A DNA stretch of 64,000 bases, taken from positions 3,151,806 to 3,215,805 of the forward strand of contig OZ251486.1 in NCBI GenBank assembly GCA_965242705.1, in the 5' to 3' direction. Below, one piece after another: positions 1-64,000 of the stretch. Below the pieces are notes generated by a model, which searched no databases, was not told where the DNA came from, and saw only the letters and a list, made by a program, of their open reading frames with translations. Source of the stretch: Bryobacterales bacterium. Lineage in GTDB: Bacteria; Acidobacteriota; Terriglobia; Bryobacterales; UBA6623. Within the stretch, counting starts at the first letter, position 1; every line of letters begins with the position of its first letter. The position numbers and the translations under genes are program-made.

Positions 1-799
1 CGGCGTCGGCAATGTAAACGTTCCCCGCGGCGTCCGCCGCCACGCCGGTGGGATTCGAGAGTTGCGCCGCCGTCGCCGCGATCCCGTCCATGTTGTAGCC
101 GGAAGTCCCTGTTCCGGCAATGGTGGTAATCACACCCGCCGTATCGACTTTGCGGATGCGCAGGTTGTCCCGATCGGCGATGTAGATGTTGCCTGCGGCG
201 TCCACTGCCACGCCGATGGGGATGTTCAGGCGAGCCGATGTCGCCGGCCCGCCGTCTCCCAGCGGGCCGCTAATGGCCGCCGATCCCGCGACCGTGGAGA
301 TGTTTCCCGTGGAGGCATCGATCTTGCGGATGCGGTGTTGGATGCTGTCGGCGATGTAAACGTTGCCCGCGGCGTCCGCCGCCACTCCGCCGGGGGTGTG
401 CAACCGGGCCGCTGTCGCCGGGCCTCCGTCCCCCAGGTTTCCGCTGGTCGATCCTGTTCCGGCGATTGTGGAAATGTTTCCCGAGGCGGCATCGATCTTG
501 CGGATGCGGTGGTTGCTCGCATCGGCGATGTAAACGTTGCCCGCGGCATCCACCGCCGCGTCGTTGGGCAGGTTGAGTTGGGCCGCCGCAGCCGGGCCGC
601 CGTCGCCGCTGAAACCGGCTGTCCCCGTTCCCGCGACCGTCGAGATGGCGGCGGCGTTTTGCGCCGCCAAGCGGGGAGTGAAAAGCGGCGAATGAAGAGC
701 GAGCGCAGCCAAGACGGCCGCCGCAGGCGAGTGAAGAACGCGAGACCCGCGCCCGCGCGAAAGTCCCGCCTTGGCGGCGGCAAGCCGGGCGCGGAGAGC
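1..799 (-). CDS. NHL-repeat beta-propeller secreted protein. The 3' part runs off the window and the 5' end is unresolved.
   Basis: The minus-strand frame reads ..RARLAAAKAGLSRGRGSRVLHSPAAAVLAALALHSPLFTPRLAAQNAAAISTVAGTGTAGFSGDGGPAAAAQLN..GNVYIADASNHRIRKIDAASGN.., i.e. a signal-like segment followed by NHL units. It is absent from the ORF track because there is no stop inside the window. The track ORFs 62..826(+) and 226..783(-) are off-frame shadows of it. There is no ATG/GTG/TTG in this frame between the TGA at 1006..1004 and the TTG at 712. Confidence 0.8.
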
Positions 800-860
800 A
801 GACGAAAAGGAAAGGAAAAGCCGTAGGTCAGAGAGCGCGGAGAGCGCGCTTCTCCTTATA

Positions 861-981
861 CGGGCTGACGGGCTGACGGGCTGACGGGCTGACGGGCTGA
901 CGGGCTGACGGGCTGACGGGCTGACGGGCTGACGGGCTGACGGGCTGACGGGCTGACGGGCTGACGGGCTGACGGGCTGAC
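861..981. repeat. Perfect tandem octanucleotide repeat (CGGGCTGA)x15, plus 1 nt
   Basis: Read directly: 15 uninterrupted 8-nt units from 861 to 980. The unit length is not a multiple of 3. All three minus-strand frames through it are open, giving the ARQPVSPS peptide repeat seen in track ORF 828..1103(-). Confidence 0.97.
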
Positions 982-989
982 CTTTCCTT

Positions 990-1019
990 ATTGTACATCT
1001 CTCTCACCTCTCCTCGCAA
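990..1019 (-). promoter_or_regulatory. Candidate sigma70-like promoter for the minus-strand NHL gene
   Basis: On the minus strand: TTGCGA (1019..1014), an 18-nt spacer, then TACAAT (995..990), in a locally AT-richer patch. The predicted TSS falls at the first repeat unit. This competes with an SD-like GGAGAGGTGA plus ATG (998..996) on the same strand. Confidence 0.3.
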
Positions 1020-1172
1020 CATTGTTGCCGTATTCGGAAACAAGAATAGCACGCCTTGATATAAAAATTCGCCGCACCCGCGAAAACCGCCGGCGGCGAA
1101 CAATTTTTTCCGCGCGGGCGCAGTTTCCCGTTCATGGACTGCCGTTTTCCGGCTCGCCTACACTGAAAGTCG

Positions 1173-2663
1173 ATGTCCGTTGCGCAATGGGTTGCGGCCG
1201 CCGTCTTGCCGTTTGCCGCGGCGCTGCCGTCCGCGGCTCAGCAAGCCGAGCAGTTGAAGGCCGATATACGCATGTTCAGCGTCATGGCGGCGATCAACGC
1301 CGCAGGCTACGACGACGGGCTTGGCGCGGCCTCCGACAGCCCGGCGCGCAAGGCGCTGCGCAAAGATTTGAGTGCGCTCGACGCCTCGGTCGTCACCCGC
1401 CTCAAGACGTTTTTCGAGCAAAACCGTCTGGAAAACCCCGACCTCAACCTGTCGCAATACATTTCGTTCGCGCTGATGTGCGGCGAGCCGCCGTTCTTCG
1501 ATCTCAAGGCGGAGGTGCCGACCGACCTGCCGGCGGACGTGCGCGCGATCCGCGGGCTGTCGGGCCTGCTGCGCGAGTTTTACGAAAAGGCCGGCATCGA
1601 AAGCCTCTGGCGGAAATATCTGCCCGCCTACGAAGCCGAGATGCTGCGCTATCAGGACGCCTTGGTGCGGATGGTTTTCGAAACGAACGGCTATCTGCGG
1701 CTCTCGCCGACGAGCCGGGAAGCCCGCGGGTTCCAGGTTTATTTCGACTTGCTGGCCGCGCCCGGCAGCGTCAACACGCGCGCTTACGGCGGCGACGTGA
1801 AGGTTGTCATCCATCCGTCGGCGGAAATCCGCATCGAGGAGCTGCGCTCGGCCTACCTGCTGCACCTGTTGGATCGCCTCTCGATCCGCCACGCCGACGC
1901 CGTCGCCAAAAAGAACGTGCTGGCGCGGTTCGCGCTGTTCGCCCCGGTGCTGGAAGAAGCCTACAAAACGAACTTTCAACTGCTGGTGACGAAATCGCTG
2001 GCTCACGCGGTCGAGGCGCGCATGCGCTACGAAACGGAAGAGCGCAAGCTCGCCCGCGTCGAGGCTCGCCTGCGCGAAGGGTTCATCCTGACGCCCTGTT
2101 TCTACGAAAAACTCGCCGAATACGAAAAGCAGCCGAAGTCGATGCGCCGTTACTACGAGTCGATGATCCGCGGCATCGACCTCAAGCGCGAAGCGGCGAG
2201 GCTGCAGGACGTGCGCTTCGCCGAGCGCCGCGCGCGGCCCGCGCCGCGTCCGCGTCCGGTTGCCAGGCCCGCGGTTTCCGAGGTCGAAAAACTGCTGGCG
2301 CGGGCGGAAGGCCTGCTGCAGCTCGAGGAACTCGACGACGCCCGCAAGGCGTTCGAGGAAGCCCTGGAGAAAGCGGGCGGCAGAAACGCGCAGGCCAGCT
2401 ACGGCCTGGGCCGCGCGGCGCTGGACGAAGCGGACCCCGACCTTGCCCTGGAACACTTCGCGGCGGCCGCGGAGGCCGGCGGCGGCGCGCGGCTGACCGC
2501 CATGTCGCACATCTACATGGGACGCATCGAAGACGTCCTGGGCAACCGCGAATTGGCCGTCGAGCACTACAACCGCGCGCTGGCCGCGGGCGACACGTCG
2601 CCGATCACCAGAAAATTCGCCGAAGACGGCCTGGCCGCGCCTTTTACCGGCGCGGAGCAGTGA
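1173..2663 (+). CDS. Secreted hypothetical protein with C-terminal TPR-like repeats
   Basis: 496-aa ORF with normal amino-acid composition and an N-terminal hydrophobic signal (VAAAVLPFAAALPSAAQQ). The C-terminal helical repeats (AQASYGLGRAALDEADPDLALEHF..YMGRIEDVLGNRELAVEHYNRAL) look TPR-like. I did not recognise a specific family. Confidence 0.7.
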   Translation: MSVAQWVAAAVLPFAAALPSAAQQAEQLKADIRMFSVMAAINAAGYDDGLGAASDSPARKALRKDLSALDASVVTRLKTFFEQNRLENPDLNLSQYISFALMCGEPPFFDLKAEVPTDLPADVRAIRGLSGLLREFYEKAGIESLWRKYLPAYEAEMLRYQDALVRMVFETNGYLRLSPTSREARGFQVYFDLLAAPGSVNTRAYGGDVKVVIHPSAEIRIEELRSAYLLHLLDRLSIRHADAVAKKNVLARFALFAPVLEEAYKTNFQLLVTKSLAHAVEARMRYETEERKLARVEARLREGFILTPCFYEKLAEYEKQPKSMRRYYESMIRGIDLKREAARLQDVRFAERRARPAPRPRPVARPAVSEVEKLLARAEGLLQLEELDDARKAFEEALEKAGGRNAQASYGLGRAALDEADPDLALEHFAAAAEAGGGARLTAMSHIYMGRIEDVLGNRELAVEHYNRALAAGDTSPITRKFAEDGLAAPFTGAEQ

Positions 2664-2698
2664 GCGGCGCGCCCCGAGAGCCGAGAATCGAGCAGCCC

Positions 2699-4093
2699 AT
2701 GAGCGACCGCAAAGACCTGCTGCGCAGTCTGCCGTCGGTGGATGCGCTGCTCGAATCGGAAGCGGGCGCGGCCTGGCTGCGGGCGCTGCCGCGGGAGCGC
2801 GTTGCGGCCCTGGCGCGGGACGCGCTGGCCGAGGCGCGCGCCGCCATTCTTGCGGACAAGACGCCCGCCGCGCGCCCCGCCGCGGCCGCGGTCAAGGCCG
2901 GCGTCGAAGCGAAACTGGCCCGGCTGACGCGGCCTTCGCTGCGCCGCGTCATCAACGCTTCCGGGGTCATCCTGCATACCAATCTGGGGCGCGCGCCGCT
3001 CGCCGAGGCGGCCGTCGAGGCGATTCGCGAGACCGCGGCCGGATATTCCAATCTGGAGTACGACCTGGCCGCGGGCGGGCGCGGACGGCGCGACGTTCAC
3101 GCGGGCGGGTTGCTCGAGCAGTTGCTCGGCGCGCCGGCCGTCGTCGTCAACAACAACGCGGCGGCGGTCTTGCTGGTGTTGAACGAACTTTCGCGGGACG
3201 GCGAAACAATCGTTTCCCGCGGCGAGTCGATTGAGATCGGCGACGGCTTCCGCATTCCCCAAATCATCGAGCGCTCGGGCGCGGCGCTGCGCGAAGTCGG
3301 AACCGCAAATCGGACGCGAATCGACGACTACCGCGCCGCGGTCGGCGAGCGCAGCCGCGCGCTGCTGCGCGTTCACCCCAGCAACTTCCGGCAGATCGGC
3401 TTCACCGGCCGCCCCAGTCTGGTCGAGATGGCGGCGCTGGCGCGGGAAACGTCGCTGCCCCTGGTGGAAGATCTGGGCAGCGGCTGCCTCGACGACCTGC
3501 GCCCGCTCGGCATCGACGACGAGGCGCCGGTCGGCGCAAGCCTCGCAGCCGGCGCGGACGTAGTGACCTTTTCCGGCGACAAACTGCTGGGCGGCCCGCA
3601 GGCGGGCATTATCGCCGGCAAGCCGCAACTCGTCGAGCGCATCCGGCGCAACCCCCTGTTCCGCGCCTTGCGCGTCGATAAGCTGACCTACGCCGCGCTG
3701 GGGGCGACCTTGCAGGAATACATCCGCGGCAACCGGGAAAGCATCCCCGTCTTGCGCATGATGCATGCGCCGGCGGCCGCGCTGCGCGGGCGGGCCGCGC
3801 GTTTCGTTGCAAGACTCGACCGGCCGGGCGTCGCCGTCCGCGAGAGCGAATCGCTGCTCGGCGGCGGCTCGACGCCGCTGCGCGCGCTGCCTTCGCCGGT
3901 CATCGCGGTCGAGCCGGAGGCCGGCGGGTCGGCCCAGCGCGTCGAGCGGCGGCTGCGCGCCGGCGAGCCGCCGGTAGTCGCCCGCATCGAACAGGGCCGC
4001 CTGCTGCTCGACCTGCGCGCCGTCGCCGAAGCGGAGGAAGACGACCTGCTGCGGGCGCTCGAAGCCGCCCTGCGCGAAGAGCGCCGCGAATAA
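2699..4093 (+). CDS. selA: L-seryl-tRNA(Sec) selenium transferase
   Basis: ATG at 2699 inside track ORF 1022..4093. The protein begins MSDRKDLLRSLPSVDALL and contains VINASGVILHTNLGRAPL and the PLP-lysine motif FSGDKLLGGPQAGII, which are typical of SelA. Confidence 0.95.
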   Translation: MSDRKDLLRSLPSVDALLESEAGAAWLRALPRERVAALARDALAEARAAILADKTPAARPAAAAVKAGVEAKLARLTRPSLRRVINASGVILHTNLGRAPLAEAAVEAIRETAAGYSNLEYDLAAGGRGRRDVHAGGLLEQLLGAPAVVVNNNAAAVLLVLNELSRDGETIVSRGESIEIGDGFRIPQIIERSGAALREVGTANRTRIDDYRAAVGERSRALLRVHPSNFRQIGFTGRPSLVEMAALARETSLPLVEDLGSGCLDDLRPLGIDDEAPVGASLAAGADVVTFSGDKLLGGPQAGIIAGKPQLVERIRRNPLFRALRVDKLTYAALGATLQEYIRGNRESIPVLRMMHAPAAALRGRAARFVARLDRPGVAVRESESLLGGGSTPLRALPSPVIAVEPEAGGSAQRVERRLRAGEPPVVARIEQGRLLLDLRAVAEAEEDDLLRALEAALREERRE

Positions 4094-4140
4094 GTTACCT
4101 TCCCGCCGTGAAAAACGTCAAAACAGGATACTGCGCCTTT

Positions 4141-5385
4141 ATGCGAACCGGACTCCTTGCCCTGCAAGCGTCGCTCGCAATCTCGCTGCTCTCGACGCCG
4201 GCTCCGGCGGAAGAGGCGGTCGGTTGGATCACGTCTTACGAAGAAGCCCTGCAGGAGGCCCGGCGGACCGGAAAGCCCATCTTTCTCGAGTTCCGCTGCG
4301 CCCCTTGACGCGCCGGACGTGAATTCGACGCACAGGTTGTGCTGACCAAGGCAGGAACGAAACGCGGCGATTTGCTCAGGCAATACGTCCCCGCCCGCAT
4401 CGTGCGCATGGACGGGATCGATATCGGTCTGTTCGATTACGACCGCTACAACACGCTGTACTTTTTCATTCTCAACGCGGACGAGCATATCTACATGCGC
4501 TACGGAGGCCGCGACGCGCGCTCGCCGACAACCTACCTGAATCTGGAAAGCCTGGAGTTGGCGCTGGAGCAGGGACTCGATCTGCACCGCCTGTACCGCG
4601 CCGGAAAAATCGACCGCAAGCCCCGGCCCCCGGCGAAATATCCGCGGGACGTCCCCGAACTCCATAAGCGCACGACCGGCGCGGGGCGCTGCGTCGAGTG
4701 CCACCTGATCGGCGATCTCGAAAACGTGCAGCGGGAGCTCGACGGCGCCCTCGACAAGCTCTCGCAGATGTTCCGCTCGCCCGATATCCGCACGATCGGC
4801 ATCGAGCTCGACGTCCCCAGGGGGCTTGCCGCCGCGCAGGCGGCGAAGGCGGCGGCCGCGGCGGGAATGCAGGCCGGCGATACGATCACCCACCTCAACG
4901 GCAAGCGCGTATGGACGTTCGGCGACCTGCAATGGGAGTACGACCGCGTGAACCGCCGCGCCAAGACGATTCAACTTCGCGTCGAACGCGGCGGAAAGAG
5001 CGTCGATCTCGATATCGACCTGCCCGATTTCTGGTGGCTGACCGATATCGGCTACCGCAACTGGAGCGTCGATCCGCGGGTTTACTTCAACTCGGAGCCT
5101 TTGACCGCGGCGGAAAAAAGCGATCAGGGGTTCGACCCCGACGGGTTCGCCTGCCGCGTGACCCATATCGACCGCGTCGCCGAGTTGCTGGGCAATCACG
5201 AGCTCGCCGTCGGCGATATCGTTTACGCCGTGGACGGCAAGACGCGGGACGAAATCGCCAACACCGCGGAGCTTTTCCTGAAACTGCGCACGCAAGCCGG
5301 CAGCCGCCACGTTCTCCAGATCATGCGCAACGGCGAACGCCTGGAAACCCCGCTCAAGACCGATAGAATGAGCTTCAGAAAATGA
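4141..5385 (+). CDS. Predicted selenoprotein: secreted thioredoxin-fold (C-A-P-U) protein with PDZ-like domains, TGA 4306-4308 read as Sec
   Basis: Track ORFs 4108..4308 and 4339..5385 share one frame (231 nt apart). They are separated only by TGA 4306-4308 and 10 sense codons. The protein has a signal peptide (MRTGLLALQASLAISLLSTPAPA), then W..SYEEALQEARRTGKPIFLEFRCAP-[TGA]-RAGREFDAQV, then PDZ-like GMQAGDTITHLNGKRV and LAVGDIVYAVDGK. An alternative start is GTG 4108. selA ends 15 nt upstream of 4108. Confidence 0.65.
4330..4342 (+). promoter_or_regulatory. Candidate bacterial SECIS apical hairpin
   Basis: GCAC-AGGUU-GUGC, a 4-bp stem with a GGUU-containing loop, begins 22 nt after the TGA at 4306-4308. 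The stem is short and I could not extend it convincingly by eye. Confidence 0.35.
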
Positions 5386-5930
5386 TGTTTTCTCTGCGCC
5401 TCCCGACCGTTTTGCTGGCTTTGGCCGCGCCGGTTTTCTGCGGCGAATGGACGCCGCAGGCGCATGCCGAGCGGAACGGCCGCGCGCTGGCCTCGTACCG
5501 CGCCAAACTCGACGGCGAGTATCTGGTCGTCGAGGTCAAGACCGCCGAGGGATGGCACACCTACGCGATGGACAACAAGCAGCGCGCCCGAGAGGCGCTC
5601 GCCGGAAAAATGTCGCTGGGCGTCGAGGAAAATACGCGGGTGACCGTTTCGCAGGGGTTGGAGGTAAGCGGGCCGTGGCGTCAGTCGGAACCCAAAGACT
5701 TTTCGCAGCCCGATCTGCGCTGGTTCACCTGGGGTTTCGACGCTCCGGCCCTGCTGGCCGCCAAGGTCAGGCGCACCGGGGCCGGCCCGGCGTTGGTGGC
5801 CGTCCGCGCGCAAATCTGCGACAGCGTAAGCTGCCAGGCGGTCGATACCGAACTGGAACTGCCCTTCCCCGCGGAGGTCGGCAAGACCGAACTGGACATC
5901 GGCGCGCTGACCAAGGTGCGCGCGGACTGA
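5382..5930 (+). CDS. DsbD N-terminal-like / DsbC-corrector-like (PF11412-type) periplasmic thiol-disulfide protein
   Basis: Has a signal peptide, a GWHTYA motif and a late paired-Cys motif QICDSVSCQ, the layout I associate with the DsbD-N-like family. Its start overlaps the previous stop (ATGATG/TGA at 5382-5385). Confidence 0.7.
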   Translation: MMFSLRLPTVLLALAAPVFCGEWTPQAHAERNGRALASYRAKLDGEYLVVEVKTAEGWHTYAMDNKQRAREALAGKMSLGVEENTRVTVSQGLEVSGPWRQSEPKDFSQPDLRWFTWGFDAPALLAAKVRRTGAGPALVAVRAQICDSVSCQAVDTELELPFPAEVGKTELDIGALTKVRAD

Positions 5931-5936
5931 CGGCGC

Positions 5937-6935
5937 TCAGCCGCCGACGGAAACGACGCGGCCCGTTTTCGCCGATTGGCCGGCGGCGTCGGCCAGGATG
6001 AGCGCGCGGCGGCCGTCCTCGAACGTCGGCGAAGGCTGCCGCCCCTGCTCGACGGCTTCGACGAACGCCTCGACCTCGGCAACGTAGGAAGCGGCGTAGC
6101 GCTCGATGAAGAAATGGTGCAGCGGCGGCCTTGCCGCGGTTGCCGACCCGCCCCAGCGCTCGATTTGCGTCGGCGTCGGGTTTGCCGAGACGAGCATCCC
6201 TTTCGCCCCGAACGCCTCGACCCGCTGGTCGTAACCGTAGGCGCAGCGGCGCGAGCAATTGATGCAGCAGAGGGCGCCGGACGCCGTTTTCATGACGATC
6301 ATGGCCGTATCCACGTCGCCGGCCGCGCCGATGCGCGCGTCCGTAAGCACACTGCCCAGGGCGGAAACCTCGACGAACTCTTCCGCGAAGATGAACCGCG
6401 CCAAATCGAAATCGTGGATGGCCATGTCGCGGAACAGGCCGCCCGACGCCTCGAGGTAATCGAGCCCGGGCGGCGCCGGGTCGCGGCTGGTGAGAATCAG
6501 TTTTTCCAACGCGCCGATCTCGCCGGCGCGCGCCGCCCGCTGCAAGGCGAGATGGCCGGGGTCGAAGCGCCGATTGAACCCGATCTGGATCGGAACGCCG
6601 CTTGCGGCGAGCGCATCGCCGCAGGCGTTGACGCGGGCGATGTCGAGATGGATCGGTTTTTCGCAGAGAACCGCCTTGCCGGCGCGCGCCGCCCGCTCGA
6701 TCAGATCGCAGTGGGTTTCGGTCGCCGAGGCGATGAAAACCGCGTCGATAGACGGGTCTTCGAGCAGCGCTTCGGGGGAATCGACGGCCGCCGCGCCGCA
6801 TTCCGCCGCCGCTTCCTCGGCCGCGGCGCCGGCGGCGTCGTAGATCGAGACGAGCCGGGTGTACGCGCCGGCGGCCAGGTTGCGCGCGTGCATGCGGCCG
6901 ATGCGGCCGGCGCCTAAAAGTCCGAATCGCAGCAT
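5937..6935 (-). CDS. Gfo/Idh/MocA family NAD(P)-dependent oxidoreductase (inositol 2-dehydrogenase-like)
   Basis: MLRFGLLGAGRIGRMHARNL Rossmann N-terminus, the EKP motif (VLCEKPI), and IGFNRRFDP. Confidence 0.88.
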   Translation of the reverse strand: MLRFGLLGAGRIGRMHARNLAAGAYTRLVSIYDAAGAAAEEAAAECGAAAVDSPEALLEDPSIDAVFIASATETHCDLIERAARAGKAVLCEKPIHLDIARVNACGDALAASGVPIQIGFNRRFDPGHLALQRAARAGEIGALEKLILTSRDPAPPGLDYLEASGGLFRDMAIHDFDLARFIFAEEFVEVSALGSVLTDARIGAAGDVDTAMIVMKTASGALCCINCSRRCAYGYDQRVEAFGAKGMLVSANPTPTQIERWGGSATAARPPLHHFFIERYAASYVAEVEAFVEAVEQGRQPSPTFEDGRRALILADAAGQSAKTGRVVSVGG

Positions 6936-6962
6936 GGCTCTCTTCGCTGACGGCGCGGCGCC

Positions 6963-8816
<1,854 letters not shown>

Positions 8817-8877
8817 TTAAACTGATAAGGTGCGGCGTCCGACCGGCGAAGGCGCCCGCCTCGGCGGTCTTCGATGC

Positions 8878-8962
<85 letters not shown>

Positions 8963-9000
8963 AATCCCGCCGGCCGCGCGGCGCTTGCCAATAGTGGAAA

Positions 9001-10479
9001 ATGGTCGTGATGCATCGAGTGCCCAATTACATCGGTGGACGCTGGAGCGGTTTCGACTCGGACGAGGTTTCCTCGGTGGTCAATCCGGCCACGGCGGAAG
9101 TGCTCGGCGCGGTGTCCGCCGGCGGGGCGGCGGAAGCCGCGGCCGCCGTCGAAGCCGCCGCGGCGGCGTTTCCCGCGTGGCGCGCCGTGCCGCCCGGGGA
9201 ACGCATCCAGTACCTTTTCAGGCTCAAGACGCTGCTCGAAGACAATTTCGACGCCATCGCCCGCGTCGTCACCGCCGAGAACGGCAAGACGCTCGCCGAA
9301 TCGCGGGGCGAATTGCGCCGCGGCATCGAAAACGTCGAGGTAGCCTGCGGCATTCCGACGATGATGCAGGGCCGCAGCCTCGAGAACGTCGCGCCCGGCA
9401 TCGACGAAACGATGATCCGCCAGCCGCTCGGCGTCGTCGGCATCGTCACGCCCTTCAATTTTCCGGTCATGATCCCGCTGTGGTTCATGCCCTACGCCAT
9501 CGCCTGCGGCAATACCCTGGTGCTCAAGCCTTCGGAGAAGACGCCGCTGACGATGCGCGCCGTGTTCGAGTTGATCGAGCGGCTCGACCTGCCCAAGGGG
9601 GTCGTCAATCTGGTGAACGGCGGCAAGGCGGCGGTCGATGCGCTGCTCGAGCATCCGGAGGTGCGCGCGATCAGCTTCGTCGGCTCGACGCCGGTCGCCA
9701 AATACGTTTATGCGCAGGCGGCGCGGAGCGGCAAGCGCGTGCAGTGCCAAGGCGGGGCGAAGAACCACGTCGTCATCATGCCCGACGCCGATTTCGAGAC
9801 GGCGGCGCGCATCGTCAGCGACGGCGCCTTCGGCTGCGCGGGGCAGCGCTGCCTGGCCGTTTCCACGGCCGTAACCGTCGGCGAAGCGCACGACGCTTTC
9901 CGCGATGCCGTCGTCGATACCGCCGGGGCGCTCAAGTTGGGCTGCGGACTCGACGACGGCGTGGAGATGGGCCCCGTGATTACCCCGCAAAGCCGGGCGC
10001 GCATCGAAGCGGCCATCGCCCGCGGCGCCGGCGAAGGCGCGAAACCCGTGCTCGAGGGTCGCGGCGCGAAGGCCGCCGGCTGCGGCGCGGGCAACTTCGT
10101 CGGGCCGACCGTGCTCGACGGCGTCGGCCCCGAGAGCGCGCTGGCCGAGATGGAAATCTTCGGACCGGTGTTGAGCCTGACTCGCGCCGCAACGCTCGAC
10201 GAGGCGCTGGCCGTCATCGCCCGTAATCCGTACGGGAACGCATCGTCGATTTTCACCTCCGGCGGCGCCGCGGCGCGCAAATTCCGCAGCGAAGCGACGA
10301 CCGGCAACGTAGGCGTCAACATCGGCGTGGCCGCGCCGATGGCCTATTTCCCGTTCAGCGGCTGGAAAGACAGCTTCATGGGCGTGATGCACGGCCAGGG
10401 CCGCGACGCGATCGAGTTCTATACGGACAAAAAAGTGATCATCGAGCGCTGGCCCAAGCAGTGGTCGCGGAAATTCTAG
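9001..10479 (+). CDS. mmsA: CoA-acylating methylmalonate-semialdehyde dehydrogenase
   Basis: Aldehyde dehydrogenase fold with VPNYIGGRW, FNFPVMIPLW, catalytic GCAGQRCLA, and the C-terminal FPFSGWKDSF..HGQGRDAIEFYT typical of MmsA/IolA. An alternative start is ATG 9010. Confidence 0.9.
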   Translation: MVVMHRVPNYIGGRWSGFDSDEVSSVVNPATAEVLGAVSAGGAAEAAAAVEAAAAAFPAWRAVPPGERIQYLFRLKTLLEDNFDAIARVVTAENGKTLAESRGELRRGIENVEVACGIPTMMQGRSLENVAPGIDETMIRQPLGVVGIVTPFNFPVMIPLWFMPYAIACGNTLVLKPSEKTPLTMRAVFELIERLDLPKGVVNLVNGGKAAVDALLEHPEVRAISFVGSTPVAKYVYAQAARSGKRVQCQGGAKNHVVIMPDADFETAARIVSDGAFGCAGQRCLAVSTAVTVGEAHDAFRDAVVDTAGALKLGCGLDDGVEMGPVITPQSRARIEAAIARGAGEGAKPVLEGRGAKAAGCGAGNFVGPTVLDGVGPESALAEMEIFGPVLSLTRAATLDEALAVIARNPYGNASSIFTSGGAAARKFRSEATTGNVGVNIGVAAPMAYFPFSGWKDSFMGVMHGQGRDAIEFYTDKKVIIERWPKQWSRKF

Positions 10480-10677
10480 GGAAACTCCGAACAAGCAGCA
10501 ACAGGAGCGGCCGCAGCCGTCAAGCCTGACGGGTTTCATGCAGGTAAAAGAAGGGCTTCATGCAAGCTTTGATCGCTTTGCGCGCCTATGCGCGCCAATG
10601 CGCACTTGTTTTCGCAGTCGCGCCGCCGCAAATCGACCGGATGCGTTCAGCCCTCTCTCCACTGAAGCCGTGCGGTT

Positions 10678-19375: not shown

Positions 19376-21394
19376 ATGGAAAATCTCGGATACCTTGCGG
19401 TCTTGCTCGGCTTCCTCGTATCCGTCTATGCGGTCGTTGCCGCGCTGGCCGGCCGGCTGCGCAACAATGCGTTTCTGGAAGTCAGCGCGCAGCGGGCGGT
19501 GCTGAGCGCCTGGCTGCTGGTCACGGCTGCTTCCGGCATTCTGCTCCACGCCATCCTGACGGACGACTTCCGGCTCAGCTACGTCGCCTCGCGGTCGAAC
19601 GCCGACCTCGACCTGATCTACAAATTCGCCGCGTGGTGGGGCGGCCAGGAAGGTTCGCTGCTTTTCTGGAGCTGGATCGCGGCCACCTATACGTTCGTCG
19701 CGGTGCATACGGGGCGCAAGCGCCACCGCAGCATGATTTCGTACGTCACGGCAATCATGGCCGCGACGCAGGCTTTCTTTCTGGGGCTCGTCGCCTTCGA
19801 GGCGAATCCGTTTGCGGTCATCATGTCCGGCCCGCAGATTACGGCCATGCCCGACGGCAACGGATTGAATCCGCTGCTGCAGCACCCCATGATGGCCATC
19901 CATCCGCCGATGCTCTATCTGGGTTACGTCGGCTTCACGGTGCCCTTCGCCTTCGCCATGGCCTCGCTGATTACCCGCCAGCCGGGCGAGCGCTGGATTC
20001 ACACCACGCGCGTCTGGACGATGATCACCTGGCTGTTCCAGGGCATCGGCATCCTGCTCGGCGCGCGCTGGGCCTACGTCGTGCTCGGCTGGGGCGGCTA
20101 TTGGGGCTGGGACCCGGTGGAAAACGCCTCGTTGCTGCCCTGGATCACCGGAACCGCCTTTCTCCATTCGGTGATGATGCAGGAAAAGAAGGGCATGATG
20201 AAGGTCTGGAACATCGTGCTGATTTCGGCGACGTTCTTCCTCTGCATTTTCGGCACGATGATGACCCGGGGCGGGTTGGTCAGTTCCGTCCACGCTTTCG
20301 CCGAATCGGAGATCGGCATCTATTTCGTCTGGTATCTGCTGCTCGGCGTAGGCGTCACGGCGTACCTGATCCTGAGCCGCCTCGATTACCTGAAGAGCGA
20401 GGCCGAGCTCGAGTCGGTCGTCTCCCGCGAGTCGAGCTTCCTGTTCAACAACGTGATTCTGCTGGCAAGCTGCTTTGCCGTGCTGTGGGGTACGCTGTTC
20501 CCGGTCATCAGCGAATACGTTTCCGGCGACAAGATCACGGTCGGCGCGCCGTTTTTCAACAAGGTCAACGTCCCCATCGGGCTGTTCCTGCTGTTCCTGA
20601 CGGGCGTCGGACCGCTGTTCGCCTGGCGGCGGACCTCGACGGAGTCGCTGCGGCGCAATTTCCAGTGGCCGGCGCTGGCCGCGGCGGCGCTGGGCGCGGC
20701 GCTGTTCGCCGCCGGCGTGCGCCATTTCTACGCGCTGGTCTGCTTCACGCTATGCGCCTTCGTGGCGATTACCATCGTGATCGAGTTTTACCGCGGCGCC
20801 CGCGTGATTCAGGCCAGGCACGGCTTGGCTTTCGCGCCCGCGGTAGTCGATCTCACCCACCGCAACACGCGGCGGTACGGCGGATATCTGGTGCATATGG
20901 CCATCGTGCTGATGTTCATCGGTTTCGCCGGGGCGGCGTTCAACCTCGTTCAGCAGCAGGAGATGGCGGTCGGCGACTCGTTGACGGTGGGCAATTACGA
21001 GTTCACCCTGACGGGGATTACGGAAGACGACAACGCCAACTACTACAGCGCCGTCGCCGGCGTCGATGTCGGCAAGAACGGCGAGTTCCTGCAAACGATG
21101 CATCCGGAGCGGCGCTTCTACCACGCCTCGGAACAGCCGACCAGCCGCGTCGATGTGCGCTACCGGCTGCGCGAAGACGTCTATGTCGTCTATGCCGGGC
21201 AGTCGAACGACGGGAAAAACCCGATCATTCAGGTCTATATCAATCCGCTCGTGAACTGGATATGGATCGGGGCGTTTCTGCTCGTGTTCGGCACCCTGGT
21301 GGCGCTCGTTCCCAACAAGGTCAGGCGGTACGCCCGCCCGCGAACCGCCGCGGCGGCGGTCGAGGAGAAGTCCATTGCGGCAACGAATGCCTAG
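19376..21394 (+). CDS. ccmF: Cytochrome c-type biogenesis protein CcmF (heme lyase component)
   Basis: 672-aa polytopic protein with the WWD motif region WGGYWGWDPVENASLLPW. Confidence 0.93.
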   Translation: MENLGYLAVLLGFLVSVYAVVAALAGRLRNNAFLEVSAQRAVLSAWLLVTAASGILLHAILTDDFRLSYVASRSNADLDLIYKFAAWWGGQEGSLLFWSWIAATYTFVAVHTGRKRHRSMISYVTAIMAATQAFFLGLVAFEANPFAVIMSGPQITAMPDGNGLNPLLQHPMMAIHPPMLYLGYVGFTVPFAFAMASLITRQPGERWIHTTRVWTMITWLFQGIGILLGARWAYVVLGWGGYWGWDPVENASLLPWITGTAFLHSVMMQEKKGMMKVWNIVLISATFFLCIFGTMMTRGGLVSSVHAFAESEIGIYFVWYLLLGVGVTAYLILSRLDYLKSEAELESVVSRESSFLFNNVILLASCFAVLWGTLFPVISEYVSGDKITVGAPFFNKVNVPIGLFLLFLTGVGPLFAWRRTSTESLRRNFQWPALAAAALGAALFAAGVRHFYALVCFTLCAFVAITIVIEFYRGARVIQARHGLAFAPAVVDLTHRNTRRYGGYLVHMAIVLMFIGFAGAAFNLVQQQEMAVGDSLTVGNYEFTLTGITEDDNANYYSAVAGVDVGKNGEFLQTMHPERRFYHASEQPTSRVDVRYRLREDVYVVYAGQSNDGKNPIIQVYINPLVNWIWIGAFLLVFGTLVALVPNKVRRYARPRTAAAAVEEKSIAATNA

Positions 21395-21848
21395 TCTGGC
21401 GGCGGCTTTGGCGCTGCTCGCGGCCCCGGCGGCCCTGGCCGATGAAATGTACCTCAAGGTGCGCGAGATTGGCGACCGCATCGAATGCACCTGCGGGTGT
21501 TCGTCAACCATCGCGACCTGCAACATGGTCGGCTGCCACGTTCGCGTGCCGATCAACGAAGAGATCCGCGCCGGCATCGAGGCCGGGCGGCCGCAAGAGG
21601 AAATCCTGGAAGCCGTTTACGAGAAGTACGGTCAGGAGATGCGCGTCGAGCCGCGGCGCGAGGGCTTCGGCGTCGTCGGCTGGGCCATGCCCTTCGTTTC
21701 GCTTCTGGCGGGACTGGCGGCGATTCCGTTCGTCGTCCGCCGCTGGCGCCGCAACGCGCGGGAGCAGGCCGCGGCGAAATCGACGCCCGCGCGGGTCGTT
21801 GAACGCTACAGCGAAGAGATCGAGCGGCAACTCGAGGAGATGGAGTAA
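21387..21848 (+). CDS. ccmH: CcmH/NrfF-like cytochrome c biogenesis thiol-redox protein
   Basis: Signal peptide, a Cys-rich motif IECTCGCSSTIATCNMVGC, and a C-terminal TM helix. It overlaps the ccmF stop. Confidence 0.7.
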   Translation: MPSLAAALALLAAPAALADEMYLKVREIGDRIECTCGCSSTIATCNMVGCHVRVPINEEIRAGIEAGRPQEEILEAVYEKYGQEMRVEPRREGFGVVGWAMPFVSLLAGLAAIPFVVRRWRRNAREQAAAKSTPARVVERYSEEIERQLEEME

Positions 21849-21893
21849 TCCCCCCAAGGGCCGGGGCATACGCCGCCGCCCGAGCGCACCGCC

Positions 21894-22172
21894 ATGCTCA
21901 TCGCCGCCGCCGTGATTTTGATCGCCGTCGCGTTCGCCCTGCCCTTGTTCGTGCGCCCCGGCGATATCCCCGAGGATGAGCCGGTTTCGCCCACGCAGCA
22001 TCTCGACGACCGCAAGGCGGCGATTTACGCCAATCTGCGCGACCTGCTCGGCGAGTTCCAGATGGGCAAGATGTCCGCGGCCGACTACCGCGAGAGCAAG
22101 GCGGAATTGCAGAAGGAATTGGCCGGCGTGCTGGCGCGGATCGATGAGATCGGGAGGCGCGGGAATGCTTGA
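21894..22172 (+). CDS. Small membrane protein, possibly a CcmI N-terminal-like module
   Basis: 92 aa with one N-terminal TM helix (MLIAAAVILIAVAFALPLF) followed by a charged helix. The call rests on its position inside the ccm cluster and is weak. Confidence 0.45.
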   Translation: MLIAAAVILIAVAFALPLFVRPGDIPEDEPVSPTQHLDDRKAAIYANLRDLLGEFQMGKMSAADYRESKAELQKELAGVLARIDEIGRRGNA

Positions 22173-23253
22173 ATCCGCGCCGCGCCGCGGCCGCCGCCGG
22201 GGAAGACGGCCGGCGGCTCTGCTGCTGTCGGCGGCGGGTTTCCTCTGGGCGGGCGTTGCGGGCGCCGCCGTCAAGGGGACGCTGCGCAACGGAACCACCG
22301 GCGAGCCGGCCGCCGGCGCGCTGCTGACCCTCTCGACCTTCCAGCGCGGGATGCGCCCCATCGACGAAGCGGTCAGCGGGGCCGACGGCAAGTTCGAGTT
22401 CGCCAAAGAGCTTCCGCAGACGCCCGAGGAGCAGCCTTTCCTTGGCGCGGTCCGCGCCGAATTCGAGGCCGTCGGCTACACCGAGTTGATCCGCCGAGAG
22501 ACCGACCGCGAAAACCTCGACATCGTCGTGTACTCGGCCGCCGGAGAAAACCTGCCCGCGCCCGACGGCCGGATCGTCATCCTCGAGCCGGGTGAGAGCG
22601 AGATCGTGATCAACGAAAGCTATCAGTTTTTCAACGTCTCCGATCCGCCGGTGACCTACAGCAGCGGAGAGGGAACGCTGCGCTTTTTCCTGCCGCCCGA
22701 AGCCAAGGGCATCGTGCAGGTGTCCGGAACCGGGCCTGCCGGCATGCCCTTGCCCAGCACGGGGCAGCCTTCGGGGGAAGAGAACATCTACAAGGTGGAT
22801 TTTCCGCTGAAGCCCGGCGAGAACCGCGTGGACGTAATCTATCTGGTTCCCCGCGCGGACGACGCGCTGGAACTGCGCGCGCTTTACCGCGGCGTGCCGA
22901 CGCGCATTGCCGCGCCGGACGGCGTCGAAGTTGCAGGGGAGGGGCTGAAGCCCCTGGGGCGGGAGCCCGGCACGCAGGCGGCCATCTACGAAGCGCCCGA
23001 CGAGTCGCAGACAAGCCTGCGGGTGACCGGATCGGGCAGCCTGCGCCGCTCGGCGGGAGAGGCGGCGGGCGGCGGGGGCGGCGGCGAAATCGCGGTTCGG
23101 ACGGCGCCGGTCGCGGACGAGCTTCCCTGGATTGTCGGCCTGACGGCGGCCGTCTTCGGCATCGGGTTCGTTTATCTGCTGACGGCCGTCGGCGCGGCGC
23201 GCCCGCCCCGAGCGGCGCCGTCCGCGCAAAAGAAGAAGCGGCGGAAGTCATGA
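22165..23253 (+). CDS. Secreted carboxypeptidase-regulatory-like domain protein with a C-terminal TM anchor
   Basis: ATG 22165 inside track ORF 21976..23253. It has a signal peptide, then VKGTLRNGTTGEPAAGALLTL..GADGKFEF (CarboxypepD_reg-like), then a C-terminal TM helix (WIVGLTAAVFGIGFVYLL) and a basic tail. Confidence 0.55.
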   Translation: MLESAPRRGRRRGRRPAALLLSAAGFLWAGVAGAAVKGTLRNGTTGEPAAGALLTLSTFQRGMRPIDEAVSGADGKFEFAKELPQTPEEQPFLGAVRAEFEAVGYTELIRRETDRENLDIVVYSAAGENLPAPDGRIVILEPGESEIVINESYQFFNVSDPPVTYSSGEGTLRFFLPPEAKGIVQVSGTGPAGMPLPSTGQPSGEENIYKVDFPLKPGENRVDVIYLVPRADDALELRALYRGVPTRIAAPDGVEVAGEGLKPLGREPGTQAAIYEAPDESQTSLRVTGSGSLRRSAGEAAGGGGGGEIAVRTAPVADELPWIVGLTAAVFGIGFVYLLTAVGAARPPRAAPSAQKKKRRKS

Positions 23254-23948
23254 AATCACCCGCGATTCTGGCGCGCGGCGTTACCAAGTATTTCGGCGAT
23301 TTCCCGGCGCTGCGGCGCGTCGATCTGGAAGTCGCGCCCGGGCGCGTCCTGGCGCTGTTGGGACGCAACGGCGCGGGGAAAACAACGTTCCTGCGCGTGC
23401 TGGCCGGCCTGACGCCGCCCACGGACGGCGAAATCGCCTTTCCCGCAGTCGGCGCGGATTCCGCTTCGCTGCGCCGGCATATCGGCGTCGTCGGCCACGG
23501 CCCGTGGATTTACGACGACCTGACGGCGGAAGAGAATCTGCGTTTTTTCGGCTCGCTGTATGAAGTTGAAGACGTCGAACGGAAACTCGCCGAATGGATC
23601 GACAAGGTCGGCCTGAGCCGCTTTCGGCGCTCGCGGGCGGGCGAATTTTCGCGCGGCATGCGGCAGCGCTTGGCCATCGCCCGGGCGTTCCTGCACGAGC
23701 CCGCGGTGCTGCTGCTCGATGAGCCGTGGACGGCGCTGGACGACCGCGCCATGCGGCTGCTCTCGTCGCTGGCCGCCGAGGCGCGCGGCCGGGGCCGAAC
23801 CGTCGTCATCTGCTCGCACCAGCTCAGCGAAGCCCTCGCTCTCGCCGACGAGGTCGCCCTGCTCGACCGCGGACGCATTGCCTTCCGCGGGCTGAACGAT
23901 GACGCTCTGCGCAGCGCCCCCGAGAGCCTGTACGAAAGGATGGCGTGA
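23250..23948 (+). CDS. ccmA: Heme exporter ABC ATPase CcmA
   Basis: Walker A LLGRNGAGKTT, signature FSRGMRQR, and Walker B LLLDEP. It directly precedes ccmB with overlapping stop/start. Confidence 0.85.
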   Translation: MKSPAILARGVTKYFGDFPALRRVDLEVAPGRVLALLGRNGAGKTTFLRVLAGLTPPTDGEIAFPAVGADSASLRRHIGVVGHGPWIYDDLTAEENLRFFGSLYEVEDVERKLAEWIDKVGLSRFRRSRAGEFSRGMRQRLAIARAFLHEPAVLLLDEPWTALDDRAMRLLSSLAAEARGRGRTVVICSHQLSEALALADEVALLDRGRIAFRGLNDDALRSAPESLYERMA

Positions 23949-24631
23949 AACGCTTCGTCAACCAAGCCTGGACGATCGCGCGCAAAGACCTGCGCAGCGA
24001 GATGCGCAACCGCGAGGTGCTGAACGCCGCCCTTTCGTTCGCCCTGGCGGTGCTGCTGATGTTCAGTTTCGCCTTCGACCCGAACAGCGGCGCGGAGACG
24101 CGCAGCCTCGCCGGCGGCCTGCTCTGGATGGTCTATCTGTTCGCCGGCATGCTCGTGCTCAACCGCAGCTTCGCCCGCGAAAAAACCAACGAATGCCTGG
24201 AAGCGCTGGTCGCCTCGCCGGCTTCAGGCGATGCCGTCTTTCTGGGCAAGACTTTCGCCAACTGGGTGCTGATCCTCGCAGTCGAACTGATTTCCCTGCC
24301 GATCTTCGGCGTATTCTTCGATGTAAGCTGGACGCCGCATGCCGGGCCGCTGCTCGGCGTTTTCGCGCTGGGCGCCTGGGCGTTCGCCGCCGTGGGCGCG
24401 ACCTTCGGGGCGGTCACCGCCAACAACCGGCTGCGCGAATTGATGCTGCCCTTGCTGCTGTTTCCGATCTGTCTGCCCGCGCTCATTGCCTGCGTCAGCC
24501 TGACTTGGGGCATTTTCCAGCCCGAAGCGGTGGCCGAGCTCGGTGCCTGGGTGCGCCTGCTCGTCGGTTTCGACGTGATCTACAGCTTGTTGGGAATCCT
24601 GCTGCTCGACTACGTTCTGACCGCAGGATAG
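23945..24631 (+). CDS. ccmB: Heme exporter membrane protein CcmB
   Basis: 228-aa, six-TM protein with the N-terminus ..IARKDLRSEMRNREVLNAALSFALAVLLMFSFAF typical of CcmB. Confidence 0.85.
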   Translation: MKRFVNQAWTIARKDLRSEMRNREVLNAALSFALAVLLMFSFAFDPNSGAETRSLAGGLLWMVYLFAGMLVLNRSFAREKTNECLEALVASPASGDAVFLGKTFANWVLILAVELISLPIFGVFFDVSWTPHAGPLLGVFALGAWAFAAVGATFGAVTANNRLRELMLPLLLFPICLPALIACVSLTWGIFQPEAVAELGAWVRLLVGFDVIYSLLGILLLDYVLTAG

Positions 24632-24664
24632 CCGCCGCCGGTCGGCCGCGCGGCGTTTGCTACG

Positions 24665-25294
24665 ATGCAAAAAAGAGTCGAAAACCACTTGGGAACCATG
24701 TCCGAAGTCGAGAAATCCACGCCTGAACCGGCCGACCCGACAGCCGTCGAAAATCCTGAGAAAGCCGCTGCGCGCAACGGCGCGGACGGCTCGGCGGAAG
24801 CCGAAGAATCGAGCGCCGCTGGCGAATCGCCCGAGCTGGAGCAGGTCAAGGCCGAGCGCGACCAAGCCGCCGGCGAAAGAGACGAGCTGCTCGACCGCTG
24901 CCGGCGCATGCAGGCCGAGTTCGAGAACACGCGCAAGCGCCTGCGCAGGGAAAAGGAAGAGGTCGTGCAGTACGCCGCTGCCGATACGATCGAATCCCTG
25001 CTGCCCATCATGGACGATTTCGAGAGGGCCATCGAAACGGAAGGCCTCGACCCGGAAATCAGAAAAGGGCTGGAGTTGATCCGCAAAAGGCTGCTCGATG
25101 CGCTGGCGCGGGCCGGGCTGCGCGAAATCGAGCAGCACGAGCGCTTCGACCCCCATTTGCACTACGCGCTTGACCGCGCCCCGGCCGAAGAGGGGCAGGA
25201 AGACCAGACGATCCTCGAGGTTTACCAGAAGGGCTACCGCTTCAAGGATCGCCTGCTGCGGGCGTCGATGGTCAAGGTAGCGGTCAAGGAATAG
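24665..25294 (+). CDS. grpE: Nucleotide exchange factor GrpE
   Basis: ..RCRRMQAEFENTRKRLRREKEE.., C-terminal ..VYQKGYRFKDRLLRASMVKV. Located upstream of dnaJ. Confidence 0.93.
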   Translation: MQKRVENHLGTMSEVEKSTPEPADPTAVENPEKAAARNGADGSAEAEESSAAGESPELEQVKAERDQAAGERDELLDRCRRMQAEFENTRKRLRREKEEVVQYAAADTIESLLPIMDDFERAIETEGLDPEIRKGLELIRKRLLDALARAGLREIEQHERFDPHLHYALDRAPAEEGQEDQTILEVYQKGYRFKDRLLRASMVKVAVKE

Positions 25295-25318
25295 GTTTCC
25301 GTTCCGGGGGCGGCGGTC

Positions 25319-26422
25319 ATGGTGGCGAAACGCGATTACTACGAAGTGCTGGGCGTCGGCCGCGATTGCAGCGCGCAGGAGTTGAAAAGCGCCTACCGCA
25401 AGCTGGCCATGCAATACCACCCGGACCGCAACCCGGGTTCCAAAGACGCCGAAGAGAAATTCAAGGAAGCCTCCGAGGCCTACAGCGTGCTGAGCGACGC
25501 CGACAAGCGCGCCCGCTACGACCGTTTCGGACACGACGGCCTTGCCGGCGGCGGGTTTCAGCCCGGCGATTTCTCAGATTTTTCCGAAGTCTTCGGCGAT
25601 CTCTTCAGCGACTTTTTCGGCGGCGGGCGGCGGCAGCGCAACCGTCCGCGGCGCGGCTCTGACCTGCAGTACGAGCTCGAAATCGACTTCGAGGACGCGG
25701 TTTTCGGCTTCAGCACCGACATTCAGTTCCCGCGCACGGAGGCTTGCGGGCGCTGCTCCGGGGCGGGCGCCGAACCGGGCTCGGGCCGTGCGGCCTGCGG
25801 CGCGTGCGGCGGCCGCGGCCAGGTTTACTACCAGCAGGGGTTCTTTTCGGTGGGTCGGACCTGTTCCGCCTGTCAGGGGGCGGGGCAGGTCATTCGCAAC
25901 CCCTGCAAAAGCTGCAACGGCGCCGGCTCGCAGAGGAAAGAGCGCAAGCTGAAGGTCAACATCCCGCCGGGCGTTGACCACGGCGCGCGCCTGCGGCTGA
26001 GCGGCGAAGGAGAGTCCGGCCCGAACGGCGGCCCCAAGGGCGACCTGTACGTCCTGGTTCACGTGCGCGAGCACGAAGTTTTTCACCGCGAGAAGTACGA
26101 CCTGCATTGCCGGGTTCCGATCAACGTGGCGCAAGCGGCGCTGGGAGCGGAAATCGAGGCGCCTACGCTCGAAGGCGGCGAGCCGCTCAAGATCCGTCCG
26201 GGCACGGAGCCGGGGGCGCGCTACAAGCTGCGCGGGAAAGGCGTGCCGCACCTCAACAGCGGACGGCGGGGCGACCTCTACGTTCACGCGGCGGTCAGCA
26301 TCCCCAAGAAGCTCACCGCCGAGCAGCGCAAGCTGTTCGAAAAACTCGGCGAATCGCTGCCCGCGGAGAACGCGCCCGCTGACAAGAGCTTCTTCGACAA
26401 GCTGCGCGATTACTTCGAGTGA
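25319..26422 (+). CDS. dnaJ: Molecular chaperone DnaJ
   Basis: J domain ([22 protein letters not shown]), a G/F region, and four CxxCxG zinc-finger repeats. Confidence 0.97.
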
Positions 26423-26496
26423 GGCCGCGCTTCGGGCCGTCGCCGGCCGCATCAGCCAATCGGGCGCCGCGATTGCCGTAGAATAGCGCCGCGCCG

Positions 26497-26828
26497 TTAC
26501 AGGGTGACCGCGGTCTCGATGGTTTCGCCGTCATACTCGCCTTCGACGGAGATCGACACGCGGCCTTCGGGGGCGGCGGCGCGCGCGGTGACGCGGCGCA
26601 GCGCGAGGCGCGGCTCCCAGCGGTCGAGCGCCTCGGCCGTTGCGCTGTAGATAGCGGCGAGCGTTTCCGGATTCAACGGCGCATCGACCAGTTCATGCAG
26701 CCGCGAGCCGTAATCCCCGCGCATGACGCGGCTGCCCAGCGGCGTCGTCAGGATGTCGCGGATGGACTGTTCGAGATGCGCGCGCCCGCGCAGAGATCGG
26801 CCCGTTTCTCGGTCCAGGCCGGTCACTG
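26497..26828 (-). CDS. Phage baseplate protein, GPW/gp25 family
   Basis: ..TGLDRETGRSLRGRAHLEQSIRDILTTPLGSRVMRGDYGSRLHELVD.. matches the gp25/GPW pattern. I place the start at GTG 26828, overlapping the upstream stop (GTGA). The track start at 26898 looks too long. Confidence 0.75.
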
Positions 26829-27380
26829 CGTCAACTCCTCGTAGGCGGCCGGCTCGCCGGGCGGCGAGGCGTACAACTCCGACGGCAGCGGCGGGCAATC
26901 GGCCTCGGCGGCCGTTCCCAGGCGCAGGCGCTGCGTCCAGGTCAGCGACCAGAGCGCCGCGCCGCGCTCGTCGAGTTCCGTCGAATAGAGGTTGTCGGCG
27001 CGAAGCTGTTCCGCCGCGCCGATGCCGTCGGTATCCCAGCGCGCGCGGGGGATATAAACCAGCAGCGCGTCAGCCAAGTTGCGCGCGGCGGAGCCGCGGG
27101 GCAGCCCGGGCGCATTGGTCGTCACGATGTAGATCGCCAATTGCAGGTCGGCGTAAACCTGCGCGTCCGCGGCGGCGGTATGGACGCGCGGCGCGCCCAG
27201 ACAGGCAACGTAGATCGCGGGGGCGCGCACCGCGGCGCGGCGCAGTTCGGCGGCGTCGAAACGCCCGTCGCGCGGAGCGCAGACCGTCAGTTCGGGCAAC
27301 AGCCGGGACAAGGCTGAGCAGATGGCCGCGAGCAGTTCGTTCATTTCCGGCGGGGCGCCGAAACGGGCGGCGCTCATCAA
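26823..27380 (-). CDS. Mu gp37-like phage protein (DUF1834-like)
   Basis: 185 aa. The pattern ..AAICSALSRLLPELTV...IYVACLGA...LQLAIYIVT.. resembles the Mu gp37 family as I remember it. This is a moderate-confidence family call. Confidence 0.55.
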   Translation of the reverse strand: MMSAARFGAPPEMNELLAAICSALSRLLPELTVCAPRDGRFDAAELRRAAVRAPAIYVACLGAPRVHTAAADAQVYADLQLAIYIVTTNAPGLPRGSAARNLADALLVYIPRARWDTDGIGAAEQLRADNLYSTELDERGAALWSLTWTQRLRLGTAAEADCPPLPSELYASPPGEPAAYEELTQ

Positions 27381-27447
27381 CCGTTTTGGCAGCCGGCCGC
27401 CGCCGGCGCCAAGACCGAAGCGCTTCGGCAGGTCCGCCGGCGCCCGC

Positions 27448-28236
27448 TTACAGCGTCCGCGCCATCCAGCGCACCTCGCCGACCACCGCGGCGTCGGCGG
27501 GCCACGGCGCGGACGGCCAAGCGGGATGATCGCTGACCATCAGCAGACCGCCGTCGTCGGCACTACCCGCCCGCTTGACGACCAGGCCGTCGCCTGAGCG
27601 GATAGCATAGATGCGCCCGCCGCTCGGTTGACGCCGGCTGTGATCCACCAGGATCGAGCAGCCCTGGGGCAAAGTCGGCTCCATCGACTCGCCGGTTACT
27701 TCGATCACGCTGCACTGGGCCGGGTCGAGCGCATGGCGCGCCAGCCAGTCCCGTCGGAAGCCCACGTAGCCCGCTACCGCCTCGTCCATGTCCGCCGCGC
27801 CGCCGCCCGCGGCGGCGGCCAACCCGCGCACGGCGACAAGCCGCGTCCCCGGAAATTCGACAGCTTCTTCCACCGCCGCCGGCTGCGCCGCCACCCCGGC
27901 GTCCTCGAGCGCGTTTGCCGGCGGCTGCGCGGACGCCGGCAGGCGCGAGAGTATTTCGCGCAGCAAGGCGTCGGTGCGGTCGGTTTGCGCGGGCGCATCG
28001 ACGGGGGCGCCGCTTTGCGGCGGGCCGACGTCGATCTCCAGGCCGAGAGCGGCGGCCGCGGCTTCGAGCGTCGAGCTCAGCGCCGCGCGCCCGTCGAGCA
28101 GTCCGCGAACCCTGCCCATCGGAATGCCGGTCCGCGCGGCAAACGGCCGCAGCCCTTCCGTCTCCACGCGCCGGCGCACCTCTTCGCGCAGCCGTTCGAT
28201 GCCCCGCCGCGGCCGGCGATTGAACGTTTGTGTCAT
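27448..28236 (-). CDS. Phage repressor, N-terminal DNA-binding region plus C-terminal S24 (LexA/CI-like) peptidase domain
   Basis: ATG at 28236 (MTQTFNRRPRRGIERLRE..). The C-terminus reads VTGESMEPTLPQGCSILVD...IYAIRSGDGLVVKR (Ser/Lys dyad context). It is divergent from the transposase operon. Confidence 0.8.
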   Translation of the reverse strand: MTQTFNRRPRRGIERLREEVRRRVETEGLRPFAARTGIPMGRVRGLLDGRAALSSTLEAAAAALGLEIDVGPPQSGAPVDAPAQTDRTDALLREILSRLPASAQPPANALEDAGVAAQPAAVEEAVEFPGTRLVAVRGLAAAAGGGAADMDEAVAGYVGFRRDWLARHALDPAQCSVIEVTGESMEPTLPQGCSILVDHSRRQPSGGRIYAIRSGDGLVVKRAGSADDGGLLMVSDHPAWPSAPWPADAAVVGEVRWMARTL

Positions 28237-28389
28237 GGTTGACACGATTGTAGCACACTGCGGCAGGCCGGCCGCCGCCGGAATTTTTGCAGCCGAAACG
28301 CTGCATTGCTTCCACTGAAGAGCTTCGGCATTGGGCAAGGCTGCCCCTTGTTGGCAAGCTTGCTGTGTTGCGAACAGTCCGATTGTGTT

Positions 28390-28602
28390 ATGTTTAACAC
28401 AGAGCGATGCCTGACCACGCTTTGCAAAATCTTCATCCGGCGCAAGCAGCGCAGTCTTGCCGCGATTGCCCGCCTGAAAGCCGCCCGCGGCGAAATCCTC
28501 GCGCGTCTGGAGCATGGCGGCGGCGCGCGGCTTGCCGACCGCGCCGCGAGCCCGCCCGCCGCCGCCCCGCGCCCGGAGCCTCCCGCGGAGAAGAGCGCAT
28601 GA
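28390..28602 (+). CDS. Small early ORF, possible Ner/Cro-position regulator
   Basis: 70-aa ORF (MFNTERCLTTLCKIFIRRKQRSLAAIARLKAARGEILARL..). Its stop overlaps the MuA ATG (ATGA). The call rests on position only, with no recognisable HTH. Confidence 0.3.
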   Translation: MFNTERCLTTLCKIFIRRKQRSLAAIARLKAARGEILARLEHGGGARLADRAASPPAAAPRPEPPAEKSA

Positions 28603-30593
28603 CTGCCGCGCAGGCCGGAAAGACTGCCGCGCAGCCGGAGGCCAAGCCGGAGCGCGGCGCCTTTGGCGTCAGGGAAATCGCCACAGCGATGCGGATCAGC
28701 AGGCAGGCCGTGCAGCAGCGCGCCGCGCGTCGGGGTTGGCCCTGGTTCGAGAGCGGCGCGCGCGGCGCGAAGCGCCGTTTGTACCGTTTCGCCGACCTTC
28801 CCGCCGACGTTCGCCAAGCGCTTTCCCGCTCCGACTCGGGCGATTCGAACCCATCCGCGGCATGCGGCGCGCAGCCGGAGGCCGGCTCGGCTTACGACCG
28901 GGAATCCCTGTGGAACTCCTATGCCCGCCGCCCGGACAAGGCCAAAGCCGAGGCGCATCGCCGCTGCGCGCTGCTGTTGCGGGTAGAGGCTCTGACGGAG
29001 GCCGGGCAGCCGTTGATTCAGGCGCTGCGCTCCGTTGCCGAGGCGGATGGGAAAACGAGTTGGCAGACGCTGCGCCGCTGGCGCTATGCCGCGCGCCCCT
29101 ACGCCCGCGCCGACTGGCTGCCCGCGCTGCTGCCCAACTACCGCGGCCGCGGCAAGGCGCCGCTCGACCCGCGCGTCTGGGACTACGTCCGCGCCGACTA
29201 TCTGCGGCCCGAGCGGCCTACTCTGGCGGCCTGCTACGACCGTCTGCTCGAAGCCGCCCGCAAGCACGGTTGGGCCGTGCCTTCGCTGCGCACCGTTGCG
29301 CGGCGCATCCACGACCTTCCGGTTGAAGAGCGCGTGCTGCTGCGCGAAGGCGAGCATGCCCTGTTGCGGCTCTATCCGGCGCAGCAGCGCAGCGTGCGCG
29401 GTCTGCGCGCGGGCGAGTGGGTATGCGGCGACGGCTACCGCCACAATGTTTTCGTGCGCGGCGGCGGCCGCGTTTTCCGTCCCGTCACCTGGATTTGGGC
29501 GGATGTGTATTCCCGGCGCATCCTGGCTTGGCGGACGGGCGAAACCGAGCACGGCGATCTGGTGCGGCTGGCTTTCGGCGATCTGATCGGCCGTTACGGC
29601 ATTCCTTCGGCGGCGGTCATCGACAACACCCGCGCCGCGGCCAACAAGTGGCTTACCGGCGGCGCCCCGATGCGCCGGCGCTGGCGGCCGCGCGAGGACG
29701 ACCCGCTCGGCCTGCTGCCCGCGATGGGCGTCGCCGTCCACTGGACCAGCGTCGAGGCCGGGCGCGGCTGGGGGCAGGCCAAGCCCGTCGAGCGCGCTTT
29801 CGGCGTCGGCGGACTGGGCGAGACGGTGGACCGGCACCCCCTGCTGGCCGGAGCCTACGCCGGAGCGTCCGCCGCCGCCAAGCCGGCGAATTACGGCGAA
29901 CGCGCGGTTTCGCAGAAGGATTTTCGCCGCGCTTTGGACGACGGCATCCGCGTCTGGAACGCGCGCCCCGGCCGGCGCACCGAGATTTGCGCCGGACTGC
30001 TCAGTTTCGATCGGGCCTGGCGGGAATCGTACCGTCCGGACGATGTTCGCCGCCCGACTGCCGAGCAGATGCGCATGTGCATGCTGGCTGCCGAGGATGC
30101 GCGCGTCGGCCGGAGCGGAACGATTGCGCTCTCCGCGGGCGCGGCCGCTGCGGGAGGCGGGCGCAACCGCTACGGCGCCGACTTTCTTTTGCAATATGCC
30201 GGGCGCCGGGTCGTGGTGCGCTACGACCCGGCGCGGCTGCACGACGAGGTTCACGTTTATACGCTCGACGGCCGCTATTTGTGCGCCGCCGAATGCATAC
30301 GGGCCGCAGGCTTCGGCGACGCGGACGCCGGACGCGAGCACACCCGGACCCGCCGCCGCAAGGCGCGCGCCGTGAAGGAAATCGCCTCTGCCGAACAGCG
30401 CCTCGGCGCCTTGGAAGCGGCGGCGATGCTGCCCGCGGGCGCGCCGCCGGCAATGCCGCCCGGCGTGATCGAAATGGATTTCGCCCGTCGCCCGCCGCGG
30501 TCTGCCGCGGCGGCGGCAGGGGAGGAAGAACGGGACTGGTCGGCCGCCGCGGACGACCTGATCCTGGCGATGGCCCGCGGAGCGGGACTGTGA
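28599..30593 (+). CDS. Mu-like DDE transposase (MuA family)
   Basis: ATG at 28599. The N-terminal Mu-type DNA-binding region reads REIATAMRISRQAVQQRAARRGWPW..YRFADLP. The rve-like core reads EWVCGDGYRHNVFV..WIWADVYSRRILAWR..VIDNTRAAANKW. Confidence 0.85.
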   Translation: MTAAQAGKTAAQPEAKPERGAFGVREIATAMRISRQAVQQRAARRGWPWFESGARGAKRRLYRFADLPADVRQALSRSDSGDSNPSAACGAQPEAGSAYDRESLWNSYARRPDKAKAEAHRRCALLLRVEALTEAGQPLIQALRSVAEADGKTSWQTLRRWRYAARPYARADWLPALLPNYRGRGKAPLDPRVWDYVRADYLRPERPTLAACYDRLLEAARKHGWAVPSLRTVARRIHDLPVEERVLLREGEHALLRLYPAQQRSVRGLRAGEWVCGDGYRHNVFVRGGGRVFRPVTWIWADVYSRRILAWRTGETEHGDLVRLAFGDLIGRYGIPSAAVIDNTRAAANKWLTGGAPMRRRWRPREDDPLGLLPAMGVAVHWTSVEAGRGWGQAKPVERAFGVGGLGETVDRHPLLAGAYAGASAAAKPANYGERAVSQKDFRRALDDGIRVWNARPGRRTEICAGLLSFDRAWRESYRPDDVRRPTAEQMRMCMLAAEDARVGRSGTIALSAGAAAAGGGRNRYGADFLLQYAGRRVVVRYDPARLHDEVHVYTLDGRYLCAAECIRAAGFGDADAGREHTRTRRRKARAVKEIASAEQRLGALEAAAMLPAGAPPAMPPGVIEMDFARRPPRSAAAAAGEEERDWSAAADDLILAMARGAGL

Positions 30594-30643
30594 CAACCGC
30601 GGCGCCAAACCCCTCGCGTGCGAGGGAGAGATAGGAGTACGGG

Positions 30644-30919
30644 ATGACTGCTTTCAATGCGCAGCCGACCGATTTGCACGGCGATTTTTATAACCGGGGC
30701 GCGCGGCTTGCCGCCCGCGGGGCGCGGCGAGACCGGCCGCGGACCTGGCCCTGGCTGATCGCCGGTCTGATGGCCGGTTACGTCTGGGGACTCGGCTCGC
30801 GGGCGGACATCGTCCGCGAGGACGGCTACAAGGAAGGCGCCGCGGCGGCCTGGGCGGCCTGCGAGTCGCGGCAGACCGCCGCGGTCGGCGGAGGCGCGGG
30901 AATGGGGGCGCGGCGGTGA
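30644..30919 (+). CDS. Hypothetical small membrane protein
   Basis: 91 aa with one TM helix (WPWLIAGLMAGYVWGL). It lies between MuA and MuB and its stop overlaps the MuB start. Confidence 0.4.
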   Translation: MTAFNAQPTDLHGDFYNRGARLAARGARRDRPRTWPWLIAGLMAGYVWGLGSRADIVREDGYKEGAAAAWAACESRQTAAVGGGAGMGARR

Positions 30920-31887
30920 CGGCAACCGACAGCAGCGGCTTGCGCGAGTACGCCCGCGCGGCTCTGGCCGACGACGGCCTTTCCCAGGCCCGCGCCGCGC
31001 AGCAGATTGGCGTATCGGATACAACGCTCAATCAATGGCTGGCGGGCAAGTATCCCGGGCGGACTGCGGCCGTCGAGGCCAAGGTTTCGCGTTGGCTGGA
31101 CGTCCGCGCCGAGCGGTCGACGCTGCCCGCGGCGCTGCCCGAAGCGCCGGCGTGGGTGGAGACGCCGACGGCAAGGCGCATCGCCGCCGCGCTGAGTTGG
31201 GCGCAAATGGCCGCCGACCTGACCGTGGTTTACGGCGGCGCGGGTATGGGCAAAACAGTCTCCGCCCGTTCGTACGCGGCGGGGCGCCCCAACGTCTGGA
31301 TCGCGGTCATGACCCCCGCCGCGCAGTCGCCGGCAGCGTGTCTCGAACGGACGGCGGAGGCTTGCGGCGCGCGGCCGGCGCGGGGCGCGCGGCCTTCCCG
31401 CGCCGCGCAAATTGAGGCCGACCTGATCGAGCGGCTGGAAGGTTCGCGCGGGCTGCTGATCGTCGATGAAGCGCAGCATCTCGGCATCCGCGCCCTGGAA
31501 GGGCTGCGCGGCATTCACGACGCCGCCGGCGTCGGGCTGGCGCTGCTGGGCAACGAAACGGTATATGCGCGCATGACCGGCGGCGCGCGTTCGGCCGAAT
31601 GCGCGCAGCTTTTCAGCCGCATCGGACGCCGGACGCGGCTGGCCCGCGTTGCGGCGGGCGACGTGGAAGCCCTGCTGGCCGCCTGGGGCATCGCGGATTG
31701 CGCGGCCTTGCGCGCCGCGGCGCTGGATATCGCCCGGAGTCCCGGAGCGCTGCGCGGCCTGACCAAAACCTTGCGGTTGGCGGCTCTGCTCGCCGCCGGC
31801 GCGGGCGCCGGCGGCGGAGACCGGGCGGCCGGCGGGATCGAGCTGCGCCATTTGCGCGCCGCAGTCAAAGATTTGACGGGAGTGTGA
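30916..31887 (+). CDS. MuB-like AAA+ DNA transposition ATPase
   Basis: N-terminal HTH (LSQARAAQQIGVSDTTLNQWLAGKY), Walker A (VVYGGAGMGKTV), and Walker B (LLIVDEAQHL). Confidence 0.8.
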   Translation: MTATDSSGLREYARAALADDGLSQARAAQQIGVSDTTLNQWLAGKYPGRTAAVEAKVSRWLDVRAERSTLPAALPEAPAWVETPTARRIAAALSWAQMAADLTVVYGGAGMGKTVSARSYAAGRPNVWIAVMTPAAQSPAACLERTAEACGARPARGARPSRAAQIEADLIERLEGSRGLLIVDEAQHLGIRALEGLRGIHDAAGVGLALLGNETVYARMTGGARSAECAQLFSRIGRRTRLARVAAGDVEALLAAWGIADCAALRAAALDIARSPGALRGLTKTLRLAALLAAGAGAGGGDRAAGGIELRHLRAAVKDLTGV

Positions 31888-32420
31888 CCGTGACCCTGAT
31901 CGACATCGCCGGTCTTTGCCGCGCCTATGCCGCGGCCCGCGAACGTCTGAGCGAAACCGCCGAGCAGATTCGCGCCTTGCAGCGTCAGGCGCTGCGAGTG
32001 CGGCTGCGCGGCCTGCGCAACCGCGCCGCCGAGGTTTCCGCGGCCCGCGACGCCTTGCGCGCGGCCGTCGCCGCGCATCCCGAGTTGTTCGTCCGGCCGC
32101 GAACCCGCGCGCTCGAAGGCGTCAAGGTCGGCTACCGCAAAATGCCCGGCCGCATCGTTTGCGACGAAGCGCGCGCCGTCGCCCGCATCCGCAAGTTGCA
32201 CCCCGAACGCGAGGCCGATCTGGTGCGCGTGCGGGAAAGCCTCGACCGCGCCGCCCTGCGGCGTCTCGATTCCCAAACGCTGGCGTCGATCGGCGTTTCG
32301 ATCGCCGACGTTGAAGACGAAATCGTCATCGCCGCCGCCGGAGCGGATATCGACCGACTGGTGGACGCCATGCTCGACGAGGTGAAGGACGATGACGGGG
32401 GAAAGGAAACGCAGCCGTGA
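31884..32420 (+). CDS. Mu Gam-like host-nuclease inhibitor
   Basis: GTG at 31884 or 31890 inside track ORF 31599..32420. A coiled N-terminus (RERLSETAEQIRALQRQAL) is followed by ..FVRPRTRALEGVKVGYRKMPGRIV.., resembling the Mu Gam family. Confidence 0.65.
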   Translation: MTVTLIDIAGLCRAYAAARERLSETAEQIRALQRQALRVRLRGLRNRAAEVSAARDALRAAVAAHPELFVRPRTRALEGVKVGYRKMPGRIVCDEARAVARIRKLHPEREADLVRVRESLDRAALRRLDSQTLASIGVSIADVEDEIVIAAAGADIDRLVDAMLDEVKDDDGGKETQP

Positions 32421-32884
32421 CGGTCCTTGTTGATCCCTCCGTTGCGCAGGCCGCGCAGTCCCGCGCCCCCGCGGACGCCCGCCGCGGCCCGGAGCCCGGC
32501 CGCGCCGCCGCCGAGCGCCGGCGGCGCGAACTGGCGGCCATCCATATCGCCGTCAAGCGGCTCGGCCTCGACGATGAGAGCTACCGCAAGATGCTCAAAG
32601 GCGCCGCCGGAGTCCGCTCCGCGGCCGACCTCGACGCCGCGGGGCGCGCCGCGGTGCTCGACAGCCTGCGCGGCCGCCCGACGCCCGCGCCGGACAATCG
32701 CCGGATGATCGCCAAAATCCGCGCTCTGCTCGGCCGCCGCCCCGAAGCCTATGCCGAGGCGATCTTGCAGCGGCTCACGGGGCACGATCACCGCGTCCCG
32801 CTCGCCTGGGGCGCGCCTGAACAACTTCGCAAGGTCATCGCGGCGCTCCAATACGACGCAAACCGCAAAAGGAAACGGAAATGA
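32417..32884 (+). CDS. GemA/gp16-like phage regulatory protein (DUF1018-like)
   Basis: RRRELAAIHIAVKRLGLDDESYRKMLKGAAGVRSAADLD..GRAAVLDSL.. is the typical GemA pattern. It sits in the Mu-like position before mor. Confidence 0.72.
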   Translation: MTVLVDPSVAQAAQSRAPADARRGPEPGRAAAERRRRELAAIHIAVKRLGLDDESYRKMLKGAAGVRSAADLDAAGRAAVLDSLRGRPTPAPDNRRMIAKIRALLGRRPEAYAEAILQRLTGHDHRVPLAWGAPEQLRKVIAALQYDANRKRKRK

Positions 32885-33276
32885 CGGCAACGGCATTCGA
32901 TCTCTCGACTCTCAAATCTTCCCCGTCCGCGGTGAGGCGCTTGCCGCCGACGCTGCGCGAAATCCACGATTTGGTCGGCCGGCAGGCAACCCTGGCCCTG
33001 GTCGAACGCTACGGCGGCACGCACGTCCACGTGCCGCGCCGCTGCCGGGACGACCACGCGCTGACCTTGCTGTTGGGGCGCGAGCCCGCCGCGCGGTTCA
33101 TCCATCACTTCGCGGGCATTCGGCTCTATGTGGCCAAGATGGACGCCGTGCTGCGCGCCGCGCGCGACGCCGAAATCCGCAGGCTCTACGACTCGGGGCT
33201 GTCGGCTGCGCGGCTGGCGCAGAAATACGACCTCAGCGAACGGCGCATCTGGTCGATTCTGAAGGGGTGCGATTAG
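32881..33276 (+). CDS. Mor-family transcription activator
   Basis: ..IHDLVGRQATLALVERYGGTHVHVP... and a C-terminal HTH (YDSGLSAARLAQKYDLSERRIWSIL), typical of Mu Mor/C family proteins. Confidence 0.8.
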   Translation: MTATAFDLSTLKSSPSAVRRLPPTLREIHDLVGRQATLALVERYGGTHVHVPRRCRDDHALTLLLGREPAARFIHHFAGIRLYVAKMDAVLRAARDAEIRRLYDSGLSAARLAQKYDLSERRIWSILKGCD

Positions 33277-33319
33277 GGCCGCGCGGCAGCCGCAAGCGGC
33301 AAATCAGCGGGCCGGCGGG

Positions 33320-33408
33320 TTTCCTTCCGCGCGCGCATGGGAATCGCGCCGAGACCGCCTACGGCGTCATGCATTGGCAATTTCCTTCCGCGCGCGCATG
33401 GGAATCGC
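33320..33408. repeat. Perfect 28-bp direct repeat x2 separated by a 33-bp unique spacer (CRISPR-like mini-array candidate)
   Basis: TTTCCTTCCGCGCGCGCATGGGAATCGC occurs at 33320-33347 and 33381-33408 (61-bp period). It has an internal palindrome (TTCC..GCGCGCGC..GGAA). The reverse complement ends in GGAAGGAAA(C/T), like the GAAAC 3' end of many CRISPR repeats. No cas genes are present in the window. Confidence 0.9.
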
Positions 33409-33453
33409 TTTCCGGCTGATGCAACGCGGCTGCGCTATACTGATTGCGCCGCC

Positions 33454-33885
33454 ATGCCGCCTGCCGCCAATCCCGAATTGGCCGACCCCGTTGAGAACCA
33501 GGGCCGCGTATTGCCCAACAATGCCGGGCCGAACAACACCGGGGCAGCCGCCCGCGGCAGTTGGCTGAGCAATGAGATTTTGACCATGCTCAGCGTCGGC
33601 ATCGCCTTGGCCATGCTGCTGGTCATGCTCTTCAGCTTTACGAACAATCGCATCGACCGCTTGGAAATCAGGCTCGATACCAGAATCGACAGGCTCGACG
33701 ACAAGATCGACAAGCTCGACGCCAAGTTCGATGCCAAGTTCGACAAGCTCGACGCCAAGTTCGACGCCAAATTCGACGCCAAATTCGATGTGCTCGACGC
33801 CAAATTCGACGCCTTGCTGCTCGAATTGACTCGCCGCAACGCGATTTCCGCGGGAGGAGCGGAGCGGGCCGCCAAGCCCCAATAG
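33454..33885 (+). CDS. Membrane-anchored coiled-coil protein with (A/K)KFD / KLD tetrapeptide repeats
   Basis: ATG 33454 inside track ORF 33337..33885. It has a TM helix (MLSVGIALAMLLVMLF), then RIDRLEIRLDTRIDRLDDKIDKLDAKFDAKFDKLDAKFDAKFDAKFDVLDAKFD. The region is AT-richer than its surroundings. The start is uncertain. Confidence 0.5.
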   Translation: MPPAANPELADPVENQGRVLPNNAGPNNTGAAARGSWLSNEILTMLSVGIALAMLLVMLFSFTNNRIDRLEIRLDTRIDRLDDKIDKLDAKFDAKFDKLDAKFDAKFDAKFDVLDAKFDALLLELTRRNAISAGGAERAAKPQ

Positions 33886-33895
33886 GCGGCTGAAT

Positions 33896-33958
33896 GCCGC
33901 GCCTGACGGCGCGGCAGGGGTTAGAGGTTAGGGGTTGGGGGTTAGGGAAGAAGGGGGG
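33896..33958. repeat. Dispersed intergenic element, copy E3 (hairpin plus G-rich telomere-like tract)
   Basis: GCCGCGCC-TGAC-GGCGCGGC (33896-33915) followed by AGGGGTTAGAGGTTAGGGGTTGGGGGTTAGGGAAGAAGGGGGG. It lies between convergent genes. Confidence 0.88.
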
Positions 33959-34019
33959 CGTCGTTGAGAACCGGCGCGTTCGAAGCGCCCGGCGCCGCCG
34001 TGACGGAGGGAAACAGGGT

Positions 34020-34046
34020 GTAGTCGGCGGCTTTACCGCCGACTAC
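34020..34046. terminator. Strong perfect hairpin between convergent genes
   Basis: GTAGTCGGCGG-CTTTA-CCGCCGACTAC, an 11-bp perfect stem with a 5-nt loop, about 45 nt downstream of the minus-strand amidohydrolase stop. There is no long U-tract on either side. Confidence 0.45.
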
Positions 34047-34090
34047 AGTGGCGAGTGAAGAATGAAAAATCCATCCGCGCTATTCATTCT

Positions 34091-35470
34091 CTACAGGCGC
34101 GCCAAGCTTCCGCCGATGAATACGGCATGAATCTCGCGCAGGTTGCGGATGTCTTCGGCGGGATTGGCGTTGAGCATGATGAAGTCGGCGCGCTTTCCCG
34201 GGGAAACGCCGCCGCGGTCTTCGGCGGCGCCCAGCGCCGCGGCGGCGTTGGTCGAGAACGCGCGAACGATCTCGAGCGGGGGGACGCCCGCCTCTTGCAT
34301 CGACTGCGCCTCGCGGTGGGCGAAGTAGCCCTCGAAGCGCTCCGCCGCGCCCGCGCCCGTAGCCAAGCCGATGCGCGCGCCGGCCGCGGCAATTGCTTTC
34401 AGGTTGCGCTTGGCCTGTTCGAAAGCGAAGATGCGCCGCGAGCGGTCGGGGTCGAGAGCCTGACGCATCAGCGTCTCGCCGTTGAGAACCGGCGCGACGC
34501 CGTTGGGAATCGATCGCTTGAAAAAGTTGTCGTAAATCCATTCCGCGCGGTCGCCGTATTCGAAGGCTGAGCGCTCGGCGGCGAGCGCGGCGGCATAGAC
34601 GACCCGGTTTCCGAGCAGCAGGTCGATGAACTCGCGGTCAACGGGGCGGTCAACGACGCTTTGCGTGAGGATGTCCACCCCCGCCGCGGCCAGGCGCTTG
34701 GCGTCTTCGAGGCGCGGCGCCTGCGCGCTGACGGGCAGCCCGCGCGCCTTGGCCCGGCGGATGATTGCTCGATAGACCTCGGGCGGAAGGCCTTTCCCGC
34801 CGCCGCGCCCCATCCACAGGTGGATGAAATCGGCTCCGGAATCGGCCGACCGGGCGGCCGACCGCCGCGCTTCCCGCGCGGAATCGACCTCTTGAAGCGG
34901 ACCGGCGAAACCGTCGGCGCGGCGCGGGCGGGCGCCTTTCGCGGCGAGTGTTCCGATCGCCGTCAGGACCCGCGCGGCGCCGGGGATTTCATCGGCGTCG
35001 ATCCGCGCGCGGATCGCGGCGAGAAACTCCGCGCCGTCCCCCGATCCGGCGATGGTGGTCACGCCGAACGAAGCATAAACTCCGAGTTGGCGCAAGGCGT
35101 CTTCGCGCGTACAGCAGCCGCGCAGCGGCGGCAATGCGCTCGGCAGGCCGACGTGGGCGCGGAGATCGACGATGCCGGGAACGACGGTTTTGCCCGTTGC
35201 GTCGATAATTTCCGCGCCTGACGGCGCGCGCGCGGCGCCGGAACGCCCGACGCTTGCGATGCGTCCGCCCTCGACGACGATCGCCGCGTCCGCGCGGGGC
35301 GGGGCGCCGCTGCCGTCGATCAGCAGCGCGTGTTCGATCAACAGCGCGTCTTGCCCGAGCGCCGGCAGTGAGGCGAGCAGGCAAAAGAGCAGCCGGCGAC
35401 GGGCGGCTCGATGCCGCCCGGGGGCCGGCGGGCGTTGCCCGCCGTCCGATTGCGCATGCGCCGGCGGCAC
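34091..35470 (-). CDS. Secreted metal-dependent amidohydrolase
   Basis: I place the start at GTG 35470, overlapping the upstream stop (TAGTG). Signal RRRLLFCLLASLPALGQ, then LLIEHALLIDGSG...IVVEGGRIASVG...ATGKTVVPGIVDLRAHVG, and a C-terminal ..PGKRADFIMLNANP. This is the classic amidohydrolase layout. Confidence 0.82.
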   Translation of the reverse strand: MPPAHAQSDGGQRPPAPGRHRAARRRLLFCLLASLPALGQDALLIEHALLIDGSGAPPRADAAIVVEGGRIASVGRSGAARAPSGAEIIDATGKTVVPGIVDLRAHVGLPSALPPLRGCCTREDALRQLGVYASFGVTTIAGSGDGAEFLAAIRARIDADEIPGAARVLTAIGTLAAKGARPRRADGFAGPLQEVDSAREARRSAARSADSGADFIHLWMGRGGGKGLPPEVYRAIIRRAKARGLPVSAQAPRLEDAKRLAAAGVDILTQSVVDRPVDREFIDLLLGNRVVYAAALAAERSAFEYGDRAEWIYDNFFKRSIPNGVAPVLNGETLMRQALDPDRSRRIFAFEQAKRNLKAIAAAGARIGLATGAGAAERFEGYFAHREAQSMQEAGVPPLEIVRAFSTNAAAALGAAEDRGGVSPGKRADFIMLNANPAEDIRNLREIHAVFIGGSLARL

Positions 35471-36522
35471 TACGGGAGCGTCGGCTCTTCGATCGTGTAC
35501 TCGACGTCGAGCGCCTTGAGGAAGGCCATCAGATCTGCTTTCTCGTCGTCGCTCAGATTGGCGTTCTTGGCGTCGGCCAGATTTTCCTCGTCGAGGTACT
35601 CGTTGGGCTTGCCGCCGCTGGTCATCAAATCGACGGCCTCTTCCAGCGTGGCCGCGCTGCCGTCGTGAAAGTAGGGCGCCGATTTGGAGACGTCGTAGAG
35701 GCTCGGCGTCTTGAACGCCCCGGTGTCTTTCTCGTCTTCGGAAATCTTGGCCCGGCCGACGTCGGGGTTTTCGGCGTCCATGCCGATGCCGACGTTGTGG
35801 AACTGCATGTCCGCGAGCAACAGCCCGTCGTGGCAGTTGGTGCATTTCGCCTTTTCCGAAAAGATCGTCCAGCCGCGGCGCTCCTGTTCGTTCAGGGCGT
35901 CCTCCTGCCCGTTGCGGAAGGCGACGAAGCGGGAGTTTTCCGTGGTCGTGACGATGGTGCGCATGAAGGCCGCGACCGCGTAGGCCGCGCGGTCGGGCGA
36001 CGGCGGCCCGCCGAAAACCGCCTCGAACTGCTCGGCATAGCCGGGAATCTCGTTCAACTTGGCGCAGACTTCATCCATCGACGGCGCGCCGTCGTTGCCG
36101 GAGGCGCCCATGTTGCCGCCGCTCCAGGCTCCCTTGACCTGTTTTTCAAGCGCGCCGGAACGCCCGTCCCAGTAGAGCGACTCGTAGTAGCCGACGTTCC
36201 ACATGGTCGGGGCGGCGCGGGTCAATGGCTTGTCGAACGCGCCCAGAGCGGTGGCGCGCCCGTCGGTCAGTCCGTGCTCTTTCAGATGGCAGCCGTAGCA
36301 CGACCGATTGCCGTCGCCACTGAGGCGCTTGTCGTAGTAAAGCTGCTTGCCGAGCTCGACCTTGGCCGCGGTCATTTCGTTGTCGGCGGGGATCTCCATC
36401 ATCGCGTAGCCGGCCACTTCGGGCCAGGACGCGGGTTCGGGTTCCGGGGTTTCGACCGGCCCTCCGCAAGCGGACAGCATCCAGGCCAGGGCGGTCAGAG
36501 CCGTGAAAGTCATTCGCAACAT
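35470..36522 (-). CDS. Di-heme cytochrome c peroxidase (CCP/MauG family), lipoprotein
   Basis: ATG at 36522 with AGGAGG 9 nt upstream. Lipobox (WMLSACGG). Two CxxCH motifs (CYGCHL, CTNCHD). Confidence 0.9.
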   Translation of the reverse strand: MLRMTFTALTALAWMLSACGGPVETPEPEPASWPEVAGYAMMEIPADNEMTAAKVELGKQLYYDKRLSGDGNRSCYGCHLKEHGLTDGRATALGAFDKPLTRAAPTMWNVGYYESLYWDGRSGALEKQVKGAWSGGNMGASGNDGAPSMDEVCAKLNEIPGYAEQFEAVFGGPPSPDRAAYAVAAFMRTIVTTTENSRFVAFRNGQEDALNEQERRGWTIFSEKAKCTNCHDGLLLADMQFHNVGIGMDAENPDVGRAKISEDEKDTGAFKTPSLYDVSKSAPYFHDGSAATLEEAVDLMTSGGKPNEYLDEENLADAKNANLSDDEKADLMAFLKALDVEYTIEEPTLP

Positions 36523-36614
36523 CTTGTGCTTCCTCCTGAAGGTGGACTCGATCGGCGCGGGCCGCGCCTCCGCGCCCGGCGTCCGTTCAGGCATTATAAC
36601 CGCAATTCCGCGGA

Positions 36615-38576
36615 TCAATAGATGGTTTCTTGCCGCTTCGGCCGCCGGTAGGGGCTTTCGAGGTGCTTACGCGCTTCGTTTTGCGCGCCTTGGGTATCGT
36701 CGCGGGTGCGGATGGCGAGCTGGTATTCGTTGACCGCGCGTTCCCGTTGGCCGGTGATGTCGAAAATCTTGCCCAAGTGGATGTGCGCCCAGACCTCGGT
36801 CCACGGGGGCTCGCGGTCGCCGTTGAGCGCCTCGCGGAATTCGTTGGCCGCCGACTGGTAGTTGTTCTGCAGGAAGAAGACTTCGCCGATGCGGTAGTGG
36901 GTCAGCGAACTGAAGCGGTTGATGTCGAGCGCGCGCTGATATTCGAGCAGCGCGTCCTGGTAGTAGCCCAGTTCGACGATCTGCTCGCCTTTGCGCACGG
37001 CCACCTGGACGCGGATTTCGTCGTCGAAGCGCAGGATGCGGTTGCGCGGGTCGAGGATGACCCGGCTGGGCTTGCCGAACGTTTCCAGAGAATAGTCCGA
37101 CGAAGAGCCGATCACGTTGATTGTCTGGTATTCCGGCTCGCCTTCGGTTTCGATCTTGATCTCGACCGGCATGCTGAAGGTGTCCATGTCCTGCCGCACC
37201 TTGCCGATGATGCGGAAGCCCTGTCCGCCGCCGAGCCGGTAGATGGTGTATTCCTGCTTGAACTCGGGCGTTTCGGTCGATTCGGTCCATTGCAGGAAAA
37301 ACGGGTCGAGGTCTTTGCCGCTGACGTTTTCCGCCAACTCGCGAAAGTCGTCGGTGGTGATCGATTTCCAGGTTCGCTCGGCAGGCAGTTTCCTGAGGAT
37401 TTCGAAAAAGGCGTCGTCGCCCACGGCCCAGCGCAGCATGTGCAGCACCATGACCCCGCGCGCTCCGGCGAGCGCATGCATTTCGGGCGAAAAGTCGGTC
37501 AGGCGGCCGGCCTGGGTCATGGGGATATCGTTGTAGGTCAGCGATTCGATGCGCGCTTCGCTGAGCCTGGCGTCGAACGCTTCCCCGCCTTCCATTTCTT
37601 CAATTTCGAGCAGAGCGGAATAGTAGGCCAAACCGTCCACGAGCCACAGATGGTTGCGGTTGCCGGGGCCGACGAGCGCGCCCCACCACTGGTTGGCGGC
37701 GAGCGTGCCGAGCAGGCGGCGGTTGACGGCCGGCCCGATGCCGTAAGGGTTCAGGAAGATCATGCCCGGAGCCCAGTAGCCGTTGGGGGCGTACTCGTCG
37801 ATTTCGACGATCGCCAGCGATTTGGAGTAGGGCGCGCCGAACAGGCCGGAGTAGAAATTGACGATTTCTCCCGCCGCCTCACCGTACTCGCGGGCAAGGT
37901 CTTCCGAAGCGGAATCGAAATAAACCACTGCCGCCGTGCCGTCGGTTTCGGCGCGGACGGCGTTATCGGAGACGACGGCGATCGTGCCCGGGAATGAAGG
38001 GTAGCTGAACTCGAACGTGTGCTCGACGCCCTCGATGCCCTCGGAGCGGATGCCGATGCCGCTGCCGAGAACCTTCATGCCGTCGCCGGTGATGACCCTG
38101 ATCTTCGAGGTAAAGCGGTCGGCGCCGTATGCGTTAACGGGAAACCAGCGCGCCCCGTAGAGCAGGAATGCGCGGTCGGCGTCGATCTGCGCCAAGCTGT
38201 AGCCCTCGACGGGCGACTCCTCGTAGCCCTTCAGGCGGCCTCCATAGCGGAAATCGACGATTTGCGGCTCGCCGGCGGGGAGCGTTTGCGGAAAACTGAG
38301 GTGGACCGTGGAGTCCTGACGGTAGCGCAGCGGGTTGAGACTCGAGCCGTCGGCCGTTTGCGCCGCATCGACGTTGAGCCCGTTGTGCAGCTCGAAAACC
38401 GCCATGTTCGTAGCCTCGCGGGGCGTGAAGCGCACGCGCGCCTCGGCTTCCAGTGTCTGCGCGAGCAAATCGACGCGGGCTGTGATGTCGTAGTCCTCGA
38501 CGTCGATCAGCGGAACGTCTTGCGCAGAGGCCGGGGACACCGCGAGCAGGAGGAGCGCAACGGCAACGCTTTTCAT
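36615..38576 (-). CDS. M1 aminopeptidase-like protein lacking the zinc-binding and exopeptidase motifs, with C-terminal TPR repeats
   Basis: ATG at 38576 (MKSVAVALLLLAVSPASAQ). Overall M1 architecture, but the HExxH position reads TLAANQWWG (37681-37709) and the GAMEN position reads WAPGMIF. The C-terminal segment YYQDALLEYQRALDIN..YRIGEVFFLQNNYQSAANEF is TPR-like. Confidence 0.75.
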   Translation of the reverse strand: MKSVAVALLLLAVSPASAQDVPLIDVEDYDITARVDLLAQTLEAEARVRFTPREATNMAVFELHNGLNVDAAQTADGSSLNPLRYRQDSTVHLSFPQTLPAGEPQIVDFRYGGRLKGYEESPVEGYSLAQIDADRAFLLYGARWFPVNAYGADRFTSKIRVITGDGMKVLGSGIGIRSEGIEGVEHTFEFSYPSFPGTIAVVSDNAVRAETDGTAAVVYFDSASEDLAREYGEAAGEIVNFYSGLFGAPYSKSLAIVEIDEYAPNGYWAPGMIFLNPYGIGPAVNRRLLGTLAANQWWGALVGPGNRNHLWLVDGLAYYSALLEIEEMEGGEAFDARLSEARIESLTYNDIPMTQAGRLTDFSPEMHALAGARGVMVLHMLRWAVGDDAFFEILRKLPAERTWKSITTDDFRELAENVSGKDLDPFFLQWTESTETPEFKQEYTIYRLGGGQGFRIIGKVRQDMDTFSMPVEIKIETEGEPEYQTINVIGSSSDYSLETFGKPSRVILDPRNRILRFDDEIRVQVAVRKGEQIVELGYYQDALLEYQRALDINRFSSLTHYRIGEVFFLQNNYQSAANEFREALNGDREPPWTEVWAHIHLGKIFDITGQRERAVNEYQLAIRTRDDTQGAQNEARKHLESPYRRPKRQETIY

Positions 38577-39706
38577 GGGGTTTTCAGGGAATACTCTTCG
38601 CATATCGCATCGGCCGCGCGTTCCGCCGCGGGGGCGCCGGCGCGCAGCTTGTCCTTGATTTTCGCCAATTCCTCGACCATGCGGCATCGTTCGCGCTCCT
38701 GCTGAAGGAGACGAACGGACTCGGCGGCAAGTTTCGCGCCGTTGCATTCGCCCTGGATGAGCTCGGGGACGATGCGTTTGCCGGCGAGCAGGTTGACCAT
38801 GCTGTAGAAGGGCGCATCGACAAGCATTTTCGCCAGCCAATAGCTTGGCGGAGCGAGCCGGTAGAAGACGATCATGGGGGCGCCGAGCAGCGCGGCTTCG
38901 ACGGTCGCCGTGCCGCTGGCGACCAGGGCAAGATCGGCGTGGCCCACGGCGTTCCGCGTTTCGCCTTCGACGATGGCAATCGCTTGGCCGCGCCAACGCC
39001 GCGCGAAAAAATCTCTGCCGGCGGTGGCCGAGGCGGGCAGGACGAATTGGACTTCTTCCCGCGCGGCAATCAGCGCCGACGCCTCTTCCAGCGCCGGAAG
39101 GTGCCGCAGGGCCTCGCCGCGGCGGCTGCCGGGAAGCATGGCGATCAGGCGTTTTTCCGGGTCGAGGCCGTGCTTGCGAAAAAAGGTTTCGCGGTCGGCG
39201 GAGACCGCGGCGCGGTCGGCCAGCGGGTGCCCGACGAAGGTGGCGCGCACGCCGCGCGAGGAAAAGAATTCCTCCTCGAAGGGGAAGATCACCAGCAGGC
39301 GATCGATCAGCCGCCGCAGCGTTTTGACCCGCCCTTTGCGCCAGGCCCATGCCTGAGGGGCGACGTAATAGACGATGGGAATCTTGAGCCGGCGCAGTTT
39401 TTTGGCCAGGCGGAGATGGAAATCGGGGGCGTCGGTGAGGATGGCGAGTTGGGGTTTTTCCGCCCGAACCGCGGCGGCGAGGCGCCGGAACCGGAGGTAG
39501 ATGCGGGGGACGTGGCGCGCGACCTCGAAGAGGCCGACCACGGCCAGGTCTTCGGCGCGGATGACCGCGCGCAGCCCTTCGTTGCGAAGCTGCTGCCCGC
39601 CGCAGCCGAAGAAATCGACCTCCGGCAGACGCTTGCGCAAGGCGGCGGCGAGTTCGGCGGCGTAGCGGTCGCCGGAGGCTTCCCCGGCAGAGACAAGTAT
39701 CTTCAT
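38573..39706 (-). CDS. lpxB: Lipid-A-disaccharide synthase
   Basis: ATG at 39706 (MKILVSAGEASGDRYAAELAAAL..). Contains YYVAPQAWAWRKGR and ALVASGTATVEAALLGAPMIV. The track ORF extends far upstream as an antisense artefact. Confidence 0.92.
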   Translation of the reverse strand: MKILVSAGEASGDRYAAELAAALRKRLPEVDFFGCGGQQLRNEGLRAVIRAEDLAVVGLFEVARHVPRIYLRFRRLAAAVRAEKPQLAILTDAPDFHLRLAKKLRRLKIPIVYYVAPQAWAWRKGRVKTLRRLIDRLLVIFPFEEEFFSSRGVRATFVGHPLADRAAVSADRETFFRKHGLDPEKRLIAMLPGSRRGEALRHLPALEEASALIAAREEVQFVLPASATAGRDFFARRWRGQAIAIVEGETRNAVGHADLALVASGTATVEAALLGAPMIVFYRLAPPSYWLAKMLVDAPFYSMVNLLAGKRIVPELIQGECNGAKLAAESVRLLQQERERCRMVEELAKIKDKLRAGAPAAERAADAICEEYSLKTP

Positions 39707-39895
39707 CCCACGGCGGCGGCGAACGAACCCCCAGTTTAGAACGCGCGCGGCGGCGGGGCCTTGGCGGCAAAGTTCGAGCGTGCGGCGAAAACCGAAACCG
39801 AATCGAACCGTCGAGCGTACAAGGATTCGGTGATCGCCGTGAGATACCGCAAAGTTTTTCCTCGTTTTCTTTTGCCCCGCGGGAACGCGGCTCGA

Positions 39896-42010
39896 ATGCT
39901 CGAGCGTTCTGCGCGGCGGTCCGGCGTTTTCCGCGCCGCCGCGCGGCTTGCCGTCTGCGCCGTGTTGACGGCGGTGGCCGCGTGGGCGCAGCCCGCGGAT
40001 GAGTGGATCATCGAGACGGTTGCCGGGGGCTCGTTCGCGCGGGACGGCGGCCCCGCGGTTCGCGCTTGGCTCCGCTTTCCCAACGGAGCGGCAGTGGACG
40101 GTTCGGGCAATCTGTACATCGCCGATACGATCCACCACCGCATCCGCAAGGTCGATGCCGCAGGCGTCATTTCCACGGTCGCGGGAAGCGGGCGGGACGG
40201 CTACAGCGGAGACGGCGGCCCGGCGGTTCGCGCGCAACTCGCCGAGCCCTGGGGCGCAGCGGTGGACGGCAAAGGCAACCTGTACATCGCCGATACGGGC
40301 AACAACCGCATCCGCAAAGTCGATGCCGCGGGCGTAATCTCGACTGTGGCGGGAAGCGGAGAATGGGGCTACGGCGGAGACGGCGGCCCGGCGGTTCGCG
40401 CGCGGCTCGCCGGCCCCTTGAGCGCCGCGGCGGACGGCATGGGCAATCTGTACATCGCCGACAAGGGCAACAACCGCATCCGCAAGGTCGATGCCGCGGG
40501 CGCCATTTCGACGGTCGCGGGAACCGGGGAGCGGGGCTACGGCGGGGACGGCGGCCCGGCGGTTCGCGCGCAACTCGCCGAGCCTTGGGGCGCCGCGGTG
40601 GACGGCATGGGCAATCTGTACATCGCCGACAAGGGCAACAACCGCATCCGCAAGGTCGATGCCGCGGGCGTGATCTCGACGGTTGCGGGAAGCGGCGGGT
40701 GGGGTTACGGCGGAGACGGCGGCCCGGCGCTTCAGGCGCGGTTCCTCGCGCCCAGCGGCGTAGCGGCGGACGCCGCCGGCAATCTCTATATCGCCGATAC
40801 GGGCAACAACCGCATCCGCAAGGTCGATGCCGCGGGCGTTATTTCCACGGTCGCGGGAACCGGGAAGCAGGGCTACGGCGGAGACGGCGGCGCGGCGCTT
40901 CGAGCGCAACTCGCTTTCCCCCTGGGCGCAGCGGCGGACGGCGCGGGCAATCTCTACATCGTCGATGCGGGCAACAACCGCATTCGCAAGGTCGATGCCG
41001 CGGGCGCGATCTCCACGGTTGCGGGAACCGGGGACGTCGGCGACGGCGGCCCGGCGGTTCGCGCTTGGCTCGGCTTCCCCGGCAGCGTGACCGCGGACGG
41101 CGCGGGCAATCTCTATATCGCCGATACATTCAACGAACGCATCCGCAAGGTGGATGCCGCGGGCGTTATTTCCACGGTCGCGGGAAGCGGGGAGCGGGGT
41201 TACGTCGGGGACGGCGGCCCGGCGGCTCAGGCGCGGCTCGCCTCCCCTCTGAGTGCGGCGGCGGACGGGGCGGGCAACCTCTATTTCGTCGATGCAGGCA
41301 ACCACTGTGTCCGCAAGGTCGATGCCGCGGGCGCGGTCTCCACGGTCGCGGGAAGCGGACGATACGGCTACGGCGGGGACGGCGGCCCGGCGGTTCGCGC
41401 GCAACTCGCCTTGCCTCGAGGCGCGGCGCTGGACGATGCGGGCAACCTTTATATCGCCGATACCGAAAACCACCGCGTTCGCAAGGTGGACGCAGCGGGC
41501 GCCATTTCCACGGTCGCGGGAACCGGGAAGCAGGGCTACAGCGGCGACGGGGGCGCGGCGGTTCGCGCGCAACTCGCTTTCCCTTGGGGCGTGGCGGCGG
41601 ACGGGGCGGGCAACCTCTACATCGCCGACAGGAACAACCACCGTATCCGCAAGGTCGATGCCGCCGGCGCCATCTCCACGGTTGCGGGAAGCGGACAGTG
41701 GGGCTACGGCGGGGACGGGAGCGCGGCGGTTCGCGCGCAACTCGCTTTCCCTTACAACGTGGCGGCGGACGAGGCGGACAGCCTGTACATTGCCGATACC
41801 TGGAACGACCGCATCCGCAAAGTCGATGCCGCGGGCGTCATTTCCACAATTGCGGGAACGGGAGAAATGGGCTACAGCGGCGACGGAGGCGCGGCGGTTC
41901 GGGCGCGGCTGTCTTACCCCGCAGACGTGGCAGTGGACCGGGCCGGCAACCTCTACATCGCCGACAGCGGCAACAACAGCATCCGCCGCTTGCGCCGGTT
42001 GGGGAACTAG
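39896..42010 (+). CDS. Secreted NHL-repeat protein (12 highly similar NHL units)
   Basis: ATG at 39896 (MLERSARRSGVFRAAARLAVCAVLTAVAAWAQP), then 12 units of the form GNLYIADxGNNRIRKVDAAGVISTVAGSGxxGYGGDGGPAVRAQLAxPxGAAxDG. Confidence 0.9.
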   Translation: MLERSARRSGVFRAAARLAVCAVLTAVAAWAQPADEWIIETVAGGSFARDGGPAVRAWLRFPNGAAVDGSGNLYIADTIHHRIRKVDAAGVISTVAGSGRDGYSGDGGPAVRAQLAEPWGAAVDGKGNLYIADTGNNRIRKVDAAGVISTVAGSGEWGYGGDGGPAVRARLAGPLSAAADGMGNLYIADKGNNRIRKVDAAGAISTVAGTGERGYGGDGGPAVRAQLAEPWGAAVDGMGNLYIADKGNNRIRKVDAAGVISTVAGSGGWGYGGDGGPALQARFLAPSGVAADAAGNLYIADTGNNRIRKVDAAGVISTVAGTGKQGYGGDGGAALRAQLAFPLGAAADGAGNLYIVDAGNNRIRKVDAAGAISTVAGTGDVGDGGPAVRAWLGFPGSVTADGAGNLYIADTFNERIRKVDAAGVISTVAGSGERGYVGDGGPAAQARLASPLSAAADGAGNLYFVDAGNHCVRKVDAAGAVSTVAGSGRYGYGGDGGPAVRAQLALPRGAALDDAGNLYIADTENHRVRKVDAAGAISTVAGTGKQGYSGDGGAAVRAQLAFPWGVAADGAGNLYIADRNNHRIRKVDAAGAISTVAGSGQWGYGGDGSAAVRAQLAFPYNVAADEADSLYIADTWNDRIRKVDAAGVISTIAGTGEMGYSGDGGAAVRARLSYPADVAVDRAGNLYIADSGNNSIRRLRRLGN

Positions 42011-42123
42011 CCCGGATTTTCCGCCGCACGGGGCAGATTGTACAATCGTAGGACACCGGAGGGGCGGAAGGCGGACGAAGCGCCGCCGCGGCCTCTCTCT
42101 TGGGCGAAACAGGCGGAATCGTG

Positions 42124-42939
42124 ATGCAGCAGCGTTTTACAGGAAAGAATATTCTCGTGACCGGGGCTTCGACGGGCATCGGCAGGGCGATCGCGGTGCG
42201 GCTGGCGCAAGAGGGCGGCAGCATCGCCGTCAACTACAGCCGCAACGACGCCGCGGCGGGGGAAACGGCCGCGCGCGTTCGCGCAGCCCACGAGGCCGGC
42301 GGCTACTCCGGCGCGCAATGCAGCCTGCACAAGGCCGACGTCTCGCAGGAACAGCCGGTCGAAGACATGATCGGCGAAATCCTGGCGGATTGGGGGCGCA
42401 TCGACGTGCTCATCAACAACGCCGGCATTCAGAAGCCCGCCGCCAGCCACGAAAGCCTGACCGCGGACTTCGATCGCATCCTGGGCGTGAACCTGCGCGG
42501 CTGCTATCTGTGTTCGCGCGCGGCGATCGGGCATTTCCTGTCCCGCGGGGGCGGCGGCGTGATCGTCAACAACTCCAGCGTCCACGAGATCATCCCCAAG
42601 CCGAAGTATCTTTCCTATTCGATATCGAAGGGCGGCATGGAAAATCTGACCAAATCGCTGGCGCTGGAGTACGCCGACCGCGGCATCCGCGTCAACGCCG
42701 TGGGGCCGGGGGCGATTGTGACGCCGATCAACATGGCCTGGATCGACGACCCCGCCGCCCGCGGCGAGGTGGAGAGCCACATTCCCATGGGCAGGGCCGG
42801 CGAGGCGGAAGAAATCGCCGCGGTCTTCGCCTTCCTGGCCTCCGACGAAGCCTCGTACATTACCGGCCAGACGCTGTTCGCTTGCGGCGGCCTGACGCTC
42901 TATCCGGAGTTCCGCGTCGCTTGGTCGTCGGGCGAGTAG
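42124..42939 (+). CDS. SDR-family oxidoreductase (glucose 1-dehydrogenase-like)
   Basis: TGASTGIGRAIA cofactor motif, NNAG, catalytic YSISKGG, and the PGAI segment. Confidence 0.88.
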   Translation: MQQRFTGKNILVTGASTGIGRAIAVRLAQEGGSIAVNYSRNDAAAGETAARVRAAHEAGGYSGAQCSLHKADVSQEQPVEDMIGEILADWGRIDVLINNAGIQKPAASHESLTADFDRILGVNLRGCYLCSRAAIGHFLSRGGGGVIVNNSSVHEIIPKPKYLSYSISKGGMENLTKSLALEYADRGIRVNAVGPGAIVTPINMAWIDDPAARGEVESHIPMGRAGEAEEIAAVFAFLASDEASYITGQTLFACGGLTLYPEFRVAWSSGE

Positions 42940-42982
42940 CGCATTTTCGGGCGGCGGGACCGCAGCCAAGGGGGAAACCGGG

Positions 42983-44410
42983 GTGAACCGGCGCAATCTG
43001 CTGCGCGCGGCAACGGCCGCCGCAGTTACCCGTTTATTCCACGATCCAGGGGCGGCGGCCGACGGGGCCGCAACCAACGGGTTTGACCGTTTCGGCGGCT
43101 GGACCGGCAGGAAATTCGAAGCCACCGGTTTCTTCCGCGTGGAGAAGGACGAGCGATGGTGGCTCGTGACTCCCGCGGGCAACGCCTTCCTCAGCTTCGG
43201 CGTCAACCACTTGTATCCCGACCTGTTTTCCCAGAAATACAACAAGGAGGCATGGAAGGCGCGGCTGGGCGTCGGCGAATTGCAGGGTCCCCGGTTTCGA
43301 GCCGCCCTGAAAGCGTGGTTCCTGCGAACGTGCCGCGGGTACGGCTTCAACAGCGTAGGAGTCCACAACTCCTTGGCGATCGTGAACGCCCCGCGGCCGT
43401 CCATGCCGTATCTGCAACCGATACGTTTCGTGGATATCCCTCATTGGAAGACTGATATTCCCGACGACAACTTCCTCGATGTTTTCGATGGCGCGTTCGC
43501 GCGCCGCTGCGATCGGCTGGCGGGCGAGCTGGCCGCTCCAGCAAGGGACGATCCGTTCCTGCTCGGCTATGCCATGACGGACTGTCCGCTGCTGACGGAG
43601 GAGGATTGCCGCGAGCGGCCCGACGTGATCGGCGGGGCCCGCCGGAAGTCTCGCATCGGCTGGCCGCGCCGCTTGCGGAATCTGGGGCCGCAAGCCGCCG
43701 GCAAATCGGCCTACGTCGAGACCATGCGGGATATCTATCGGGGAAAGATTGGCGGCTTCAACGCGACGTACGGCACGCGGTTCGACTCGTTCGACGCGCT
43801 CGCCGCCGCCGCGGACTGGAGACCGCGAACGGATCTGTCGAACGCCAACGAATCCCGCGATAATGCCGCGTTCCTGCAGCGCGTCGTTGCCCGGTACTAC
43901 CGGACCGCGCGGGAAGCTATTCGCAGGCACGATCCGAACCACCTGTTCCTCGGCGACAAGATCAATGCCAATACCGATGCGCTGGACGTCGTGCTGCCGA
44001 TCACAAGCCGGTTCACTGACGTCGTGTTCTACCAGATGTATGCTCGATACGAAGTGCAAAAGCCCGGGCTGGATCGCTGGTCGAAGCTCGTTGACAAACC
44101 GCTGATCAACGGCGACTCCGCGTTCACGATGATCGCCCCGGCCATGCCCCGGCCCTACGGGCCCGTTGCCGACAATATCGAGCAGCGCGCGGATTGGACG
44201 GTCGAATTTTTCCGCAGCGCGTTCGCGCGCCCGGAATTCGTGGGTTGGCATTATTGCGGCCTGATCGACGCCCCCAATCTTGTCCCGCGCAAGCAAGACC
44301 GCCAACATTCCGGCTTGCTCGACGGGTACGGCAAGCCGTATCCATTGCTCAAAGAGGCGCTCGCGGAATGCGCGGGCGGCATGTACCTGCTCGCGGCAAG
44401 CCGCCGCTGA
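42983..44410 (+). CDS. Tat-signal secreted protein, possibly a TIM-barrel glycoside hydrolase
   Basis: The start is GTG. It has the twin-arginine signal MNRRNLLRAATAAAV. The length and pattern (..GFNSVGVHN.., ..HLFLGDK.., ..PLINGDS.., ..WHYCG..) suggest a glycosidase-like barrel, but I cannot name the family. Confidence 0.5.
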   Translation: MNRRNLLRAATAAAVTRLFHDPGAAADGAATNGFDRFGGWTGRKFEATGFFRVEKDERWWLVTPAGNAFLSFGVNHLYPDLFSQKYNKEAWKARLGVGELQGPRFRAALKAWFLRTCRGYGFNSVGVHNSLAIVNAPRPSMPYLQPIRFVDIPHWKTDIPDDNFLDVFDGAFARRCDRLAGELAAPARDDPFLLGYAMTDCPLLTEEDCRERPDVIGGARRKSRIGWPRRLRNLGPQAAGKSAYVETMRDIYRGKIGGFNATYGTRFDSFDALAAAADWRPRTDLSNANESRDNAAFLQRVVARYYRTAREAIRRHDPNHLFLGDKINANTDALDVVLPITSRFTDVVFYQMYARYEVQKPGLDRWSKLVDKPLINGDSAFTMIAPAMPRPYGPVADNIEQRADWTVEFFRSAFARPEFVGWHYCGLIDAPNLVPRKQDRQHSGLLDGYGKPYPLLKEALAECAGGMYLLAASRR

Positions 44411-44502
44411 GTCATCGCCGGACGAAGGCAAAGTCCTTGCGCCGCCGGAGTCGGGGTTACAATGGTTTCTTCCCGTGCGGGGAGCGATTCGGAGGGGGAC
44501 AC

Positions 44503-45348
44503 ATGGAAAACTACGCGCATCCTGAAATGCTGGTCAGCACCGATTGGGCCGCCGCGCACGCGGACGACGCCTCCGTGCGCGTCGTCGAAGTCGATGTCGA
44601 TACGGGTTCTTACGACGAAGGCCACATTCCCGGCGCCGTCGGCTGGGCCCGGGACAGCCAGCTTTGCGATACCGTTCGCAGGGACATCGTTCCGCGGGAA
44701 GCGTTCGAGCGATTGATGTCCCAGAGCGGCATCGCCAACAATACGACGGTCGTGCTCTACGGCGACAACAACAACTGGTTCGCCGCCTGGGCGCTGTGGC
44801 AACTCAAGATTTACGGCCACGCCGACGCGCGGTTGATGAACGGCGGCCGCGTGAAATGGCTTGCCGAGGGGCGCGGGCTTTCCACGCAAGCGCCGGAGCT
44901 TGCGGCAACGGACTACAGGGCCGCGGAACCCGATTTTTCGATCCGCGCGTTCCTGCCGCGGGTTGCCGAGGCGGTGGACAACAGCGCGGTGGAGTTGGTC
45001 GATGTGCGCAGCCCGGCCGAGTTCAGCGGCGAAATCCTGGCGCCGCCGGGGCTGCCCGAAACCTGCCAGCGCGACGGGCATATTCCCGGCGCGTCGAACA
45101 TCCCTTGGGGCAAGGCCTGCAACGCGGACGGCACGTTCAAGAGCTGCGGCGAGTTGAAGGCGCTCTACGAAGGCGCCGGCATCACGGGAAACAAGCCGAT
45201 CGTCGCCTACTGCCGCATCGGCGAGCGTTCGAGCCATTCGTGGTTTGTGCTCAAGTACTTGCTGGGTTACGACAACGTGACCAACTACGACGGTTCGTGG
45301 ACCGAGTGGGGCAACCTGGTCGGCGCCGCCGTGGCCCGAGGCGCATGA
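44503..45348 (+). CDS. sseA: Thiosulfate/3-mercaptopyruvate sulfurtransferase (two-domain rhodanese)
   Basis: ATG at 44503 after GGAGGGGG. It has two rhodanese domains and the active-site loop AYCRIGERSSHSW. Confidence 0.88.
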   Translation: MENYAHPEMLVSTDWAAAHADDASVRVVEVDVDTGSYDEGHIPGAVGWARDSQLCDTVRRDIVPREAFERLMSQSGIANNTTVVLYGDNNNWFAAWALWQLKIYGHADARLMNGGRVKWLAEGRGLSTQAPELAATDYRAAEPDFSIRAFLPRVAEAVDNSAVELVDVRSPAEFSGEILAPPGLPETCQRDGHIPGASNIPWGKACNADGTFKSCGELKALYEGAGITGNKPIVAYCRIGERSSHSWFVLKYLLGYDNVTNYDGSWTEWGNLVGAAVARGA

Positions 45349-45563
45349 AAGCCGAAGACTATTCCGAGCGCGAGTTGGAACTGGCCGGCTGGCCGGTGCG
45401 CATCGTTTCGTACAAGCTCGGCGAGACGTATTACGCCAAGGCGGACAACGTTTCTCCGGGCGCCGTGATCGCGCGTCGCGCGGCAGCAAGCAAGGCGGAG
45501 GCCGAGGCCAAAGTTTCGGCCGCGGCGGAAACGCGGCTTGCCGCTACCCGCCGCCGGGTTTAG
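45345..45563 (+). CDS. Small hypothetical protein translationally coupled to the rhodanese
   Basis: 72-aa ORF (MKAEDYSERELELAGWPVRIVSYKLGETYYAKADNVSPGAVIAR..). Its start overlaps the sseA stop (ATGA). Confidence 0.5.
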   Translation: MKAEDYSERELELAGWPVRIVSYKLGETYYAKADNVSPGAVIARRAAASKAEAEAKVSAAAETRLAATRRRV

Positions 45564-45698
45564 GAAAGCTCTGCGCAAGCAGGCAACAACGGCGGGCGCA
45601 GCCCGCGAGCCGCCGAGAAGATAGCCGAAGGGCTTGCCGATCCGCTGGTCGTTGACTGGTTGAGCAAGCCGCTGCCTCGCATTTGAGGGGGAGAGACG

Positions 45699-46037
45699 AT
45701 GACCGCCGAGAAGCTCACCGCCGAGATGATCCACAAGATACGCATTGAGGCGGACGGCGCCAGAGCCGCCGCCGTGCGTCTGTATGCGGACTACGTGGCG
45801 GCGATGTCCCAGGGGCGGCAGACCGTGGACGGCGAGCCGGTTGAGGCGCTGCGCGAGGCGGCTGCCCGTGCCGCCAGTGACGCATGGAAAGCGCATGTGG
45901 TCGCCGATGCGGCTGGGATCATTGAAGCGCATGATGCTGAGATTGAGCGGGCTGAGATCGAGCGGGAGGTCGCCGAGTACGTCGCTGAGTATGACGACGA
46001 TTACGATGACGACGACGAGGACGAGGTGACGGCATGA
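45699..46037 (+). CDS. Hypothetical helical protein with a poly-acidic C-terminus
   Basis: 112 aa, with GAGGGGGAGAGACG upstream of the ATG, ending ..AEYVAEYDDDYDDDDEDEVTA. Its stop overlaps the next start (ATGA). Confidence 0.45.
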   Translation: MTAEKLTAEMIHKIRIEADGARAAAVRLYADYVAAMSQGRQTVDGEPVEALREAAARAASDAWKAHVVADAAGIIEAHDAEIERAEIEREVAEYVAEYDDDYDDDDEDEVTA

Positions 46038-46053
46038 CCTACGCGCTGATCCA
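46023..46053 (+). repeat. Junction repeat J1, copy 1
   Basis: GAGGTGACGGCATGACCTACGCGCTGATCCA. 29 of 31 positions are identical to 46953..46983. It spans the SD and the first 7 codons of the MTYALIQ genes. Confidence 0.9.
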
Positions 46054-46384
46054 ACTCGAAACCTACGGCGATATTCCGGGGTTCCTGTGGCGTACGCTGA
46101 CAGACCCGGCGTATTGGGCGGTTATCCTCGTTATCGGCGTCATCGGCGGAGTCTGTAAATCCATCGCCGACAGCCAAGACGACGCGCGGAAGAAGCGCCG
46201 CTTGATGGCATCGGCCAAGAAGGGCAGAGGCGAGGGAGACCGCGGAACGGACGGCATGACGAAGGCCGGCGCGGGCAGTACTGGACGGAGCAGGCGCGGC
46301 GCGAGAAGCAGCGCGAGAGGCAAGAGCAAGCATGGCGAGACGATTGAGGGGCGGGGGCGTTTCACCCAGCGTGAATTCGTGTAA
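46034..46384 (+). CDS. Hypothetical small membrane protein (MTYALIQ family, copy 1)
   Basis: 116 aa: MTYALIQLETYGD.., a TM helix (YWAVILVIGVIGGV), and a basic G/R/K-rich tail. Its 5' and 3' ends lie inside repeat junctions J1 and J2. Confidence 0.45.
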   Translation: MTYALIQLETYGDIPGFLWRTLTDPAYWAVILVIGVIGGVCKSIADSQDDARKKRRLMASAKKGRGEGDRGTDGMTKAGAGSTGRSRRGARSSARGKSKHGETIEGRGRFTQREFV

Positions 46385-46391
46385 CTTGGGG
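46348..46391 (+). repeat. Junction repeat J2, copy 1
   Basis: GGGGCGGGGGCGTTTCACCCAGCGTGAATTCGTGTAACTTGGGG. The 19-bp core GAATTCGTGTAACTTGGGG is identical to 47867..47885. Confidence 0.9.
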
Positions 46392-46441
46392 CGCTTGGCC
46401 GCGCTCGGCAACGTGCCATGATTTACTTGAGGATAGAGACG

Positions 46442-46930
46442 ATGAAACCGACTGTGAAAATTCTGTTTGTTCTGTTGGCCGCGCTGTTAGCGCAAACGGC
46501 TTCGGCGCAAGATAACGTTTGCCCGCCTGGTGGGATCATCTACCAGCACGGCAACCTTATCGGGCGCGATCTGGACGGCGACATCTCCGAGCAGGAGGTG
46601 CAGGCCTTCCAAGAGCGGGGCTTGAGGTTCCGCGTCCATCCCGCGCACTTGGCGGGGCCGCATGGAGAGACCGGGCGCTATCGCACGGTGACGCTCAAGG
46701 CGGTCTTCGGAACCGCCAACAACGGGGGACCCTCGCGGGTGCTCGAGTTCTCGATTCCCGACGAAACGAACCGCACAGCGTTCGTCGGCACCAGCCCGTG
46801 GAGTTTTGAGCTTCGGAATCTTGGAGACGGCTATTTTCACCTGTACCCCGATAACGCGCCTCTCTACGCGCCTCGCATGATCTACACGGGTGATGTCTGC
46901 TTCTACCAAGCTGAGCAGCCGCAGCGTTGA
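46442..46930 (+). CDS. Hypothetical secreted protein
   Basis: ATG at 46442 after GAGGATAGAGACG. Signal peptide MKPTVKILFVLLAALLAQTASAQ. AT-richer than the flanks. No family recognised. Confidence 0.55.
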   Translation: MKPTVKILFVLLAALLAQTASAQDNVCPPGGIIYQHGNLIGRDLDGDISEQEVQAFQERGLRFRVHPAHLAGPHGETGRYRTVTLKAVFGTANNGGPSRVLEFSIPDETNRTAFVGTSPWSFELRNLGDGYFHLYPDNAPLYAPRMIYTGDVCFYQAEQPQR

Positions 46931-46952
46931 GGCGGACAAGCTGAACAGGCAG

Positions 46953-46983
46953 GGGGTGGCGGCATGACCTACGCGCTGATCCA
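46953..46983 (+). repeat. Junction repeat J1, copy 2
   Basis: GGGGTGGCGGCATGACCTACGCGCTGATCCA. Confidence 0.9.
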
Positions 46984-47279
46984 GAGCGAGCCCTACGAGC
47001 TTTTGGGGCCGCGTCGGCGTTTTCGCGCTGATCGCCATCATTGCCGCCGTCCAAGAGGCCAACAAGGAGCATCGGATAGGCCTGCATACGGTCATCTACC
47101 GCGTCCACGGGGAGGGCTGGCGCGCCGGCGAAACCTGCGTTGGCCAGGCGGCGGCGATGGACAGCGCCGCCGCCGTGCAAGACAAACACGGAGGCCGCCG
47201 CAAGTGCGACGTGGAGATTTTCGCCGGCGACGCCCGCGCTGCTGAGGCTGAGGCGCGGCGGCTGAACGGAGGGGGATAG
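46964..47279 (+). pseudogene. MTYALIQ family copy 2, requires a +1 frame change near 47000
   Basis: Frame 0 gives MTYALIQSEPYEL, then arginine-rich nonsense. The +1 frame from the CTTTTGGGG run reads FWGRVGVFALIAIIAAVQEANKEHRIGLHTVIYRVHGEGWRAGETCVGQAAAMD...RRLNGGG, stopping at 47277-47279. That frame has no start codon of its own. Confidence 0.4.
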
Positions 47280-47281
47280 GC

Positions 47282-47794
47282 ATGAAGGGCGCGATCAAGT
47301 GGGTCTGTTGGCTGACGGCGCTGGCGCTGGGGACGGCGGCGGCGCTGGGGCACTCGAAGTGTATGTACACGGAGAACATCGATGAATTCGACGGCGAATC
47401 CACGAATATGTTTTTGTGCATCACGGAAGACCGAGCGGCGCATTTCTATATGATGTGCCATGAAACCGGGTATTTGATGGGGGTTGACCTTGTTGAAAGA
47501 TATATGGAAACAGAGGGAGAGCGCATTAAGCTGGAGTATTCCATTGATCGCGGAAGGATTGTCGGAGACATCGAAACTGTCGTGCTTGAAATGAGCGACG
47601 GCGGGCAGCTGCAAGTTGTTGCTAGCAAGGAATCACAGGAAGCAGTCGAGAGATTGAGCGGATATTTTCCCGAGGCCAAGCAACTGGCGATTCGCTCGAA
47701 GCTGAAGCATCACGGAACGAGCACGGCGGTATTCCGGTTTGACTCTTCTTCCCGTTCCGCCCATGCCGATTTCGTGAATGCTTGCGGGCGGTGA
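47282..47794 (+). CDS. Hypothetical secreted Cys-containing protein
   Basis: GGAGGGGGA lies upstream of the ATG. Signal peptide MKGAIKWVCWLTALALGTAAALG. This is the most AT-rich coding stretch in this part of the window. No family recognised. Confidence 0.55.
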   Translation: MKGAIKWVCWLTALALGTAAALGHSKCMYTENIDEFDGESTNMFLCITEDRAAHFYMMCHETGYLMGVDLVERYMETEGERIKLEYSIDRGRIVGDIETVVLEMSDGGQLQVVASKESQEAVERLSGYFPEAKQLAIRSKLKHHGTSTAVFRFDSSSRSAHADFVNACGR

Positions 47795-47834
47795 CGGAAT
47801 CAAAGGGCGGTCAAAAGGTGGTCAACGGTCGAGC

Positions 47835-47885
47835 GGGGCGGGGGGCGGGCGCGTTTCATGCAGCCGGAATTCGTGTAACTTGGGG
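47835..47885 (+). repeat. Junction repeat J2, copy 2 (runs into the G18 tract)
   Basis: GGGGCGGGGGGCGGGCGCGTTTCATGCAGCCGGAATTCGTGTAACTTGGGG. Confidence 0.9.
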
Positions 47886-47899
47886 GGGGGGGGGGGGGG
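47882..47899 (+). repeat. Homopolymeric G18 tract
   Basis: Read directly: 18 consecutive G, ending 2 nt before the ATG at 47902. Confidence 0.95.
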
Positions 47900-47901
47900 C
47901 G

Positions 47902-48495
47902 ATGCGCGTACAGATATTTTCCGACATCCACGGCGACCTGAAAGCGTTGGAGCGGGCGGTTGCGGTCGAGGCCGACATCTACATCGCCGCGGGCGACTTG
48001 GTGACTTGGCCGGCGCCGCTCGACGACTGCGGGAAAATCCTGACGCCGCTCGGCGAGAAGCTGTGGGCCATGCCGGGCAACAATGAGACCGACGAACAGA
48101 TCGCGGAGTTCTGCGCGGAATACGGCTTGCGCAACTTTCACGATACGGTCATCGAGGTCGCCGGCACGCATTTCGCCGGGCTCGGCTACTCCAATCCGAC
48201 GCCGTTCGACACGCCGGGAGAGTACAGCGAGCAGGAGCTTGAGCGGCGGCTGGCGCGGTTCGCGGCGCTGCAGCCGCTCGTGCTGGTCTGCCACGCGCCG
48301 CCGCTCGACAGCCCGCTGGACGAGTCGGCGGGCGGCAATCACTTCGGCAGCAGCGCCGTGCGCGCGTTCCTCGACGCCCACGCCCCGACATATTTTTTCT
48401 GCGGGCACATCCACGAGTCCGCCGGCCGAGTCGCGCGCATGGGCCCAACGTTGGCGGCGAACGTCGGCAAGAAGGGCTATCTGCTCGAGCTGTAA
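47902..48495 (+). CDS. Calcineurin-like metallophosphoesterase
   Basis: MRVQIFSDIHGD.., ..AAGDLV.., ..MPGNNE.., ..VCHAPP.., ..CGHIHE.., i.e. the canonical metallophosphoesterase motif series. Confidence 0.82.
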   Translation: MRVQIFSDIHGDLKALERAVAVEADIYIAAGDLVTWPAPLDDCGKILTPLGEKLWAMPGNNETDEQIAEFCAEYGLRNFHDTVIEVAGTHFAGLGYSNPTPFDTPGEYSEQELERRLARFAALQPLVLVCHAPPLDSPLDESAGGNHFGSSAVRAFLDAHAPTYFFCGHIHESAGRVARMGPTLAANVGKKGYLLEL

Positions 48496-48656
48496 GCCGG
48501 CGTCCGCGCGCGGCGCCGCGCGGCCCAAGTCGATTAGAATGAATGTTCGGCCTCGAGAAGGCCGCATCGAAGCATCCGATGGACTCCCCGCCTCAAGGCA
48601 TCAGTACGGTTGCGCCCTCCGCCGCGGTCGAGCACGGAGCGCGCCCGGGTCTGCGG

Positions 48657-49415
48657 ATGAGCGTTTTCACGCTGTGGCAGCGGGAAATCCAGGGGTTTTA
48701 CAGGCAGCGCAGCCGGGTGATCGGCAGCTTGACGACGCCGCTGCTCTTCTGGTTCGTGCTGGGTTCCGGGTTCGGGTCGTCTCTGCAAACGCCGCACCAG
48801 AGCTATGCGCAGTTTTTTTTCCCCGGCGCGGTCGCGCTGGCTGTGCTCTTCACGTCGATTTTCGCCAACATCTCGGTCATCGAAGACCGTCGGGAAGGGT
48901 TTTTGCTTTCCGTTCTGGCCGCGCCGGCGCCGCGCCTGGGGCTGGTGCTGGGCAAGGTTCTGGGGGCGACGACCATCGGCGCCTTGCAGGGATTGCTGTT
49001 GCTGCTGCCGGCGCCGCTGGCCGGGGTTACGCTCTCGCCGGGCGCTTTTCCGGCCGTGTTTGCGATGGTTTTGGCGACGGCCTTCGGGCTGACCGCGATC
49101 GGGTTTTATTTCGCTTGGCGGCTCGATTCGGTGCAGGGTTTCCACTCGATCATGAACGTCGTGCTGATGCCGATGTGGCTGCTGTCGGGCGGGGTATTTC
49201 CAGTTGACGGCTCATCCGGATGGATTCGCTGGGTGACGGCCATCAATCCGCTGACCTACGGGGTAACCGGATTGCGGCGCCTGTTGGGGGCCGGCGTTTC
49301 CGAGACCGCTCCGCCGCAGGCCGTCTGTTGGGCGGTGGTTGCGGGCTTCGGCGTTGCCGCCTTGGCGCTTGCCTGGCGTCAGGCGTCGCGTCCCGGCGTT
49401 GGAAATCCGAATTGA
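48657..49415 (+). CDS. ABC-2 type transporter permease
   Basis: ATG at 48657 (MSVFTLWQREIQGFYRQRSRVIGSL..). Six-TM ABC-2 layout. No cognate ATPase gene is adjacent. Confidence 0.78.
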   Translation: MSVFTLWQREIQGFYRQRSRVIGSLTTPLLFWFVLGSGFGSSLQTPHQSYAQFFFPGAVALAVLFTSIFANISVIEDRREGFLLSVLAAPAPRLGLVLGKVLGATTIGALQGLLLLLPAPLAGVTLSPGAFPAVFAMVLATAFGLTAIGFYFAWRLDSVQGFHSIMNVVLMPMWLLSGGVFPVDGSSGWIRWVTAINPLTYGVTGLRRLLGAGVSETAPPQAVCWAVVAGFGVAALALAWRQASRPGVGNPN

Positions 49416-49846
49416 CAAGCCGCCCTGCTCTCGTGGAAGTCACCGATCTGCCCGACGTGAACGCAAGCCTGAACGCGCTTGCAGCCGTGCTGCTCGGCGC
49501 CGGCTACGCTTTTATTCGCGCGGGGGACGCGCGCCGCCACCGCGCATGCATGACCGCGGCGTTCTGCGCGTCGGCGGTTTTCCTGGCCTGCTACCTCGTG
49601 TACCACTATCGGGTCGGCTCGGTTGCGTTCGAAGGGCAGGGGTGGATTCGTCCGGTCTATTTCACGATTCTGATCACGCATATCGTCCTGGCCGCGGCGG
49701 TCGTGCCGTTGGCGCTGCTGACCCTGTACCGCGCCTGGAAAGGGCAGTTCCGCCGCCACCGCCGCATCGCCCGCTGGACCTGGCCCATGTGGATGTACGT
49801 TTCGGTGACCGGCGTCGTTGTTTATCTCATGCTCTACCGCTTGTAG
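49412..49846 (+). CDS. DUF420 membrane protein
   Basis: ..LPDVNASLNALAAVLLGAGYAFIRAGDARRHRACM..FLACYLVYHY.. is the characteristic DUF420 pattern. The start is TTG 49412 (overlapping the previous stop) or GTG 49433. Confidence 0.72.
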   Translation: MTSRPALVEVTDLPDVNASLNALAAVLLGAGYAFIRAGDARRHRACMTAAFCASAVFLACYLVYHYRVGSVAFEGQGWIRPVYFTILITHIVLAAAVVPLALLTLYRAWKGQFRRHRRIARWTWPMWMYVSVTGVVVYLMLYRL

Positions 49847-49885
49847 GTACGTCTTCTGTCCACTCTGCGCAATCTGGTTCCCTAC

Positions 49886-51601
49886 ATGGTGCGTTACCGC
49901 TGGCGGTACGCGGCGGGTTTTTTCATGCTGTGCTGGCGCAGCGGCATGGCGGCGGCGCTGCCCTACATCATCGGGCGGGCCGTGGATTACCTCTCGGCGG
50001 ATTTCACGGTCGAGGGGCTGGCTTGGTACGCCGCGGCGATGATGGCCGCCGCCGCGCTCAAGTCGGTCGGCCAATACTACATGCGCTGGATGCTGATCAC
50101 GCTCTCGCGCGATATCGAATACGATCTGCGCAACGACCTGACAGCCCATCTGGTGACGCTCCCCAAGCGCTTCTACGACAGCTACCGCACCGGAGACCTG
50201 ATGGCCCGCGCGACGAACGACTTGGCGCAGGTTCGCTCGCTGCTCGGACCGGGAATCATGTACACGTCGGAGATCGCCGTCACCTTCGTTGCCGTGCTGA
50301 TCGTCATGGCGGCGACGGACTGGGCGTTGACGATGCTGATCTTCGCGCCCATGCCGCTGGTGTCGCTCTCGGCCGGTTACTTCGGCCGGCGGACCCACGC
50401 GCAGTTCCGGAAAATCCAGGAGCAATTCTCGGCGGTCAGCGCCCGCGTACAGGAACACTTGGCCAACATCCGCATGCTGCGGGCTTACGGGCAGGAGCCG
50501 CAAGAGCAGGAACGGTTCGCCAAGCTGAACGACGATTATCTGAGCGCGAACCTCGGCCTGATCCGCATCTGGCGGGTGTTCTATCCGCTGCTTGAAGTGC
50601 TGGTCGGCCTCGCTTACATCGCTGTTCTGGGGTTCGGCGGCTGGCGGGTGCTGCGCGGCGACATCACGCCGGGCGCGTTCCTCATGTTTCTTTCCTTTCT
50701 GCCCGTGCTTACCTGGCCGATGGTCGGACTGGGCATCGTGGTCAACATCGTGCAGCGCGGGACGGCGTCGCTGAAGCGCCTGACCGAGCTGATGGAGCAG
50801 CGCCCGTCCATCGCCGACGGGGTCGAGACGGACTACGGGATCGAGACCGTCCGCGGCGACGTCGAGCTGCAGAACGTGACCGTGCAGTACCCGGGCGCAA
50901 TCGAGCCGGCGCTCAAGAACGTCAGCCTGTATGTGCCGTCGGGCAGCAGTCTGGCCATCGTCGGTTCGATCGGCAGCGGCAAAACAACGCTGGTGAGCCT
51001 GATCCCGCGCCTGCTCGACCCCACCAAGGGGCGGGTGCTCATCGACGGCCGCGACGCGCGCACGGCGCCGCTGGCCGTGCTGCGCGGCGCCGTGGGCATG
51101 GTTCCGCAAGAGACGTTCCTGTTCAGCCGGTCGGTTGACGACAACATTCGGCTCGGCGCCGCCGACGCCCCGCGGCGGCAGGTGGAGGAAGCCGTTGCCG
51201 GGGCAAGCTTCGAAACCGACGTTGCCGGTTTTACCGACGGGATCGATACGCTCGTCGGCGAGCGCGGAATCACGCTGTCGGGCGGCCAGAAGCAGAGAAC
51301 CGCGATGGCCCGGGCGCTCGTGCGGCAGCCGCGCATCGCCATCTTCGACGACGCGACGGCGAGCGTCGATACCGAAACGGAGCACCGCATCCTGACCGGA
51401 CTGAAATCGCGTCTGCGCAATTGCACGGTGCTGATGGTGTCGCACCGGGTTTCCGCCGCGCGGCACGCCGACCGCATCGTCGTCCTCGACGAGGGCCGCA
51501 TTGTCGAATCCGGCTCGCACGACGAGCTTGCGAACCTCGGCGGCCTGTACTCCCGGCTGCACAGCCGACAACAGATCGAAGAGGAGCTTGCAAGAGATTG
51601 A
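49886..51601 (+). CDS. ABC exporter, fused permease/ATPase (MdlA/MsbA-like)
   Basis: Six-TM domain followed by an NBD (GSIGSGKTTL, LSGGQKQR, IFDDATS). In-frame upstream codons (LLSTLRNLVPY) suggest the real start could be earlier, but no canonical start codon is available there. Confidence 0.88.
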   Translation: MVRYRWRYAAGFFMLCWRSGMAAALPYIIGRAVDYLSADFTVEGLAWYAAAMMAAAALKSVGQYYMRWMLITLSRDIEYDLRNDLTAHLVTLPKRFYDSYRTGDLMARATNDLAQVRSLLGPGIMYTSEIAVTFVAVLIVMAATDWALTMLIFAPMPLVSLSAGYFGRRTHAQFRKIQEQFSAVSARVQEHLANIRMLRAYGQEPQEQERFAKLNDDYLSANLGLIRIWRVFYPLLEVLVGLAYIAVLGFGGWRVLRGDITPGAFLMFLSFLPVLTWPMVGLGIVVNIVQRGTASLKRLTELMEQRPSIADGVETDYGIETVRGDVELQNVTVQYPGAIEPALKNVSLYVPSGSSLAIVGSIGSGKTTLVSLIPRLLDPTKGRVLIDGRDARTAPLAVLRGAVGMVPQETFLFSRSVDDNIRLGAADAPRRQVEEAVAGASFETDVAGFTDGIDTLVGERGITLSGGQKQRTAMARALVRQPRIAIFDDATASVDTETEHRILTGLKSRLRNCTVLMVSHRVSAARHADRIVVLDEGRIVESGSHDELANLGGLYSRLHSRQQIEEELARD

Positions 51602-53490
51602 GCCCTCCGCGAACAATCGGCGGCGAAACTGCGCGCTCGGAAGCGCCGCTGGGCCGGGTTTACGACGCGAAACTGATGGGCCGGCTGGTGACGTACCTGC
51701 GCCCGTACCGGACTTTCGCGGTACTCTCGCTTGTGCTGCTGGTGCTGCATTCCCTGCTCGGCGTGACGGGGCCGTATCTGACCAAGGTCGCCGTGGACCG
51801 TTACCTGAAACCCGCGCCTGAAGAGTATTCCCCATTTGCTCCGCTGCTGCCGCAAGAGCCGGCCGCCGGCCTCATCGCCGTTTCCGCGCTGTACCTCGCC
51901 GTGATGCTCGCCGGGTTCGCGGCGCGCTACTTCCACATCCAGGTCATGAACCTGACCGGCCAGCGGGTGATGCGCGACTTGCGGCGCGAGATATTCGCCA
52001 AGCTGCAGAGCCTCGGCGTTCCCTATTTCGACCGCCGGCCGATCGGCCGCATCGTCACGCGGATCACCACCGACGTGGACGTGCTGAACGAACTTTTCAC
52101 TTCCGGCGTGGTGGCCATAGCCGGCGACGTCCTGACGCTGGCCTTCGCTTTCGGTGTGATGCTGTATCTCAGTCCGCAGTTGACCCTGGTTTTCCTGTCG
52201 ATCGCGCCGTTGACGGCGCTGACGAGCTTTCTTTTCCGTAAACATGCCCGCGCCGGCTTCCGCGCCATGCGCGCCGCGGTAGCCAAGATCAACGCCTTCC
52301 TGCAGGAAATGTTTACCGGCATCTCGGAGATTCAGCTTTTCAACCATGAGCAGGCGGCGCTCGACGAGTTCGCCGCCATCAACGAAGAACACCGCCGGGC
52401 CAACTACAAGGCCATCCGCGCGCACGCGCTTTTCTATCCGACGATCGAGACAATCGGCGTTGCCGGACTGGCGATGCTGATTTTCTTCGGCGGAAGAGGC
52501 GTGGTCGAGGGCAGCCTGACGCTCGGCGTGGTGGTGGCTTTCATGCAGTATGGGACGCGGGTGTTCCGCCCGATCCAGGATCTGGCGGAGAAATACAACA
52601 TCCTGCAGGCGGCGATGGCCGGCGCAGAGCGCATTTTTCAATTGCTCGATACGCCGCCCGCTGCTGCCGAGACCGCGCAGGGCGAGCCGGTCGCCGCCGG
52701 CGATCTGAAGGTGGAATTCCGCAACGTGTGGTTTGCTTACAACGACGAGGATTGGGTGCTTGAAGACGTCAGCTTCACCGTGGAGCCGAACCGTATGCTG
52801 GCCGTCGTCGGCCACACCGGCGCCGGCAAGACGACGCTGGTGAGTCTGTTGCTGCGTTTCTACGAAATCCAGCGGGGGGCGATCCTGGTCGGCGGCCGGG
52901 ACATCCGCGATTGGCCCGTGCGGCAACTGCGCAAGCAGTTCGGCATCGTCCTGCAAGACGCCTATTTATTCGCCGGTTCGATCGCCGACAACATCGGCAT
53001 GAACTCGTCCGAGGTCGATGCCGCCGCCGTCCGCCGCGCGGCGGCGAACGCCCACCTGGAAAAATACATCCGTTCTCTGCCCGCCGCCTACGACGAGCCG
53101 ATGCTGGAGCGCGGCGCCTCGCTTTCGGCGGGCCGCAAGCAACTCGTCGGCCTTGCCCGCGCGTTGGCTCACGACAGGCCGTTTCTGATTCTGGACGAAG
53201 CCACGTCGAGCGTCGATTCGGAGACGGAGCACGAAATTCGCAAGACGATGGAGACGCTGCTGGCCGGCGGAACGTCGCTGGTGATCGCTCATCGGCTTTC
53301 GACGATCCAGCGCGCCGACCGGATCATGGTCATGCACAAGGGGCGCGTGGCGGAAATCGGCGCGCACCGCGAGTTGCTCGGCAAGGGCGGCATTTATTCG
53401 CGTCTCTACAAATTGCAGTACCTGAGCGAATCGGCCGGCGGCGGCTCTGCGGCGATAATGAATCAAAGGGAGGCGGTCCCGGGGAAATGA
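51598..53490 (+). CDS. ABC exporter, fused permease/ATPase (MdlB-like partner)
   Basis: I place the start at TTG 51598, overlapping the previous stop (TTGA). The N-terminus reads ..VYDAKLMGRLVTYLRPYR. NBD motifs: GHTGAGKTTL, LSAGRKQL, ILDEATS. Confidence 0.88.
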   Translation: MSPPRTIGGETARSEAPLGRVYDAKLMGRLVTYLRPYRTFAVLSLVLLVLHSLLGVTGPYLTKVAVDRYLKPAPEEYSPFAPLLPQEPAAGLIAVSALYLAVMLAGFAARYFHIQVMNLTGQRVMRDLRREIFAKLQSLGVPYFDRRPIGRIVTRITTDVDVLNELFTSGVVAIAGDVLTLAFAFGVMLYLSPQLTLVFLSIAPLTALTSFLFRKHARAGFRAMRAAVAKINAFLQEMFTGISEIQLFNHEQAALDEFAAINEEHRRANYKAIRAHALFYPTIETIGVAGLAMLIFFGGRGVVEGSLTLGVVVAFMQYGTRVFRPIQDLAEKYNILQAAMAGAERIFQLLDTPPAAAETAQGEPVAAGDLKVEFRNVWFAYNDEDWVLEDVSFTVEPNRMLAVVGHTGAGKTTLVSLLLRFYEIQRGAILVGGRDIRDWPVRQLRKQFGIVLQDAYLFAGSIADNIGMNSSEVDAAAVRRAAANAHLEKYIRSLPAAYDEPMLERGASLSAGRKQLVGLARALAHDRPFLILDEATSSVDSETEHEIRKTMETLLAGGTSLVIAHRLSTIQRADRIMVMHKGRVAEIGAHRELLGKGGIYSRLYKLQYLSESAGGGSAAIMNQREAVPGK

Positions 53491-54176
53491 ACGCGGCGCT
53501 GATCATTCCCGCGCTCAACGAAGAAGGCGCGATCGGGCAGGTTCTGGACGAAGTCCCGGACGGGCTGTTCGCCGCCGTGATCGTCGCCGACAACGGTTCG
53601 AGCGACCGCACGGCGGCGGTGGCCCGCTCGCGCGGGGCGCGGGTCGTCAGGGAACCGGCGCGGGGATACGGAAACGCCTGCCTGCGGGCGCTCGGCGAAC
53701 TGCCGGAAGACATCGAAGTCGTCGTGTTCATGGATGCGGACGGCAGCGACTCCCCCGCGGATGCCGAGCGGCTGCTGGGGCCGATACGCGGCGGCTTCGC
53801 CGATCTGGTGTTGGGTTCGCGCGTGATGGGCCGCGGCGAGCCGGGAGCCTTGCCCCTCCACCAGCGCTTGGGCAACTTGCTGACGGTCTGGCTCGTACGC
53901 ATGATTTGCGGCCACCGCTATAGCGATATCGGGCCGTTCCGCGCCATTCGGGTCGATCGGCTGCGCGAGTTGGAAATGCGCGACCGCAACTACGGCTGGA
54001 CGATTGAAATGCAGATCAAGGCCTTGCGCCGCGGCCTCAGGACGGTCGAGGCGCCCGTGGCCTGCCGCCGGCGGCAGGCGGGCGAAAGCAAAATCAGCGG
54101 CACGTTTTGGGGCAGCCTGGCCGCCGGAGCGAAGATACTCTGGTCCGTTGCGCGGTTTGCGGTACCGGGCCGGTAG
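53487..54176 (+). CDS. Family 2 glycosyltransferase
   Basis: MNAALIIPALNEEGAIG..VIVADNGSSDRT..VFMDADGSD. The start overlaps the previous stop (ATGA). Confidence 0.85.
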   Translation: MNAALIIPALNEEGAIGQVLDEVPDGLFAAVIVADNGSSDRTAAVARSRGARVVREPARGYGNACLRALGELPEDIEVVVFMDADGSDSPADAERLLGPIRGGFADLVLGSRVMGRGEPGALPLHQRLGNLLTVWLVRMICGHRYSDIGPFRAIRVDRLRELEMRDRNYGWTIEMQIKALRRGLRTVEAPVACRRRQAGESKISGTFWGSLAAGAKILWSVARFAVPGR

Positions 54177-54275
54177 GAGGCATGAAGCAGCAGCGGCCCG
54201 GCTCAGTGACAGGGTTCAACGATAAGGCGCGCGACGTGCGCCGCGGGTTAAGCTGTTACGGTGTTGTTCCCCGCC

Positions 54276-55703
54276 ATGCGCTCCATTCGCCTCTTCGCCG
54301 GGTTTGCCCTGCTTGCCTCCTGCGGCGGGGAGGCGCCGGAACCCGCGCGCCGCGGCCCCAACATCGTCTGGATCATGGCCGACGATCTTGGTTACGGCGA
54401 CCTCGGCTCTTACGGCCAGACGCAGATTCAGACGCCGCATCTCGACCGCATGGCGGCCGAAGGCATGCGCTTTACCGACGTCTATGCGGGCTTTACCGTT
54501 TGCGCGCCGTCGCGAAGCGTGCTGATGACCGGACAGCACACCGGCCATACCCGCGTGCGGCGCAACGGTTCGCCGGGGCTGCTCGACGAAGATGTGACCG
54601 TAGCCGAACTGCTCAACGAGCAGGGTTATGCGACGGCCCTGATCGGCAAGTGGGGCCTGGGCATGGAAGATTCTCCGGGCGCTCCGTGGCGGCAGGGTTT
54701 CGACTATTTCTTCGGCTATCTGAGCCAGGGTCATGCGCACAATTACTATCCGCGCTTTCTGATGCGCATGGGCAAGCGCGTCGCCTTGCGCAACGAAGTC
54801 GTTCCTTCCGGCCGCTACAACGGCATGAGCGGCGTCGCCGTGAAGCGGGTCGATTATTCGCACGATCTGCTGATGGACGAAGCCTTGAACTGGCTGCAAG
54901 AACACGCGGACGAGCCGTTTTTCCTGTATTTGGCGCTGACCATCCCCCATGCGAACAACGAGGCCGGAGGCCGCGAAGGCGGCGGCGACCCCGGCTTGCA
55001 GAACGTCGAGGCCGACCTCGGCGCGCATCGCGGGCGGATCGGCATGGAAGTCCCCGACGCCGGAATATACGCCGGCAAAGACTGGCCCGGCCCGCAGAAG
55101 GGCGCGGCGGCCATGATCTCGTATATGGACGCCGGCATCGGCCGCCTGTTCGACGCACTCGAACGGCACGGCATCGACGAGGATACGCTGGTCTTCTTTA
55201 CCTCCGATAACGGCCCGCACAAGGAAGGCGGCAACGACCCGTTTTTCTTCGACTCGAACGGGGCACTGCAAGGTTACAAGCGTTCGCTGCACGACGGCGG
55301 CATCCGCGTGCCCATGATCGTGCGCTGGCCGGGCGGGACGCCCGCCGGCGCAACCAGCGATTTCGTCTGGTATTTCGCCGATTTCCTGCCTACCGTTGCC
55401 GATCTGCTCGGATTCGAGATTCCGGGCGGGATCGACGGCATCAGCATTCTGCCGACGCTGACCGGCGCCCGGCAGGAACAGGCCGACCGCTTTCTCTACT
55501 GGGGCGGAACCCCGGGTAACGCGGAAGCTGTTCGCTGGGGTAGGTGGAAAGCTGTCCGCGAAGGCCCGCAAGAGCCGCTCGAACTGTTCGATTTGAGTCT
55601 CGACCCGGGGGAGGAAAATAATGTTGCGGAGGAGAACCGCGCAACTGTCGAGGCCGTGCGCCAATACCTCGACCGGGCCGTGACGCCGCTTCCCGCCGAC
55701 TGA
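54276..55703 (+). CDS. Arylsulfatase-family (formylglycine-dependent) sulfatase, lipoprotein
   Basis: Lipobox LLASCGG. NIVWIMADDLGYGDLG. FGly motif CAPSRSVLMTG. Confidence 0.9.
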   Translation: MRSIRLFAGFALLASCGGEAPEPARRGPNIVWIMADDLGYGDLGSYGQTQIQTPHLDRMAAEGMRFTDVYAGFTVCAPSRSVLMTGQHTGHTRVRRNGSPGLLDEDVTVAELLNEQGYATALIGKWGLGMEDSPGAPWRQGFDYFFGYLSQGHAHNYYPRFLMRMGKRVALRNEVVPSGRYNGMSGVAVKRVDYSHDLLMDEALNWLQEHADEPFFLYLALTIPHANNEAGGREGGGDPGLQNVEADLGAHRGRIGMEVPDAGIYAGKDWPGPQKGAAAMISYMDAGIGRLFDALERHGIDEDTLVFFTSDNGPHKEGGNDPFFFDSNGALQGYKRSLHDGGIRVPMIVRWPGGTPAGATSDFVWYFADFLPTVADLLGFEIPGGIDGISILPTLTGARQEQADRFLYWGGTPGNAEAVRWGRWKAVREGPQEPLELFDLSLDPGEENNVAEENRATVEAVRQYLDRAVTPLPAD

Positions 55704-55740
55704 GACCTGAGACTTTTCCTCTCTCCTGGAGACAAGCCGC

Positions 55741-56370
55741 ATGGCCGAGAAAACGGATCTGAAAAAGCAATACAGATCGCTGTTTACGGCCAAGACGCCG
55801 CCCGCGCTCATCGACGCCCCCACGCTTCCCTATCTGATGGTTGACGGCGCCGGCGCGCCGCAAGACCCTGCATTCCGGAACGCCGTCGATGCGCTTTACG
55901 CGGTTGCCTACGCAGTCAAGTTCGCCCGCAAGAAAGCAGGACGAAATCCGGACTATGTTGTCCCGCCGCTCGAGGCGTTGTGGTGGAGCGAGGGCGGGGA
56001 GGAATTCGATCTGGTTCAACGGCCCGAAGCGGTGCGCTGGACCGTGATGGTCATGCAGCCCGACTTCATCGAGGCCGGCCATGTTGCCGCGGGCGCGAAG
56101 GCGGCCAAGTCCAAACTCACAGCGAAAAAGCAGCCGGGCAATCCGGCTCTCGACGAGCTGCGGCTCGACGCTCTGACCGGGGGGCGCGCGGCGCAAATGC
56201 TGTACATCGGGCCGTATGCCGACATGGGTCCCCATATCGAGCGATTGCACCGGTTCATTGCCGCCGAAGGGCTTTCGCCCGCCGGCAAGCATCACGATGT
56301 CTATCTCAGTAATCCGCTGCGGACGCCGCCCGAAAAGCTCAAGACGATCTTGCGGCAGCCGGCCGCATAA
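55741..56370 (+). CDS. GyrI-like small-molecule-binding domain protein
   Basis: 209 aa with LKKQYRSLFTAK..P.LIDAP.LPYLMVDG.G.P and ..MLYIGPYADMGPHIERLHRFI.., a typical GyrI-like pattern. Confidence 0.75.
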   Translation: MAEKTDLKKQYRSLFTAKTPPALIDAPTLPYLMVDGAGAPQDPAFRNAVDALYAVAYAVKFARKKAGRNPDYVVPPLEALWWSEGGEEFDLVQRPEAVRWTVMVMQPDFIEAGHVAAGAKAAKSKLTAKKQPGNPALDELRLDALTGGRAAQMLYIGPYADMGPHIERLHRFIAAEGLSPAGKHHDVYLSNPLRTPPEKLKTILRQPAA

Positions 56371-56415
56371 TTCTGCCGCCAGGTCGTCTGCCGGGGAGAG
56401 GACTTCGAGCAAGCG

Positions 56416-56874
56416 ATGAACCGGGCGGCGCGAGCCTTGGAAGGCATTTCCGTCTTCGACGCGGCGGGCGCCGCCGCCTATTGCGGCAAGCTGTTCGCGG
56501 ACCGCGGCGCCGACGTAGTGCCGGCGGGGCCGCCGGGCAGCGGGTTCGCCGCGCGCGGGCTTGCCCCATTTGCGCCGGGCGCCGCGCCGCCCGAGTCCAG
56601 CGCGATGCATGCTTGCCTGAGCACGAACAAGCGCAGCGTCGAGTTGGATATGGAAAACCCCGGGGACGCCGCGAAGTTTTTCGAGGCGGCGCAAGACGGC
56701 GCGCCGTTCGATATCGAGCGTCCCGCGCCGACGCTGGGACGACGCAACCGCGAGATACTGGACGGAATACCGGGGCTGTCTGACCGCGAGATCGCAGACT
56801 TGGCCGAAGCGGAAATCATCGGAGATCGCCTGCGGACGCCCGTCCGCCGAAAGACGGAAGGAAAGCGTCGATGA
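56416..56874 (+). pseudogene. Internally collapsed CaiB/BaiF (family III) CoA-transferase remnant
   Basis: The 152-aa ORF keeps an N-terminal LEGISVFDAAGAAAYCGKLFADRGADVV.. and a C-terminal ..PAPTLGRRNREILDGIPGLSDREIADLAEAEII. It lacks the roughly 250-aa middle of the family. Confidence 0.55.
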
Positions 56875-59800
56875 AGTTGTTGATCGCCAACCGCGGCGAA
56901 ATTGCGATTCGGGTCGCGCGTGCCGCCGCCGATCTCGGTATCCCTGCCGTTGCGGTTTATTCCGAAGACGACGCCCGCTCGCTGCACGTTCTTCGCGCGG
57001 AACAAGCCGCCGCGCTTCGAGGCCGCGGCCCGACCGCCTACCTGGACATCGAGCAGATCATTGCGGCTGCGAAGGAACACGGCTGCAGCGCCGTACATCC
57101 CGGATACGGGTTTCTGAGTGAGAACGCCGCGTTCGCCGCGCGCTGCGCAGAGGAAGACCTTGTGTTCGTGGGGCCGCCGCCGGAAGCGTTGGTTCTGTTC
57201 GGCGATAAAGTGCGCGCCCGGGTGCTTGCCGAAGAGCACGGCGTTCCGGTCGCGCCGGGCGTTTCGCAATCCGTTTCGCTCGAAGAAGCGCAACGATTTT
57301 TCGAGAGCCTGCCCGCGGGTTCTGCGATGTTGATCAAGGCCGTCGGCGGCGGCGGCGGGCGCGGCATGCGCCTCGCGGCCGACCGCGGCGCGGTCGAGGA
57401 CGCCTACGAACGCGCGCGTTCCGAGGCGGAATCGGCCTTCGGTCAAAGCGGCGTATTCGTCGAACGGTTCCTGCCGAGGGTCAGACACATCGAGGTGCAA
57501 ATCGCCGCCGACGGCGAAGGCAGCGTGGCTGCGCTCGGCGACCGAGACTGTACGCTGCAGCGCCGCCGCCAGAAGATCATCGAGATCGCGCCGGCGCCTG
57601 CTCTCGACGGCGCACTGCGGGAGAACCTCGCCGCGGCGGCGGTCAAGCTGGCGCGCGCCGGGGAATACCGCAATCTCGGCACGTTCGAATTCCTGGTCGA
57701 GAATGCCGCCGACCCCGATGGGTTTGCATTCATCGAGGCCAACGCCCGGCTGCAGGTCGAACACACCGTGACCGAGGAATCTGCCGGCATCGACCTCGTC
57801 TGCTTGCAGATCGAGATCGCGCGGGGGAAATCGCTGTTGGAACTGGACGCCGCACAGTCCGCGGCGGCGCCGCCGCGCGGTTTCGCCGTGCAGGCGCGCG
57901 TGAATCTGGAGACGATGGGGCCGGACGGAGAAGCGCGTCCGTCGAGCGGCATCCTGACGGCTTTCGAGCCGCCGTCGGGTCCGCGCATCCGCACCGATAC
58001 GTTCGGCTATGTCGGCTACCGCACAGGCTCGGCGTTCGATTCTCTGCTGGCCAAGGTCATCGCTTGGTCGCCTTCCGCCGATTTCGCGGACGCGGCGGCG
58101 CGGGCGGCGCGGGCGCTCGGCGAGTTCCGCATCGCCGGCGTACAGACGAACATCGCCTTCCTGCGGGCGCTGCTGACGCATCCCGACGTGGTCGGATGCC
58201 GCGTCTGCACGCGCTTTGCGGACGATCGGGCAAGCGAATTGGCGGCGGCCGCGCAGCAATACGAACCGGCGAGTCTGCCGGCTGCCGCAGGCGCGGAGGA
58301 AAACCGCCGCGCGGCGGGCGCCGTGATCGACAGCGGCGACCCGCTGGCCGTGCTCGCGCACGGCAAGACCGAGGACGAGCCCCGCGCCGCGGCTGCGCCG
58401 CCGCCGGCTGAAATCGAGGGCGTTGCCGTCGTTCGAGCGCCGATGCAGGGGACGATCGTGAGCCTGGACGTTGCCGCGGGCGGCGAGGTGCTGGAAGGGG
58501 AACGAATTCTCGTGATGGAGGCGATGAAGATGGAGCACGAGATATGCTCCACGGCCGGCGGTTCCGTGCGCGAGATCGCCGTTGCGGTCGGCGATACGGT
58601 TTACGAGGGAAGCCCGCTGGCGTTCGTCGAAGAAAAGGAAATTGCGGCGCGGGCTGCGGGCGGCGTCGCCGCTCTCGATCTCGATTTCGTGCGGCCCGAT
58701 CTGGCGGAAGTTCACGAGCGCCGCCGCGTCACGCTCGACGAAGCCCGCCCTGAGGCGGTAGCCAAGCGGCGCAAGACGCGGCAGCGCACGGCCCGGGAAA
58801 ACATCGACGATCTTTGCGACGAGGGGAGCTTCGTCGAGTACGGCCAACTCGCGCTGACTCCCGGGTCGGGACTGCCGCGCAGCGAGGCGATCCGCAAATT
58901 TCCGACCGACGGCATGATCACCGGCATCGGCTCGGTCAACGGCGGGCAATTTCCCGGCGAGGCGTCGCGCTGCGTCGTCATGGCTTACGACTACACGGTG
59001 CTCGCCGGAACGCAGGGCGTGACCAACCACCTGAAGACTGACCGCATGCTCGAGTTGGCGCGCAAGTGGCGGCGCCCGGTGGTGCTGTTCGCCGAAGGCG
59101 GCGGCGGCCGCGCGGGCACGGGGGGCAAGCGCAAGGGCGGAAGCGCAACTACCGGGGCGGGGCAGGGCCGCACCGATGACGCCTATCGCCCGCTCGACGT
59201 TCCGACGTTCGCCACCATGGGCTCGCTCAGCGGGTGGGTTCCCTTGGTGGGCATCGCCTCCCGCTACTGCTTTGCCGGCAACGCCTCGCTGCTGGGCTGT
59301 TGCGACGTGATCATCGCTACTGAAGACTCGAGCATCGGCATGGGCGGCCCCGCGCTGATCGAAGGCGGCGGGCTGGGCGTCTTCCATCCGGCCGAGGTCG
59401 GCCCCATCGATGTCCAGGCTGCCGGCGGCGTGGTCGATATCGCGGTCAAGGACGAAGCCGCGGCGACGGCCGCGGCCAAGCAATACCTGGCGTACTTTCA
59501 GGGCGCGGTCGGCGGCTGGAAATGCGCCGATCAGAGACTGCTGCGCAACGCCGTCCCGGAAAATCGGCTGCGCGTTTACGATATCCGCGCCCTGATTCGA
59601 ACGCTTGCGGATGCGGACAGCGTCCTGGAGTTGCGCCCGCAATTCGGGTTGGGCATGGTTACCGCGCTGGCGCGCATCGAGGGCTGTCCGCTGGGCGTCA
59701 TCGCCAACAATCCCAAGCATCTGTCGGGCGCAATCGACAGCGACGGAGCGGACAAGGCGGCGCGCTTCATGCAGCTTTGCGACGCCTTCGACCTGCCCAT

Positions 59801-60290
59801 CGTCGTGCTCTGCGACACGCCGGGCATGATGGTCGGCCCGGAAATCGAGCGCAGCGGTCTTGTGCGCCACTGCAGCCGGCTGTTCGTGACCGGCCCGAAC
59901 GTCACCGTGCCGCTGATGACCATCGTTTTGCGCAAGGCTTACGGTCTGGGCGCGCAGGCGATGGCCGGCGGCGGCATGAAGCAGCCGATGTTCACCGCGG
60001 CTTGGCCGACCGGCGAGTACGGCGGCATGGGACTCGAAGGGCAAATGAAGCTCGGTTTTCGCAACGAGTTGGCGGCCATCGACGCCCCCGAGGCGCGCCG
60101 CAGACGGTATGACCAACTCGTGGCTGCGGCTTACGAGCGGGGCCGCGCGCTCAACGGCGGCGTTTCGTTTGCCTTCGACGACGTGATCGATCCGGCGGAT
60201 TCGCGCTTCTGGATCGTTCGCGCGCTGGAGTCGGTTCCGCCACCCGGCGAGCGCAAAGCCAAAAAACGCCCGAACGTCGATACCTGGTAG
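56871..60290 (+). CDS. Single-chain acyl-CoA carboxylase (biotin carboxylase + BCCP + carboxyltransferase)
   Basis: N-terminus MKLLIANRGEIAIRVARAA (ATP-grasp BC), the biotinyl motif EAMKME in the middle, and a C-terminal carboxyltransferase (..MAYDYTVLAGTQG.., ..VVLFAEGGGGR..). 1139 aa. Confidence 0.9.
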   Translation: MKLLIANRGEIAIRVARAAADLGIPAVAVYSEDDARSLHVLRAEQAAALRGRGPTAYLDIEQIIAAAKEHGCSAVHPGYGFLSENAAFAARCAEEDLVFVGPPPEALVLFGDKVRARVLAEEHGVPVAPGVSQSVSLEEAQRFFESLPAGSAMLIKAVGGGGGRGMRLAADRGAVEDAYERARSEAESAFGQSGVFVERFLPRVRHIEVQIAADGEGSVAALGDRDCTLQRRRQKIIEIAPAPALDGALRENLAAAAVKLARAGEYRNLGTFEFLVENAADPDGFAFIEANARLQVEHTVTEESAGIDLVCLQIEIARGKSLLELDAAQSAAAPPRGFAVQARVNLETMGPDGEARPSSGILTAFEPPSGPRIRTDTFGYVGYRTGSAFDSLLAKVIAWSPSADFADAAARAARALGEFRIAGVQTNIAFLRALLTHPDVVGCRVCTRFADDRASELAAAAQQYEPASLPAAAGAEENRRAAGAVIDSGDPLAVLAHGKTEDEPRAAAAPPPAEIEGVAVVRAPMQGTIVSLDVAAGGEVLEGERILVMEAMKMEHEICSTAGGSVREIAVAVGDTVYEGSPLAFVEEKEIAARAAGGVAALDLDFVRPDLAEVHERRRVTLDEARPEAVAKRRKTRQRTARENIDDLCDEGSFVEYGQLALTPGSGLPRSEAIRKFPTDGMITGIGSVNGGQFPGEASRCVVMAYDYTVLAGTQGVTNHLKTDRMLELARKWRRPVVLFAEGGGGRAGTGGKRKGGSATTGAGQGRTDDAYRPLDVPTFATMGSLSGWVPLVGIASRYCFAGNASLLGCCDVIIATEDSSIGMGGPALIEGGGLGVFHPAEVGPIDVQAAGGVVDIAVKDEAAATAAAKQYLAYFQGAVGGWKCADQRLLRNAVPENRLRVYDIRALIRTLADADSVLELRPQFGLGMVTALARIEGCPLGVIANNPKHLSGAIDSDGADKAARFMQLCDAFDLPIVVLCDTPGMMVGPEIERSGLVRHCSRLFVTGPNVTVPLMTIVLRKAYGLGAQAMAGGGMKQPMFTAAWPTGEYGGMGLEGQMKLGFRNELAAIDAPEARRRRYDQLVAAAYERGRALNGGVSFAFDDVIDPADSRFWIVRALESVPPPGERKAKKRPNVDTW

Positions 60291-60328
60291 CTCGTGTATT
60301 CCGCTGATGGCTTGTATATTCTGTCTGT

Positions 60329-60781
60329 ATGCCCCGGTTTTTCCTTGCGCTTCTGCTTGCTGGTAGCCTGCCTGCCGCTGACCTGAAGCTCGGCGATCCG
60401 TTGACTTTGCGCGAGCCGCTGGGAGTCGGCAAGCTGCTCGCGGCGGCGGATGATTACGTCGGTAAGACCGTGCAGGTGAAGGGAAAGATCACGGAAGTCT
60501 GCCTCATGGCGGGTTGCTGGACAATGCTTCGCGGCGAAGGCGGGGAAACGGTGCGCGTCAAGGTTGCCGACGGCGAAATCGTTTTTCCACGGGAAGCGGT
60601 GGGCCGCGAGGCGGTTGCCGAGGGCAGGTTCGCGCGCTTCGAGTTGTCGCGGGAGCAGGCCGCCGCCGCGGCGGCGCACGAGGCGGAAGAACAGGGGCGC
60701 CGTTTCGACCCCGCGAGCGTGAAAAGCCCGCAAGTGATTTATCGCATTGAGGGCCGCGGCGCCGTTGTCGAGTTCCCGTGA
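60329..60781 (+). CDS. DUF4920 domain protein
   Basis: Signal peptide, then ..GKTVQVKGKITEVCLMAGCWTML.., the characteristic DUF4920 C..GCW motif. Confidence 0.72.
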   Translation: MPRFFLALLLAGSLPAADLKLGDPLTLREPLGVGKLLAAADDYVGKTVQVKGKITEVCLMAGCWTMLRGEGGETVRVKVADGEIVFPREAVGREAVAEGRFARFELSREQAAAAAAHEAEEQGRRFDPASVKSPQVIYRIEGRGAVVEFP

Positions 60782-60859
60782 GGTCTCCCTTGGACTCGCG
60801 CAGCCTCGGGCGCCCTCGCATGACGCTGCAGGAAGCCACCGCGGCAAGGCGGTTTCCGG

Positions 60860-61402
60860 TTATGCGCCCCGACCGCCGATCGTGTGGGTCAACAGGCGCA
60901 GCCCCGCGTAGATTTTCGGGTCGATCCGGCGCCCCTCGGCGGCGTGCCCCTGCAGCCGGATATCGACCGCGTCGAGAGGCACGGTATGGACGCGGATGTC
61001 CTCACCCTCCACGCCGCCGCCCGGCCCGACCTTGGTCAATTCCGCCGCGTGGACAAAGGTAACGATCTCGCTGGTCATTCCCCCGGAGCTCGGCGTCTTG
61101 GCTGCAATCGAAAGCCGTCCCGCGCGGTACCCGGTTTCTTCCTCCAGTTCGCGGTTGGCCGCATCCAACAGGCTTTCGCCGCGGAACGCCGCCTCGTCGC
61201 CGACAAGTCCGGCGGGCAACTCGATCATTTTTGCCCGCACCGGCTCGCGGTACTGCTCGACGAGCACCAGCTCATCGCTTGCGGTAACGGCGATGAGAAC
61301 CGCGACTTCGGTGACGCCGACCCGCTCGACGAACTCCCAGCCGTTGCGTTTTTGCAGGCGCAGGAAGCGGCCTTCGCCCAAAGTCTCGGTCTTTCCGCTC
61401 AT
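60860..61402 (-). CDS. NUDIX hydrolase (ADP-ribose pyrophosphatase-like)
   Basis: Nudix box GLVGDEAAFRGESLLDAANRELEEETGY. Confidence 0.85.
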   Translation of the reverse strand: MSGKTETLGEGRFLRLQKRNGWEFVERVGVTEVAVLIAVTASDELVLVEQYREPVRAKMIELPAGLVGDEAAFRGESLLDAANRELEEETGYRAGRLSIAAKTPSSGGMTSEIVTFVHAAELTKVGPGGGVEGEDIRVHTVPLDAVDIRLQGHAAEGRRIDPKIYAGLRLLTHTIGGRGA

Positions 61403-62010
61403 AGCGCGTTTGCCGAGACGATATCAATTCCGGCCGCGGCCATTTCTTCCCAGGCCCGGGAGACATCGCCGGGTTCGAGATCGATGCCGCGGCAGCCCTC
61501 GCGGATCGCATGGGTGCGCCAACCGAGTTCGACGGCGTCGAGCGCGCTGAACTTGACGCAATAATCGGTAGCGAGTCCCACAAGGTAGATTTCGTCGATG
61601 CCGGCGTTTTTCAGGTGCTCGTGCAGTCCGGTCGCCCGCCGGCGCGCGTTGTCGAAAAACGCGCTGTAGCTGTCGAGCAGGCGATCGCTGCCCTTGCGGA
61701 TAACCGCGTCGAGGCGCCCGGCGTCGAAACAGCGGTGCAGCGCGGCGCCCGGCGTCCCCTGGACGCAGTGGTCGGGCCAAAGAGTTTGCTGCAATCCGTC
61801 GAGATCGACGATGTCGCCGGGCGATTTGCCGGGGTGCTGCGAGGCGAAGCTGAGGTGATCGGGCGGATGCCAATCCTGCGTTGCGACAACGTGTTCGAAG
61901 CGCCGCGCCAAGCGGTTCGCCGCCGCGGCGGCCTCATCCCCTCCAGGGACGGCCAGCGCGCCGCCGGGCAGGAAATCGTTTTGGAGATCGATCAGGATCA
62001 GGGCTTTCAT
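61399..62010 (-). CDS. pncA: Nicotinamidase/pyrazinamidase
   Basis: MKALILIDLQNDFLPGGALAV.., ..ATQDWHP.., ..LVGLATDYCV... Confidence 0.9.
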   Translation of the reverse strand: MKALILIDLQNDFLPGGALAVPGGDEAAAAANRLARRFEHVVATQDWHPPDHLSFASQHPGKSPGDIVDLDGLQQTLWPDHCVQGTPGAALHRCFDAGRLDAVIRKGSDRLLDSYSAFFDNARRRATGLHEHLKNAGIDEIYLVGLATDYCVKFSALDAVELGWRTHAIREGCRGIDLEPGDVSRAWEEMAAAGIDIVSANAL

Positions 62011-62885
62011 GAGCGCAGCAGCCTGGTCAGGTACTCGCGCACGCGGGCGCCGTGGTCGGGGTCGGCGAGGGCGAAGTCGATGAACGTTTCGAAATAGCTG
62101 GGAATGCTGCCGATGTCGTAGCGTTTTTCCCCGGTCTGGAGCTTGACCCCCACGACGCGCCGCCCGCTTTCGCAGATCATGCGGATGGCGTCGGTCAACT
62201 GGATTTCGCCGCGCGCATCGGGTTCGACGCGCCGAAGCATGTCGAAAATAACGGGGGAAAAAATGTAGCGGCCGGCGACCGCGAGGCGGCTGGGGGCTTC
62301 CTCGGGGCGGGGTTTTTCGATCAGCGTTCCGACCCGGAATACGCTGCCGTCGGTTTCGGGTTCGATGATGCCGTAAAGCGAGACGTGTTCGCGGGGGACT
62401 TCCTCGACCGCGATTGCCGCCGCGGCGTCGTGCTCTTCGTAAGCCGCCGCCATGCGTTCGCAGATCGTGGCCTTTCCGCGGGTTTTGATGATGGAGTCGC
62501 CGAGCGCGACGAGGAAAGGGTCGTGTCCGGCGAAGGCTTCGCCGTGCAGAACCGCGTCTCCAAGGCCGCGCTGCACACTCTGGCGCGTGTACCAGAAATG
62601 CAGCCCCGACTGCTCGAAATCGATCTCCGCGAGCAGATCGCTGCGGTTGACCTTGCGCAGGTGATCCACCAACGCTTGGTCGCGGTCGAAGTGGTTTTCG
62701 ATCGACGTCTTGCCGCGGCCGGTGATGAACAGCAACTGCTGCGCGCCGGAGCGGGCGAGCTCTTCGACGACGTATTGCACGACCGGCTTCTTGGCGACCG
62801 GCAGCATTTCCTTGGGCTGCGATTTGGTCGCCGGCAGCAGGCGGGTGCCGAGGCCCGCCACCGGTACGACGGCGTTGCGGATCAC
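62007..62885 (-). CDS. galU: UTP--glucose-1-phosphate uridylyltransferase
   Basis: VVPVAGLGTRLLPATKSQPKEMLPV, and ..IFSPVIFDML... 292 aa. Confidence 0.93.
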   Translation of the reverse strand: MIRNAVVPVAGLGTRLLPATKSQPKEMLPVAKKPVVQYVVEELARSGAQQLLFITGRGKTSIENHFDRDQALVDHLRKVNRSDLLAEIDFEQSGLHFWYTRQSVQRGLGDAVLHGEAFAGHDPFLVALGDSIIKTRGKATICERMAAAYEEHDAAAAIAVEEVPREHVSLYGIIEPETDGSVFRVGTLIEKPRPEEAPSRLAVAGRYIFSPVIFDMLRRVEPDARGEIQLTDAIRMICESGRRVVGVKLQTGEKRYDIGSIPSYFETFIDFALADPDHGARVREYLTRLLRS

Positions 62886-62950
62886 TTCCCCAATCTATCA
62901 GACGGTTTTCGGGGCGGTCGGCGCTGCCGGGAATGGCGCCGTTGCGGCGC

Positions 62951-63751
62951 CTACAGCGGGGCGCTTCGATTCCAGAAATCGTCGAACAGGCTGCGCATGG
63001 CGGAAGCCAGGCTTTTGTGCTCGAACACGAGCGCGGTGATCTGGGGGTGGCTGACCACCGGGTCGTTCAGCGAGATCATGCCGCTGCGGCTGTCGAAGAG
63101 CGCCAGCTTCATGGGGATGTTTTTGCCCAGACGCACGTCCGCGCCCGCCTGCTGGAGCAGTTGCAGCCGTTGCAATTGATCGCGGCTGTTGACGACTTCG
63201 GAGTCGAACATCAGTTTGCAGATGGTGCCTTGGTCGGCGCGGCTGCGGACCATCGGCTCGCGCACGGGATCGACGCCGTACGGCGGCCGCGCGAACTCGA
63301 GGTATTCCGTCTCGGTCTGCCGCAGCATGCGGTGGTATTCCTCGACGATTTGCCGCGTATCGGCCACGATGCGCAGATAGTCGAGCGGCCCCCGCCCCTG
63401 GTTGCCGTTCTCGAATACGGCAGCCAAGTCGTCGCTGACGATTTTTGTGAGGCGTTGGCGGTCTTTCCATTCGCGCTGCAGCGATTCGCGCTTGCGGGTG
63501 ATGTAGCCGTCGAGCGCCAAGCGGGGCTCCACGGCCGAAAACTGCTTGGCCTTGCCCTGCACCACGCGCACAAATCCCTTCTCGACCAAACTGTCGAGCA
63601 CTTCGTAAATCTTCTGACGGGGAATTTCGGCCCTGCCCGCGACTTCAAGGGCCTTGAAATGCGCGTGGCCGATCAGAACCAGATAGGCGCGGGATTCGTA
63701 GGCGTTCAAGCCGATATCCTGCAGCCGGCGCGTCTGAAGCTCAATATCCAA
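62951..63751 (-). CDS. TrmB-family transcriptional regulator
   Basis: N-terminal winged HTH (LQDIGLNAYESRAYLVLIG..ALEVAGRAEIPRQKIYEVLDSLVEKGFV) plus a C-terminal effector-like domain. Confidence 0.82.
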   Translation of the reverse strand: MDIELQTRRLQDIGLNAYESRAYLVLIGHAHFKALEVAGRAEIPRQKIYEVLDSLVEKGFVRVVQGKAKQFSAVEPRLALDGYITRKRESLQREWKDRQRLTKIVSDDLAAVFENGNQGRGPLDYLRIVADTRQIVEEYHRMLRQTETEYLEFARPPYGVDPVREPMVRSRADQGTICKLMFDSEVVNSRDQLQRLQLLQQAGADVRLGKNIPMKLALFDSRSGMISLNDPVVSHPQITALVFEHKSLASAMRSLFDDFWNRSAPL

Positions 63752-64000
63752 ACCACTTTTATTATACCGAGTTGCGGCGCGGCGGTTCCTCCGCCCGCGG
63801 CTGGAGAAAAAGATGGACGATCGCGGCGGCGGGCGCGAAGAGGCATTCGCAATCGCGTTTCCCCTTCGGTCTTGTTCCCGCCCTTGAAAATGCGCCGGCG
63901 GGTATCATAGGCAAACGGAGGGGCGGAAAGTTTTGGCGTCGTCGATGCGGAAACGCGCGATCCGAGGAGAAAATTTGCGGCCGCAGGGTTTCGCCGCCTT

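What the first reader, a model, noticed from the sequence alone, without database searches (positions are those of the whole stretch)
712..1019. A 15-copy octanucleotide repeat separates the only SD+ATG from an NHL gene that has no start codon in its own frame
The minus-strand NHL gene has a clear signal-peptide-like segment (RARLAAAKAGLSRGRGSRVLHSPAAAVLAALALHSPLF, about 793-680). Its frame contains no ATG/GTG/TTG between the in-frame TGA at 1006..1004 and TTG 712, and TTG 712 would delete the n-region.

Immediately upstream of the perfect (CGGGCTGA)x15 tract (861-980) there is an SD-like GGAGAGGTGA and an ATG (998..996). That ATG reads through the repeat as (ARQPVSPS)n but in another frame, stopping at 830..828. 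Because the unit is 8 nt, gaining 1 unit or losing 2 units would fuse that ATG in frame to the NHL protein. This is the architecture of a slipped-strand phase-variation switch, here apparently in the OFF state.

There are two caveats. A fused product would carry about 95 residues before the hydrophobic core, which is atypical for a Sec signal. Also, a TTGCGA-18-TACAAT promoter candidate would place the repeat in the 5' UTR instead.
Basis: partly seen in the sequence, partly recalled or inferred. Interest (0 to 1): 0.75.

Follow-up and report, generated by a model that had tools for sequence, protein, structure and literature searches.

The report
Variable 8-base repeat before startless NHL gene
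A perfect 15-copy 8-base repeat lies between a ribosome-binding site plus ATG and a secreted-type NHL-repeat gene that has no usable start codon of its own; its copy number differs between related strains, so it is most likely a slippage on/off switch, caught "off", in an uncultured soil-type Acidobacterium.

Summary
(TCAGCCCG)x15 is perfect at 860-981. The NHL frame has no ATG/GTG/TTG between TGA 1006 and TTG 712. ATG 998 follows a 7-nt Shine-Dalgarno match and reads through the repeat in another frame, stopping at 830. Adding 1 unit or removing 2 fuses it to the NHL protein.

New evidence comes from five other assemblies that carry alleles of this locus.
- The repeat is polymorphic: 15 copies here, 7 in L113, at least 7 with a variant first unit in L125.
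- Four short-read contigs end inside the repeat.
- About 35 nt before and 100 nt after the repeat are hypervariable, yet an SD-like element plus an ATG persists in all three haplotypes.
- A second NHL paralog in the window has the same layout (promoter, SD, ATG, C15 tract, signal peptide), there in frame.

Three things count against a simple translational switch.
- Both fully sequenced alleles are out of frame, and no in-frame allele was found.
- The TTGCGA-18-TAnnnT promoter-like site overlapping the ATG is also conserved.
- The linker shows no coding signature.

Verdict: a contingency-type repeat locus. Translational switching is favoured (about 0.5). A promoter-proximal expression dial and a decayed 5' end are the live rivals. 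It is a new member of a known kind, in an unusual organism.

The parts
860..981 (-). Perfect octanucleotide array, (TCAGCCCG)x15 on the gene strand. It is open in all three frames on that strand and always encodes the cyclic peptide SARQPVSP. The + strand, (GGGCTGAC)n, carries TGA and fits a G-quadruplex pattern.
   Evidence: Copy number differs between alleles: 7 in L113 and at least 7 in L125.
996..998 (-). ATG, 15 nt upstream of the repeat. It is conserved in all six alleles that reach it.
1004..1010 (-). GAGGTGA, a Shine-Dalgarno-type match 5 nt before ATG 998. It is GAAGTGA in haplotype B and is replaced by AAGGAGG in haplotype C, which also has a new ATG 7 nt downstream.
828..998 (-). 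Leader ORF in the present (OFF) phase: MYNKERSA(RQPVSPSA)n..PYKEKRALRAL, ending at TGA 830..828.
990..1019 (-). Sigma-70-like site TTGCGA-18-TACAAT (P2). It overlaps the SD and ATG and would start transcription at the edge of the repeat.
   Evidence: only hit, 0 in 50 shuffles. The -35 hexamer, the spacer length and TAnnnT are conserved in six alleles.
1039..1058 (-). Invariant 20-nt block CAAGGCGTGCTATTCTTGTT containing TGcTATTCT (1051..1043). This is an extended -10-like candidate promoter (P1) that would include the SD and ATG in the mRNA.
   Evidence: The promoter reading is my inference, made by analogy with the TG-extended promoter of the paralog.
982..1013 (-). Hypervariable segment just upstream of the repeat. 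9 of 33 positions differ between haplotypes B and C, and L113 has a 2-nt indel.
852..857 (-). AAGGAG immediately after the repeat, with no start codon within reach. It can pair locally with CUCUCC at about 840.
763..859 (-). Linker between the repeat and the signal-like segment. It is open in the NHL frame but pyrimidine-rich, lacks GC3 periodicity, and carries 7 substitutions against L113, 6 of them non-synonymous.
662..760 (-). Signal-peptide-like segment SRGRGSRVLHSPAAAVLAALALHSPLFTPRLAA, followed by Q. It shares short motifs (AAAK, a hydrophobic core ending in H, A|Q) with the leader of the paralog at 10964.
   Evidence: There are zero substitutions against L113 in 762..516.
710..712 (-). 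TTG, the only canonical start in the NHL frame. The gene caller chose it in L113. It would remove the charged n-region and half of the hydrophobic core.
1..712 (-). NHL-repeat beta-propeller ORF. It runs off the window start and continues for at least 436 codons in L113.
1068..1084 (-). Weak terminator-like hairpin plus T-run at the upstream edge of the leader. The leader stays with the NHL side in strains where 3.3 kb is inserted next to it.

Best explanation
The locus is a hypermutable simple-sequence-repeat (contingency) switch for an exported NHL-repeat protein.

Proposed mechanism:
1. Transcription starts upstream of the SD, possibly at the invariant TGcTATTCT block.
2. Ribosomes initiate at ATG 998 and read through the 8-nt array, which is open in every frame.
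3. Depending on the unit number modulo 3, they either continue into the signal peptide and NHL domains (ON) or stop 3 to 30 nt after the array (OFF).
4. Slipped-strand mispairing during replication changes the unit number. The window allele (15 units) is OFF and one unit short of ON. Allele L113 (7 units plus a 2-nt flank indel) is OFF and one unit above ON.

Shown: the anatomy, copy-number polymorphism between strains, hypervariable flanks, persistence of SD plus ATG across haplotypes, and the absence of any other start that keeps the signal peptide.

Inferred: that ATG 998 is transcribed and used, that switching occurs within a clone, and that the fused product, with about 65 to 95 extra N-terminal residues, is exported or membrane-anchored.
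For: - The array is perfect and its unit length is not a multiple of 3.
- The gene strand is open in all frames, and the two wrong frames close at 858 and 830.
- Simulated 13- and 16-unit alleles fuse ATG 998 to the NHL ORF.
- No ATG/GTG/TTG precedes the signal-like segment. The same start-less sequence, without indels, is in an independent Illumina assembly, so this is not an error.
- Copy number is 15, 7 and at least 7 in different strains, and four ENA short-read contigs end inside the array.
- ATG is conserved in six alleles despite about 27% divergence around it. Haplotype C has replaced GAGGTGA-N5-ATG with AAGGAGG plus a second ATG at 7-nt spacing.
- The paralog at 10874..14263 shows promoter, then GGAGA-N7-ATG, then 7 codons, then C15, then a signal peptide, all in frame.
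- The only three long perfect repeats in 64 kb all lie in 5' gene regions.
- The NHL body has 4 synonymous and 4 non-synonymous changes against L113 and an intact ORF of at least 436 codons, so the gene does not look dead.
Against: - Both complete alleles are out of frame.
- A search with the hypothetical ON-state N-terminus found only unrelated repeat ORFs.
- The TTGCGA-18-TAnnnT site overlaps the SD and ATG. Its pattern of conservation (-35, spacer length, T1/A2/T6 of the -10) is what a working promoter would show.
- Between ATG and the repeat, changes fall on codon positions 1 and 2, while the third base of codon 3 (the T6 of the -10) is invariant.
- The linker has GC3 of 0.66, against 0.78-0.92 in real coding sequence here, and mostly non-synonymous changes.
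- The fused product would carry about 93 residues with net charge +15 before the hydrophobic core, which is unusual for a Sec signal.
- Only three haplotype groups and two complete alleles were available.
Confidence: 0.5

Rival explanations
1. The array is a promoter-proximal or 5'-UTR repeat acting as an expression dial, like the hmwA repeats of Haemophilus influenzae. Transcription starts at the TTGCGA-18-TACAAT promoter, about 7 nt before the array. The array is the first 120 nt of the mRNA, or a barrier on the template strand (it is a G4-type motif there). Its length tunes transcript level. ATG 998 is not expressed.
For: - It is the only sigma-70-like site in the region, with 0 in 50 shuffles.
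- The -35 hexamer, the 18-nt spacer length and TAnnnT are conserved in six alleles, while spacer bases and -10 positions 3-5 vary. The one indel lies downstream of the -10.
- The linker lacks a coding signature.
- The + strand fits a G-quadruplex pattern at 862..976.
- Precedent: 7-bp repeats (9-28 copies) in hmwA promoters, where more repeats go with less mRNA (PMC2424069), and an 8-nt unit GCATCATC x12-15 upstream of hmwA in biogroup aegyptius (PMC3309571).
Against: - The gene then needs its own start. The only one is TTG 712, with no good SD, and it deletes the n-region and half the hydrophobic core.
- AAGGAG after the array has no start codon in range.
- This model does not explain why an SD-like element plus ATG persists and is even improved in haplotype C.
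- The -10 is only TACGCT (3 of 6) in haplotype B.
- The RNA fold of the leader is less stable than shuffles (z = +1.7), so no structured element is evident.
Confidence: 0.2
2. The 5' end of this NHL copy has decayed. The ancestral start codon was lost, and the gene is silent or makes a non-exported product from TTG 712. The array is a neutral, fast-evolving microsatellite in what is now non-coding DNA, and the SD plus ATG upstream is fortuitous.
For: - No start codon precedes the signal segment in either complete allele.
- Both alleles are out of frame.
- The flanks evolve faster than synonymous sites: 7 changes in 98 nt, against 4 synonymous changes in 762 nt of ORF (about 190 synonymous sites by my estimate).
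- GC3 of the gene (0.78-0.81) is lower than in the paralog (0.87).
- The locus is accessory: it is absent from this position in relatives whose neighbouring TPR protein is 79-90% identical.
- The same octamer forms arrays in more than 112 unrelated GC-rich genomes, so it arises easily.
Against: - The ORF is intact for at least 436 codons in two strains.
- There are no substitutions in 762..516 and a 4:4 synonymous to non-synonymous ratio overall.
- Array purity is 100% at 15 units.
- ATG and an SD-like element persist across diverged haplotypes.
- The paralog has the same layout with an in-frame C15.
- All three long repeats in the window lie at gene 5' ends.
Confidence: 0.2
3. It is an assembly artefact. 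Either the copy number of the array or a base in 713..860 is wrong, and the real gene is in frame with a normal start.
For: - Perfect 120-nt arrays are hard for short-read assemblers, and four ENA contigs stop inside this one.
- The consensus of a mixed population hides minority lengths.
Against: - The window's TPR protein is identical to one recorded on a 4,969,973-bp contig. This points to a highly contiguous assembly, presumably long-read (my inference).
- L113, an independent short-read assembly, spans its 7-unit array and matches window 860..1 with 15 substitutions and no indel.
- No canonical start exists in any frame that could be joined by a single-base error to give a normal signal peptide.
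Confidence: 0.05

Closest known systems
Coding-region repeat switches of host-adapted bacteria (Neisseria opa CTCTT; Haemophilus influenzae lic1A/lic2A CAAT, hgp CCAA, mod AGCC/AGTC). Recalled from established literature; criteria as used in PMC7383803.
   Same: - ATG, then a few codons, then a perfect repeat whose unit is not a multiple of 3 and which is open in all frames.
- Wrong frames stop soon after the tract.
- The target is a surface or exported protein.
- Copy number is polymorphic between strains.
   Different: - The unit is 8 nt, which is rare. PMC7383803 lists octanucleotide tracts as one class used to call phase-variable genes.
- The organism is a free-living, uncultured Acidobacterium.
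- The tract and a 30-codon unconstrained linker lie upstream of the signal peptide rather than in or after it.
- No ON allele or within-clone switching has been seen.
hmw1A/hmw2A upstream repeats of Haemophilus influenzae: 7-bp units, 9-28 copies (PMC2424069), and the 8-nt unit GCATCATC x12-15 in biogroup aegyptius (PMC3309571).
   Same: - The repeat has an 8-nt (or 7-nt) unit and 12-15 copies, directly upstream of a large adhesin-like gene and next to the promoter.
- Copy number differs between strains and between paralogous copies.
   Different: hmwA has its own start codon downstream of the repeats, and the effect is graded at the mRNA level. Here no usable start follows the array, and an SD plus ATG precedes it.
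Homopolymeric-tract phase variation (for example poly-G or poly-C tracts in Neisseria pilC, opc, porA and Bordetella fim; recalled from established literature).
   Same: The paralog in this window has a C15 tract 7 codons after an SD plus ATG, and a G18 tract abuts another gene's ATG. Together with the 8-mer they suggest a genome that uses several repeat types.
   Different: These concern the neighbouring loci, not the 8-mer itself. Their variability could not be checked here.

Membership tests
Translational simple-sequence-repeat phase-variable (contingency) gene | Perfect tandem repeat with a unit length not divisible by 3 and a tract long enough to slip. | tested here: met
   8 nt x 15.2 copies, 100% identity.
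Translational simple-sequence-repeat phase-variable (contingency) gene | The tract lies inside the reading frame, downstream of an initiation codon with a ribosome-binding site, and is stop-free in all frames on the coding strand. | tested here: met
   GAGGTGA-N5-ATG 998 lies 15 nt before the tract, and the minus strand of the tract has no stop in any frame. Whether this ATG is used was not testable.
Translational simple-sequence-repeat phase-variable (contingency) gene | Gain or loss of units toggles between a full-length and a truncated product. | tested here: met
   Simulated 16 and 13 units give a fused ORF. 15 units stops at 830, and the third frame stops at 858.
Translational simple-sequence-repeat phase-variable (contingency) gene | The tract length is polymorphic among closely related strains. 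| tested here: met
   15 (window), 7 (L113), at least 7 with a variant first unit (L125), and at least 3 in three more contigs that end in the tract.
Translational simple-sequence-repeat phase-variable (contingency) gene | Both in-frame and out-of-frame alleles occur in nature. | tested here: not met
   0 of 2 complete alleles are in frame, and there is no ON-type protein in the 5.8-billion-protein collection. The sample is very small, so this lowers the claim but does not exclude it.
Translational simple-sequence-repeat phase-variable (contingency) gene | High-frequency reversible switching within a clonal population. | not testable with these tools
   This needs read pile-ups or culture.
Promoter or 5'-UTR repeat modulating transcription (hmwA type) | The repeat lies between the promoter or transcription start and the start codon. 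| tested here: inconclusive
   A promoter-like site ends 9 nt before the tract and its key positions are conserved. No transcription start data are available.
Promoter or 5'-UTR repeat modulating transcription (hmwA type) | The downstream gene has its own functional start codon and ribosome-binding site after the repeat. | tested here: not met
   The only start is TTG 712, without a good SD, and it truncates the signal segment. AAGGAG at 857..852 has no start codon in range.
NHL-repeat beta-propeller protein (Pfam PF01436) | Significant matches to the NHL repeat model above the curated cut-off. | tested here: met
   87.8 bits against a cut-off of 20 for the window fragment, and 130.7 bits for the L113 ortholog.
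Sec-type cleavable signal peptide | A positively charged n-region, a hydrophobic core and a small-residue cleavage motif close to the N-terminus. | tested here: inconclusive
   The n-region, the core (Kyte-Doolittle 2.25 at PAAAVLAALAL) and AA|Q are present and parallel two paralogs. However, the segment would lie about 85-95 residues from the only available ATG, and no signal-peptide predictor was available.

The most novel reading that the evidence does not exclude
This free-living, soil-type Acidobacterium (Solibacter/Bryobacter-like) may run a set of repeat-based contingency loci. These would include an 8-mer array and a C15 tract in front of two NHL-repeat surface proteins and a G18 tract at another gene's ribosome-binding site. 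They would switch cell-surface proteins on and off stochastically, for example against phages or predators. That would extend phase variation, a strategy known almost only from host-adapted pathogens, to a dominant uncultured soil lineage.
Probability: 0.35. Interest if true: 0.7.

Novelty: new member of a known kind. Interest (0 to 1): 0.55.

Why it matters
Repeat-driven phase variation is textbook biology for Neisseria, Haemophilus, Campylobacter and mycoplasmas. My full-text searches found no report of it in Acidobacteria.

If the switch is real, three things follow.
- Abundant soil bacteria would diversify their surface stochastically. This bears on phage-host dynamics and on strain heterogeneity in metagenomes.
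- It would explain why gene callers truncate or mis-start such genes, and why short-read contigs of this species break at this spot.
- It gives a concrete locus that can be tested with existing read sets.

Tried and rejected
- Exact look-up of the window's TPR protein in the assembly index found nothing on record, even though the same sequence is listed from a 4.97-Mb NCBI/ENA contig.
- A protein search with the NHL fragment was swamped by NHL paralogs. The best hit was 64% identical and only the repeats aligned, so it said nothing about N-termini.
- A protein search with a hypothetical ON-state N-terminus returned six hits. All were spurious ORFs across the same DNA repeat in unrelated organisms.
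- A genome-collection scan for (TCAGCCCG)3 gave more than 112 hits, mostly Streptomyces and other GC-rich taxa and none acidobacterial. The octamer is therefore not a family marker. The frame-context survey of those arrays was uninformative.
- Two metagenome scans, with the conserved upstream and downstream flanks, gave zero hits.
- Rfam gave only a chance-level hit (E = 0.62).
- The RNA fold of the leader was less stable than shuffles. A 9-nt complement, AAGGAAAGG with CCTTTCCTT, brackets the array in the window but is not kept in other alleles, so it was rejected as a conserved stem.
- A local BLAST of the leader against the rest of the window found no second copy, so the leader is not a repeated cassette.
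- A frameshift or sequencing error in 713..860 was rejected by the indel-free match to L113.
- Non-canonical starts: only ATA at 859 and 991 lie in frame, neither with an SD.
Full report
**1. The observation**

- Tandem Repeats Finder reports an array at 860..981 with period 8, 15.2 copies, 100% matches and no indels. A two-unit probe matches 14 overlapping times, against 0.14 expected.
- On the minus strand the unit is TCAGCCCG. It has no stop codon in any frame and always encodes the cyclic peptide SARQPVSP.
- The minus-strand ORF that runs off the window start is an NHL-repeat protein: Pfam NHL 87.8 bits against a cut-off of 20.
- In its frame, the only start or stop codons between 1006 and 640 are TGA 1006, near-cognate ATA at 991 and 859, TTG 712 and TTG 670.
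- ATG 998 lies in another frame, which closes at TGA 830. The third frame closes at TAA 858.
- GAGGTGA (1010..1004) lies 5 nt before the ATG.
- Alleles built in silico with 16 or 13 units give a single ORF from ATG 998 into the NHL domains.
- The TTGCGA-18-TACAAT site (1019..990) is the only sigma-70-like match in 600..1250.

**2. Where the window comes from and what surrounds the locus**

- The divergent neighbour (1173..2663, a TPR protein) is identical to a protein recorded from a 4,969,973-bp NCBI/ENA contig. The window therefore comes from a highly contiguous assembly.
- Named relatives at 52-56% identity are Bryobacterales or Acidobacteria. A paralog in the window carries the Solibacter C-terminal domain TIGR03437. 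The organism is thus a Solibacter/Bryobacter-like Acidobacterium; this is an inference.
- The window contains two further NHL genes (10805..14263 and 39761..42010), each with an ordinary signal peptide ending in A|Q.

**3. Other alleles of the locus**

I used the TPR neighbour as a handle to recover contigs of the same species from several metagenomes.

| Allele | Sample | What it shows |
|---|---|---|
| L113 | ERZ23495711 | Spans the whole region; 7 units; 2 extra bases between ATG and the array |
| L116 | ERZ23495997 | Carries the same leader; contig stops inside the array |
| L122 | ERZ23495725 | Carries the same leader; contig stops inside the array |
| L123 | ERZ23496570 | Carries the same leader; contig stops inside the array |
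| L125 | ERZ23495738 | Carries the same leader; stops inside the array after at least 7 units, the first being TTAGCCCG |
| L114, L115, L124 | Logan (SRR18249218, SRR18249444, SRR18249242) | Contigs stop 4-13 nt before the array |

- The array is therefore present in every strain that has the leader, and its length differs between strains.
- In L116 and L125 a 3.3-kb DprA-helicase segment separates the leader from the TPR gene, and the leader stays on the NHL side. The leader therefore belongs to the NHL gene.
- Relatives whose TPR protein is 79-90% identical have no NHL gene at this position. The locus is accessory.

**4. What the comparison says**

*Not an error.* From the array down to window position 1, L113 differs by 15 substitutions and no indel. 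The start-less 5' end is real.

*The flanks are hypervariable.*
- There are 7 substitutions in 859..763, none in 762..516 and 8 in 515..1.
- Upstream of the array, 9 of 33 positions differ between haplotypes B and C.

*Conserved features within the variable stretch:*
- the -35-like TTGCGA (TTGCGG in one allele);
- an 18-nt spacer of fixed length;
- GATGTA;
- a T three bases further on.

These conserved bases can be read in two ways.
- ATG-TAy, a start codon. An SD-like purine run precedes it in each haplotype: GAGGTGA in A, GAAGTGA in B and AAGGAGG in C. Haplotype C also has a new ATG at the ideal 7-nt spacing.
- T-A-n-n-n-T, the core of a -10 hexamer.

The data do not separate the two readings. 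An invariant block further upstream (1058..1039) contains TGcTATTCT. This extended -10-like site could drive a transcript that includes the SD and ATG (inference).

**5. Phase of the known alleles**

- The window allele needs +1 or -2 units to be in frame.
- L113, because of its 2-nt flank indel, needs -1 or +2 units.
- Both are OFF, each in a different wrong frame.
- With two alleles this is uninformative (chance 4 in 9). However, no ON allele was found, and a search with a model ON-state N-terminus found nothing.

**6. Coding signal**

| Segment | GC3 |
|---|---|
| NHL body | 0.78-0.81 |
| Signal peptides of the two paralogs | 0.88-0.92 |
| 762..640 | 0.71 |
| Linker 859..763 | 0.66 (no periodicity) |

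Six of the seven linker substitutions are non-synonymous. The linker is thus either non-coding or translated without constraint. The signal-like segment SRGRGSRVLHSPAAAVLAALALHSPLFTPRLAA|Q shares short motifs (AAAK, a hydrophobic core ending in H, A|Q) with the paralog leader. Only an upstream start can supply its n-region.

**7. A second example in the same window**

- Only three long perfect repeats exist in the 64 kb: this array, C15 at 10896..10910 and G18 at 47882..47899.
- C15 follows a TG-extended promoter-like site (10819..10847), then GGAGA-N7-ATG 10874 and seven codons. It is in frame with the signal peptide of the NHL/Soli_cterm paralog, which also has an alternative GTG 10964 behind GGAGG.
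- G18 ends 2 nt before the ATG of a metallophosphoesterase-like ORF.
- By my rough estimate, homopolymers of 15 and 18 are each expected less than 0.01 times by chance in 64 kb at this composition.
- The recurrence of promoter, SD-ATG, repeat and signal peptide at two NHL paralogs is the strongest indirect argument that the layout is functional.

**8. Interpretation**

- Best supported is a contingency locus in which unit number sets the reading frame from ATG 998 into the exported NHL protein. The window allele is OFF. I put this at about 0.5.
- The main rival (0.2) is an hmwA-like arrangement. There the array lies just downstream of the TTGCGA/TACAAT promoter and tunes the transcript level. 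Precedents are the 7-bp repeats and the 8-nt GCATCATC x12-15 upstream of hmwA (PMC2424069, PMC3309571). Its weakness is that no usable start codon follows the array.
- A decayed 5' end with a neutral microsatellite (0.2) fits the OFF alleles and the fast flanks. It does not fit the intact ORF, the purity of the array, the persistent SD-ATG or the paralog's parallel layout.
- Assembly error is unlikely (0.05).
- An RNA element is not supported: nothing in Rfam, and the fold is no better than shuffles.

**9. Comparison with known systems and novelty**

- Functionally the locus resembles the classical coding-tract switches (opa, lic, hgp, mod). It meets four of their defining features, fails one on a very small sample (no in-frame allele seen), and leaves within-clone switching untestable.
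- It is not a member of any sequence family. The octamer itself forms arrays in more than 112 unrelated GC-rich genomes.
- I rate it a new member of a known kind. The unusual points are the 8-nt unit, the long unconstrained N-terminal extension before the signal peptide, and the host, an uncultured free-living Acidobacterium. My literature searches turned up no report of repeat-driven phase variation in that group.

**10. What would settle it**

Per-read unit counts in the existing read sets, a mapped transcription start (about 1040 versus about 983), and reporter fusions with 13 to 16 units.

Noticed in passing
window 10819-10966: A second NHL paralog (10805..14263, with the Solibacter C-terminal domain) has the same leader layout: a promoter-like TTGTGA-17-TATATT with TG, GGAGA-N7-ATG 10874, 7 codons, a perfect C15 tract (10896-10910), then in frame into the signal peptide. 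GTG 10964 behind GGAGG is an alternative start.
   Followed up: partly
window 47882-47904: A perfect G18 tract ends 2 nt before the ATG (47902) of a metallophosphoesterase-like ORF (MRVQIFSDIHGD...). The tract occupies the ribosome-binding-site position.
   Followed up: no
window 10679-10704 and 33916-33947: Imperfect arrays of a telomere-like heptamer, (CCCCTAA)x3.7 and (AGGGGTT)x4.6. It is the same unit (TTAGGGG) on opposite strands, and neither array lies in an obvious gene.
   Followed up: no
L116 100-190 and 3300-3380; L125 130-220; window 1075-1105: In two strains a 3.3-kb segment encoding DprA and a ResIII/DEAD helicase lies between the NHL leader and the TPR gene. In L116 it is flanked by about 20-nt direct repeats (CGAAAACCGyCGsCGGCG). 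The window has a single copy, so the difference is an insertion or deletion through short repeats.
   Followed up: partly
window 862-976 (+ strand): The + strand of the array, (GGGCTGAC)n, fits the G3N1-7 G-quadruplex pattern. It is the longest such motif among 12 in the window, and it is the template strand for the NHL gene.
   Followed up: no
L001-L112 (genome-contig hits): (TCAGCCCG) arrays of 3-12 units occur in more than 112 unrelated GC-rich genomes, including Streptomyces, Micromonospora, Kribbella, Paraburkholderia, Acidimicrobiales and Sorangium. This octamer seems prone to expansion.
   Followed up: partly
L113-L116, L122-L125, last ~35 nt before the array: The stretch before the array exists as at least three haplotypes (A: window, L123, L113; B: L116, L125; C: L122), plus a mosaic in L115. 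This suggests recombination or a local mutation hot spot, and co-occurring strains probably explain the breaks in the Logan contigs.
   Followed up: partly
L117 1-30: This Logan contig ends in Illumina adapter sequence (AGATCGGAAGAGCGTCGTGTAGGG), an assembly contaminant rather than biology.
   Followed up: yes
window 2700-4093: A SelA (selenocysteine synthase) gene follows the TPR gene, and this order is syntenic in all relatives examined. The organism therefore probably uses selenocysteine.
   Followed up: no

What the first reader, a model, noticed from the sequence alone, without database searches (positions are those of the whole stretch)
4108..5385. In-frame TGA at the second position of a thioredoxin-fold CxxC motif: predicted CxxU selenoprotein next to selA
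The ORF track splits this locus into 4108..4308 and 4339..5385. Both pieces are in one frame (231 nt = 77 codons apart). Between them lie only TGA 4306-4308 and 10 sense codons (RAGREFDAQV), with no further stop. The upstream piece ends ...GKPIFLEFRCAP-TGA, which is where a thioredoxin-like fold would carry the resolving Cys, so the motif becomes C-A-P-U. The downstream piece 'starts' at an internal GTG with no SD and lacks a signal peptide, whereas the upstream piece has one. selA, which is needed only for Sec synthesis, ends 15 nt upstream. An annotation pipeline would miss this gene or truncate it.
Basis: partly seen in the sequence, partly recalled or inferred. Interest (0 to 1): 0.8.

Follow-up and report, generated by a model that had tools for sequence, protein, structure and literature searches.

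The report
Known Trx7/PDZ selenoprotein gene, correctly spotted
The in-frame TGA at 4306-4308 very probably encodes selenocysteine in an exported thioredoxin-like/PDZ protein, but this selenoprotein family was predicted in 2008 and has a curated NCBI model, so the gene is an ordinary, usually mis-annotated member of a known family.

Summary
One reading frame runs from ATG 4141 to the stop at 5385, with a single in-frame TGA at 4306-4308 in the motif FLEFR-C-A-P-TGA.

- **Conservation.** All 80 related loci, species representatives mostly labelled Bryobacterales, carry TGA at the same codon. The protein sequence is conserved on both sides of it.
- **Cys homologues.** More distant homologues have Cys at this position (FRC[AV]PC).
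- **SECIS.** The 18 nt GACGCACAGGUUGUGCUG, starting 22 nt from the U of UGA, are almost invariant even at synonymous sites. They form a small hairpin with a GGU loop, as expected of a bacterial SECIS element.
- **Sec machinery.** selA lies directly upstream. A syntenic relative has a SelD fusion gene just beyond the window's left edge.
- **Already known.** The joined protein scores 416 bits (cutoff 300) against NCBIfam NF041199, "Trx7/PDZ domain-containing (seleno)protein". The same family is in the supplementary sequence file of Zhang and Gladyshev 2008 and in a 2026 review table.

Three extras were found:
- A DsbD-alpha-like gene with an invariant CxxxxC follows in 80 of 81 loci. It is fused to the protein in Verrucomicrobia.
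- A CxxCH motif is kept in all 43 family sequences read.
- Gene callers truncate this gene almost everywhere.

The biochemical function is unknown. My best guess is a periplasmic selenosulfide/disulfide relay.

The parts
2699..4093 (+). selA, L-seryl-tRNA(Sec) selenium transferase, 464 aa
   Evidence: Pfam SelA 2.1e-124 and Se-cys_synth_N 5e-9. No terminator-like site lies between selA and the next gene.
4141..5385 (+). Trx7/PDZ selenoprotein coding sequence: 414 codons including Sec56, stop TGA at 5383-5385
   Evidence: NCBIfam NF041199 scores 416.2 bits against a cutoff of 300, covering profile positions 2-389 of 390. Pfam gives Thioredoxin_7 and two PDZ_2 stretches. The ATG start is conserved in L001.
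4141..4209 (+). Predicted Sec-type signal peptide (MRTGLLALQASLAISLLSTPAPA, with cleavage after APA inferred)
   Evidence: Read from the sequence. Hydrophobic N-termini are present in the homologues. No signal-peptide predictor was run.
4297..4308 (+). Redox motif Cys53-Ala-Pro-Sec56 (TGC GCC CCT TGA); the Sec codon is 4306-4308
   Evidence: TGA is present in 81 of 81 loci and the Cys in 81 of 81. Cys replaces Sec in the Cys-form homologues.
4327..4346 (+). SECIS-like hairpin. The core GCACA-GGU-UGUGC lies at 4330-4342. Three further outer pairs 4327-4329 / 4344-4346 flank a bulged U at 4343; the middle one is an A-A mismatch in this window.
   Evidence: Codon entropy is below 0.3 bit in only 5 of 198 conserved degenerate codon columns. 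All 5 lie in the six codons D-A-Q-V-V-L here, against a mean of 1.27 bit. 93% of cells in the hairpin are paired, with no covariation because the sequence is invariant. The core folds at -5.3 kcal/mol in the window and the extended hairpin at -9.4 to -10 in two of three relatives folded.
4222..4600 (+). Thioredoxin_7-type thioredoxin-like domain (approximate limits)
   Evidence: Pfam Thioredoxin_7 at 27.6 bits against a cutoff of 27, and 1e-10 to 1e-16 in distant Cys forms. In the AF2 model of homologue P0123, the N-terminal domain matches 3f9u (TMt 0.61) and AGR2 (TMt 0.63).
4690..4704 (+). CxxCH motif kept in every family sequence read (Cys184-Val-Glu-Cys187-His188)
   Evidence: Invariant in alignment A1 and at least 90% conserved in A3. 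It is kept as CxxCH in homologues of about 30% identity. No cytochrome profile matches it.
4840..5355 (+). Tandem PDZ domains (PDZ1 about 4840-5022, PDZ2 about 5128-5355; approximate)
   Evidence: Pfam PDZ_2 7e-15 with two stretches. The TIGR02037 DegP profile matches aa 234-401. Foldseek of the homologue model hits the DegP/DegQ/RseP PDZ tandems.
5382..5930 (+). Partner gene: exported DsbD-alpha-like protein of 182 aa with an invariant Cys146-x4-Cys151 (codons 5817-5819 and 5832-5834). Its ATG overlaps the selenoprotein stop (ATGA).
   Evidence: Weak Pfam DsbD_N hit, 6.6e-5. Present in 80 of 81 loci. Both Cys are invariant in 80 of 80. Fused to the C-terminus in Verrucomicrobial homologues. 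The fused domain matches the N. meningitidis DsbD N-terminal domain 6dps at TMt 0.63-0.67.

Best explanation
Window 4141-5385 is one gene for an exported selenoprotein of the known 'Trx7/PDZ domain-containing (seleno)protein' family (NCBIfam NF041199). In the 2008 GOS study the family was called 'putative secreted serine protease MucD'.

UGA 4306-4308 is decoded as selenocysteine with the help of a small SECIS hairpin at 4327-4346. This gives a Cys53-x-x-Sec56 redox centre where the thioredoxin-like domain carries its CxxC. These points are shown or strongly supported.

The rest is inferred. The gene is probably co-transcribed with selA. It is probably translationally coupled, through an ATGA overlap, to a DsbD-alpha-like partner protein that has an invariant CxxxxC. 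By analogy with the gamma-to-alpha step of DsbD, the selenosulfide centre would exchange electrons with the partner's disulfide in the periplasm. The two PDZ domains would hold substrate peptides. The invariant CxxCH would be either a third redox pair or a haem c attachment site. The physiological substrate and the electron source are unknown.
For: - One frame has a single TGA.
- TGA sits at the same codon in 81 of 81 loci, from 80 species-representative genomes mostly labelled Bryobacterales, with conserved protein on both sides.
- Cys aligns with the TGA in the Cys forms.
- Extreme synonymous-site conservation is confined to the six codons that form the hairpin. The hairpin has a GGU loop 27 nt from the U of UGA.
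- NF041199 scores 416 bits against a cutoff of 300.
- The family is listed with a CxxU motif in the 2026 review table. The identical motif ...KPIFLEFRCEPUTNGRTFDAQVVLSP... is in the 2008 GOS supplementary sequence file.
- selA is adjacent. An Ndh-SelD-type fusion sits in the syntenic relative.
- The partner gene follows in 80 of 81 loci, its two Cys are invariant, it is fused in Verrucomicrobia, and it has a DsbD-alpha fold.
Against: - There is no experimental evidence of selenium incorporation.
- selB and tRNA-Sec were not found in the window or in 60 related loci. The rest of the genome was not available.
- The hairpin core is thermodynamically unremarkable in this window (-5.3 kcal/mol, z -0.47). 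It shows no compensatory changes because it does not vary.
- selA adjacency holds in only 31 of 81 loci.
- The relay mechanism is by analogy only. No DsbD beta/CcdA membrane module was found among the called genes of four fully annotated neighbourhoods.
- No cytochrome profile matches the CxxCH region.
Confidence: 0.9

Rival explanations
1. TGA 4306 is a genuine stop. The locus would then encode a 55-aa exported peptide and a separate 348-aa PDZ protein starting at GTG 4339, which is how most databases annotate it.
For: All 120 best database hits are called as proteins of 325-359 aa. A 58-aa upstream ORF is called separately in L082. GTG 4339 exists.
Against: - The downstream piece would lack a signal peptide and the first strand and active site of its thioredoxin fold.
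- The ten codons between TGA and GTG are conserved as protein (xAGRxFDAQV) in all loci.
- Full-length Cys forms are single proteins with Cys at that codon.
- The GTG is conserved as part of the hairpin.
- The curated equivalog model spans the TGA.
Confidence: 0.03
2. The TGA is a sequencing or assembly error, or this copy is a pseudogene of a Cys-form gene (TGC/TGT changed to TGA).
For: A single-base change from TGC or TGT would produce TGA. Cys forms do exist in other phyla.
Against: TGA is present in 80 independently assembled genomes and in the 2008 GOS read. There are no other stops or frameshifts. A SECIS-type constraint follows the codon.
Confidence: 0.01
3. UGA is read through without selenocysteine, for example by near-cognate tRNA-Trp or tRNA-Cys, or by a reassigned UGA. 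The conserved hairpin would act as a generic read-through stimulator.
For: selB and tRNA-Sec were not seen. The hairpin is short.
Against: - UGA is used as an ordinary stop in this window. This gene itself ends in TGA at 5383-5385.
- selA, which from general knowledge serves only Sec synthesis, is the adjacent gene, and a SelD fusion is nearby in the relative.
- The position is the redox-active Cys of a CxxC motif, the classic Sec/Cys exchange site.
- Selenoprotein specialists and NCBI curate the family as Sec-containing.
Confidence: 0.04

Closest known systems
NCBIfam NF041199 'Trx7/PDZ domain-containing (seleno)protein', equal to 'Probable MucD, putative secreted serine proteinase' selenoprotein of Zhang and Gladyshev 2008 (PMC2398784), and listed in the 2026 review PMC13188914
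   Same: Full-length equivalog match at 416 bits against a cutoff of 300. The CxxU motif and flanking sequence are the same: KPIFLEFRC-x-x-U-x-x-GR-x-FDAQVV. The RYGGRD and CVECHLIGD signatures match the GOS read. The architecture is also the same: signal peptide, Thioredoxin_7 domain, two PDZ domains.
   Different: Nothing essential; this is a member. Three points are not mentioned in the sources I could read: the obligatory DsbD-alpha-like partner gene or fusion, the invariant CxxCH, and the operon with selA in one Bryobacterales clade.
DsbD (thiol:disulfide interchange protein), gamma (Thioredoxin_7) and alpha (DsbD_N) domains
   Same: The N-terminal domain is Thioredoxin_7-type with the redox motif directly after the first strand. 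The partner or fused C-terminal domain has the DsbD N-terminal fold with a Cys pair. A gamma-to-alpha electron-transfer step is the natural analogy; this comes from general knowledge of DsbD.
   Different: There is no transmembrane beta domain in the protein or among the called neighbouring genes. The domain order is reversed, with the Trx-like domain first and the alpha-like domain last. Two PDZ domains and a CxxCH lie in between. Sec replaces the second Cys. The Cys pair spacing is CxxxxC.
HtrA/DegP/DegQ/MucD periplasmic serine proteases (the name given to truncated homologues by JGI)
   Same: A tandem of two PDZ domains with similar sequence and fold, and a periplasmic location.
   Different: There is no trypsin-like protease domain. 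'Serine protease Do' and 'MucD' are misnomers caused by the PDZ domains.
NCBIfam NF045694 TsoB, rhodanese/DsbD fusion-like selenoprotein
   Same: Another DsbD-related selenoprotein. It gives a weak local match to the N-terminal 65 residues (E 0.003).
   Different: The score is 15.6 bits against a cutoff of 805. The architecture and the Sec motif (UxxxxU) are different. The window protein is not a member.

Membership tests
Bacterial selenoprotein gene (UGA decoded as Sec) | In-frame UGA with protein-level conservation on both sides | tested here: met
   81 of 81 loci have TGA at the same codon, with conserved flanks KPIFLEFRCxx / xAGRxFDAQVV.
Bacterial selenoprotein gene (UGA decoded as Sec) | Homologues with Cys aligned to the UGA | tested here: met
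   FRCVPC and FRCAPC in P0123, P0168, P0171, P0176, P0179, P0215 and P0271-P0291.
Bacterial selenoprotein gene (UGA decoded as Sec) | SECIS stem-loop shortly downstream of the UGA with G in the apical loop | tested here: met
   Hairpin GCACA-GGU-UGUGC with its loop starting 27 nt from the U of UGA. Synonymous sites are frozen only here. A covariation test is uninformative because the stem never varies. bSECISearch itself was not available.
Bacterial selenoprotein gene (UGA decoded as Sec) | Sec machinery in the genome (selA, selB, selC, selD) | tested here: inconclusive
   selA is adjacent. A SelD fusion lies just outside the window in the syntenic relative L001. No selB or tRNA-Sec was found in the window or in 60 related loci. 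The whole genome was not available.
Bacterial selenoprotein gene (UGA decoded as Sec) | Selenium demonstrated in the protein | not testable with these tools
   Needs 75Se labelling or mass spectrometry.
NF041199 Trx7/PDZ domain-containing (seleno)protein | Score above the curated cutoff over the full profile | tested here: met
   416.2 bits against 300, profile positions 2-389 of 390.
NF041199 Trx7/PDZ domain-containing (seleno)protein | Thioredoxin_7 domain with a CxxU/CxxC motif followed by PDZ domains | tested here: met
   Pfam Thioredoxin_7 plus two PDZ_2 stretches. The CxxU motif matches the review table.
DsbD | Central transmembrane beta domain carrying a Cys pair | tested here: not met
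   Pfam finds only Thioredoxin_7 and PDZ families, with no DsbD membrane-domain hit. Neighbouring called genes also lack it. No transmembrane predictor was run.
HtrA/DegP serine protease | Trypsin-like catalytic domain | tested here: not met
   Only the PDZ part of the DegP profiles matches, at 39.6 bits against a cutoff of 416. There is no protease domain in Pfam.
c-type cytochrome | CxxCH haem-binding motif in an exported protein | tested here: met
   C184-V-E-C187-H188 is kept in every family sequence read. ccm genes are present in the window.
c-type cytochrome | Recognisable cytochrome domain, or demonstrated covalent haem | tested here: not met
   No cytochrome family matches the region even at E up to 1. 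Haem itself cannot be tested here.

The most novel reading that the evidence does not exclude
The Trx7/PDZ selenoprotein and its always-linked DsbD-alpha-like partner form a free-standing periplasmic redox relay. It would correspond to the gamma and alpha modules of DsbD without the membrane beta module. It would be built around a selenosulfide, and the invariant CxxCH would act as a third redox pair or as a haem c site that links thiol/selenol chemistry to one-electron carriers. That would be an undescribed type of extracytoplasmic redox pathway, found so far in Acidobacteriota and Verrucomicrobiota, with truncated homologues in MAGs labelled Planctomycetes and Hydrogenedentota.
Probability: 0.25. 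Interest if true: 0.55.

Novelty: already known. Interest (0 to 1): 0.25.

Why it matters
**For annotation.** This is a clean example of a selenoprotein gene that generic gene callers split or truncate. All 120 closest database entries are truncated, and many start at the GTG that lies inside the SECIS hairpin. Re-annotating with NF041199 would fix hundreds of records.

**For biology.** The family is widespread in soil Acidobacteriota and still has no known function. Three observations give concrete hypotheses for a first biochemical study:
- the strict pairing or fusion with a DsbD-alpha-like protein;
- the invariant CxxCH;
- the operon with selA in one clade.

None of this changes the verdict that the selenoprotein itself is already known.

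Tried and rejected
- **Joined-protein submissions.** I searched with the downstream 358 aa instead and recognised Cys forms by where the match began. Expecting the same rule for structure prediction, I modelled the Cys-form homologue P0123 instead of the window protein.
- **Rfam.** It has no match at the site, either at gathering thresholds or at permissive E-values.
- **First fold.** The minimum-energy fold of 4290-4380 gave a different hairpin directly after the TGA. That hairpin is not conserved outside the closest clade, so I rejected it in favour of the invariant GCACA-GGU-UGUGC hairpin.
- **Lower SECIS stem.** A candidate lower stem (columns 7-10 with 60-63) shows no changes on both sides and is only 80% paired. 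It is not supported.
- **tRNA-Sec.** Not found in the window or in 60 related loci.
- **selB and selD.** Not found among the window ORFs that were scanned.
- **Haem idea.** No cytochrome profile matches the CxxCH region.
- **Conserved neighbours.** A search beyond the partner gene found none.
- **Promoters and terminators.** The scan showed nothing informative.

Full report
**1. The observation**

One frame carries a single internal stop, TGA 4306-4308. The sequence runs ...GKPIFLEFRCAP-TGA-RAGREFDAQV and then continues through GTG 4339 to the stop at 5383-5385. The ORF list shows the two pieces 4108..4308 and 4339..5385.

The likely start is ATG 4141, not GTG 4108. In the 83%-identical relative L001 the ATG and the MRTG... 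signal peptide are conserved. The stretch upstream of the ATG differs there and holds a TAA. The precursor is therefore 414 residues, with Cys53 and the TGA at codon 56.

I scanned both strands of the window for TGA codons flanked on both sides by coding-like composition. Only this site came back, plus two artefacts at the convergent gene ends near 5930.

**2. Conservation of the TGA**

A protein search with the joined sequence returned 120 best hits that are all 325-359 aa long and cover only 79-86% of the query. All of them are truncated at the same place.

Fetching DNA for 80 species-representative genomes gave a clear result. Most are labelled Bryobacterales MAGs, with amino-acid identity of 54-86%. 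Every locus has TGA at the identical codon, in the motif KPIFLEFRC-x-x-TGA-x-[AG]-G-R-x-FDAQVV. Upstream of it lie an in-frame conserved region and a hydrophobic N-terminus. Two separate genes, a pseudogene or an assembly error cannot explain this.

**3. Cys homologues**

The exhaustive representative search found full-length homologues of 391-606 aa whose match starts near residue 64-100. Most of these sequences carry Cys where the window has TGA:
- FRCVPCVNGREFDAKV
- FRCVPCEACKVFDGKV
- FRCAPCVNGREFDAQV

A few have lost the second Cys (P0180, P0188).

**4. The SECIS element**

In an ungapped alignment of the 75 nt from the TGA onward, the stretch GACGCACAGGTTGTGCTG (nt 22-39 from the U of UGA) is almost invariant in 81 sequences.

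A codon-level analysis makes the constraint explicit:
- Among 198 codon columns with a conserved degenerate amino acid, mean codon entropy is 1.27 bit.
- Only five columns are below 0.3 bit.
- All five lie in the six consecutive codons Asp-Ala-Gln-Val-Val-Leu: GAC 80/81, GCA 80/80, CAG 81/81, GTG 81/81, CTG 79/81. The sixth codon is GTT in 70 of 81.
- GCA and GTT are not the majority synonymous codons at the other conserved Ala and Val columns listed from this gene.

The stretch folds into GCACA-GGU-UGUGC. A bulged U and three further pairs are present in the Leu-Ser clade. The GGU loop starts 27 nt from the U of UGA.

From memory, this fits the published bacterial SECIS model: an apical loop 16-37 nt from the UGA with G in the loop. 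It also resembles the E. coli fdhF apical hairpin.

Three limits apply:
- In this window the core is only 5 bp (-5.3 kcal/mol, z -0.47).
- There is no covariation because the stem does not vary.
- Rfam has nothing at the site.

The GTG that gene callers use as the start of the 348-aa model is the invariant GTG inside this hairpin. That explains the uniform truncation in databases.

**5. Sec machinery**

The upstream gene, 2699-4093, is selA (Pfam SelA 2e-124). No terminator-like site separates it from the selenoprotein gene.

In the syntenic relative L001 the gene order is:
- a 755-aa Pyr_redox_2 + AIRS + AIRS_C protein, which is the Ndh-SelD fusion type discussed in the GOS paper;
- a 253-aa gene;
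- a TPR gene;
- selA;
- the selenoprotein;
- the 182-aa partner gene;
- a GFO/IDH/MocA oxidoreductase;
- pyrG.

By gene order and size, the window begins at the counterpart of the 253-aa gene, so selD would lie just off its left end.

Neither selB nor tRNA-Sec is in the window, and no tRNA-Sec is in 60 related loci. selA adjacency holds in 31 of 81 loci, the clade closest to the window.

**6. What the protein is**

- **Sequence profiles.** Pfam finds Thioredoxin_7 (aa 29-67, 27.6 bits against a cutoff of 27) and two PDZ_2 stretches. Distant Cys forms match Thioredoxin_7 at 1e-10 to 1e-16.
- **Structure model.** I built an AlphaFold2 model of the closest full-length Cys form, P0123. It is 46% identical to the window protein over 358 aa. 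The alignment included the window pieces. The model has mean pLDDT 91 and pTM 0.87.
- **Structure matches** (Foldseek against the PDB):
  - The PDZ tandem matches DegP, DegQ and RseP.
  - The N-terminal domain matches the Bacteroides exported Trx-like protein 3f9u (TMt 0.61) and AGR2 (TMt 0.63).
  - The C-terminal domain matches the Neisseria DsbD N-terminal domain 6dps (TMt 0.63-0.67).
- **Active site.** The CxxC of P0123 (Cys62, Cys65) follows the first strand (E56-60) directly and precedes a helix. That is where the thioredoxin fold has its active site.
- **No protease.** There is no protease domain, so the JGI names 'serine protease Do' are PDZ-driven misnomers.

**7. The partner**

The 182-aa gene at 5382-5930 overlaps the selenoprotein stop in ATGA.
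- It has a weak DsbD_N match.
- It follows the selenoprotein gene in 80 of 81 loci. The exception is a 1.5-kb contig.
- It has two invariant cysteines, Cys146-x4-Cys151, in 80 of 80 sequences.
- In Verrucomicrobia the same domain is fused to the C-terminus of Cys-form proteins of about 590 aa, and in a few Sec-type truncated entries of about 500-520 aa.

Outside this pair the neighbourhood is not conserved.

A CxxCH motif (Cys184-Val-Glu-Cys187-His188; nt 4690-4704) is kept in all 43 family sequences read, down to about 30% identity. No cytochrome profile matches it.

**8. Mechanism**

Shown or strongly supported: a single gene, UGA at a redox Cys position, a SECIS-type constraint, an exported Trx7 + PDZ + PDZ architecture, and an obligatory DsbD-alpha-like partner.

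Inferred by analogy with DsbD, where the gamma domain (Thioredoxin_7) reduces the alpha domain (DsbD_N): the Cys53/Sec56 selenosulfide exchanges with the partner's Cys146/Cys151 in the periplasm, and the PDZ tandem binds substrate peptides. The CxxCH may be a third redox pair or a haem c site. A ccm gene cluster lies 13 kb away in the window, but that may be coincidence. The electron source is unknown, and no DsbD beta/CcdA module is linked.

**9. Comparison with what is known**

- NCBIfam NF041199 'Trx7/PDZ domain-containing (seleno)protein', an equivalog model, matches at 416.2 bits against a cutoff of 300, over profile positions 2-389 of 390.
- NCBI already gives this name to homologues in Rubritalea, Luteolibacter and several MAGs.
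[quoted passage not shown] Its sequence reads ...ETGKPIFLEFRCEPUTNGRTFDAQVVLSP...RYGGRD...CVECHLIGDY, which is unmistakably the same family.
- I found no functional study in the held library.

**10. Verdict**

Novelty is 'already known'. The partner or fusion, the CxxCH and the frozen SECIS are useful details. They may not have been written up, but they do not change the category. Interest is 0.25.

Noticed in passing
window 5382-5930 (+): An exported DsbD-alpha-like protein of 182 aa with an invariant Cys146-x4-Cys151. It overlaps the selenoprotein stop (ATGA). It follows the selenoprotein gene in 80 of 81 loci and is fused to it in Verrucomicrobial Cys forms of about 590 aa.
   Followed up: yes
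window 4690-4704 (+): A CxxCH motif (CVECH) inside the selenoprotein, kept in every family sequence read down to about 30% identity. It could be a haem c site or a third redox pair. No cytochrome profile matches it.
   Followed up: partly
window 4303-4305 (+): The codon before the TGA is CCT in 52 of 54 loci that have Pro there. A T precedes the TGA in nearly all loci, which suggests a constraint on the 5' context of the Sec codon.
   Followed up: no
window 18802-24631 (+): A cytochrome c maturation (system I) cluster: ccmE 18802-19275, ccmF 19361-21394, ccmH 21255-21848, an unassigned 425-aa ORF 21976-23253, a probable ccmA 23250-23948 and ccmB 23945-24631. grpE (24665-25294) and dnaJ (25319-26422) follow.
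   Followed up: partly
window about 27448-31887: Genes of a Mu-like transposable element or prophage: an S24 peptidase/repressor-like gene 27448-28515 (-), a MuA-type DDE transposase 28407-30593 (+) and a MuB-like AAA protein 30916-31887 (+). The ends of the element were not mapped.
   Followed up: no
L001 3618-5885 (-), just left of the region syntenic with the window start: A 755-aa fusion of Pyr_redox_2 with AIRS and AIRS_C, which is an Ndh-SelD-type selenophosphate synthetase fusion. It lies about 4 kb upstream of selA in the 83%-identical relative. The equivalent gene would lie just outside the window.
   Followed up: partly
L084 6175-7008 and protein P0297 (774 aa): In Rubritalea an EF-hand protein gene overlaps the start of the Trx7/PDZ fusion gene. 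One homologue, P0297, has EF-hand domains fused. This may indicate a calcium link, and it remains unexplained.
   Followed up: no
L062, L074, L081: Three MAGs labelled Acidimicrobiia carry Bryobacterales-like copies of the gene pair at 57-58% identity, like the Bryobacteraceae loci. Mis-binning or mislabelling is likely.
   Followed up: no
window 10805-14263 (+) and 39761-42010 (+): Two large NHL/beta-propeller repeat proteins of 1152 and 749 aa lie in the same window.
   Followed up: no
window 56871-60290 (+): A single 1139-aa ORF fuses biotin carboxylase, a biotinyl domain and a carboxyltransferase, making a one-polypeptide acyl-CoA carboxylase.
   Followed up: no

What the first reader, a model, noticed from the sequence alone, without database searches (positions are those of the whole stretch)
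33320..33408. CRISPR-like mini-array (28-bp repeat, 33-bp spacer, 28-bp repeat) at the edge of the Mu-like element, with no cas genes nearby
Two identical 28-bp copies of TTTCCTTCCGCGCGCGCATGGGAATCGC are spaced 61 bp apart, 44 nt after the mor stop. The size, spacing and internal palindrome (TTCC-GCGCGCGC-..GGAA) fit a CRISPR repeat-spacer unit, as does the reverse-complement end ..GGAAGGAAAC (copy 1). Phage- and MGE-borne mini-arrays that use host Cas proteins against competitors are known from other systems. One inside a Mu-like acidobacterial element would be new to me. The 33-nt spacer is GCCGAGACCGCCTACGGCGTCATGCATTGGCAA.

There are alternative readings: tandem MuA end-binding sites (an R1/R2-like right end), or Mor- or C-dependent promoter repeats.
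Basis: partly seen in the sequence, partly recalled or inferred. Interest (0 to 1): 0.7.

Follow-up and report, generated by a model that had tools for sequence, protein, structure and literature searches.

The report
Stray CRISPR spacer insertion scar
A 61-bp insertion beside the mor gene of a Mu-like remnant looks like a CRISPR spacer, cut from the bacterium's own sulfatase gene, pasted into a non-CRISPR site; natural cases of this accident are rarely documented.

Summary
Two identical 28-mers lie at 33320-33347 and 33381-33408, separated by a 33-nt spacer, and the 28-mer occurs nowhere else in the window.

Eight related contigs carry one copy of the 28-mer at the same position, and the window nests among them. 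So the window has a recent 61-bp insertion made of a 28-bp target duplication plus 33 new bases.

The 33 bases match, 33 of 33 and in frame, a chromosomal arylsulfatase gene of the same Bryobacterales population. That gene's protein is 100% identical to the copy in the window's own genome. In the donor the fragment is preceded by AA and starts with G, which gives AAG.

A 28-bp duplication, a 33-bp insert and an AAG motif whose G is carried in are the signature of type I-E Cas1-Cas2 spacer integration. E. coli K-12's array, checked here, also has a 61-bp unit.

The best reading is an off-target ("neo-CRISPR") spacer acquisition into a repeat-like GC-rich palindrome that is probably part of a Mor-dependent promoter. 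It is not a phage weapon, because the spacer is host-derived. It is not a pair of MuA end sites either.

I could not test whether the host genome encodes a type I-E system.

The parts
33320..33347 (+). Copy 1 of the 28-bp duplicated target, on the mor side. This is the new copy created by gap repair, equivalent to the leader-proximal repeat.
   Evidence: Exact 28-mer. Absent from all eight relatives, which have a 61-bp gap here (alignment A1; indel list).
33348..33380 (+). 33-nt inserted spacer GCCGAGACCGCCTACGGCGTCATGCATTGGCAA, a verbatim fragment of a chromosomal arylsulfatase gene (codons AETAYGVMHWQ).
   Evidence: 33/33 match in L015, L016, L017 and L018, with donor flank ...gccgAA|GCCGAG.... 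32/33 in L012 and L013, 31/33 in the Bryobacterales MAG OZ243965.1 (L011), 30/33 in L014, with every mismatch at a third codon position. In frame at codon 391 of the gene.
33381..33408 (+). Copy 2 of the 28-bp target. It keeps the original downstream context and corresponds to the single ancestral site.
   Evidence: Aligns with the single copy of L001-L006 (identical) and of L009/L010 (4 substitutions). The downstream flank is conserved.
33400..33413 (+). Dyad GGGAA-TCGC-TTTCC spanning the 3' end of copy 2 and its flank. Candidate Mor-binding element, centred about -40.5 from the inferred transcription start.
   Evidence: Only match to GGRAA-N4-TTYCC in the window. It is a better palindrome in L009/L010 (GGAAATCGCTTTCC). 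Mu's Mor binds a 5-N6-5 dyad centred at -43.5 (PMC4390567). Binding here is inferred, not shown.
33435..33440 (+). Conserved -10-like hexamer TATACT with no recognisable -35, upstream of the small ORF.
   Evidence: The block TGCGCTATACTGATTG is invariant in all nine sequences while neighbouring bases vary. No complete sigma-70 consensus was found in the region.
33454..33885 (+). Small conserved ORF (143 aa) with an N-terminal transmembrane segment and a repetitive coiled-coil-like tail. This is the gene whose upstream region received the insertion.
   Evidence: The start codon and ORF are conserved in L001, L002 and L009. Weak PHROG hits of unknown function. GC3-rich frame.
32881..33276 (+). 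mor, encoding a Mor-family late or middle transcription activator.
   Evidence: Pfam PF08765, E=1.2e-10; PHROG 836, E=5e-31.
26510..33890 (+). Mu-like early-region module: gp25-like ORF, 185-aa ORF, S24 repressor, MuA, MuB, GemA, Mor and the small ORF. It has no head or tail genes. This is the mobile-element context of the site.
   Evidence: Pfam and PHROG hits. Homology limits against L009 and L007.

Best explanation
The structure is the product of one recent off-target CRISPR spacer acquisition, a 'neo-CRISPR' event. A type I-E-like Cas1-Cas2 integrase captured a 33-nt prespacer from the cell's own chromosome. The source was an arylsulfatase gene, at a site next to an AAG PAM, and the G was retained as the first base of the spacer. 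The integrase did not insert it at the leader end of a real array. It joined the two 3' ends to opposite strands, 28 bp apart, at a GC-rich, partly palindromic, repeat-like site downstream of mor in a Mu-like prophage remnant. Gap repair then duplicated the 28-bp target, giving 28 + 33 + 28. The G end of the spacer abuts copy 1, so the mor side acts as the leader side. The ancestral single 28-mer most likely belongs to the Mor-dependent promoter of the small downstream ORF. Copy 2 keeps its native spacing to the conserved -10, so the promoter is probably still functional. The mini-array is probably an inert scar and not a working crRNA gene, because a working one would target the host chromosome. 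Shown here: the direction of the insertion, the exact donor, the AAG flank, and the 28- and 33-bp lengths. Inferred: the enzyme, the presence of a type I-E system in the host, the Mor promoter role, and inertness.
For: (1) Direction of the indel. Eight relatives have one copy of the 28-mer and lack exactly 61 bp. The window differs from L006 by 1 of 1010 aligned positions and nests inside the single-copy clade, with L009/L010 as outgroup. The two copies are identical, whereas the L009 copy differs at 4 of 28 positions.
(2) Donor. The spacer is 33/33 identical to the sulfatase gene in L015-L018. L017 comes from the same assembly as the single-copy relative L001. Its protein, P0138, is 100% identical to P0135, which sits on the 4,969,973-bp contig that also carries the window's Mor protein. 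More distant orthologues differ from the spacer only at third codon positions.
(3) PAM. The donor reads gccgAA|GCCGAG. AAG occupies only about 1.2% of trinucleotide positions in the donor gene and in the window. The population variant with GAG at that position (L012, L013) also has a spacer mismatch.
(4) Geometry. 28 + 33 = 61 bp, the unit length measured here in the E. coli K-12 type I-E array.
(5) The target shares 10 of 14 bases, in register, with the core of the E. coli I-E repeat. Only 0.4% of window 28-mers do as well.
(6) The event is one of a kind. The other indels of 6 bp or more against L001 over 17 kb are tandem-repeat copy-number changes.
(7) Precedent. Off-target Cas1-Cas2 integration that spawns new arrays was reported by Nivala et al. 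2018, as summarised.
Against: No cas gene or genuine CRISPR array was seen. None is in the 64-kb window or in any fetched locus, and the rest of the host genome could not be searched. One cultured member of the family Bryobacteraceae was reported to have no CRISPRs (PMC8759368). The donor DNA of the window's own genome could not be retrieved, so the 33/33 match comes from population contigs whose protein is identical. The junction is ambiguous by one base (28+33 or 27+34), because the donor and the repeat both continue with T. Overall in-register similarity to the E. coli repeat is unremarkable (12/28; 6% of window 28-mers reach it), and the reverse orientation scores higher (15/28). The host's own repeat is unknown.
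Confidence: 0.8

Rival explanations
1. A functional mini-CRISPR array carried by the element. Under this reading the Mu-like element keeps a repeat-spacer-repeat unit that host Cas proteins process into a crRNA for inter-element competition or for regulating a host gene.
For: The unit lies on a mobile-element remnant with no cas genes nearby. Viral mini-arrays and solitary repeat units are documented. The spacer has a perfect protospacer with an AAG flank, so it could in principle guide a type I-E complex.
Against: The spacer matches a host chromosomal sulfatase gene, not a mobile element. Known mini-arrays mostly target related viruses. All eight relatives lack the array, so it is not a conserved feature of the element. 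The 28-mer folds no better than shuffles (z = +0.7 and +0.9). The repeat is absent from the genome and viral collections. A functional array with a perfect PAM would cause self-targeting.
Confidence: 0.06
2. Insertion by a mechanism that does not involve Cas proteins. For example, filler DNA captured during double-strand-break repair, or polymerase template switching, that happened to copy 33 bp of the sulfatase gene and duplicate 28 bp.
For: No cas genes have been demonstrated in this genome. Short templated insertions do occur in bacteria (general knowledge).
Against: No known repair or transposition route produces a 28-bp target duplication; MuA gives 5 bp (established knowledge). There is no useful microhomology between the donor flanks and the target beyond one T. 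Such a route does not predict the 33-bp length or the AAG flank, which has a prior of about 1.2% per position.
Confidence: 0.07
3. The two-copy state is ancestral, a real pair of regulatory or transposase-binding repeats (Mor or C sites, or MuA R1/R2-like sites). Under this reading the relatives lost one copy by recombination between the repeats.
For: Recombination between 28-bp direct repeats would delete exactly 61 bp. The site lies downstream of mor and has dyad symmetry. Mu's Mor binds a dyad upstream of a promoter lacking a -35.
Against: The intervening 33 bp are an exact in-frame copy of a coding gene located elsewhere, so they must have been inserted. The window nests within the single-copy clade, so several independent deletions would be needed. 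No inverted or degenerate copy exists at the other end of the element or anywhere else in the window. L009/L010 have a single, diverged copy.
Confidence: 0.03
4. An assembly or sequencing artefact (chimeric read or mis-join) created the 61-bp insertion.
For: Only this one assembly shows the allele. All six contigs retrieved that encode the identical Mor protein are single-copy.
Against: An artefact would not be expected to produce a precise 28-bp duplication flanking exactly 33 bp that starts at the G of an AAG in the donor.
Confidence: 0.03

Closest known systems
Non-canonical (off-target) spacer integration by type I-E Cas1-Cas2, generating 'neo-CRISPR' loci (Nivala, Shipman and Church 2018, Nat Microbiol 3:310)
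   Same: A spacer-length fragment is inserted at a non-CRISPR chromosomal site, with duplication of a repeat-length stretch of the target. This yields repeat-spacer-repeat with no leader or cas genes nearby. The unit length is 61 bp, as in the E. coli array. The spacer is host-derived and carries the AAG signature.
   Different: The published events were obtained in E. coli with overexpressed Cas1-Cas2, and natural evidence was described as circumstantial, in two other species. This case is natural and comes from an acidobacterial (Bryobacterales) population. The empty-site alleles, the exact donor gene and the PAM are all recovered. The target lies inside a Mu-like element. I could not read the paper itself, so the comparison rests on citing papers and my recollection of its abstract.
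Virus- or MGE-borne mini-CRISPR arrays (Faure et al. 2019; Medvedeva et al. 2019, PMC6858448)
   Same: One spacer between two repeats, on a mobile-element-derived region, with no cas genes.
   Different: Those arrays carry repeats identical to the host's arrays, and their spacers mostly target related viruses. In this window the spacer is a host housekeeping-type gene fragment. The relatives of the element lack the array. Identity of the repeat with a host array is untested.
Solitary repeat units / RNA anti-CRISPRs (Racr; Camara-Wilpert et al. 2023, PMC10651486)
   Same: The ancestral state is a single repeat-length, partly palindromic unit on a prophage-like element with no cas genes. An integrase evidently accepted it as a repeat.
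   Different: SRUs were defined by similarity to known CRISPR repeats and usually sit just downstream of a promoter. This 28-mer lies upstream of the conserved -10 and has no notable hairpin. Its similarity to the host repeat could not be tested.
Phage Mu middle promoter Pm with its Mor-binding dyad
   Same: The site lies immediately downstream of mor, and a conserved -10 without a -35 precedes the next gene. A GC-rich dyad lies upstream of where the -35 would be.
   Different: Mu's site is a 16-bp 5-N6-5 element centred at -43.5. The candidates here are 5-N4-5 centred near -40.5 or 5-N14-5 centred near -54.5. No binding or transcript data exist. This comparison concerns the ancestral site, not the duplication.

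Membership tests
Canonical CRISPR array | At least two direct repeats of about 23-47 bp separated by a unique spacer of similar length | tested here: met
   28 + 33 + 28 bp, with exact repeats. This is the minimal case of one spacer.
Canonical CRISPR array | The repeat belongs to a repeat family that also forms arrays elsewhere (same genome or relatives) | tested here: inconclusive
   No other copy in the window. The 24-nt core is absent from genome contigs and viral contigs. No Rfam CRISPR-DR hit, but the E. coli I-E repeat itself scores only 14.5 bits in the same test. The host genome outside the window could not be searched.
Canonical CRISPR array | Associated cas genes or a leader | tested here: not met
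   About 40 ORFs across the 64-kb window are housekeeping or Mu-like. The upstream 'leader' is the GC-rich 3' flank of mor.
Off-target Cas1-Cas2 integration (neo-CRISPR), type I-E geometry | The insertion is derived relative to an empty, single-copy target site | tested here: met
   Eight single-copy relatives. The window nests within them, 1 difference in 1010 positions from L006.
Off-target Cas1-Cas2 integration (neo-CRISPR), type I-E geometry | Target duplication of repeat length (28 bp) and insert of spacer length (33 bp, counting the PAM-derived G) | tested here: met
   28-bp duplication and 33-bp insert, ambiguous by one base (27+34). The E. coli K-12 I-E unit is 61 bp.
Off-target Cas1-Cas2 integration (neo-CRISPR), type I-E geometry | The insert is a copy of a protospacer flanked by the cognate PAM (AAG, with the G retained at the leader-proximal end) | tested here: met
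   33/33 donor match with flank AA|G in L015-L018. AAG frequency is about 1.2%. That AAG is the type I-E PAM is established knowledge and was not tested here for this host.
Off-target Cas1-Cas2 integration (neo-CRISPR), type I-E geometry | The host encodes, or recently encoded, a matching Cas1-Cas2 | not testable with these tools
   Only 64 kb of the 4.97-Mb genome is available.
Off-target Cas1-Cas2 integration (neo-CRISPR), type I-E geometry | The target resembles the native leader-repeat region | tested here: inconclusive
   Against the E. coli repeat: 12/28 overall (not unusual) but 10/14 in the palindromic core (0.4% of window 28-mers), and 15/28 in the reverse orientation. The host's own repeat is unknown.
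MGE-borne mini-array used against competitors | The spacer targets a related virus, plasmid or other mobile element | tested here: not met
   The spacer matches a sulfatase gene in a conserved chromosomal truB-sulfatase-tauE locus. There is no hit in viral contigs or metagenome contigs.
MGE-borne mini-array used against competitors | The array is a conserved feature of the element lineage | tested here: not met
   Absent from all eight relatives of the element.
MuA end-binding sites (attL/attR L1-L3, R1-R3) | Related copies in inverted orientation at the opposite end of the element | tested here: not met
   No match on either strand with up to 9 of 28 mismatches, and no sub-motif match elsewhere in the element.
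MuA end-binding sites (attL/attR L1-L3, R1-R3) | Multiple copies conserved in related elements | tested here: not met
   Relatives carry a single copy. L007 and L008 lack the region entirely.
Mor-dependent (Pm-like) promoter (applies to the ancestral single site) | A -10 hexamer without a -35, downstream of mor and upstream of the next transcription unit | tested here: met
   TATACT at 33435-33440 is invariant in nine sequences. No full sigma-70 match was found. See Pm.
Mor-dependent (Pm-like) promoter (applies to the ancestral single site) | A dyad-symmetric activator site centred near -43.5 and bound by Mor | tested here: inconclusive
   Candidate dyads are centred near -40.5 (GGGAA-N4-TTTCC) and near -54.5 (TTTCC-N14-GGGAA). 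The transcription start is inferred from the -10. Binding cannot be tested here.

The most novel reading that the evidence does not exclude
The conserved single 28-mer may not be an accidental look-alike. It could be a CRISPR-repeat mimic (a solitary repeat unit or Racr-like element) carried by this family of Mu-like early-region modules. If so, the window captures the moment when host Cas1-Cas2 used such a unit as an integration site and turned it into a mini-array. That would be a natural snapshot of how MGE-borne mini-arrays, or new CRISPR loci, are born. It would come with the empty site, the donor gene and the PAM all in hand.
Probability: 0.15. Interest if true: 0.85.

Novelty: new member of a known kind. 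Interest (0 to 1): 0.66.

Why it matters
Off-target spacer integration has been shown in the laboratory with overexpressed Cas1-Cas2. It has been proposed as a route by which new CRISPR loci arise, but the natural evidence was described as circumstantial. This locus gives a clean natural example in an uncultured soil lineage. It includes the pre-insertion allele in sister genomes, the exact donor gene in the same population, the PAM, and the exact repeat and spacer lengths. It is also a testable case. It predicts a type I-E adaptation module in this Bryobacterales genome and says which features of a non-CRISPR site suffice for integration. It also shows that CRISPR adaptation can mutate promoter regions of resident mobile elements. 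Finally, it is a caution for annotation, because a two-repeat 'mini-array' on a prophage can be a scar and not a weapon.

Tried and rejected
- Rfam scans of the window and of the repeat region found no CRISPR-DR family. I do not count this as evidence, because the E. coli I-E repeat itself scores far below threshold in the same test.
- Folding the 28-mer in either orientation gave -5.3 and -5.4 kcal/mol, no better than shuffles. There is no CRISPR-type hairpin.
- Exact searches for the repeat core found nothing in genome contigs or viral contigs.
- The spacer search found nothing in metagenome contigs or viral contigs. The only hit, in genome contigs, opened the sulfatase lead.
- A search for inverted or degenerate copies of the 28-mer and its sub-motifs in the window, to test the MuA-site reading, found none.
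- Retrieving the donor DNA from the window's own genome failed, because P0135 is not on record. I used contigs that encode an identical protein instead.
- The Nivala 2018 paper is not held, by DOI or by PMC id.
- Literature on CRISPR types in Bryobacterales or Acidobacteria gave nothing specific.
- Mor relatives in viral contigs, sought to see the native site in complete Mu-like phages, were not found.
- The consensus promoter and terminator scan of the region returned nothing.

Full report
**Observation.** TTTCCTTCCGCGCGCGCATGGGAATCGC occurs at 33320-33347 and again at 33381-33408 on the + strand. The 33-nt stretch GCCGAGACCGCCTACGGCGTCATGCATTGGCAA lies between the copies. No shuffle of the window produced a match. 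No other copy exists on either strand, even with 9 mismatches. It is the only exact direct repeat of 18 bp or more at CRISPR-like spacing in the window or in any of the loci fetched, apart from the E. coli control array.

**Context.** The window is high-GC chromosomal DNA. Upstream of the repeats lies a Mu-like early module:
- an S24-type repressor (27448-28237, minus strand);
- MuA (28407-30593);
- MuB (30916-31887);
- GemA (32417-32884);
- Mor (32881-33276).

Further left are a gp25-like ORF and a 185-aa ORF on the minus strand, and before those the host genes grpE and dnaJ. Downstream of the repeats is a small conserved ORF (ATG at 33454, ending at 33885) with a transmembrane segment and a repetitive tail. 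After it comes a host amidohydrolase on the minus strand. There are no head or tail genes, so this is an early-region-only remnant of about 7.4 kb. None of the roughly 40 ORFs tested across the window is a cas gene, and the window holds no array.

**Comparative result that changes the question.** The Mor protein has five close relatives (82-100% identity) and one at 68% in public assemblies. I fetched their contigs and aligned the region downstream of mor.
- All eight informative contigs carry one copy of the 28-mer at the homologous position and lack exactly 61 bp. These are L001-L006 (99.2-99.9% identical to the window across the 1.1-kb region compared) and L009/L010 (about 84% identical at DNA level there).
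- Over 1010 shared columns the window differs from L006 at one position. It nests inside the single-copy clade, with L009/L010 as outgroup.
- The two copies in the window are identical, while the L009 copy differs at 4 of 28 positions.

The two-copy state is therefore derived and recent. It is a 61-bp insertion made of a 28-bp duplication of the target plus 33 bp of new sequence. The only other indels of 6 bp or more against L001 over 17 kb are tandem-repeat copy-number changes.

**Origin of the 33 bp.**
- A 22-nt piece of the spacer hit one place in the genome collection. It lies inside a 479-aa sulfatase ORF of a Bryobacterales MAG (OZ243965.1, L011) and matches 31 of 33 bases.
- Homologues of that sulfatase include two clusters that contain the exact peptide the spacer encodes, AETAYGVMHWQ.
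- Their DNA matches the spacer at 32/33 (L012, L013) and 30/33 (L014). Every mismatch falls on a third codon position.
- Cluster members include P0135, on a 4,969,973-bp contig. Its DNA was not retrievable.
- P0138 is 100% identical to P0135 at protein level. Its contigs L017 and L018, and also L015 and L016, carry the spacer 33/33, in frame at codon 391.
- L017 is from the same assembly as the single-copy relative L001.
- The locus (truB-sulfatase-tauE-MauG-TonB receptor) is conserved in the MAG as well, so it is ordinary chromosomal DNA and not a mobile element.

**The signature.** In the exact-match donors the flank reads ...gcgccgAA|GCCGAGACC...GGCAA|tggcag. The fragment is preceded by AA and begins with G. 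This gives AAG, with the G carried into a 33-nt insert. That G abuts the 3' end of copy 1. From established knowledge of type I-E adaptation, the repeat is 28 bp plus a PAM-derived G, the spacer is 32 nt plus that G, and the PAM is AAG. I confirmed the 61-bp unit and the repeat GAGTTCCCCGCGCCAGCGGGGATAAACC(G) in the E. coli K-12 array. AAG occupies only about 1.2% of positions in the donor gene and in the window. The population variant with GAG at that position (L012, L013) is also the one with a spacer mismatch. Three independent features (28, 33, AAG with the G retained) therefore agree with a single known enzyme activity, Cas1-Cas2 integration. No other mechanism I know of creates a 28-bp target duplication. 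MuA gives 5 bp.

**Why this site.** The 28-mer is an imperfect 24-bp palindrome, TTTCCTTCCGCG|CGCGCATGGGAA, with 9 of 12 positions paired (from the sequence). Aligned in register with the E. coli I-E repeat it shares 12 of 28 bases overall, which is not unusual (6% of window 28-mers). In the central palindromic core it shares 10 of 14, which only 0.4% of window 28-mers reach. The reverse orientation gives 15 of 28. This is suggestive only, because the host's own repeat is unknown. Citing papers describe off-target sites as sharing features with CRISPR repeats. They describe such integrations as able to spawn new arrays in E. coli, with only circumstantial natural evidence.

**Native role of the single site (inference).** In all nine sequences the block TGCGCTATACTGATTG and the ATG 13 nt downstream are invariant while neighbouring bases vary. 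There is no -35. Mu's middle promoter likewise has a -10, no -35, and a Mor-bound dyad with a GC-rich centre at -43.5. Here GGGAA-TCGC-TTTCC (33400-13) is centred near -40.5. It is unique in the window and is a better palindrome in L009/L010. The 5-N14-5 dyad within the 28-mer is centred near -54.5. I therefore think the ancestral site is part of a Mor-dependent promoter for the small ORF. Copy 2 keeps its native downstream context, so the promoter is probably intact.

**What it is not.**
- It is not a pair of MuA end sites. There are no inverted copies, and the site is single-copy in relatives.
- It is not a conserved element-borne mini-array aimed at competitors. The spacer is host-derived, the array is absent from relatives, and the repeat has no notable hairpin.
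- Rfam gave no CRISPR-DR hit, but the E. coli repeat fails the same test, so that result is uninformative.

A working crRNA from this unit would target the host's own sulfatase gene at a perfect PAM. This argues that the unit is an inert scar.

**Main gap.** I could not examine the rest of the 4.97-Mb genome, so the presence of a type I-E system is a prediction and not a finding. One cultured Bryobacteraceae strain was reported to have no CRISPRs. I put 0.8 on off-target Cas1-Cas2 integration. The remainder is shared among a Cas-independent insertion, a functional mini-array, an ancestral pair with repeated loss, and an assembly artefact.

**Verdict.** The most likely explanation is a natural neo-CRISPR event, a new member of a known but rarely documented kind. 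Interest is moderately high, because the empty site, the donor and the PAM are all recovered and the key prediction can be tested directly.

Noticed in passing
window 26510-33890; L001, L007, L008, L009: The Mu-like element is an early-region-only module (gp25-like ORF, 185-aa ORF, S24 repressor, MuA, MuB, GemA, Mor, small ORF) with no head or tail genes. The same module, with intact ORFs, sits in different host contexts. L007 and L008 end right after mor, next to a GFO_IDH gene. L001 has a different left flank. It could be a mobile or domesticated mini-Mu and not just a decayed prophage.
   Followed up: partly
L009 175-269 and 7554-7647: In L009 the module is bracketed by inverted repeats of about 95 bp (52 nt of them perfect). 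Its right flank is the 3' end of dnaJ in inverted orientation, so the element lies next to dnaJ in the opposite orientation to the window. This is either an invertible segment or an assembly artefact.
   Followed up: partly
window 33669-33813: The small ORF downstream of the repeats contains nested 12-, 21-, 33- and 45-bp tandem repeats encoding (K/A)FDxLD-type heptad-like units. Their copy number varies between relatives: 143 aa in the window, 128 in L001, 139 in L002 and 120 in L009.
   Followed up: partly
window 33916-33947: G-rich heptamer AGGGGTT repeated 4.6 times just past the end of the module, with a one-unit (7-bp) difference from L001. Function unknown.
   Followed up: no
window 28229-28246 and 28384-28401: Two operator-like palindromes, TGTGTCAtggtTGACACG and TGTGTTAtgttTAACACA, lie between the divergent repressor gene and the early (MuA) operon. 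They are likely repressor or Ner-type operators.
   Followed up: no
window 34020-34051: Perfect 11-bp stem hairpin GTAGTCGGCGG-ctttac-CCGCCGACTAC between the small ORF and the convergent amidohydrolase gene, with no T-run. The region gave only a weak, sub-threshold HgcC hit.
   Followed up: no
window 860-981: Perfect octamer tandem repeat ACGGGCTG x15.2.
   Followed up: no
window 143-604, 11767-13029, 40039-41986: Long coding tandem arrays with 168-174-bp periods that encode NHL/teneurin-type beta-propeller repeats in large secreted-type proteins.
   Followed up: no
L012/L013 versus L015-L018 (sulfatase gene, position just 5' of the protospacer): The population is polymorphic at the PAM position itself (GAG versus AAG) and at one synonymous site inside the protospacer. 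The spacer matches the AAG haplotype.
   Followed up: yes

What the first reader, a model, noticed from the sequence alone, without database searches (positions are those of the whole stretch)
45564..47901. AT-richer small-ORF islet assembled from two alternating junction repeats (J1-J2-J1-J2)
Between the rhodanese operon and the metallophosphoesterase lie five short ORFs with no recognisable family. They are two MTYALIQ-type small membrane proteins, two unrelated signal-peptide proteins and an acidic helical protein. The composition drops visibly, especially in 47282-47794.

Two repeat types alternate:
- J1 (31 bp, 29/31 identical, 46023 and 46953) covers the SD and the first 7 codons of the MTYALIQ genes.
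- J2 (19-bp perfect core GAATTCGTGTAACTTGGGG plus a G-rich upstream part, 46348 and 47835) forms the 3' end of copy 1 and recurs, out of coding context, after the second module.

The segments J1-[ORF B]-J2 and J1-[ORF D, ORF E]-J2 therefore look like alternative cargo between fixed ends. That resembles cassette exchange, orphan modules of polymorphic loci, or repeated site-specific insertions. No integrase or recombinase is visible.
Basis: partly seen in the sequence, partly recalled or inferred. Interest (0 to 1): 0.6.

Follow-up and report, generated by a model that had tools for sequence, protein, structure and literature searches.

The report
Repeat-jointed ORFan gene islet insertion
A 2.3-kb strain-specific insertion in a soil acidobacterium is pieced together from a tiny private pool of small secreted and membrane-protein genes that are spliced at a conserved 40-60-nt intergenic joint, a cassette-like arrangement with no known recombinase or integron features.

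Summary
Both repeats are real, the five ORFs have no known family, and ORF E is AT-richer.

The islet (45564-47901) is an insertion. In four congeners the rhodanese-operon stop and the metallophosphoesterase (MPE) ATG lie 13-42 bp apart.

J2 (GCGTTTCA-N14-GTGTAACTTGG plus a G-run) is a discrete intergenic joint:
- It occurs six times in this Bryobacterales genome, only in three arrays of the same ORFan families.
- It also occurs in near-conspecific metagenome contigs that carry different cargo between J2 copies.
- It is not found in 185,579 species genomes or in JGI metagenomes.

J1 is not a fixed end. It is the shared ribosome-binding site (SD) and 5' end of the paralogues B and D, which are adjacent (C-D-B-J2) in the intact module.

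The window's B-J2-C-D is a circular permutation of that module, bracketed by GGCATGA. B and D are frameshifted here, so B's overlap with J2 is secondary.

Tests for an integron integrase, attC structure, serine or Y1 recombinases, an RNA fold and a canonical promoter were all negative.

My best reading is J2-bounded modules shuffled by recombination at J2, which probably also acts as a portable 5' expression element. The enzyme is unknown. I rate it a new variant of cassette-like loci, of moderate interest.

The parts
45561..45563 (+). Stop codon (TAG) of the small ORF that ends the rhodanese operon. This is the left edge of the insertion.
   Evidence: In congeners L010-L013 this stop lies 13-42 bp from the MPE ATG.
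45562..45604 (+). 5' part of a genome-wide REP-like intergenic repeat (at least 22 copies) that forms the left end of the islet.
   Evidence: blastn-short against the whole genome and the aligned copies.
45699..46037 (+). ORF A: a 112-aa acidic helical protein and singleton ORFan. Its stop overlaps the start of B (ATGA).
   Evidence: no homologue among 5.8 billion proteins; coding-like GC1>GC2<GC3.
46025..46067 (+). J1 copy 1: SD plus the first 11 codons of B.
   Evidence: The same 5' end is present on B24 and D24 in L024.
46031..46037 (+). GGCATGA, the left copy of the 7-bp direct repeat that brackets the permuted module B-J2-C-D.
   Evidence: Read directly from the sequence.
46034..46347 (+). 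Gene B: a MTYALIQ-type single-pass membrane protein. It is frameshifted by a 1-nt deletion at 46268/46269. The native stop is TGA at 46345-46347. The assembled ORF runs on to 46384 through J2.
   Evidence: tblastn of the intact B24 (105 aa) splits into two frames.
46348..46391 (+). J2 copy 1. Blocks: GTTTCA at 46359-46364 and GTGTAACTTGG at 46379-46389, followed by G4.
46392..46441 (+). C-type 5' leader. The same leader, followed by a C-type signal peptide, sits in front of an NHL-repeat gene at C1:1411329-1411470.
   Evidence: 82% identity over 143-153 nt.
46442..46930 (+). Gene C: a 162-aa secreted beta-rich ORFan. Paralogues C' (68%) and C'' (36%) lie at two other J2 loci.
46955..46997 (+). 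J1 copy 2: SD plus the first 11 codons of D.
46964..47279 (+). Gene D: paralogue of B with a C-terminal soluble domain. It is frameshifted by a 1-nt insertion near 47009-47010. The rest reads in frame from 47001 to 47279.
   Evidence: intact D24 residues 27-118 match 47001-47276 at 73%. The position of the insertion is my manual alignment of these sequences.
47280..47286 (+). GGCATGA, the right copy of the 7-bp direct repeat, at the D stop / E start joint.
   Evidence: Sequence and block order.
47282..47794 (+). Gene E: a 170-aa secreted ORFan, 54% GC. Paralogue E' is 71% identical from residue 23 onward; the signal peptides are unrelated.
47842..47885 (+). J2 copy 2. Blocks: GTTTCA at 47853-47858 and GTGTAACTTGG at 47873-47883.
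47882..47899 (+). G18 tract. It extends the terminal G-run of J2 and ends 2 nt before the MPE ATG. This is the right edge of the insertion.
   Evidence: The G-run is 2-6 nt long in the other J2 copies.
47902..48495 (+). Metallophosphoesterase gene: the conserved right flank, now directly behind J2 and the G18 tract.
   Evidence: Pfam PF00149. Synteny in congeners.

Best explanation
The islet is a strain-specific mosaic insertion. It is built from a very small, lineage-private pool of genes for small secreted proteins (C, E) and single-pass membrane proteins (B, D), plus the singleton A.

**The joint.** The pool is organised in segments separated by a discrete intergenic joint, J2. J2 has two invariant blocks, GCGTTTCA and GTGTAACTTGG, exactly 14 nt apart. 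Some copies carry the palindrome GGATCAATTGATCC on the left. All have a G-run of variable length on the right.

**Shuffling (inferred from structure).** Segments bounded by J2 have been moved and swapped between three chromosomal sites and between near-conspecific strains.

**Origin of the window's order (inferred).** The order B-J2-C-D is what results if a J2-closed circle, or a tandem copy, of the module C-D-B-J2 was opened at the D/B start-codon joint. It would then have been inserted between A and E at the 7-bp sequence GGCATGA.

**What J2 does (inferred).**
- It is the preferred breakpoint for these exchanges.
- It is most likely also a portable 5' expression element (promoter or operator with leader). 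If so, each segment, and whatever gene ends up behind the last J2, keeps being transcribed. Here that gene is the metallophosphoesterase, whose native 42-nt leader was replaced.
- No dedicated recombinase is evident. I assume rare short-homology or illegitimate recombination filtered by selection, possibly aided by DNA uptake.

**State of the window copy.** It is decaying: B and D are frameshifted.

**J1.** It is only the shared 5' end of the paralogues B and D.
For: **Insertion.** The rhodanese-operon stop and the MPE ATG are 13-42 bp apart in G002, G003, G005 and G006, and adjacent in two other genera.

**Distribution of J2.**
- Six copies with 0 mismatches in 15 block positions, and nothing else convincing at up to 2 mismatches. 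All six lie in three arrays that hold C, E, B or D relatives.
- Only chance singletons in 185,579 species genomes and in JGI metagenomes.

**Cargo is private to the lineage.**
- C: only own paralogues plus two metagenome proteins, by word-indexed and by exhaustive HMM search.
- E and A: no homologues.
- D: absent from 300 genomes of the order.

**Cargo exchange at one locus.**
- GT2-Y-GMC has a single Y and no cassettes in three congeners and in 14 Bryobacterales species.
- The own genome has Y-J2|F-C'|J2|E'|J2-Y. Contig L024 has Y-J2|C-D-B|J2-Y.
- Flanks are 96.5-98.5% identical (dS 0.044) against cargo dS 0.25.
- Left homology ends exactly at the TTGGG of the first J2. One J2 is 40/40 identical in both strains behind different genes. 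The extra E' unit sits exactly after that J2.

**Permutation.** Window 46031-46390 matches L024 3296-3655, and window 46403-47285 matches L024 2357-3302. GGCATGA sits at both ends.

**5' role of J2.**
- Every intact J2 has a co-directional start codon within 130 nt downstream.
- At C1:1411349 and in L171 the upstream gene is divergent, so that J2 has no co-directional gene upstream of it.
- The one J2 with no gene behind it has lost its right block.
- The J2-plus-leader-plus-signal-peptide unit has been grafted onto an NHL-repeat gene.

**Decay is probably real.** There is only 1 gap in 5,817 nt between this assembly and an Illumina contig. B, D and the NHL gene are nevertheless frameshifted.

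**The ORFs look coding.** They show GC1>GC2<GC3. The intact family members compared differ in length without losing their frames.
Against: - Only two strains and three loci are available, so every exchange is inferred from end states.
- The conserved blocks (8 and 11-12 nt) are short for RecA-dependent recombination. That favours a site-specific enzyme over the mechanism I assume.
- J2 is a poor match to the canonical promoter that the genome's tRNA genes show (TTGACC-17-TAnnAT against GTTTCA-17-TAACTT). The sigma-70 scan does not call it. There is no wider regulon with the motif.
- No J2 lies at the left edge of the window islet, so its entry was not a simple J2-by-J2 event.
- dN/dS of 0.35-1.2 is also compatible with largely functionless, decaying DNA.
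- The function of all five proteins is unknown. The model of C has pLDDT 70 with no fold match; the model of E is unusable.
Confidence: 0.45

Rival explanations
1. J2 is the recombination site of a dedicated site-specific cassette system. The logic is like an integron (cargo plus site excised as a circle and reinserted at another site) but the parts differ. The recombinase would act in trans from elsewhere in the genome: one of the two tyrosine recombinases, or an unrecognised enzyme.
For: - Strain-variable segments have sharp boundaries exactly at the ends of J2.
- One J2 is 40/40 identical behind different genes.
- One locus differs by exactly one extra [cargo+J2] unit inserted after TTGGG.
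- J2 copies are mosaics of invariant 8-nt and 11-nt blocks with three unrelated 14-nt centres. Exchange points therefore fall in identities too short for RecA.
- The window module is circularly permuted.
- The blocks form an imperfect inverted repeat, GTTWCAC-N13-GTGWAAC.
Against: - No recombinase gene lies at any of the three loci.
- Genome-wide there are only two intact tyrosine recombinases, 0 serine recombinases and 0 Y1 transposases. The best integron-integrase score is 82 bits against a cut-off of 265.
- The window islet has no J2 at its left edge. Its internal joints lie at start codons (GGCATGA) and at signal-peptide boundaries, not at J2.
- L171 shows a scar-like 33-nt duplication at a J2 end rather than a clean site.
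- One J2 sits with no cassette upstream of it.
Confidence: 0.25
2. J2 is simply the promoter or leader of one gene family, copied along with its genes. The arrays come from ordinary duplication, deletion and divergence. The repeats play no part in rearrangement and nothing is mobile.
For: - J2 plus leader travels with C-family genes: C, C24 and the NHL chimera.
- Every intact J2 precedes a co-directional gene.
- The cargo is confined to one lineage, as expected for in-house duplication.
Against: - Two of the three arrays, the window islet and the GT2-Y-GMC array, are insertions relative to congeners.
- J2 also precedes unrelated genes: E', F, Y and MPE.
- Cargo at one locus differs between strains whose flanks have dS 0.04.
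- Homology breaks coincide with J2 ends.
- The module order is permuted.
Confidence: 0.12
3. The islet is a classical integron cassette array or a CALIN (a cluster of attC sites lacking an integrase).
For: Co-directional small ORFs of unknown function separated by a repeated element with conserved ends and a variable centre.
Against: - No IntI.
- No RYYYAAC...GTTRRRY pair at 35-130 nt spacing on either strand in any of the four arrays.
- J2 has the opposite polarity (GTT... on the outside left, ...AAC on the outside right).
- The core is only about 28 nt, with no significant hairpin.
Confidence: 0.02
4. The islet is an assembly artefact: a chimeric join or collapsed repeat in a long-read MAG.
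For: - Only one assembly carries this islet.
- A homopolymer G18 lies at one edge.
- Two genes are frameshifted.
Against: - Related arrays with the same J2 exist in independent Illumina metagenome contigs.
- The assembly shows 1 gap in 5.8 kb against such a contig.
- Both islet edges fall exactly at the stop and start codons of intact flanking genes.
- Long G/C tracts occur 42 times in the genome.
Confidence: 0.03

Closest known systems
Integron gene cassettes and CALINs (Cury et al. 2016, PMC4889954)
   Same: - Arrays of co-directional, mostly unknown small genes.
- Units are delimited by a repeated site with conserved ends and a variable centre.
- One locus differs between strains by whole units.
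- There is a hint of a circular intermediate.
- Arrays without an adjacent integrase (CALINs) are known.
   Different: - No integron integrase anywhere in the genome.
- J2 lacks the attC R''/R' core sites, the attC hairpin and the attC length.
- Several genes can share one unit.
- Some joints lie at start codons rather than at the repeat.
- One J2 sits 5' of a gene with no cassette upstream.
Putative mobile promoters / promoter reuse (Nijveen, Matus-Garcia & van Passel 2012, PMC3575422)
   Same: - Highly similar upstream non-coding sequence sits in front of unrelated genes within one genome (C, E', F, the NHL protein, Y, MPE).
- It is not associated with a known mobile element.
- The mobilisation mechanism is unknown.
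   Different: - J2 alone (about 44 nt) is shorter than that study's criterion of at least 50 nt at 80% identity.
- J2 is confined to arrays of one gene pool.
- J2 coincides with the boundaries of exchanged gene segments, which goes beyond promoter duplication.
- Promoter activity is untested and the match to the sigma-A consensus is poor.
Minimal mobile elements of Neisseria (discussed in PMC3787668)
   Same: - Alternative gene content lies between the same conserved flanking genes in different strains (GT2/Y ... Y/GMC).
- The cassette carries no mobility genes.
- Exchange is presumed to occur by recombination after DNA uptake.
   Different: - Here the cassettes are subdivided by an internal conserved joint.
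- The same cargo families recur at three unrelated sites.
- One site carries a duplication of about 400 bp of the flank.
- Competence of this organism is unknown.
Recombinase-associated acquired interbacterial defence (rAID-1) arrays of Bacteroidales (Ross et al. 2019, Nature; recalled from memory, not checked here)
   Same: Arrays of small, often exported orphan proteins of atypical GC content, separated by conserved intergenic repeats.
   Different: - rAID arrays start with a XerD-like recombinase and hold recognisable immunity genes.
- Neither is present here.
Conserved 5' expression modules with a homopolymer tract in variable surface-protein families such as Mycoplasma vlp (recalled from memory)
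   Same: - A conserved upstream element plus, in some members, a conserved signal peptide is joined to divergent mature proteins.
- A homopolymer tract of variable length (2-18 G) lies next to the putative promoter.
   Different: - The tract lies downstream of the -10-like block, not between -35 and -10.
- Switching has not been observed.
- The proteins are not lipoproteins.

Membership tests
Integron / CALIN | Integron integrase (IntI, TIGR02249) in the genome or next to the array | tested here: not met
   Best hit is 82 bits against a cut-off of 265 and looks like a generic Xer or phage tyrosine recombinase. None lies near the three arrays.
Integron / CALIN | attC sites: an RYYYAAC ... GTTRRRY inverted core pair 35-130 nt apart that folds into a hairpin | tested here: not met
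   0 matches on either strand in all four arrays. J2 folds have z-scores from -1.2 to +1.5 with no shared structure. IntegronFinder's own covariance model was not available.
Integron / CALIN | At least two repeated sites separating co-directional promoterless ORFs | tested here: met
   Two or three J2 copies per array, all in direct orientation, separating co-directional ORFs. Whether the ORFs lack promoters is unknown.
Putative mobile promoter | At least 80% identity over at least 50 nt upstream of genes that are not paralogues | tested here: inconclusive
   J2 plus leader is 82% identical over 143-153 nt between gene C and an NHL-repeat gene, but that stretch includes a shared signal peptide. 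J2 alone is 44 nt at 89% between C and MPE.
Putative mobile promoter | Actual promoter activity | not testable with these tools
The consensus scan was negative. Geometry GTTTCA-17-TAACTT is compatible with a promoter but weak against the tRNA promoters of this genome.
Minimal mobile element | Different gene content between the same conserved flanking genes in different strains, with no mobility genes in the cassette | tested here: met
   The GT2-Y...Y-GMC locus holds F-C'/E' in G000, C-D-B in L024 and nothing in congeners.
IMEX (Xer/dif-exploiting element) | A joint that resembles the host dif site (XerC arm, 6-nt spacer, XerD arm) | tested here: not met
   The candidate dif site at C1:2239609 (ATTGCCGATAACATATATTATGTCAACT) has no counterpart of its XerC arm or spacer in J2.
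Transposon or MITE | Terminal inverted repeats, target-site duplication, scattered intergenic copies | tested here: not met
   Within each array all J2 copies point the same way. No inverted copy exists and no copy lies outside the three arrays. No target-site duplication is visible at the islet edges.

The most novel reading that the evidence does not exclude
J2 is the recombination site of a previously undescribed, integron-independent gene-cassette system in Acidobacteriota. Units of one to three small genes plus a 40-60-nt site would be excised as circles and reinserted at other J2 sites or at start-codon joints. The enzyme would be a recombinase encoded elsewhere or not yet recognised as one.
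Probability: 0.2. Interest if true: 0.8.

Novelty: new variant of a known kind. Interest (0 to 1): 0.5.

Why it matters
Cassette-like gene exchange is well understood only for integrons. How small accessory genes are shuffled in slow-growing soil phyla such as Acidobacteriota is largely unknown.

This case offers a compact system with one conserved joint, five or six tiny gene families and three loci. Two near-conspecific strains differ by whole units. Both questions it raises can be tested with a few PCRs, a reporter and a two-site excision assay:
- Is there a recombinase-independent or novel recombinase route for cassette exchange?
- Do such joints double as portable promoters?

It also shows how an insertion into an operon can bring its own downstream-facing joint, placed exactly at the next gene's start codon.

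If the cargo (secreted proteins with dN/dS near 1) proves to be under diversifying selection, the arrays could be contingency or interbacterial-interaction loci.

Tried and rejected
**Hypotheses tested and dropped**
- **Integron / CALIN.** No IntI and no attC-type cores.
- **RNA element.** No Rfam match at E up to 1. No consistent or significant fold of ten J2 copies.
- **Canonical sigma-70 promoter or intrinsic terminator at J2.** The scan found none.
- **ECF-type motifs.** I tried reading TGTAAC or TGAAAC as a -35 by eye. No conserved -10 follows across copies.
- **General regulon.** A motif search at up to 2 mismatches finds only the six J2 copies plus one likely chance hit.
- **MuA-binding site.** The left block resembles YGTTTCAY and a Mu-like remnant lies 12 kb upstream. 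The motif is at chance frequency in the window and absent from the Mu-like region.
- **dif / IMEX.** Not similar.
- **Serine recombinases and Y1/RAYT transposases.** None in the genome.
- **Phage or plasmid origin.** No DNA match.

**Protein function**
- Pfam, PHROGs, PADLOC and NCBIfam gave nothing.
- The AlphaFold model of C (pLDDT 70) has no fold match (best E 0.05, TM below 0.3).
- The model of E has pLDDT 38 and is unusable.
- A 7,703-aa NRPS hit to the C profile (E 1e-6) is judged spurious: a repetitive, Ala-rich giant protein.

**Searches that found nothing further**
- A first family-wide pattern search used the wrong spacer (N15-19 instead of N14), so its null result is void. It was superseded.
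- More alleles were sought by exact-protein look-ups of A, the small ORF, MPE, B24, Y1 and Y2. No new contexts appeared.

**Tool unavailable**
Read-level tests of junctions, tract length and expression could not be done.


Full report
**1. The observation**

- J2 is a 44-nt pair (46348-46391 and 47842-47885, 89% identical) with a perfect 19-mer core.
- J1 is a 43-nt pair (46025-46067 and 46955-46997, 86% identical; the first 29 nt match 28/29).
- The 19-mer has four genomic copies at up to 1 mismatch and none for the reversed control.

The five ORFs exist and match nothing in Pfam, PHROGs, PADLOC or NCBIfam. ORF E is 54% GC in a 65% GC genome. All five ORFs show the coding pattern GC1>GC2<GC3, with lower GC3 in C and E than in the flanking genes.

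**2. The islet is an insertion**

The organism is a Bryobacterales (Acidobacteriota) long-read MAG, judged from the record titles of its relatives.

In four genomes of the same genus, the stop of the small ORF that ends the rhodanese operon lies 13-42 bp from the ATG of the metallophosphoesterase (MPE). In two other genera the two genes are also adjacent.

In the window the whole intergenic spacer is replaced by 2,338 bp (45564-47901).
- The left edge starts with the 5' part of a REP-like repeat that has at least 22 genomic copies.
- The right edge is J2 followed by an 18-nt G tract and then CG-ATG.

**3. J2 recurs, always with the same gene pool**

The core GTTTCA-N14-GTGTAACTTGG occurs six times in the genome with no mismatch. 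At up to 2 mismatches there is only one further, unrelated-looking site. The copies lie in three arrays.
- **The window:** two copies.
- **C1:1.82 Mb (L007):** three copies. The layout is Y-J2-F-C'-J2-E'-J2-Y'. C' is 68% identical to C and E' is 71% identical to E.
- **C1:1.41 Mb (L008):** one intact copy, in front of an NHL-repeat gene that carries the C-type leader and signal peptide. The C'' gene (36% identical to C) lies downstream and is followed by a degenerate J2.

In L007 and L008, J2 copies that follow a co-directional stop codon are preceded by the palindrome GGATCAATTGATCC (one mismatch in the degenerate L008 copy).

The core gives only chance singletons in 185,579 species genomes and in JGI metagenomes. 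My first attempt used a wrong spacer and is void.

**4. The cargo is private to this lineage**

- C has only its own paralogues and two metagenome proteins as relatives. This holds in both the word-indexed search of 5.8 billion proteins and an exhaustive HMM search of 1.8 billion representatives.
- E and A have no homologues.
- D is absent from 300 genomes of the order.
- The islet has no DNA match in phage or plasmid collections.
- An AlphaFold model of C (pLDDT 70, beta-rich) has no fold match. The model of E is unusable.

**5. A near-conspecific strain shows the intact module and cargo exchange**

The one external C homologue lies on metagenome contig L024, which is syntenic with L007. There the array is Y-J2-C-D-B-J2-Y', with intact D (118 aa) and B (105 aa).

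*What this shows about J1, B and D*
- B and D are adjacent paralogues that share the MTYA(L)IQ 5' end. J1 is therefore their common SD and N-terminus, not a junction repeat.
- The window's B has a 1-nt deletion at 46268/46269. Its native stop (TGA, 46345-46347) lies immediately before J2, so J2 is not natively coding.
- The window's D has a 1-nt insertion near 47009-47010. This position comes from my manual alignment of the window against D24.
- This assembly differs from the Illumina contig by a single gap in 5,817 nt of flank. These frameshifts, and a third one in the NHL gene behind another J2, are therefore probably real decay and not sequencing error.

*What this shows about the locus*
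- In three congeners and in 14 Bryobacterales species the locus is GT2-Y, with a single Y and no cassettes. GMC directly follows Y in the closest of them. The array, together with a duplication of about 400 bp of REP+Y, is therefore an insertion.
- Between the two strains the flanks are 96.5-98.5% identical. GMC has dS 0.044 and dN/dS 0.04. C' against C24 at the same locus has dS 0.25 and dN/dS 0.88.
- Left homology ends exactly at the TTGGG of the first J2.
- One J2 is 40/40 identical in both strains, although it follows B in one and C' plus the palindrome in the other.
- Relative to L024, the own genome has one extra unit (leader-E'-palindrome-J2) placed exactly after that J2.
- J2 copies are mosaics: the two blocks are invariant, and the 14-nt centre comes in three unrelated versions.

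**6. How the window's order arose**

Window 46031-46390 (B+J2) matches L024 3296-3655. Window 46403-47285 (leader-C-D) matches L024 2357-3302. B-J2-C-D is therefore a circular permutation of C-D-B-J2.

The permuted block is 1,249 bp and is bracketed by GGCATGA (46031-46037 and 47280-47286). This is the start-codon joint of B and of E.

The simplest reading is that a J2-closed circle, or the middle of a tandem copy, of the module was opened at the D/B joint. It then recombined into an A-E bicistron at that 7-bp sequence. The reverse history, by unequal crossover at GGCATGA or at J1, is also possible. This step is inference.

Other joints in the system also sit at functional boundaries:
- the signal-peptide/mature boundary of E (homology to E' starts at 47348);
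- the graft of the C-type leader and signal peptide onto the NHL gene.

Contig L171, the orthologue of L008 in the other strain, has a different J2 centre. At the right end of its J2 there is a 33-nt scar-like duplication of AACTTGGGGGG-SD-ATG.

**7. What J2 is**

*Tested and not met*
- Integron integrase.
- attC cores.
- A conserved or significant fold.
- Rfam families.
- Canonical sigma-70 promoter or terminator.
- Similarity to dif.
- MuA-type site.
- Transposon-like inverted copies.

The genome has only two intact tyrosine recombinases, no serine recombinase and no Y1 transposase. None lies near the arrays.

*In favour of a 5' expression role*
- Every intact J2 has a co-directional start within 130 nt downstream.
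- One J2 has only a divergent gene upstream.
- The J2 with no gene behind it has lost its right block.
- The blocks can be read as GTTTCA-17-TAACTT followed by a G-rich discriminator.

*Against*
- tRNA promoters in this genome are canonical (TTGACC-17-TAnnAT), and J2 is a poor match.

*In favour of a recombination role*
- The sharp segment boundaries, the mosaicism and the permutation described above.

The two roles are compatible. I commit to J2 as a portable expression joint that is also the preferred breakpoint of module exchange. I put 0.45 on a version without a dedicated recombinase and 0.25 on a dedicated site-specific system.

In the window the terminal J2 plus G18 now abuts the MPE start codon. 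This probably supplies transcription to an operon that the insertion interrupted.

**8. Function of the cargo**

Function is unknown.
- C and E are Sec-type secreted, Cys-containing proteins.
- B and D are single-pass membrane proteins.
- A is acidic and helical.
- dN/dS values are 0.35-1.2. This fits relaxed or diversifying selection and does not prove either.

**9. Limits**

All exchange events are inferred from end states.

**10. Earlier notes of this scan**

Earlier notes had flagged the G18 tract and the frameshift in D. I confirm both. By my own alignment to the intact orthologue I move the D indel from the T4G4 run to GGGGC[C]GCG.

Noticed in passing
Whole genome; in the window 47882-47899 (also G000:C1:75994, 1269569, 2281098 and others): There are 42 homopolymer G or C tracts of 12-25 nt in a 5-Mb, 65% GC genome, while no A or T run exceeds 9 nt. 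Many sit in two or three repeated sequence contexts, for example ...CCTACCTGAATTGC-G(n)-TAAAACGG... and ...GGAACGGAAG..C-G(n)-CTGCCGGC.... This suggests families of tract-bearing, possibly phase-variable loci.
   Followed up: partly
window 45562-45604 and at least 21 other genomic sites: A REP-like intergenic repeat, GGAAAGCTCTGCGCAAGCAGGCAACAgCGGCGGGCGCAGCC..., usually begins right after a stop codon. Its 5' part forms the left edge of the islet.
   Followed up: partly
L007:5800-5880 and 7720-7800 (minus strand); L024:2307-2356 and 3656-3730: A second repeat family has GACCCGCGACCCGCC units, a GCCGCGCAAAGCGCGGC hairpin and CCCTAACCCC motifs. It is inserted directly after the G-run of J2 in three arrays. 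This suggests that the right end of J2 is also a preferred site for this repeat.
   Followed up: no
L007:5381-5749 and 7341-7712 (minus strand); L024:1890-2261 and 3736-4089: About 400 bp (REP plus most of the conserved 117-123-aa gene Y) is directly duplicated on both sides of the cassette array. The upstream copy has a new C-terminus that runs into the J2 palindrome. The structure is the same in two independent assemblies.
   Followed up: partly
L007:7074-7286 (minus strand): A 70-aa Cys-rich ORF (F: CEFC...GQC...WCGEW, with an acidic tail) starts a few nt after a J2. Its stop overlaps the ATG of C' (ATGA), the same coupling as between A and B in the window.
   Followed up: no
L008:3538-5800 and 6413-8319: Two tandem IS5-family transposase genes lie beside the third J2 locus in this genome only; they are absent from the orthologous contig L171. 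The NHL-repeat gene behind that J2 is frameshifted near L008:7042, whereas L171 has an intact 637-aa gene.
   Followed up: partly
L171:5880-5960: In the other strain the J2 in front of the NHL gene has a different 14-nt centre. It is followed by a 33-nt duplication, AACTTGGGGGGAGAGrCGATGAAACCGA, whose first copy carries the first codons of a C-type gene. This may be the scar of a lost cassette.
   Followed up: partly
G000:C1:2239609-2239636: Candidate chromosomal dif site: ATTGCCGATAACATATATTATGTCAACT.
   Followed up: no
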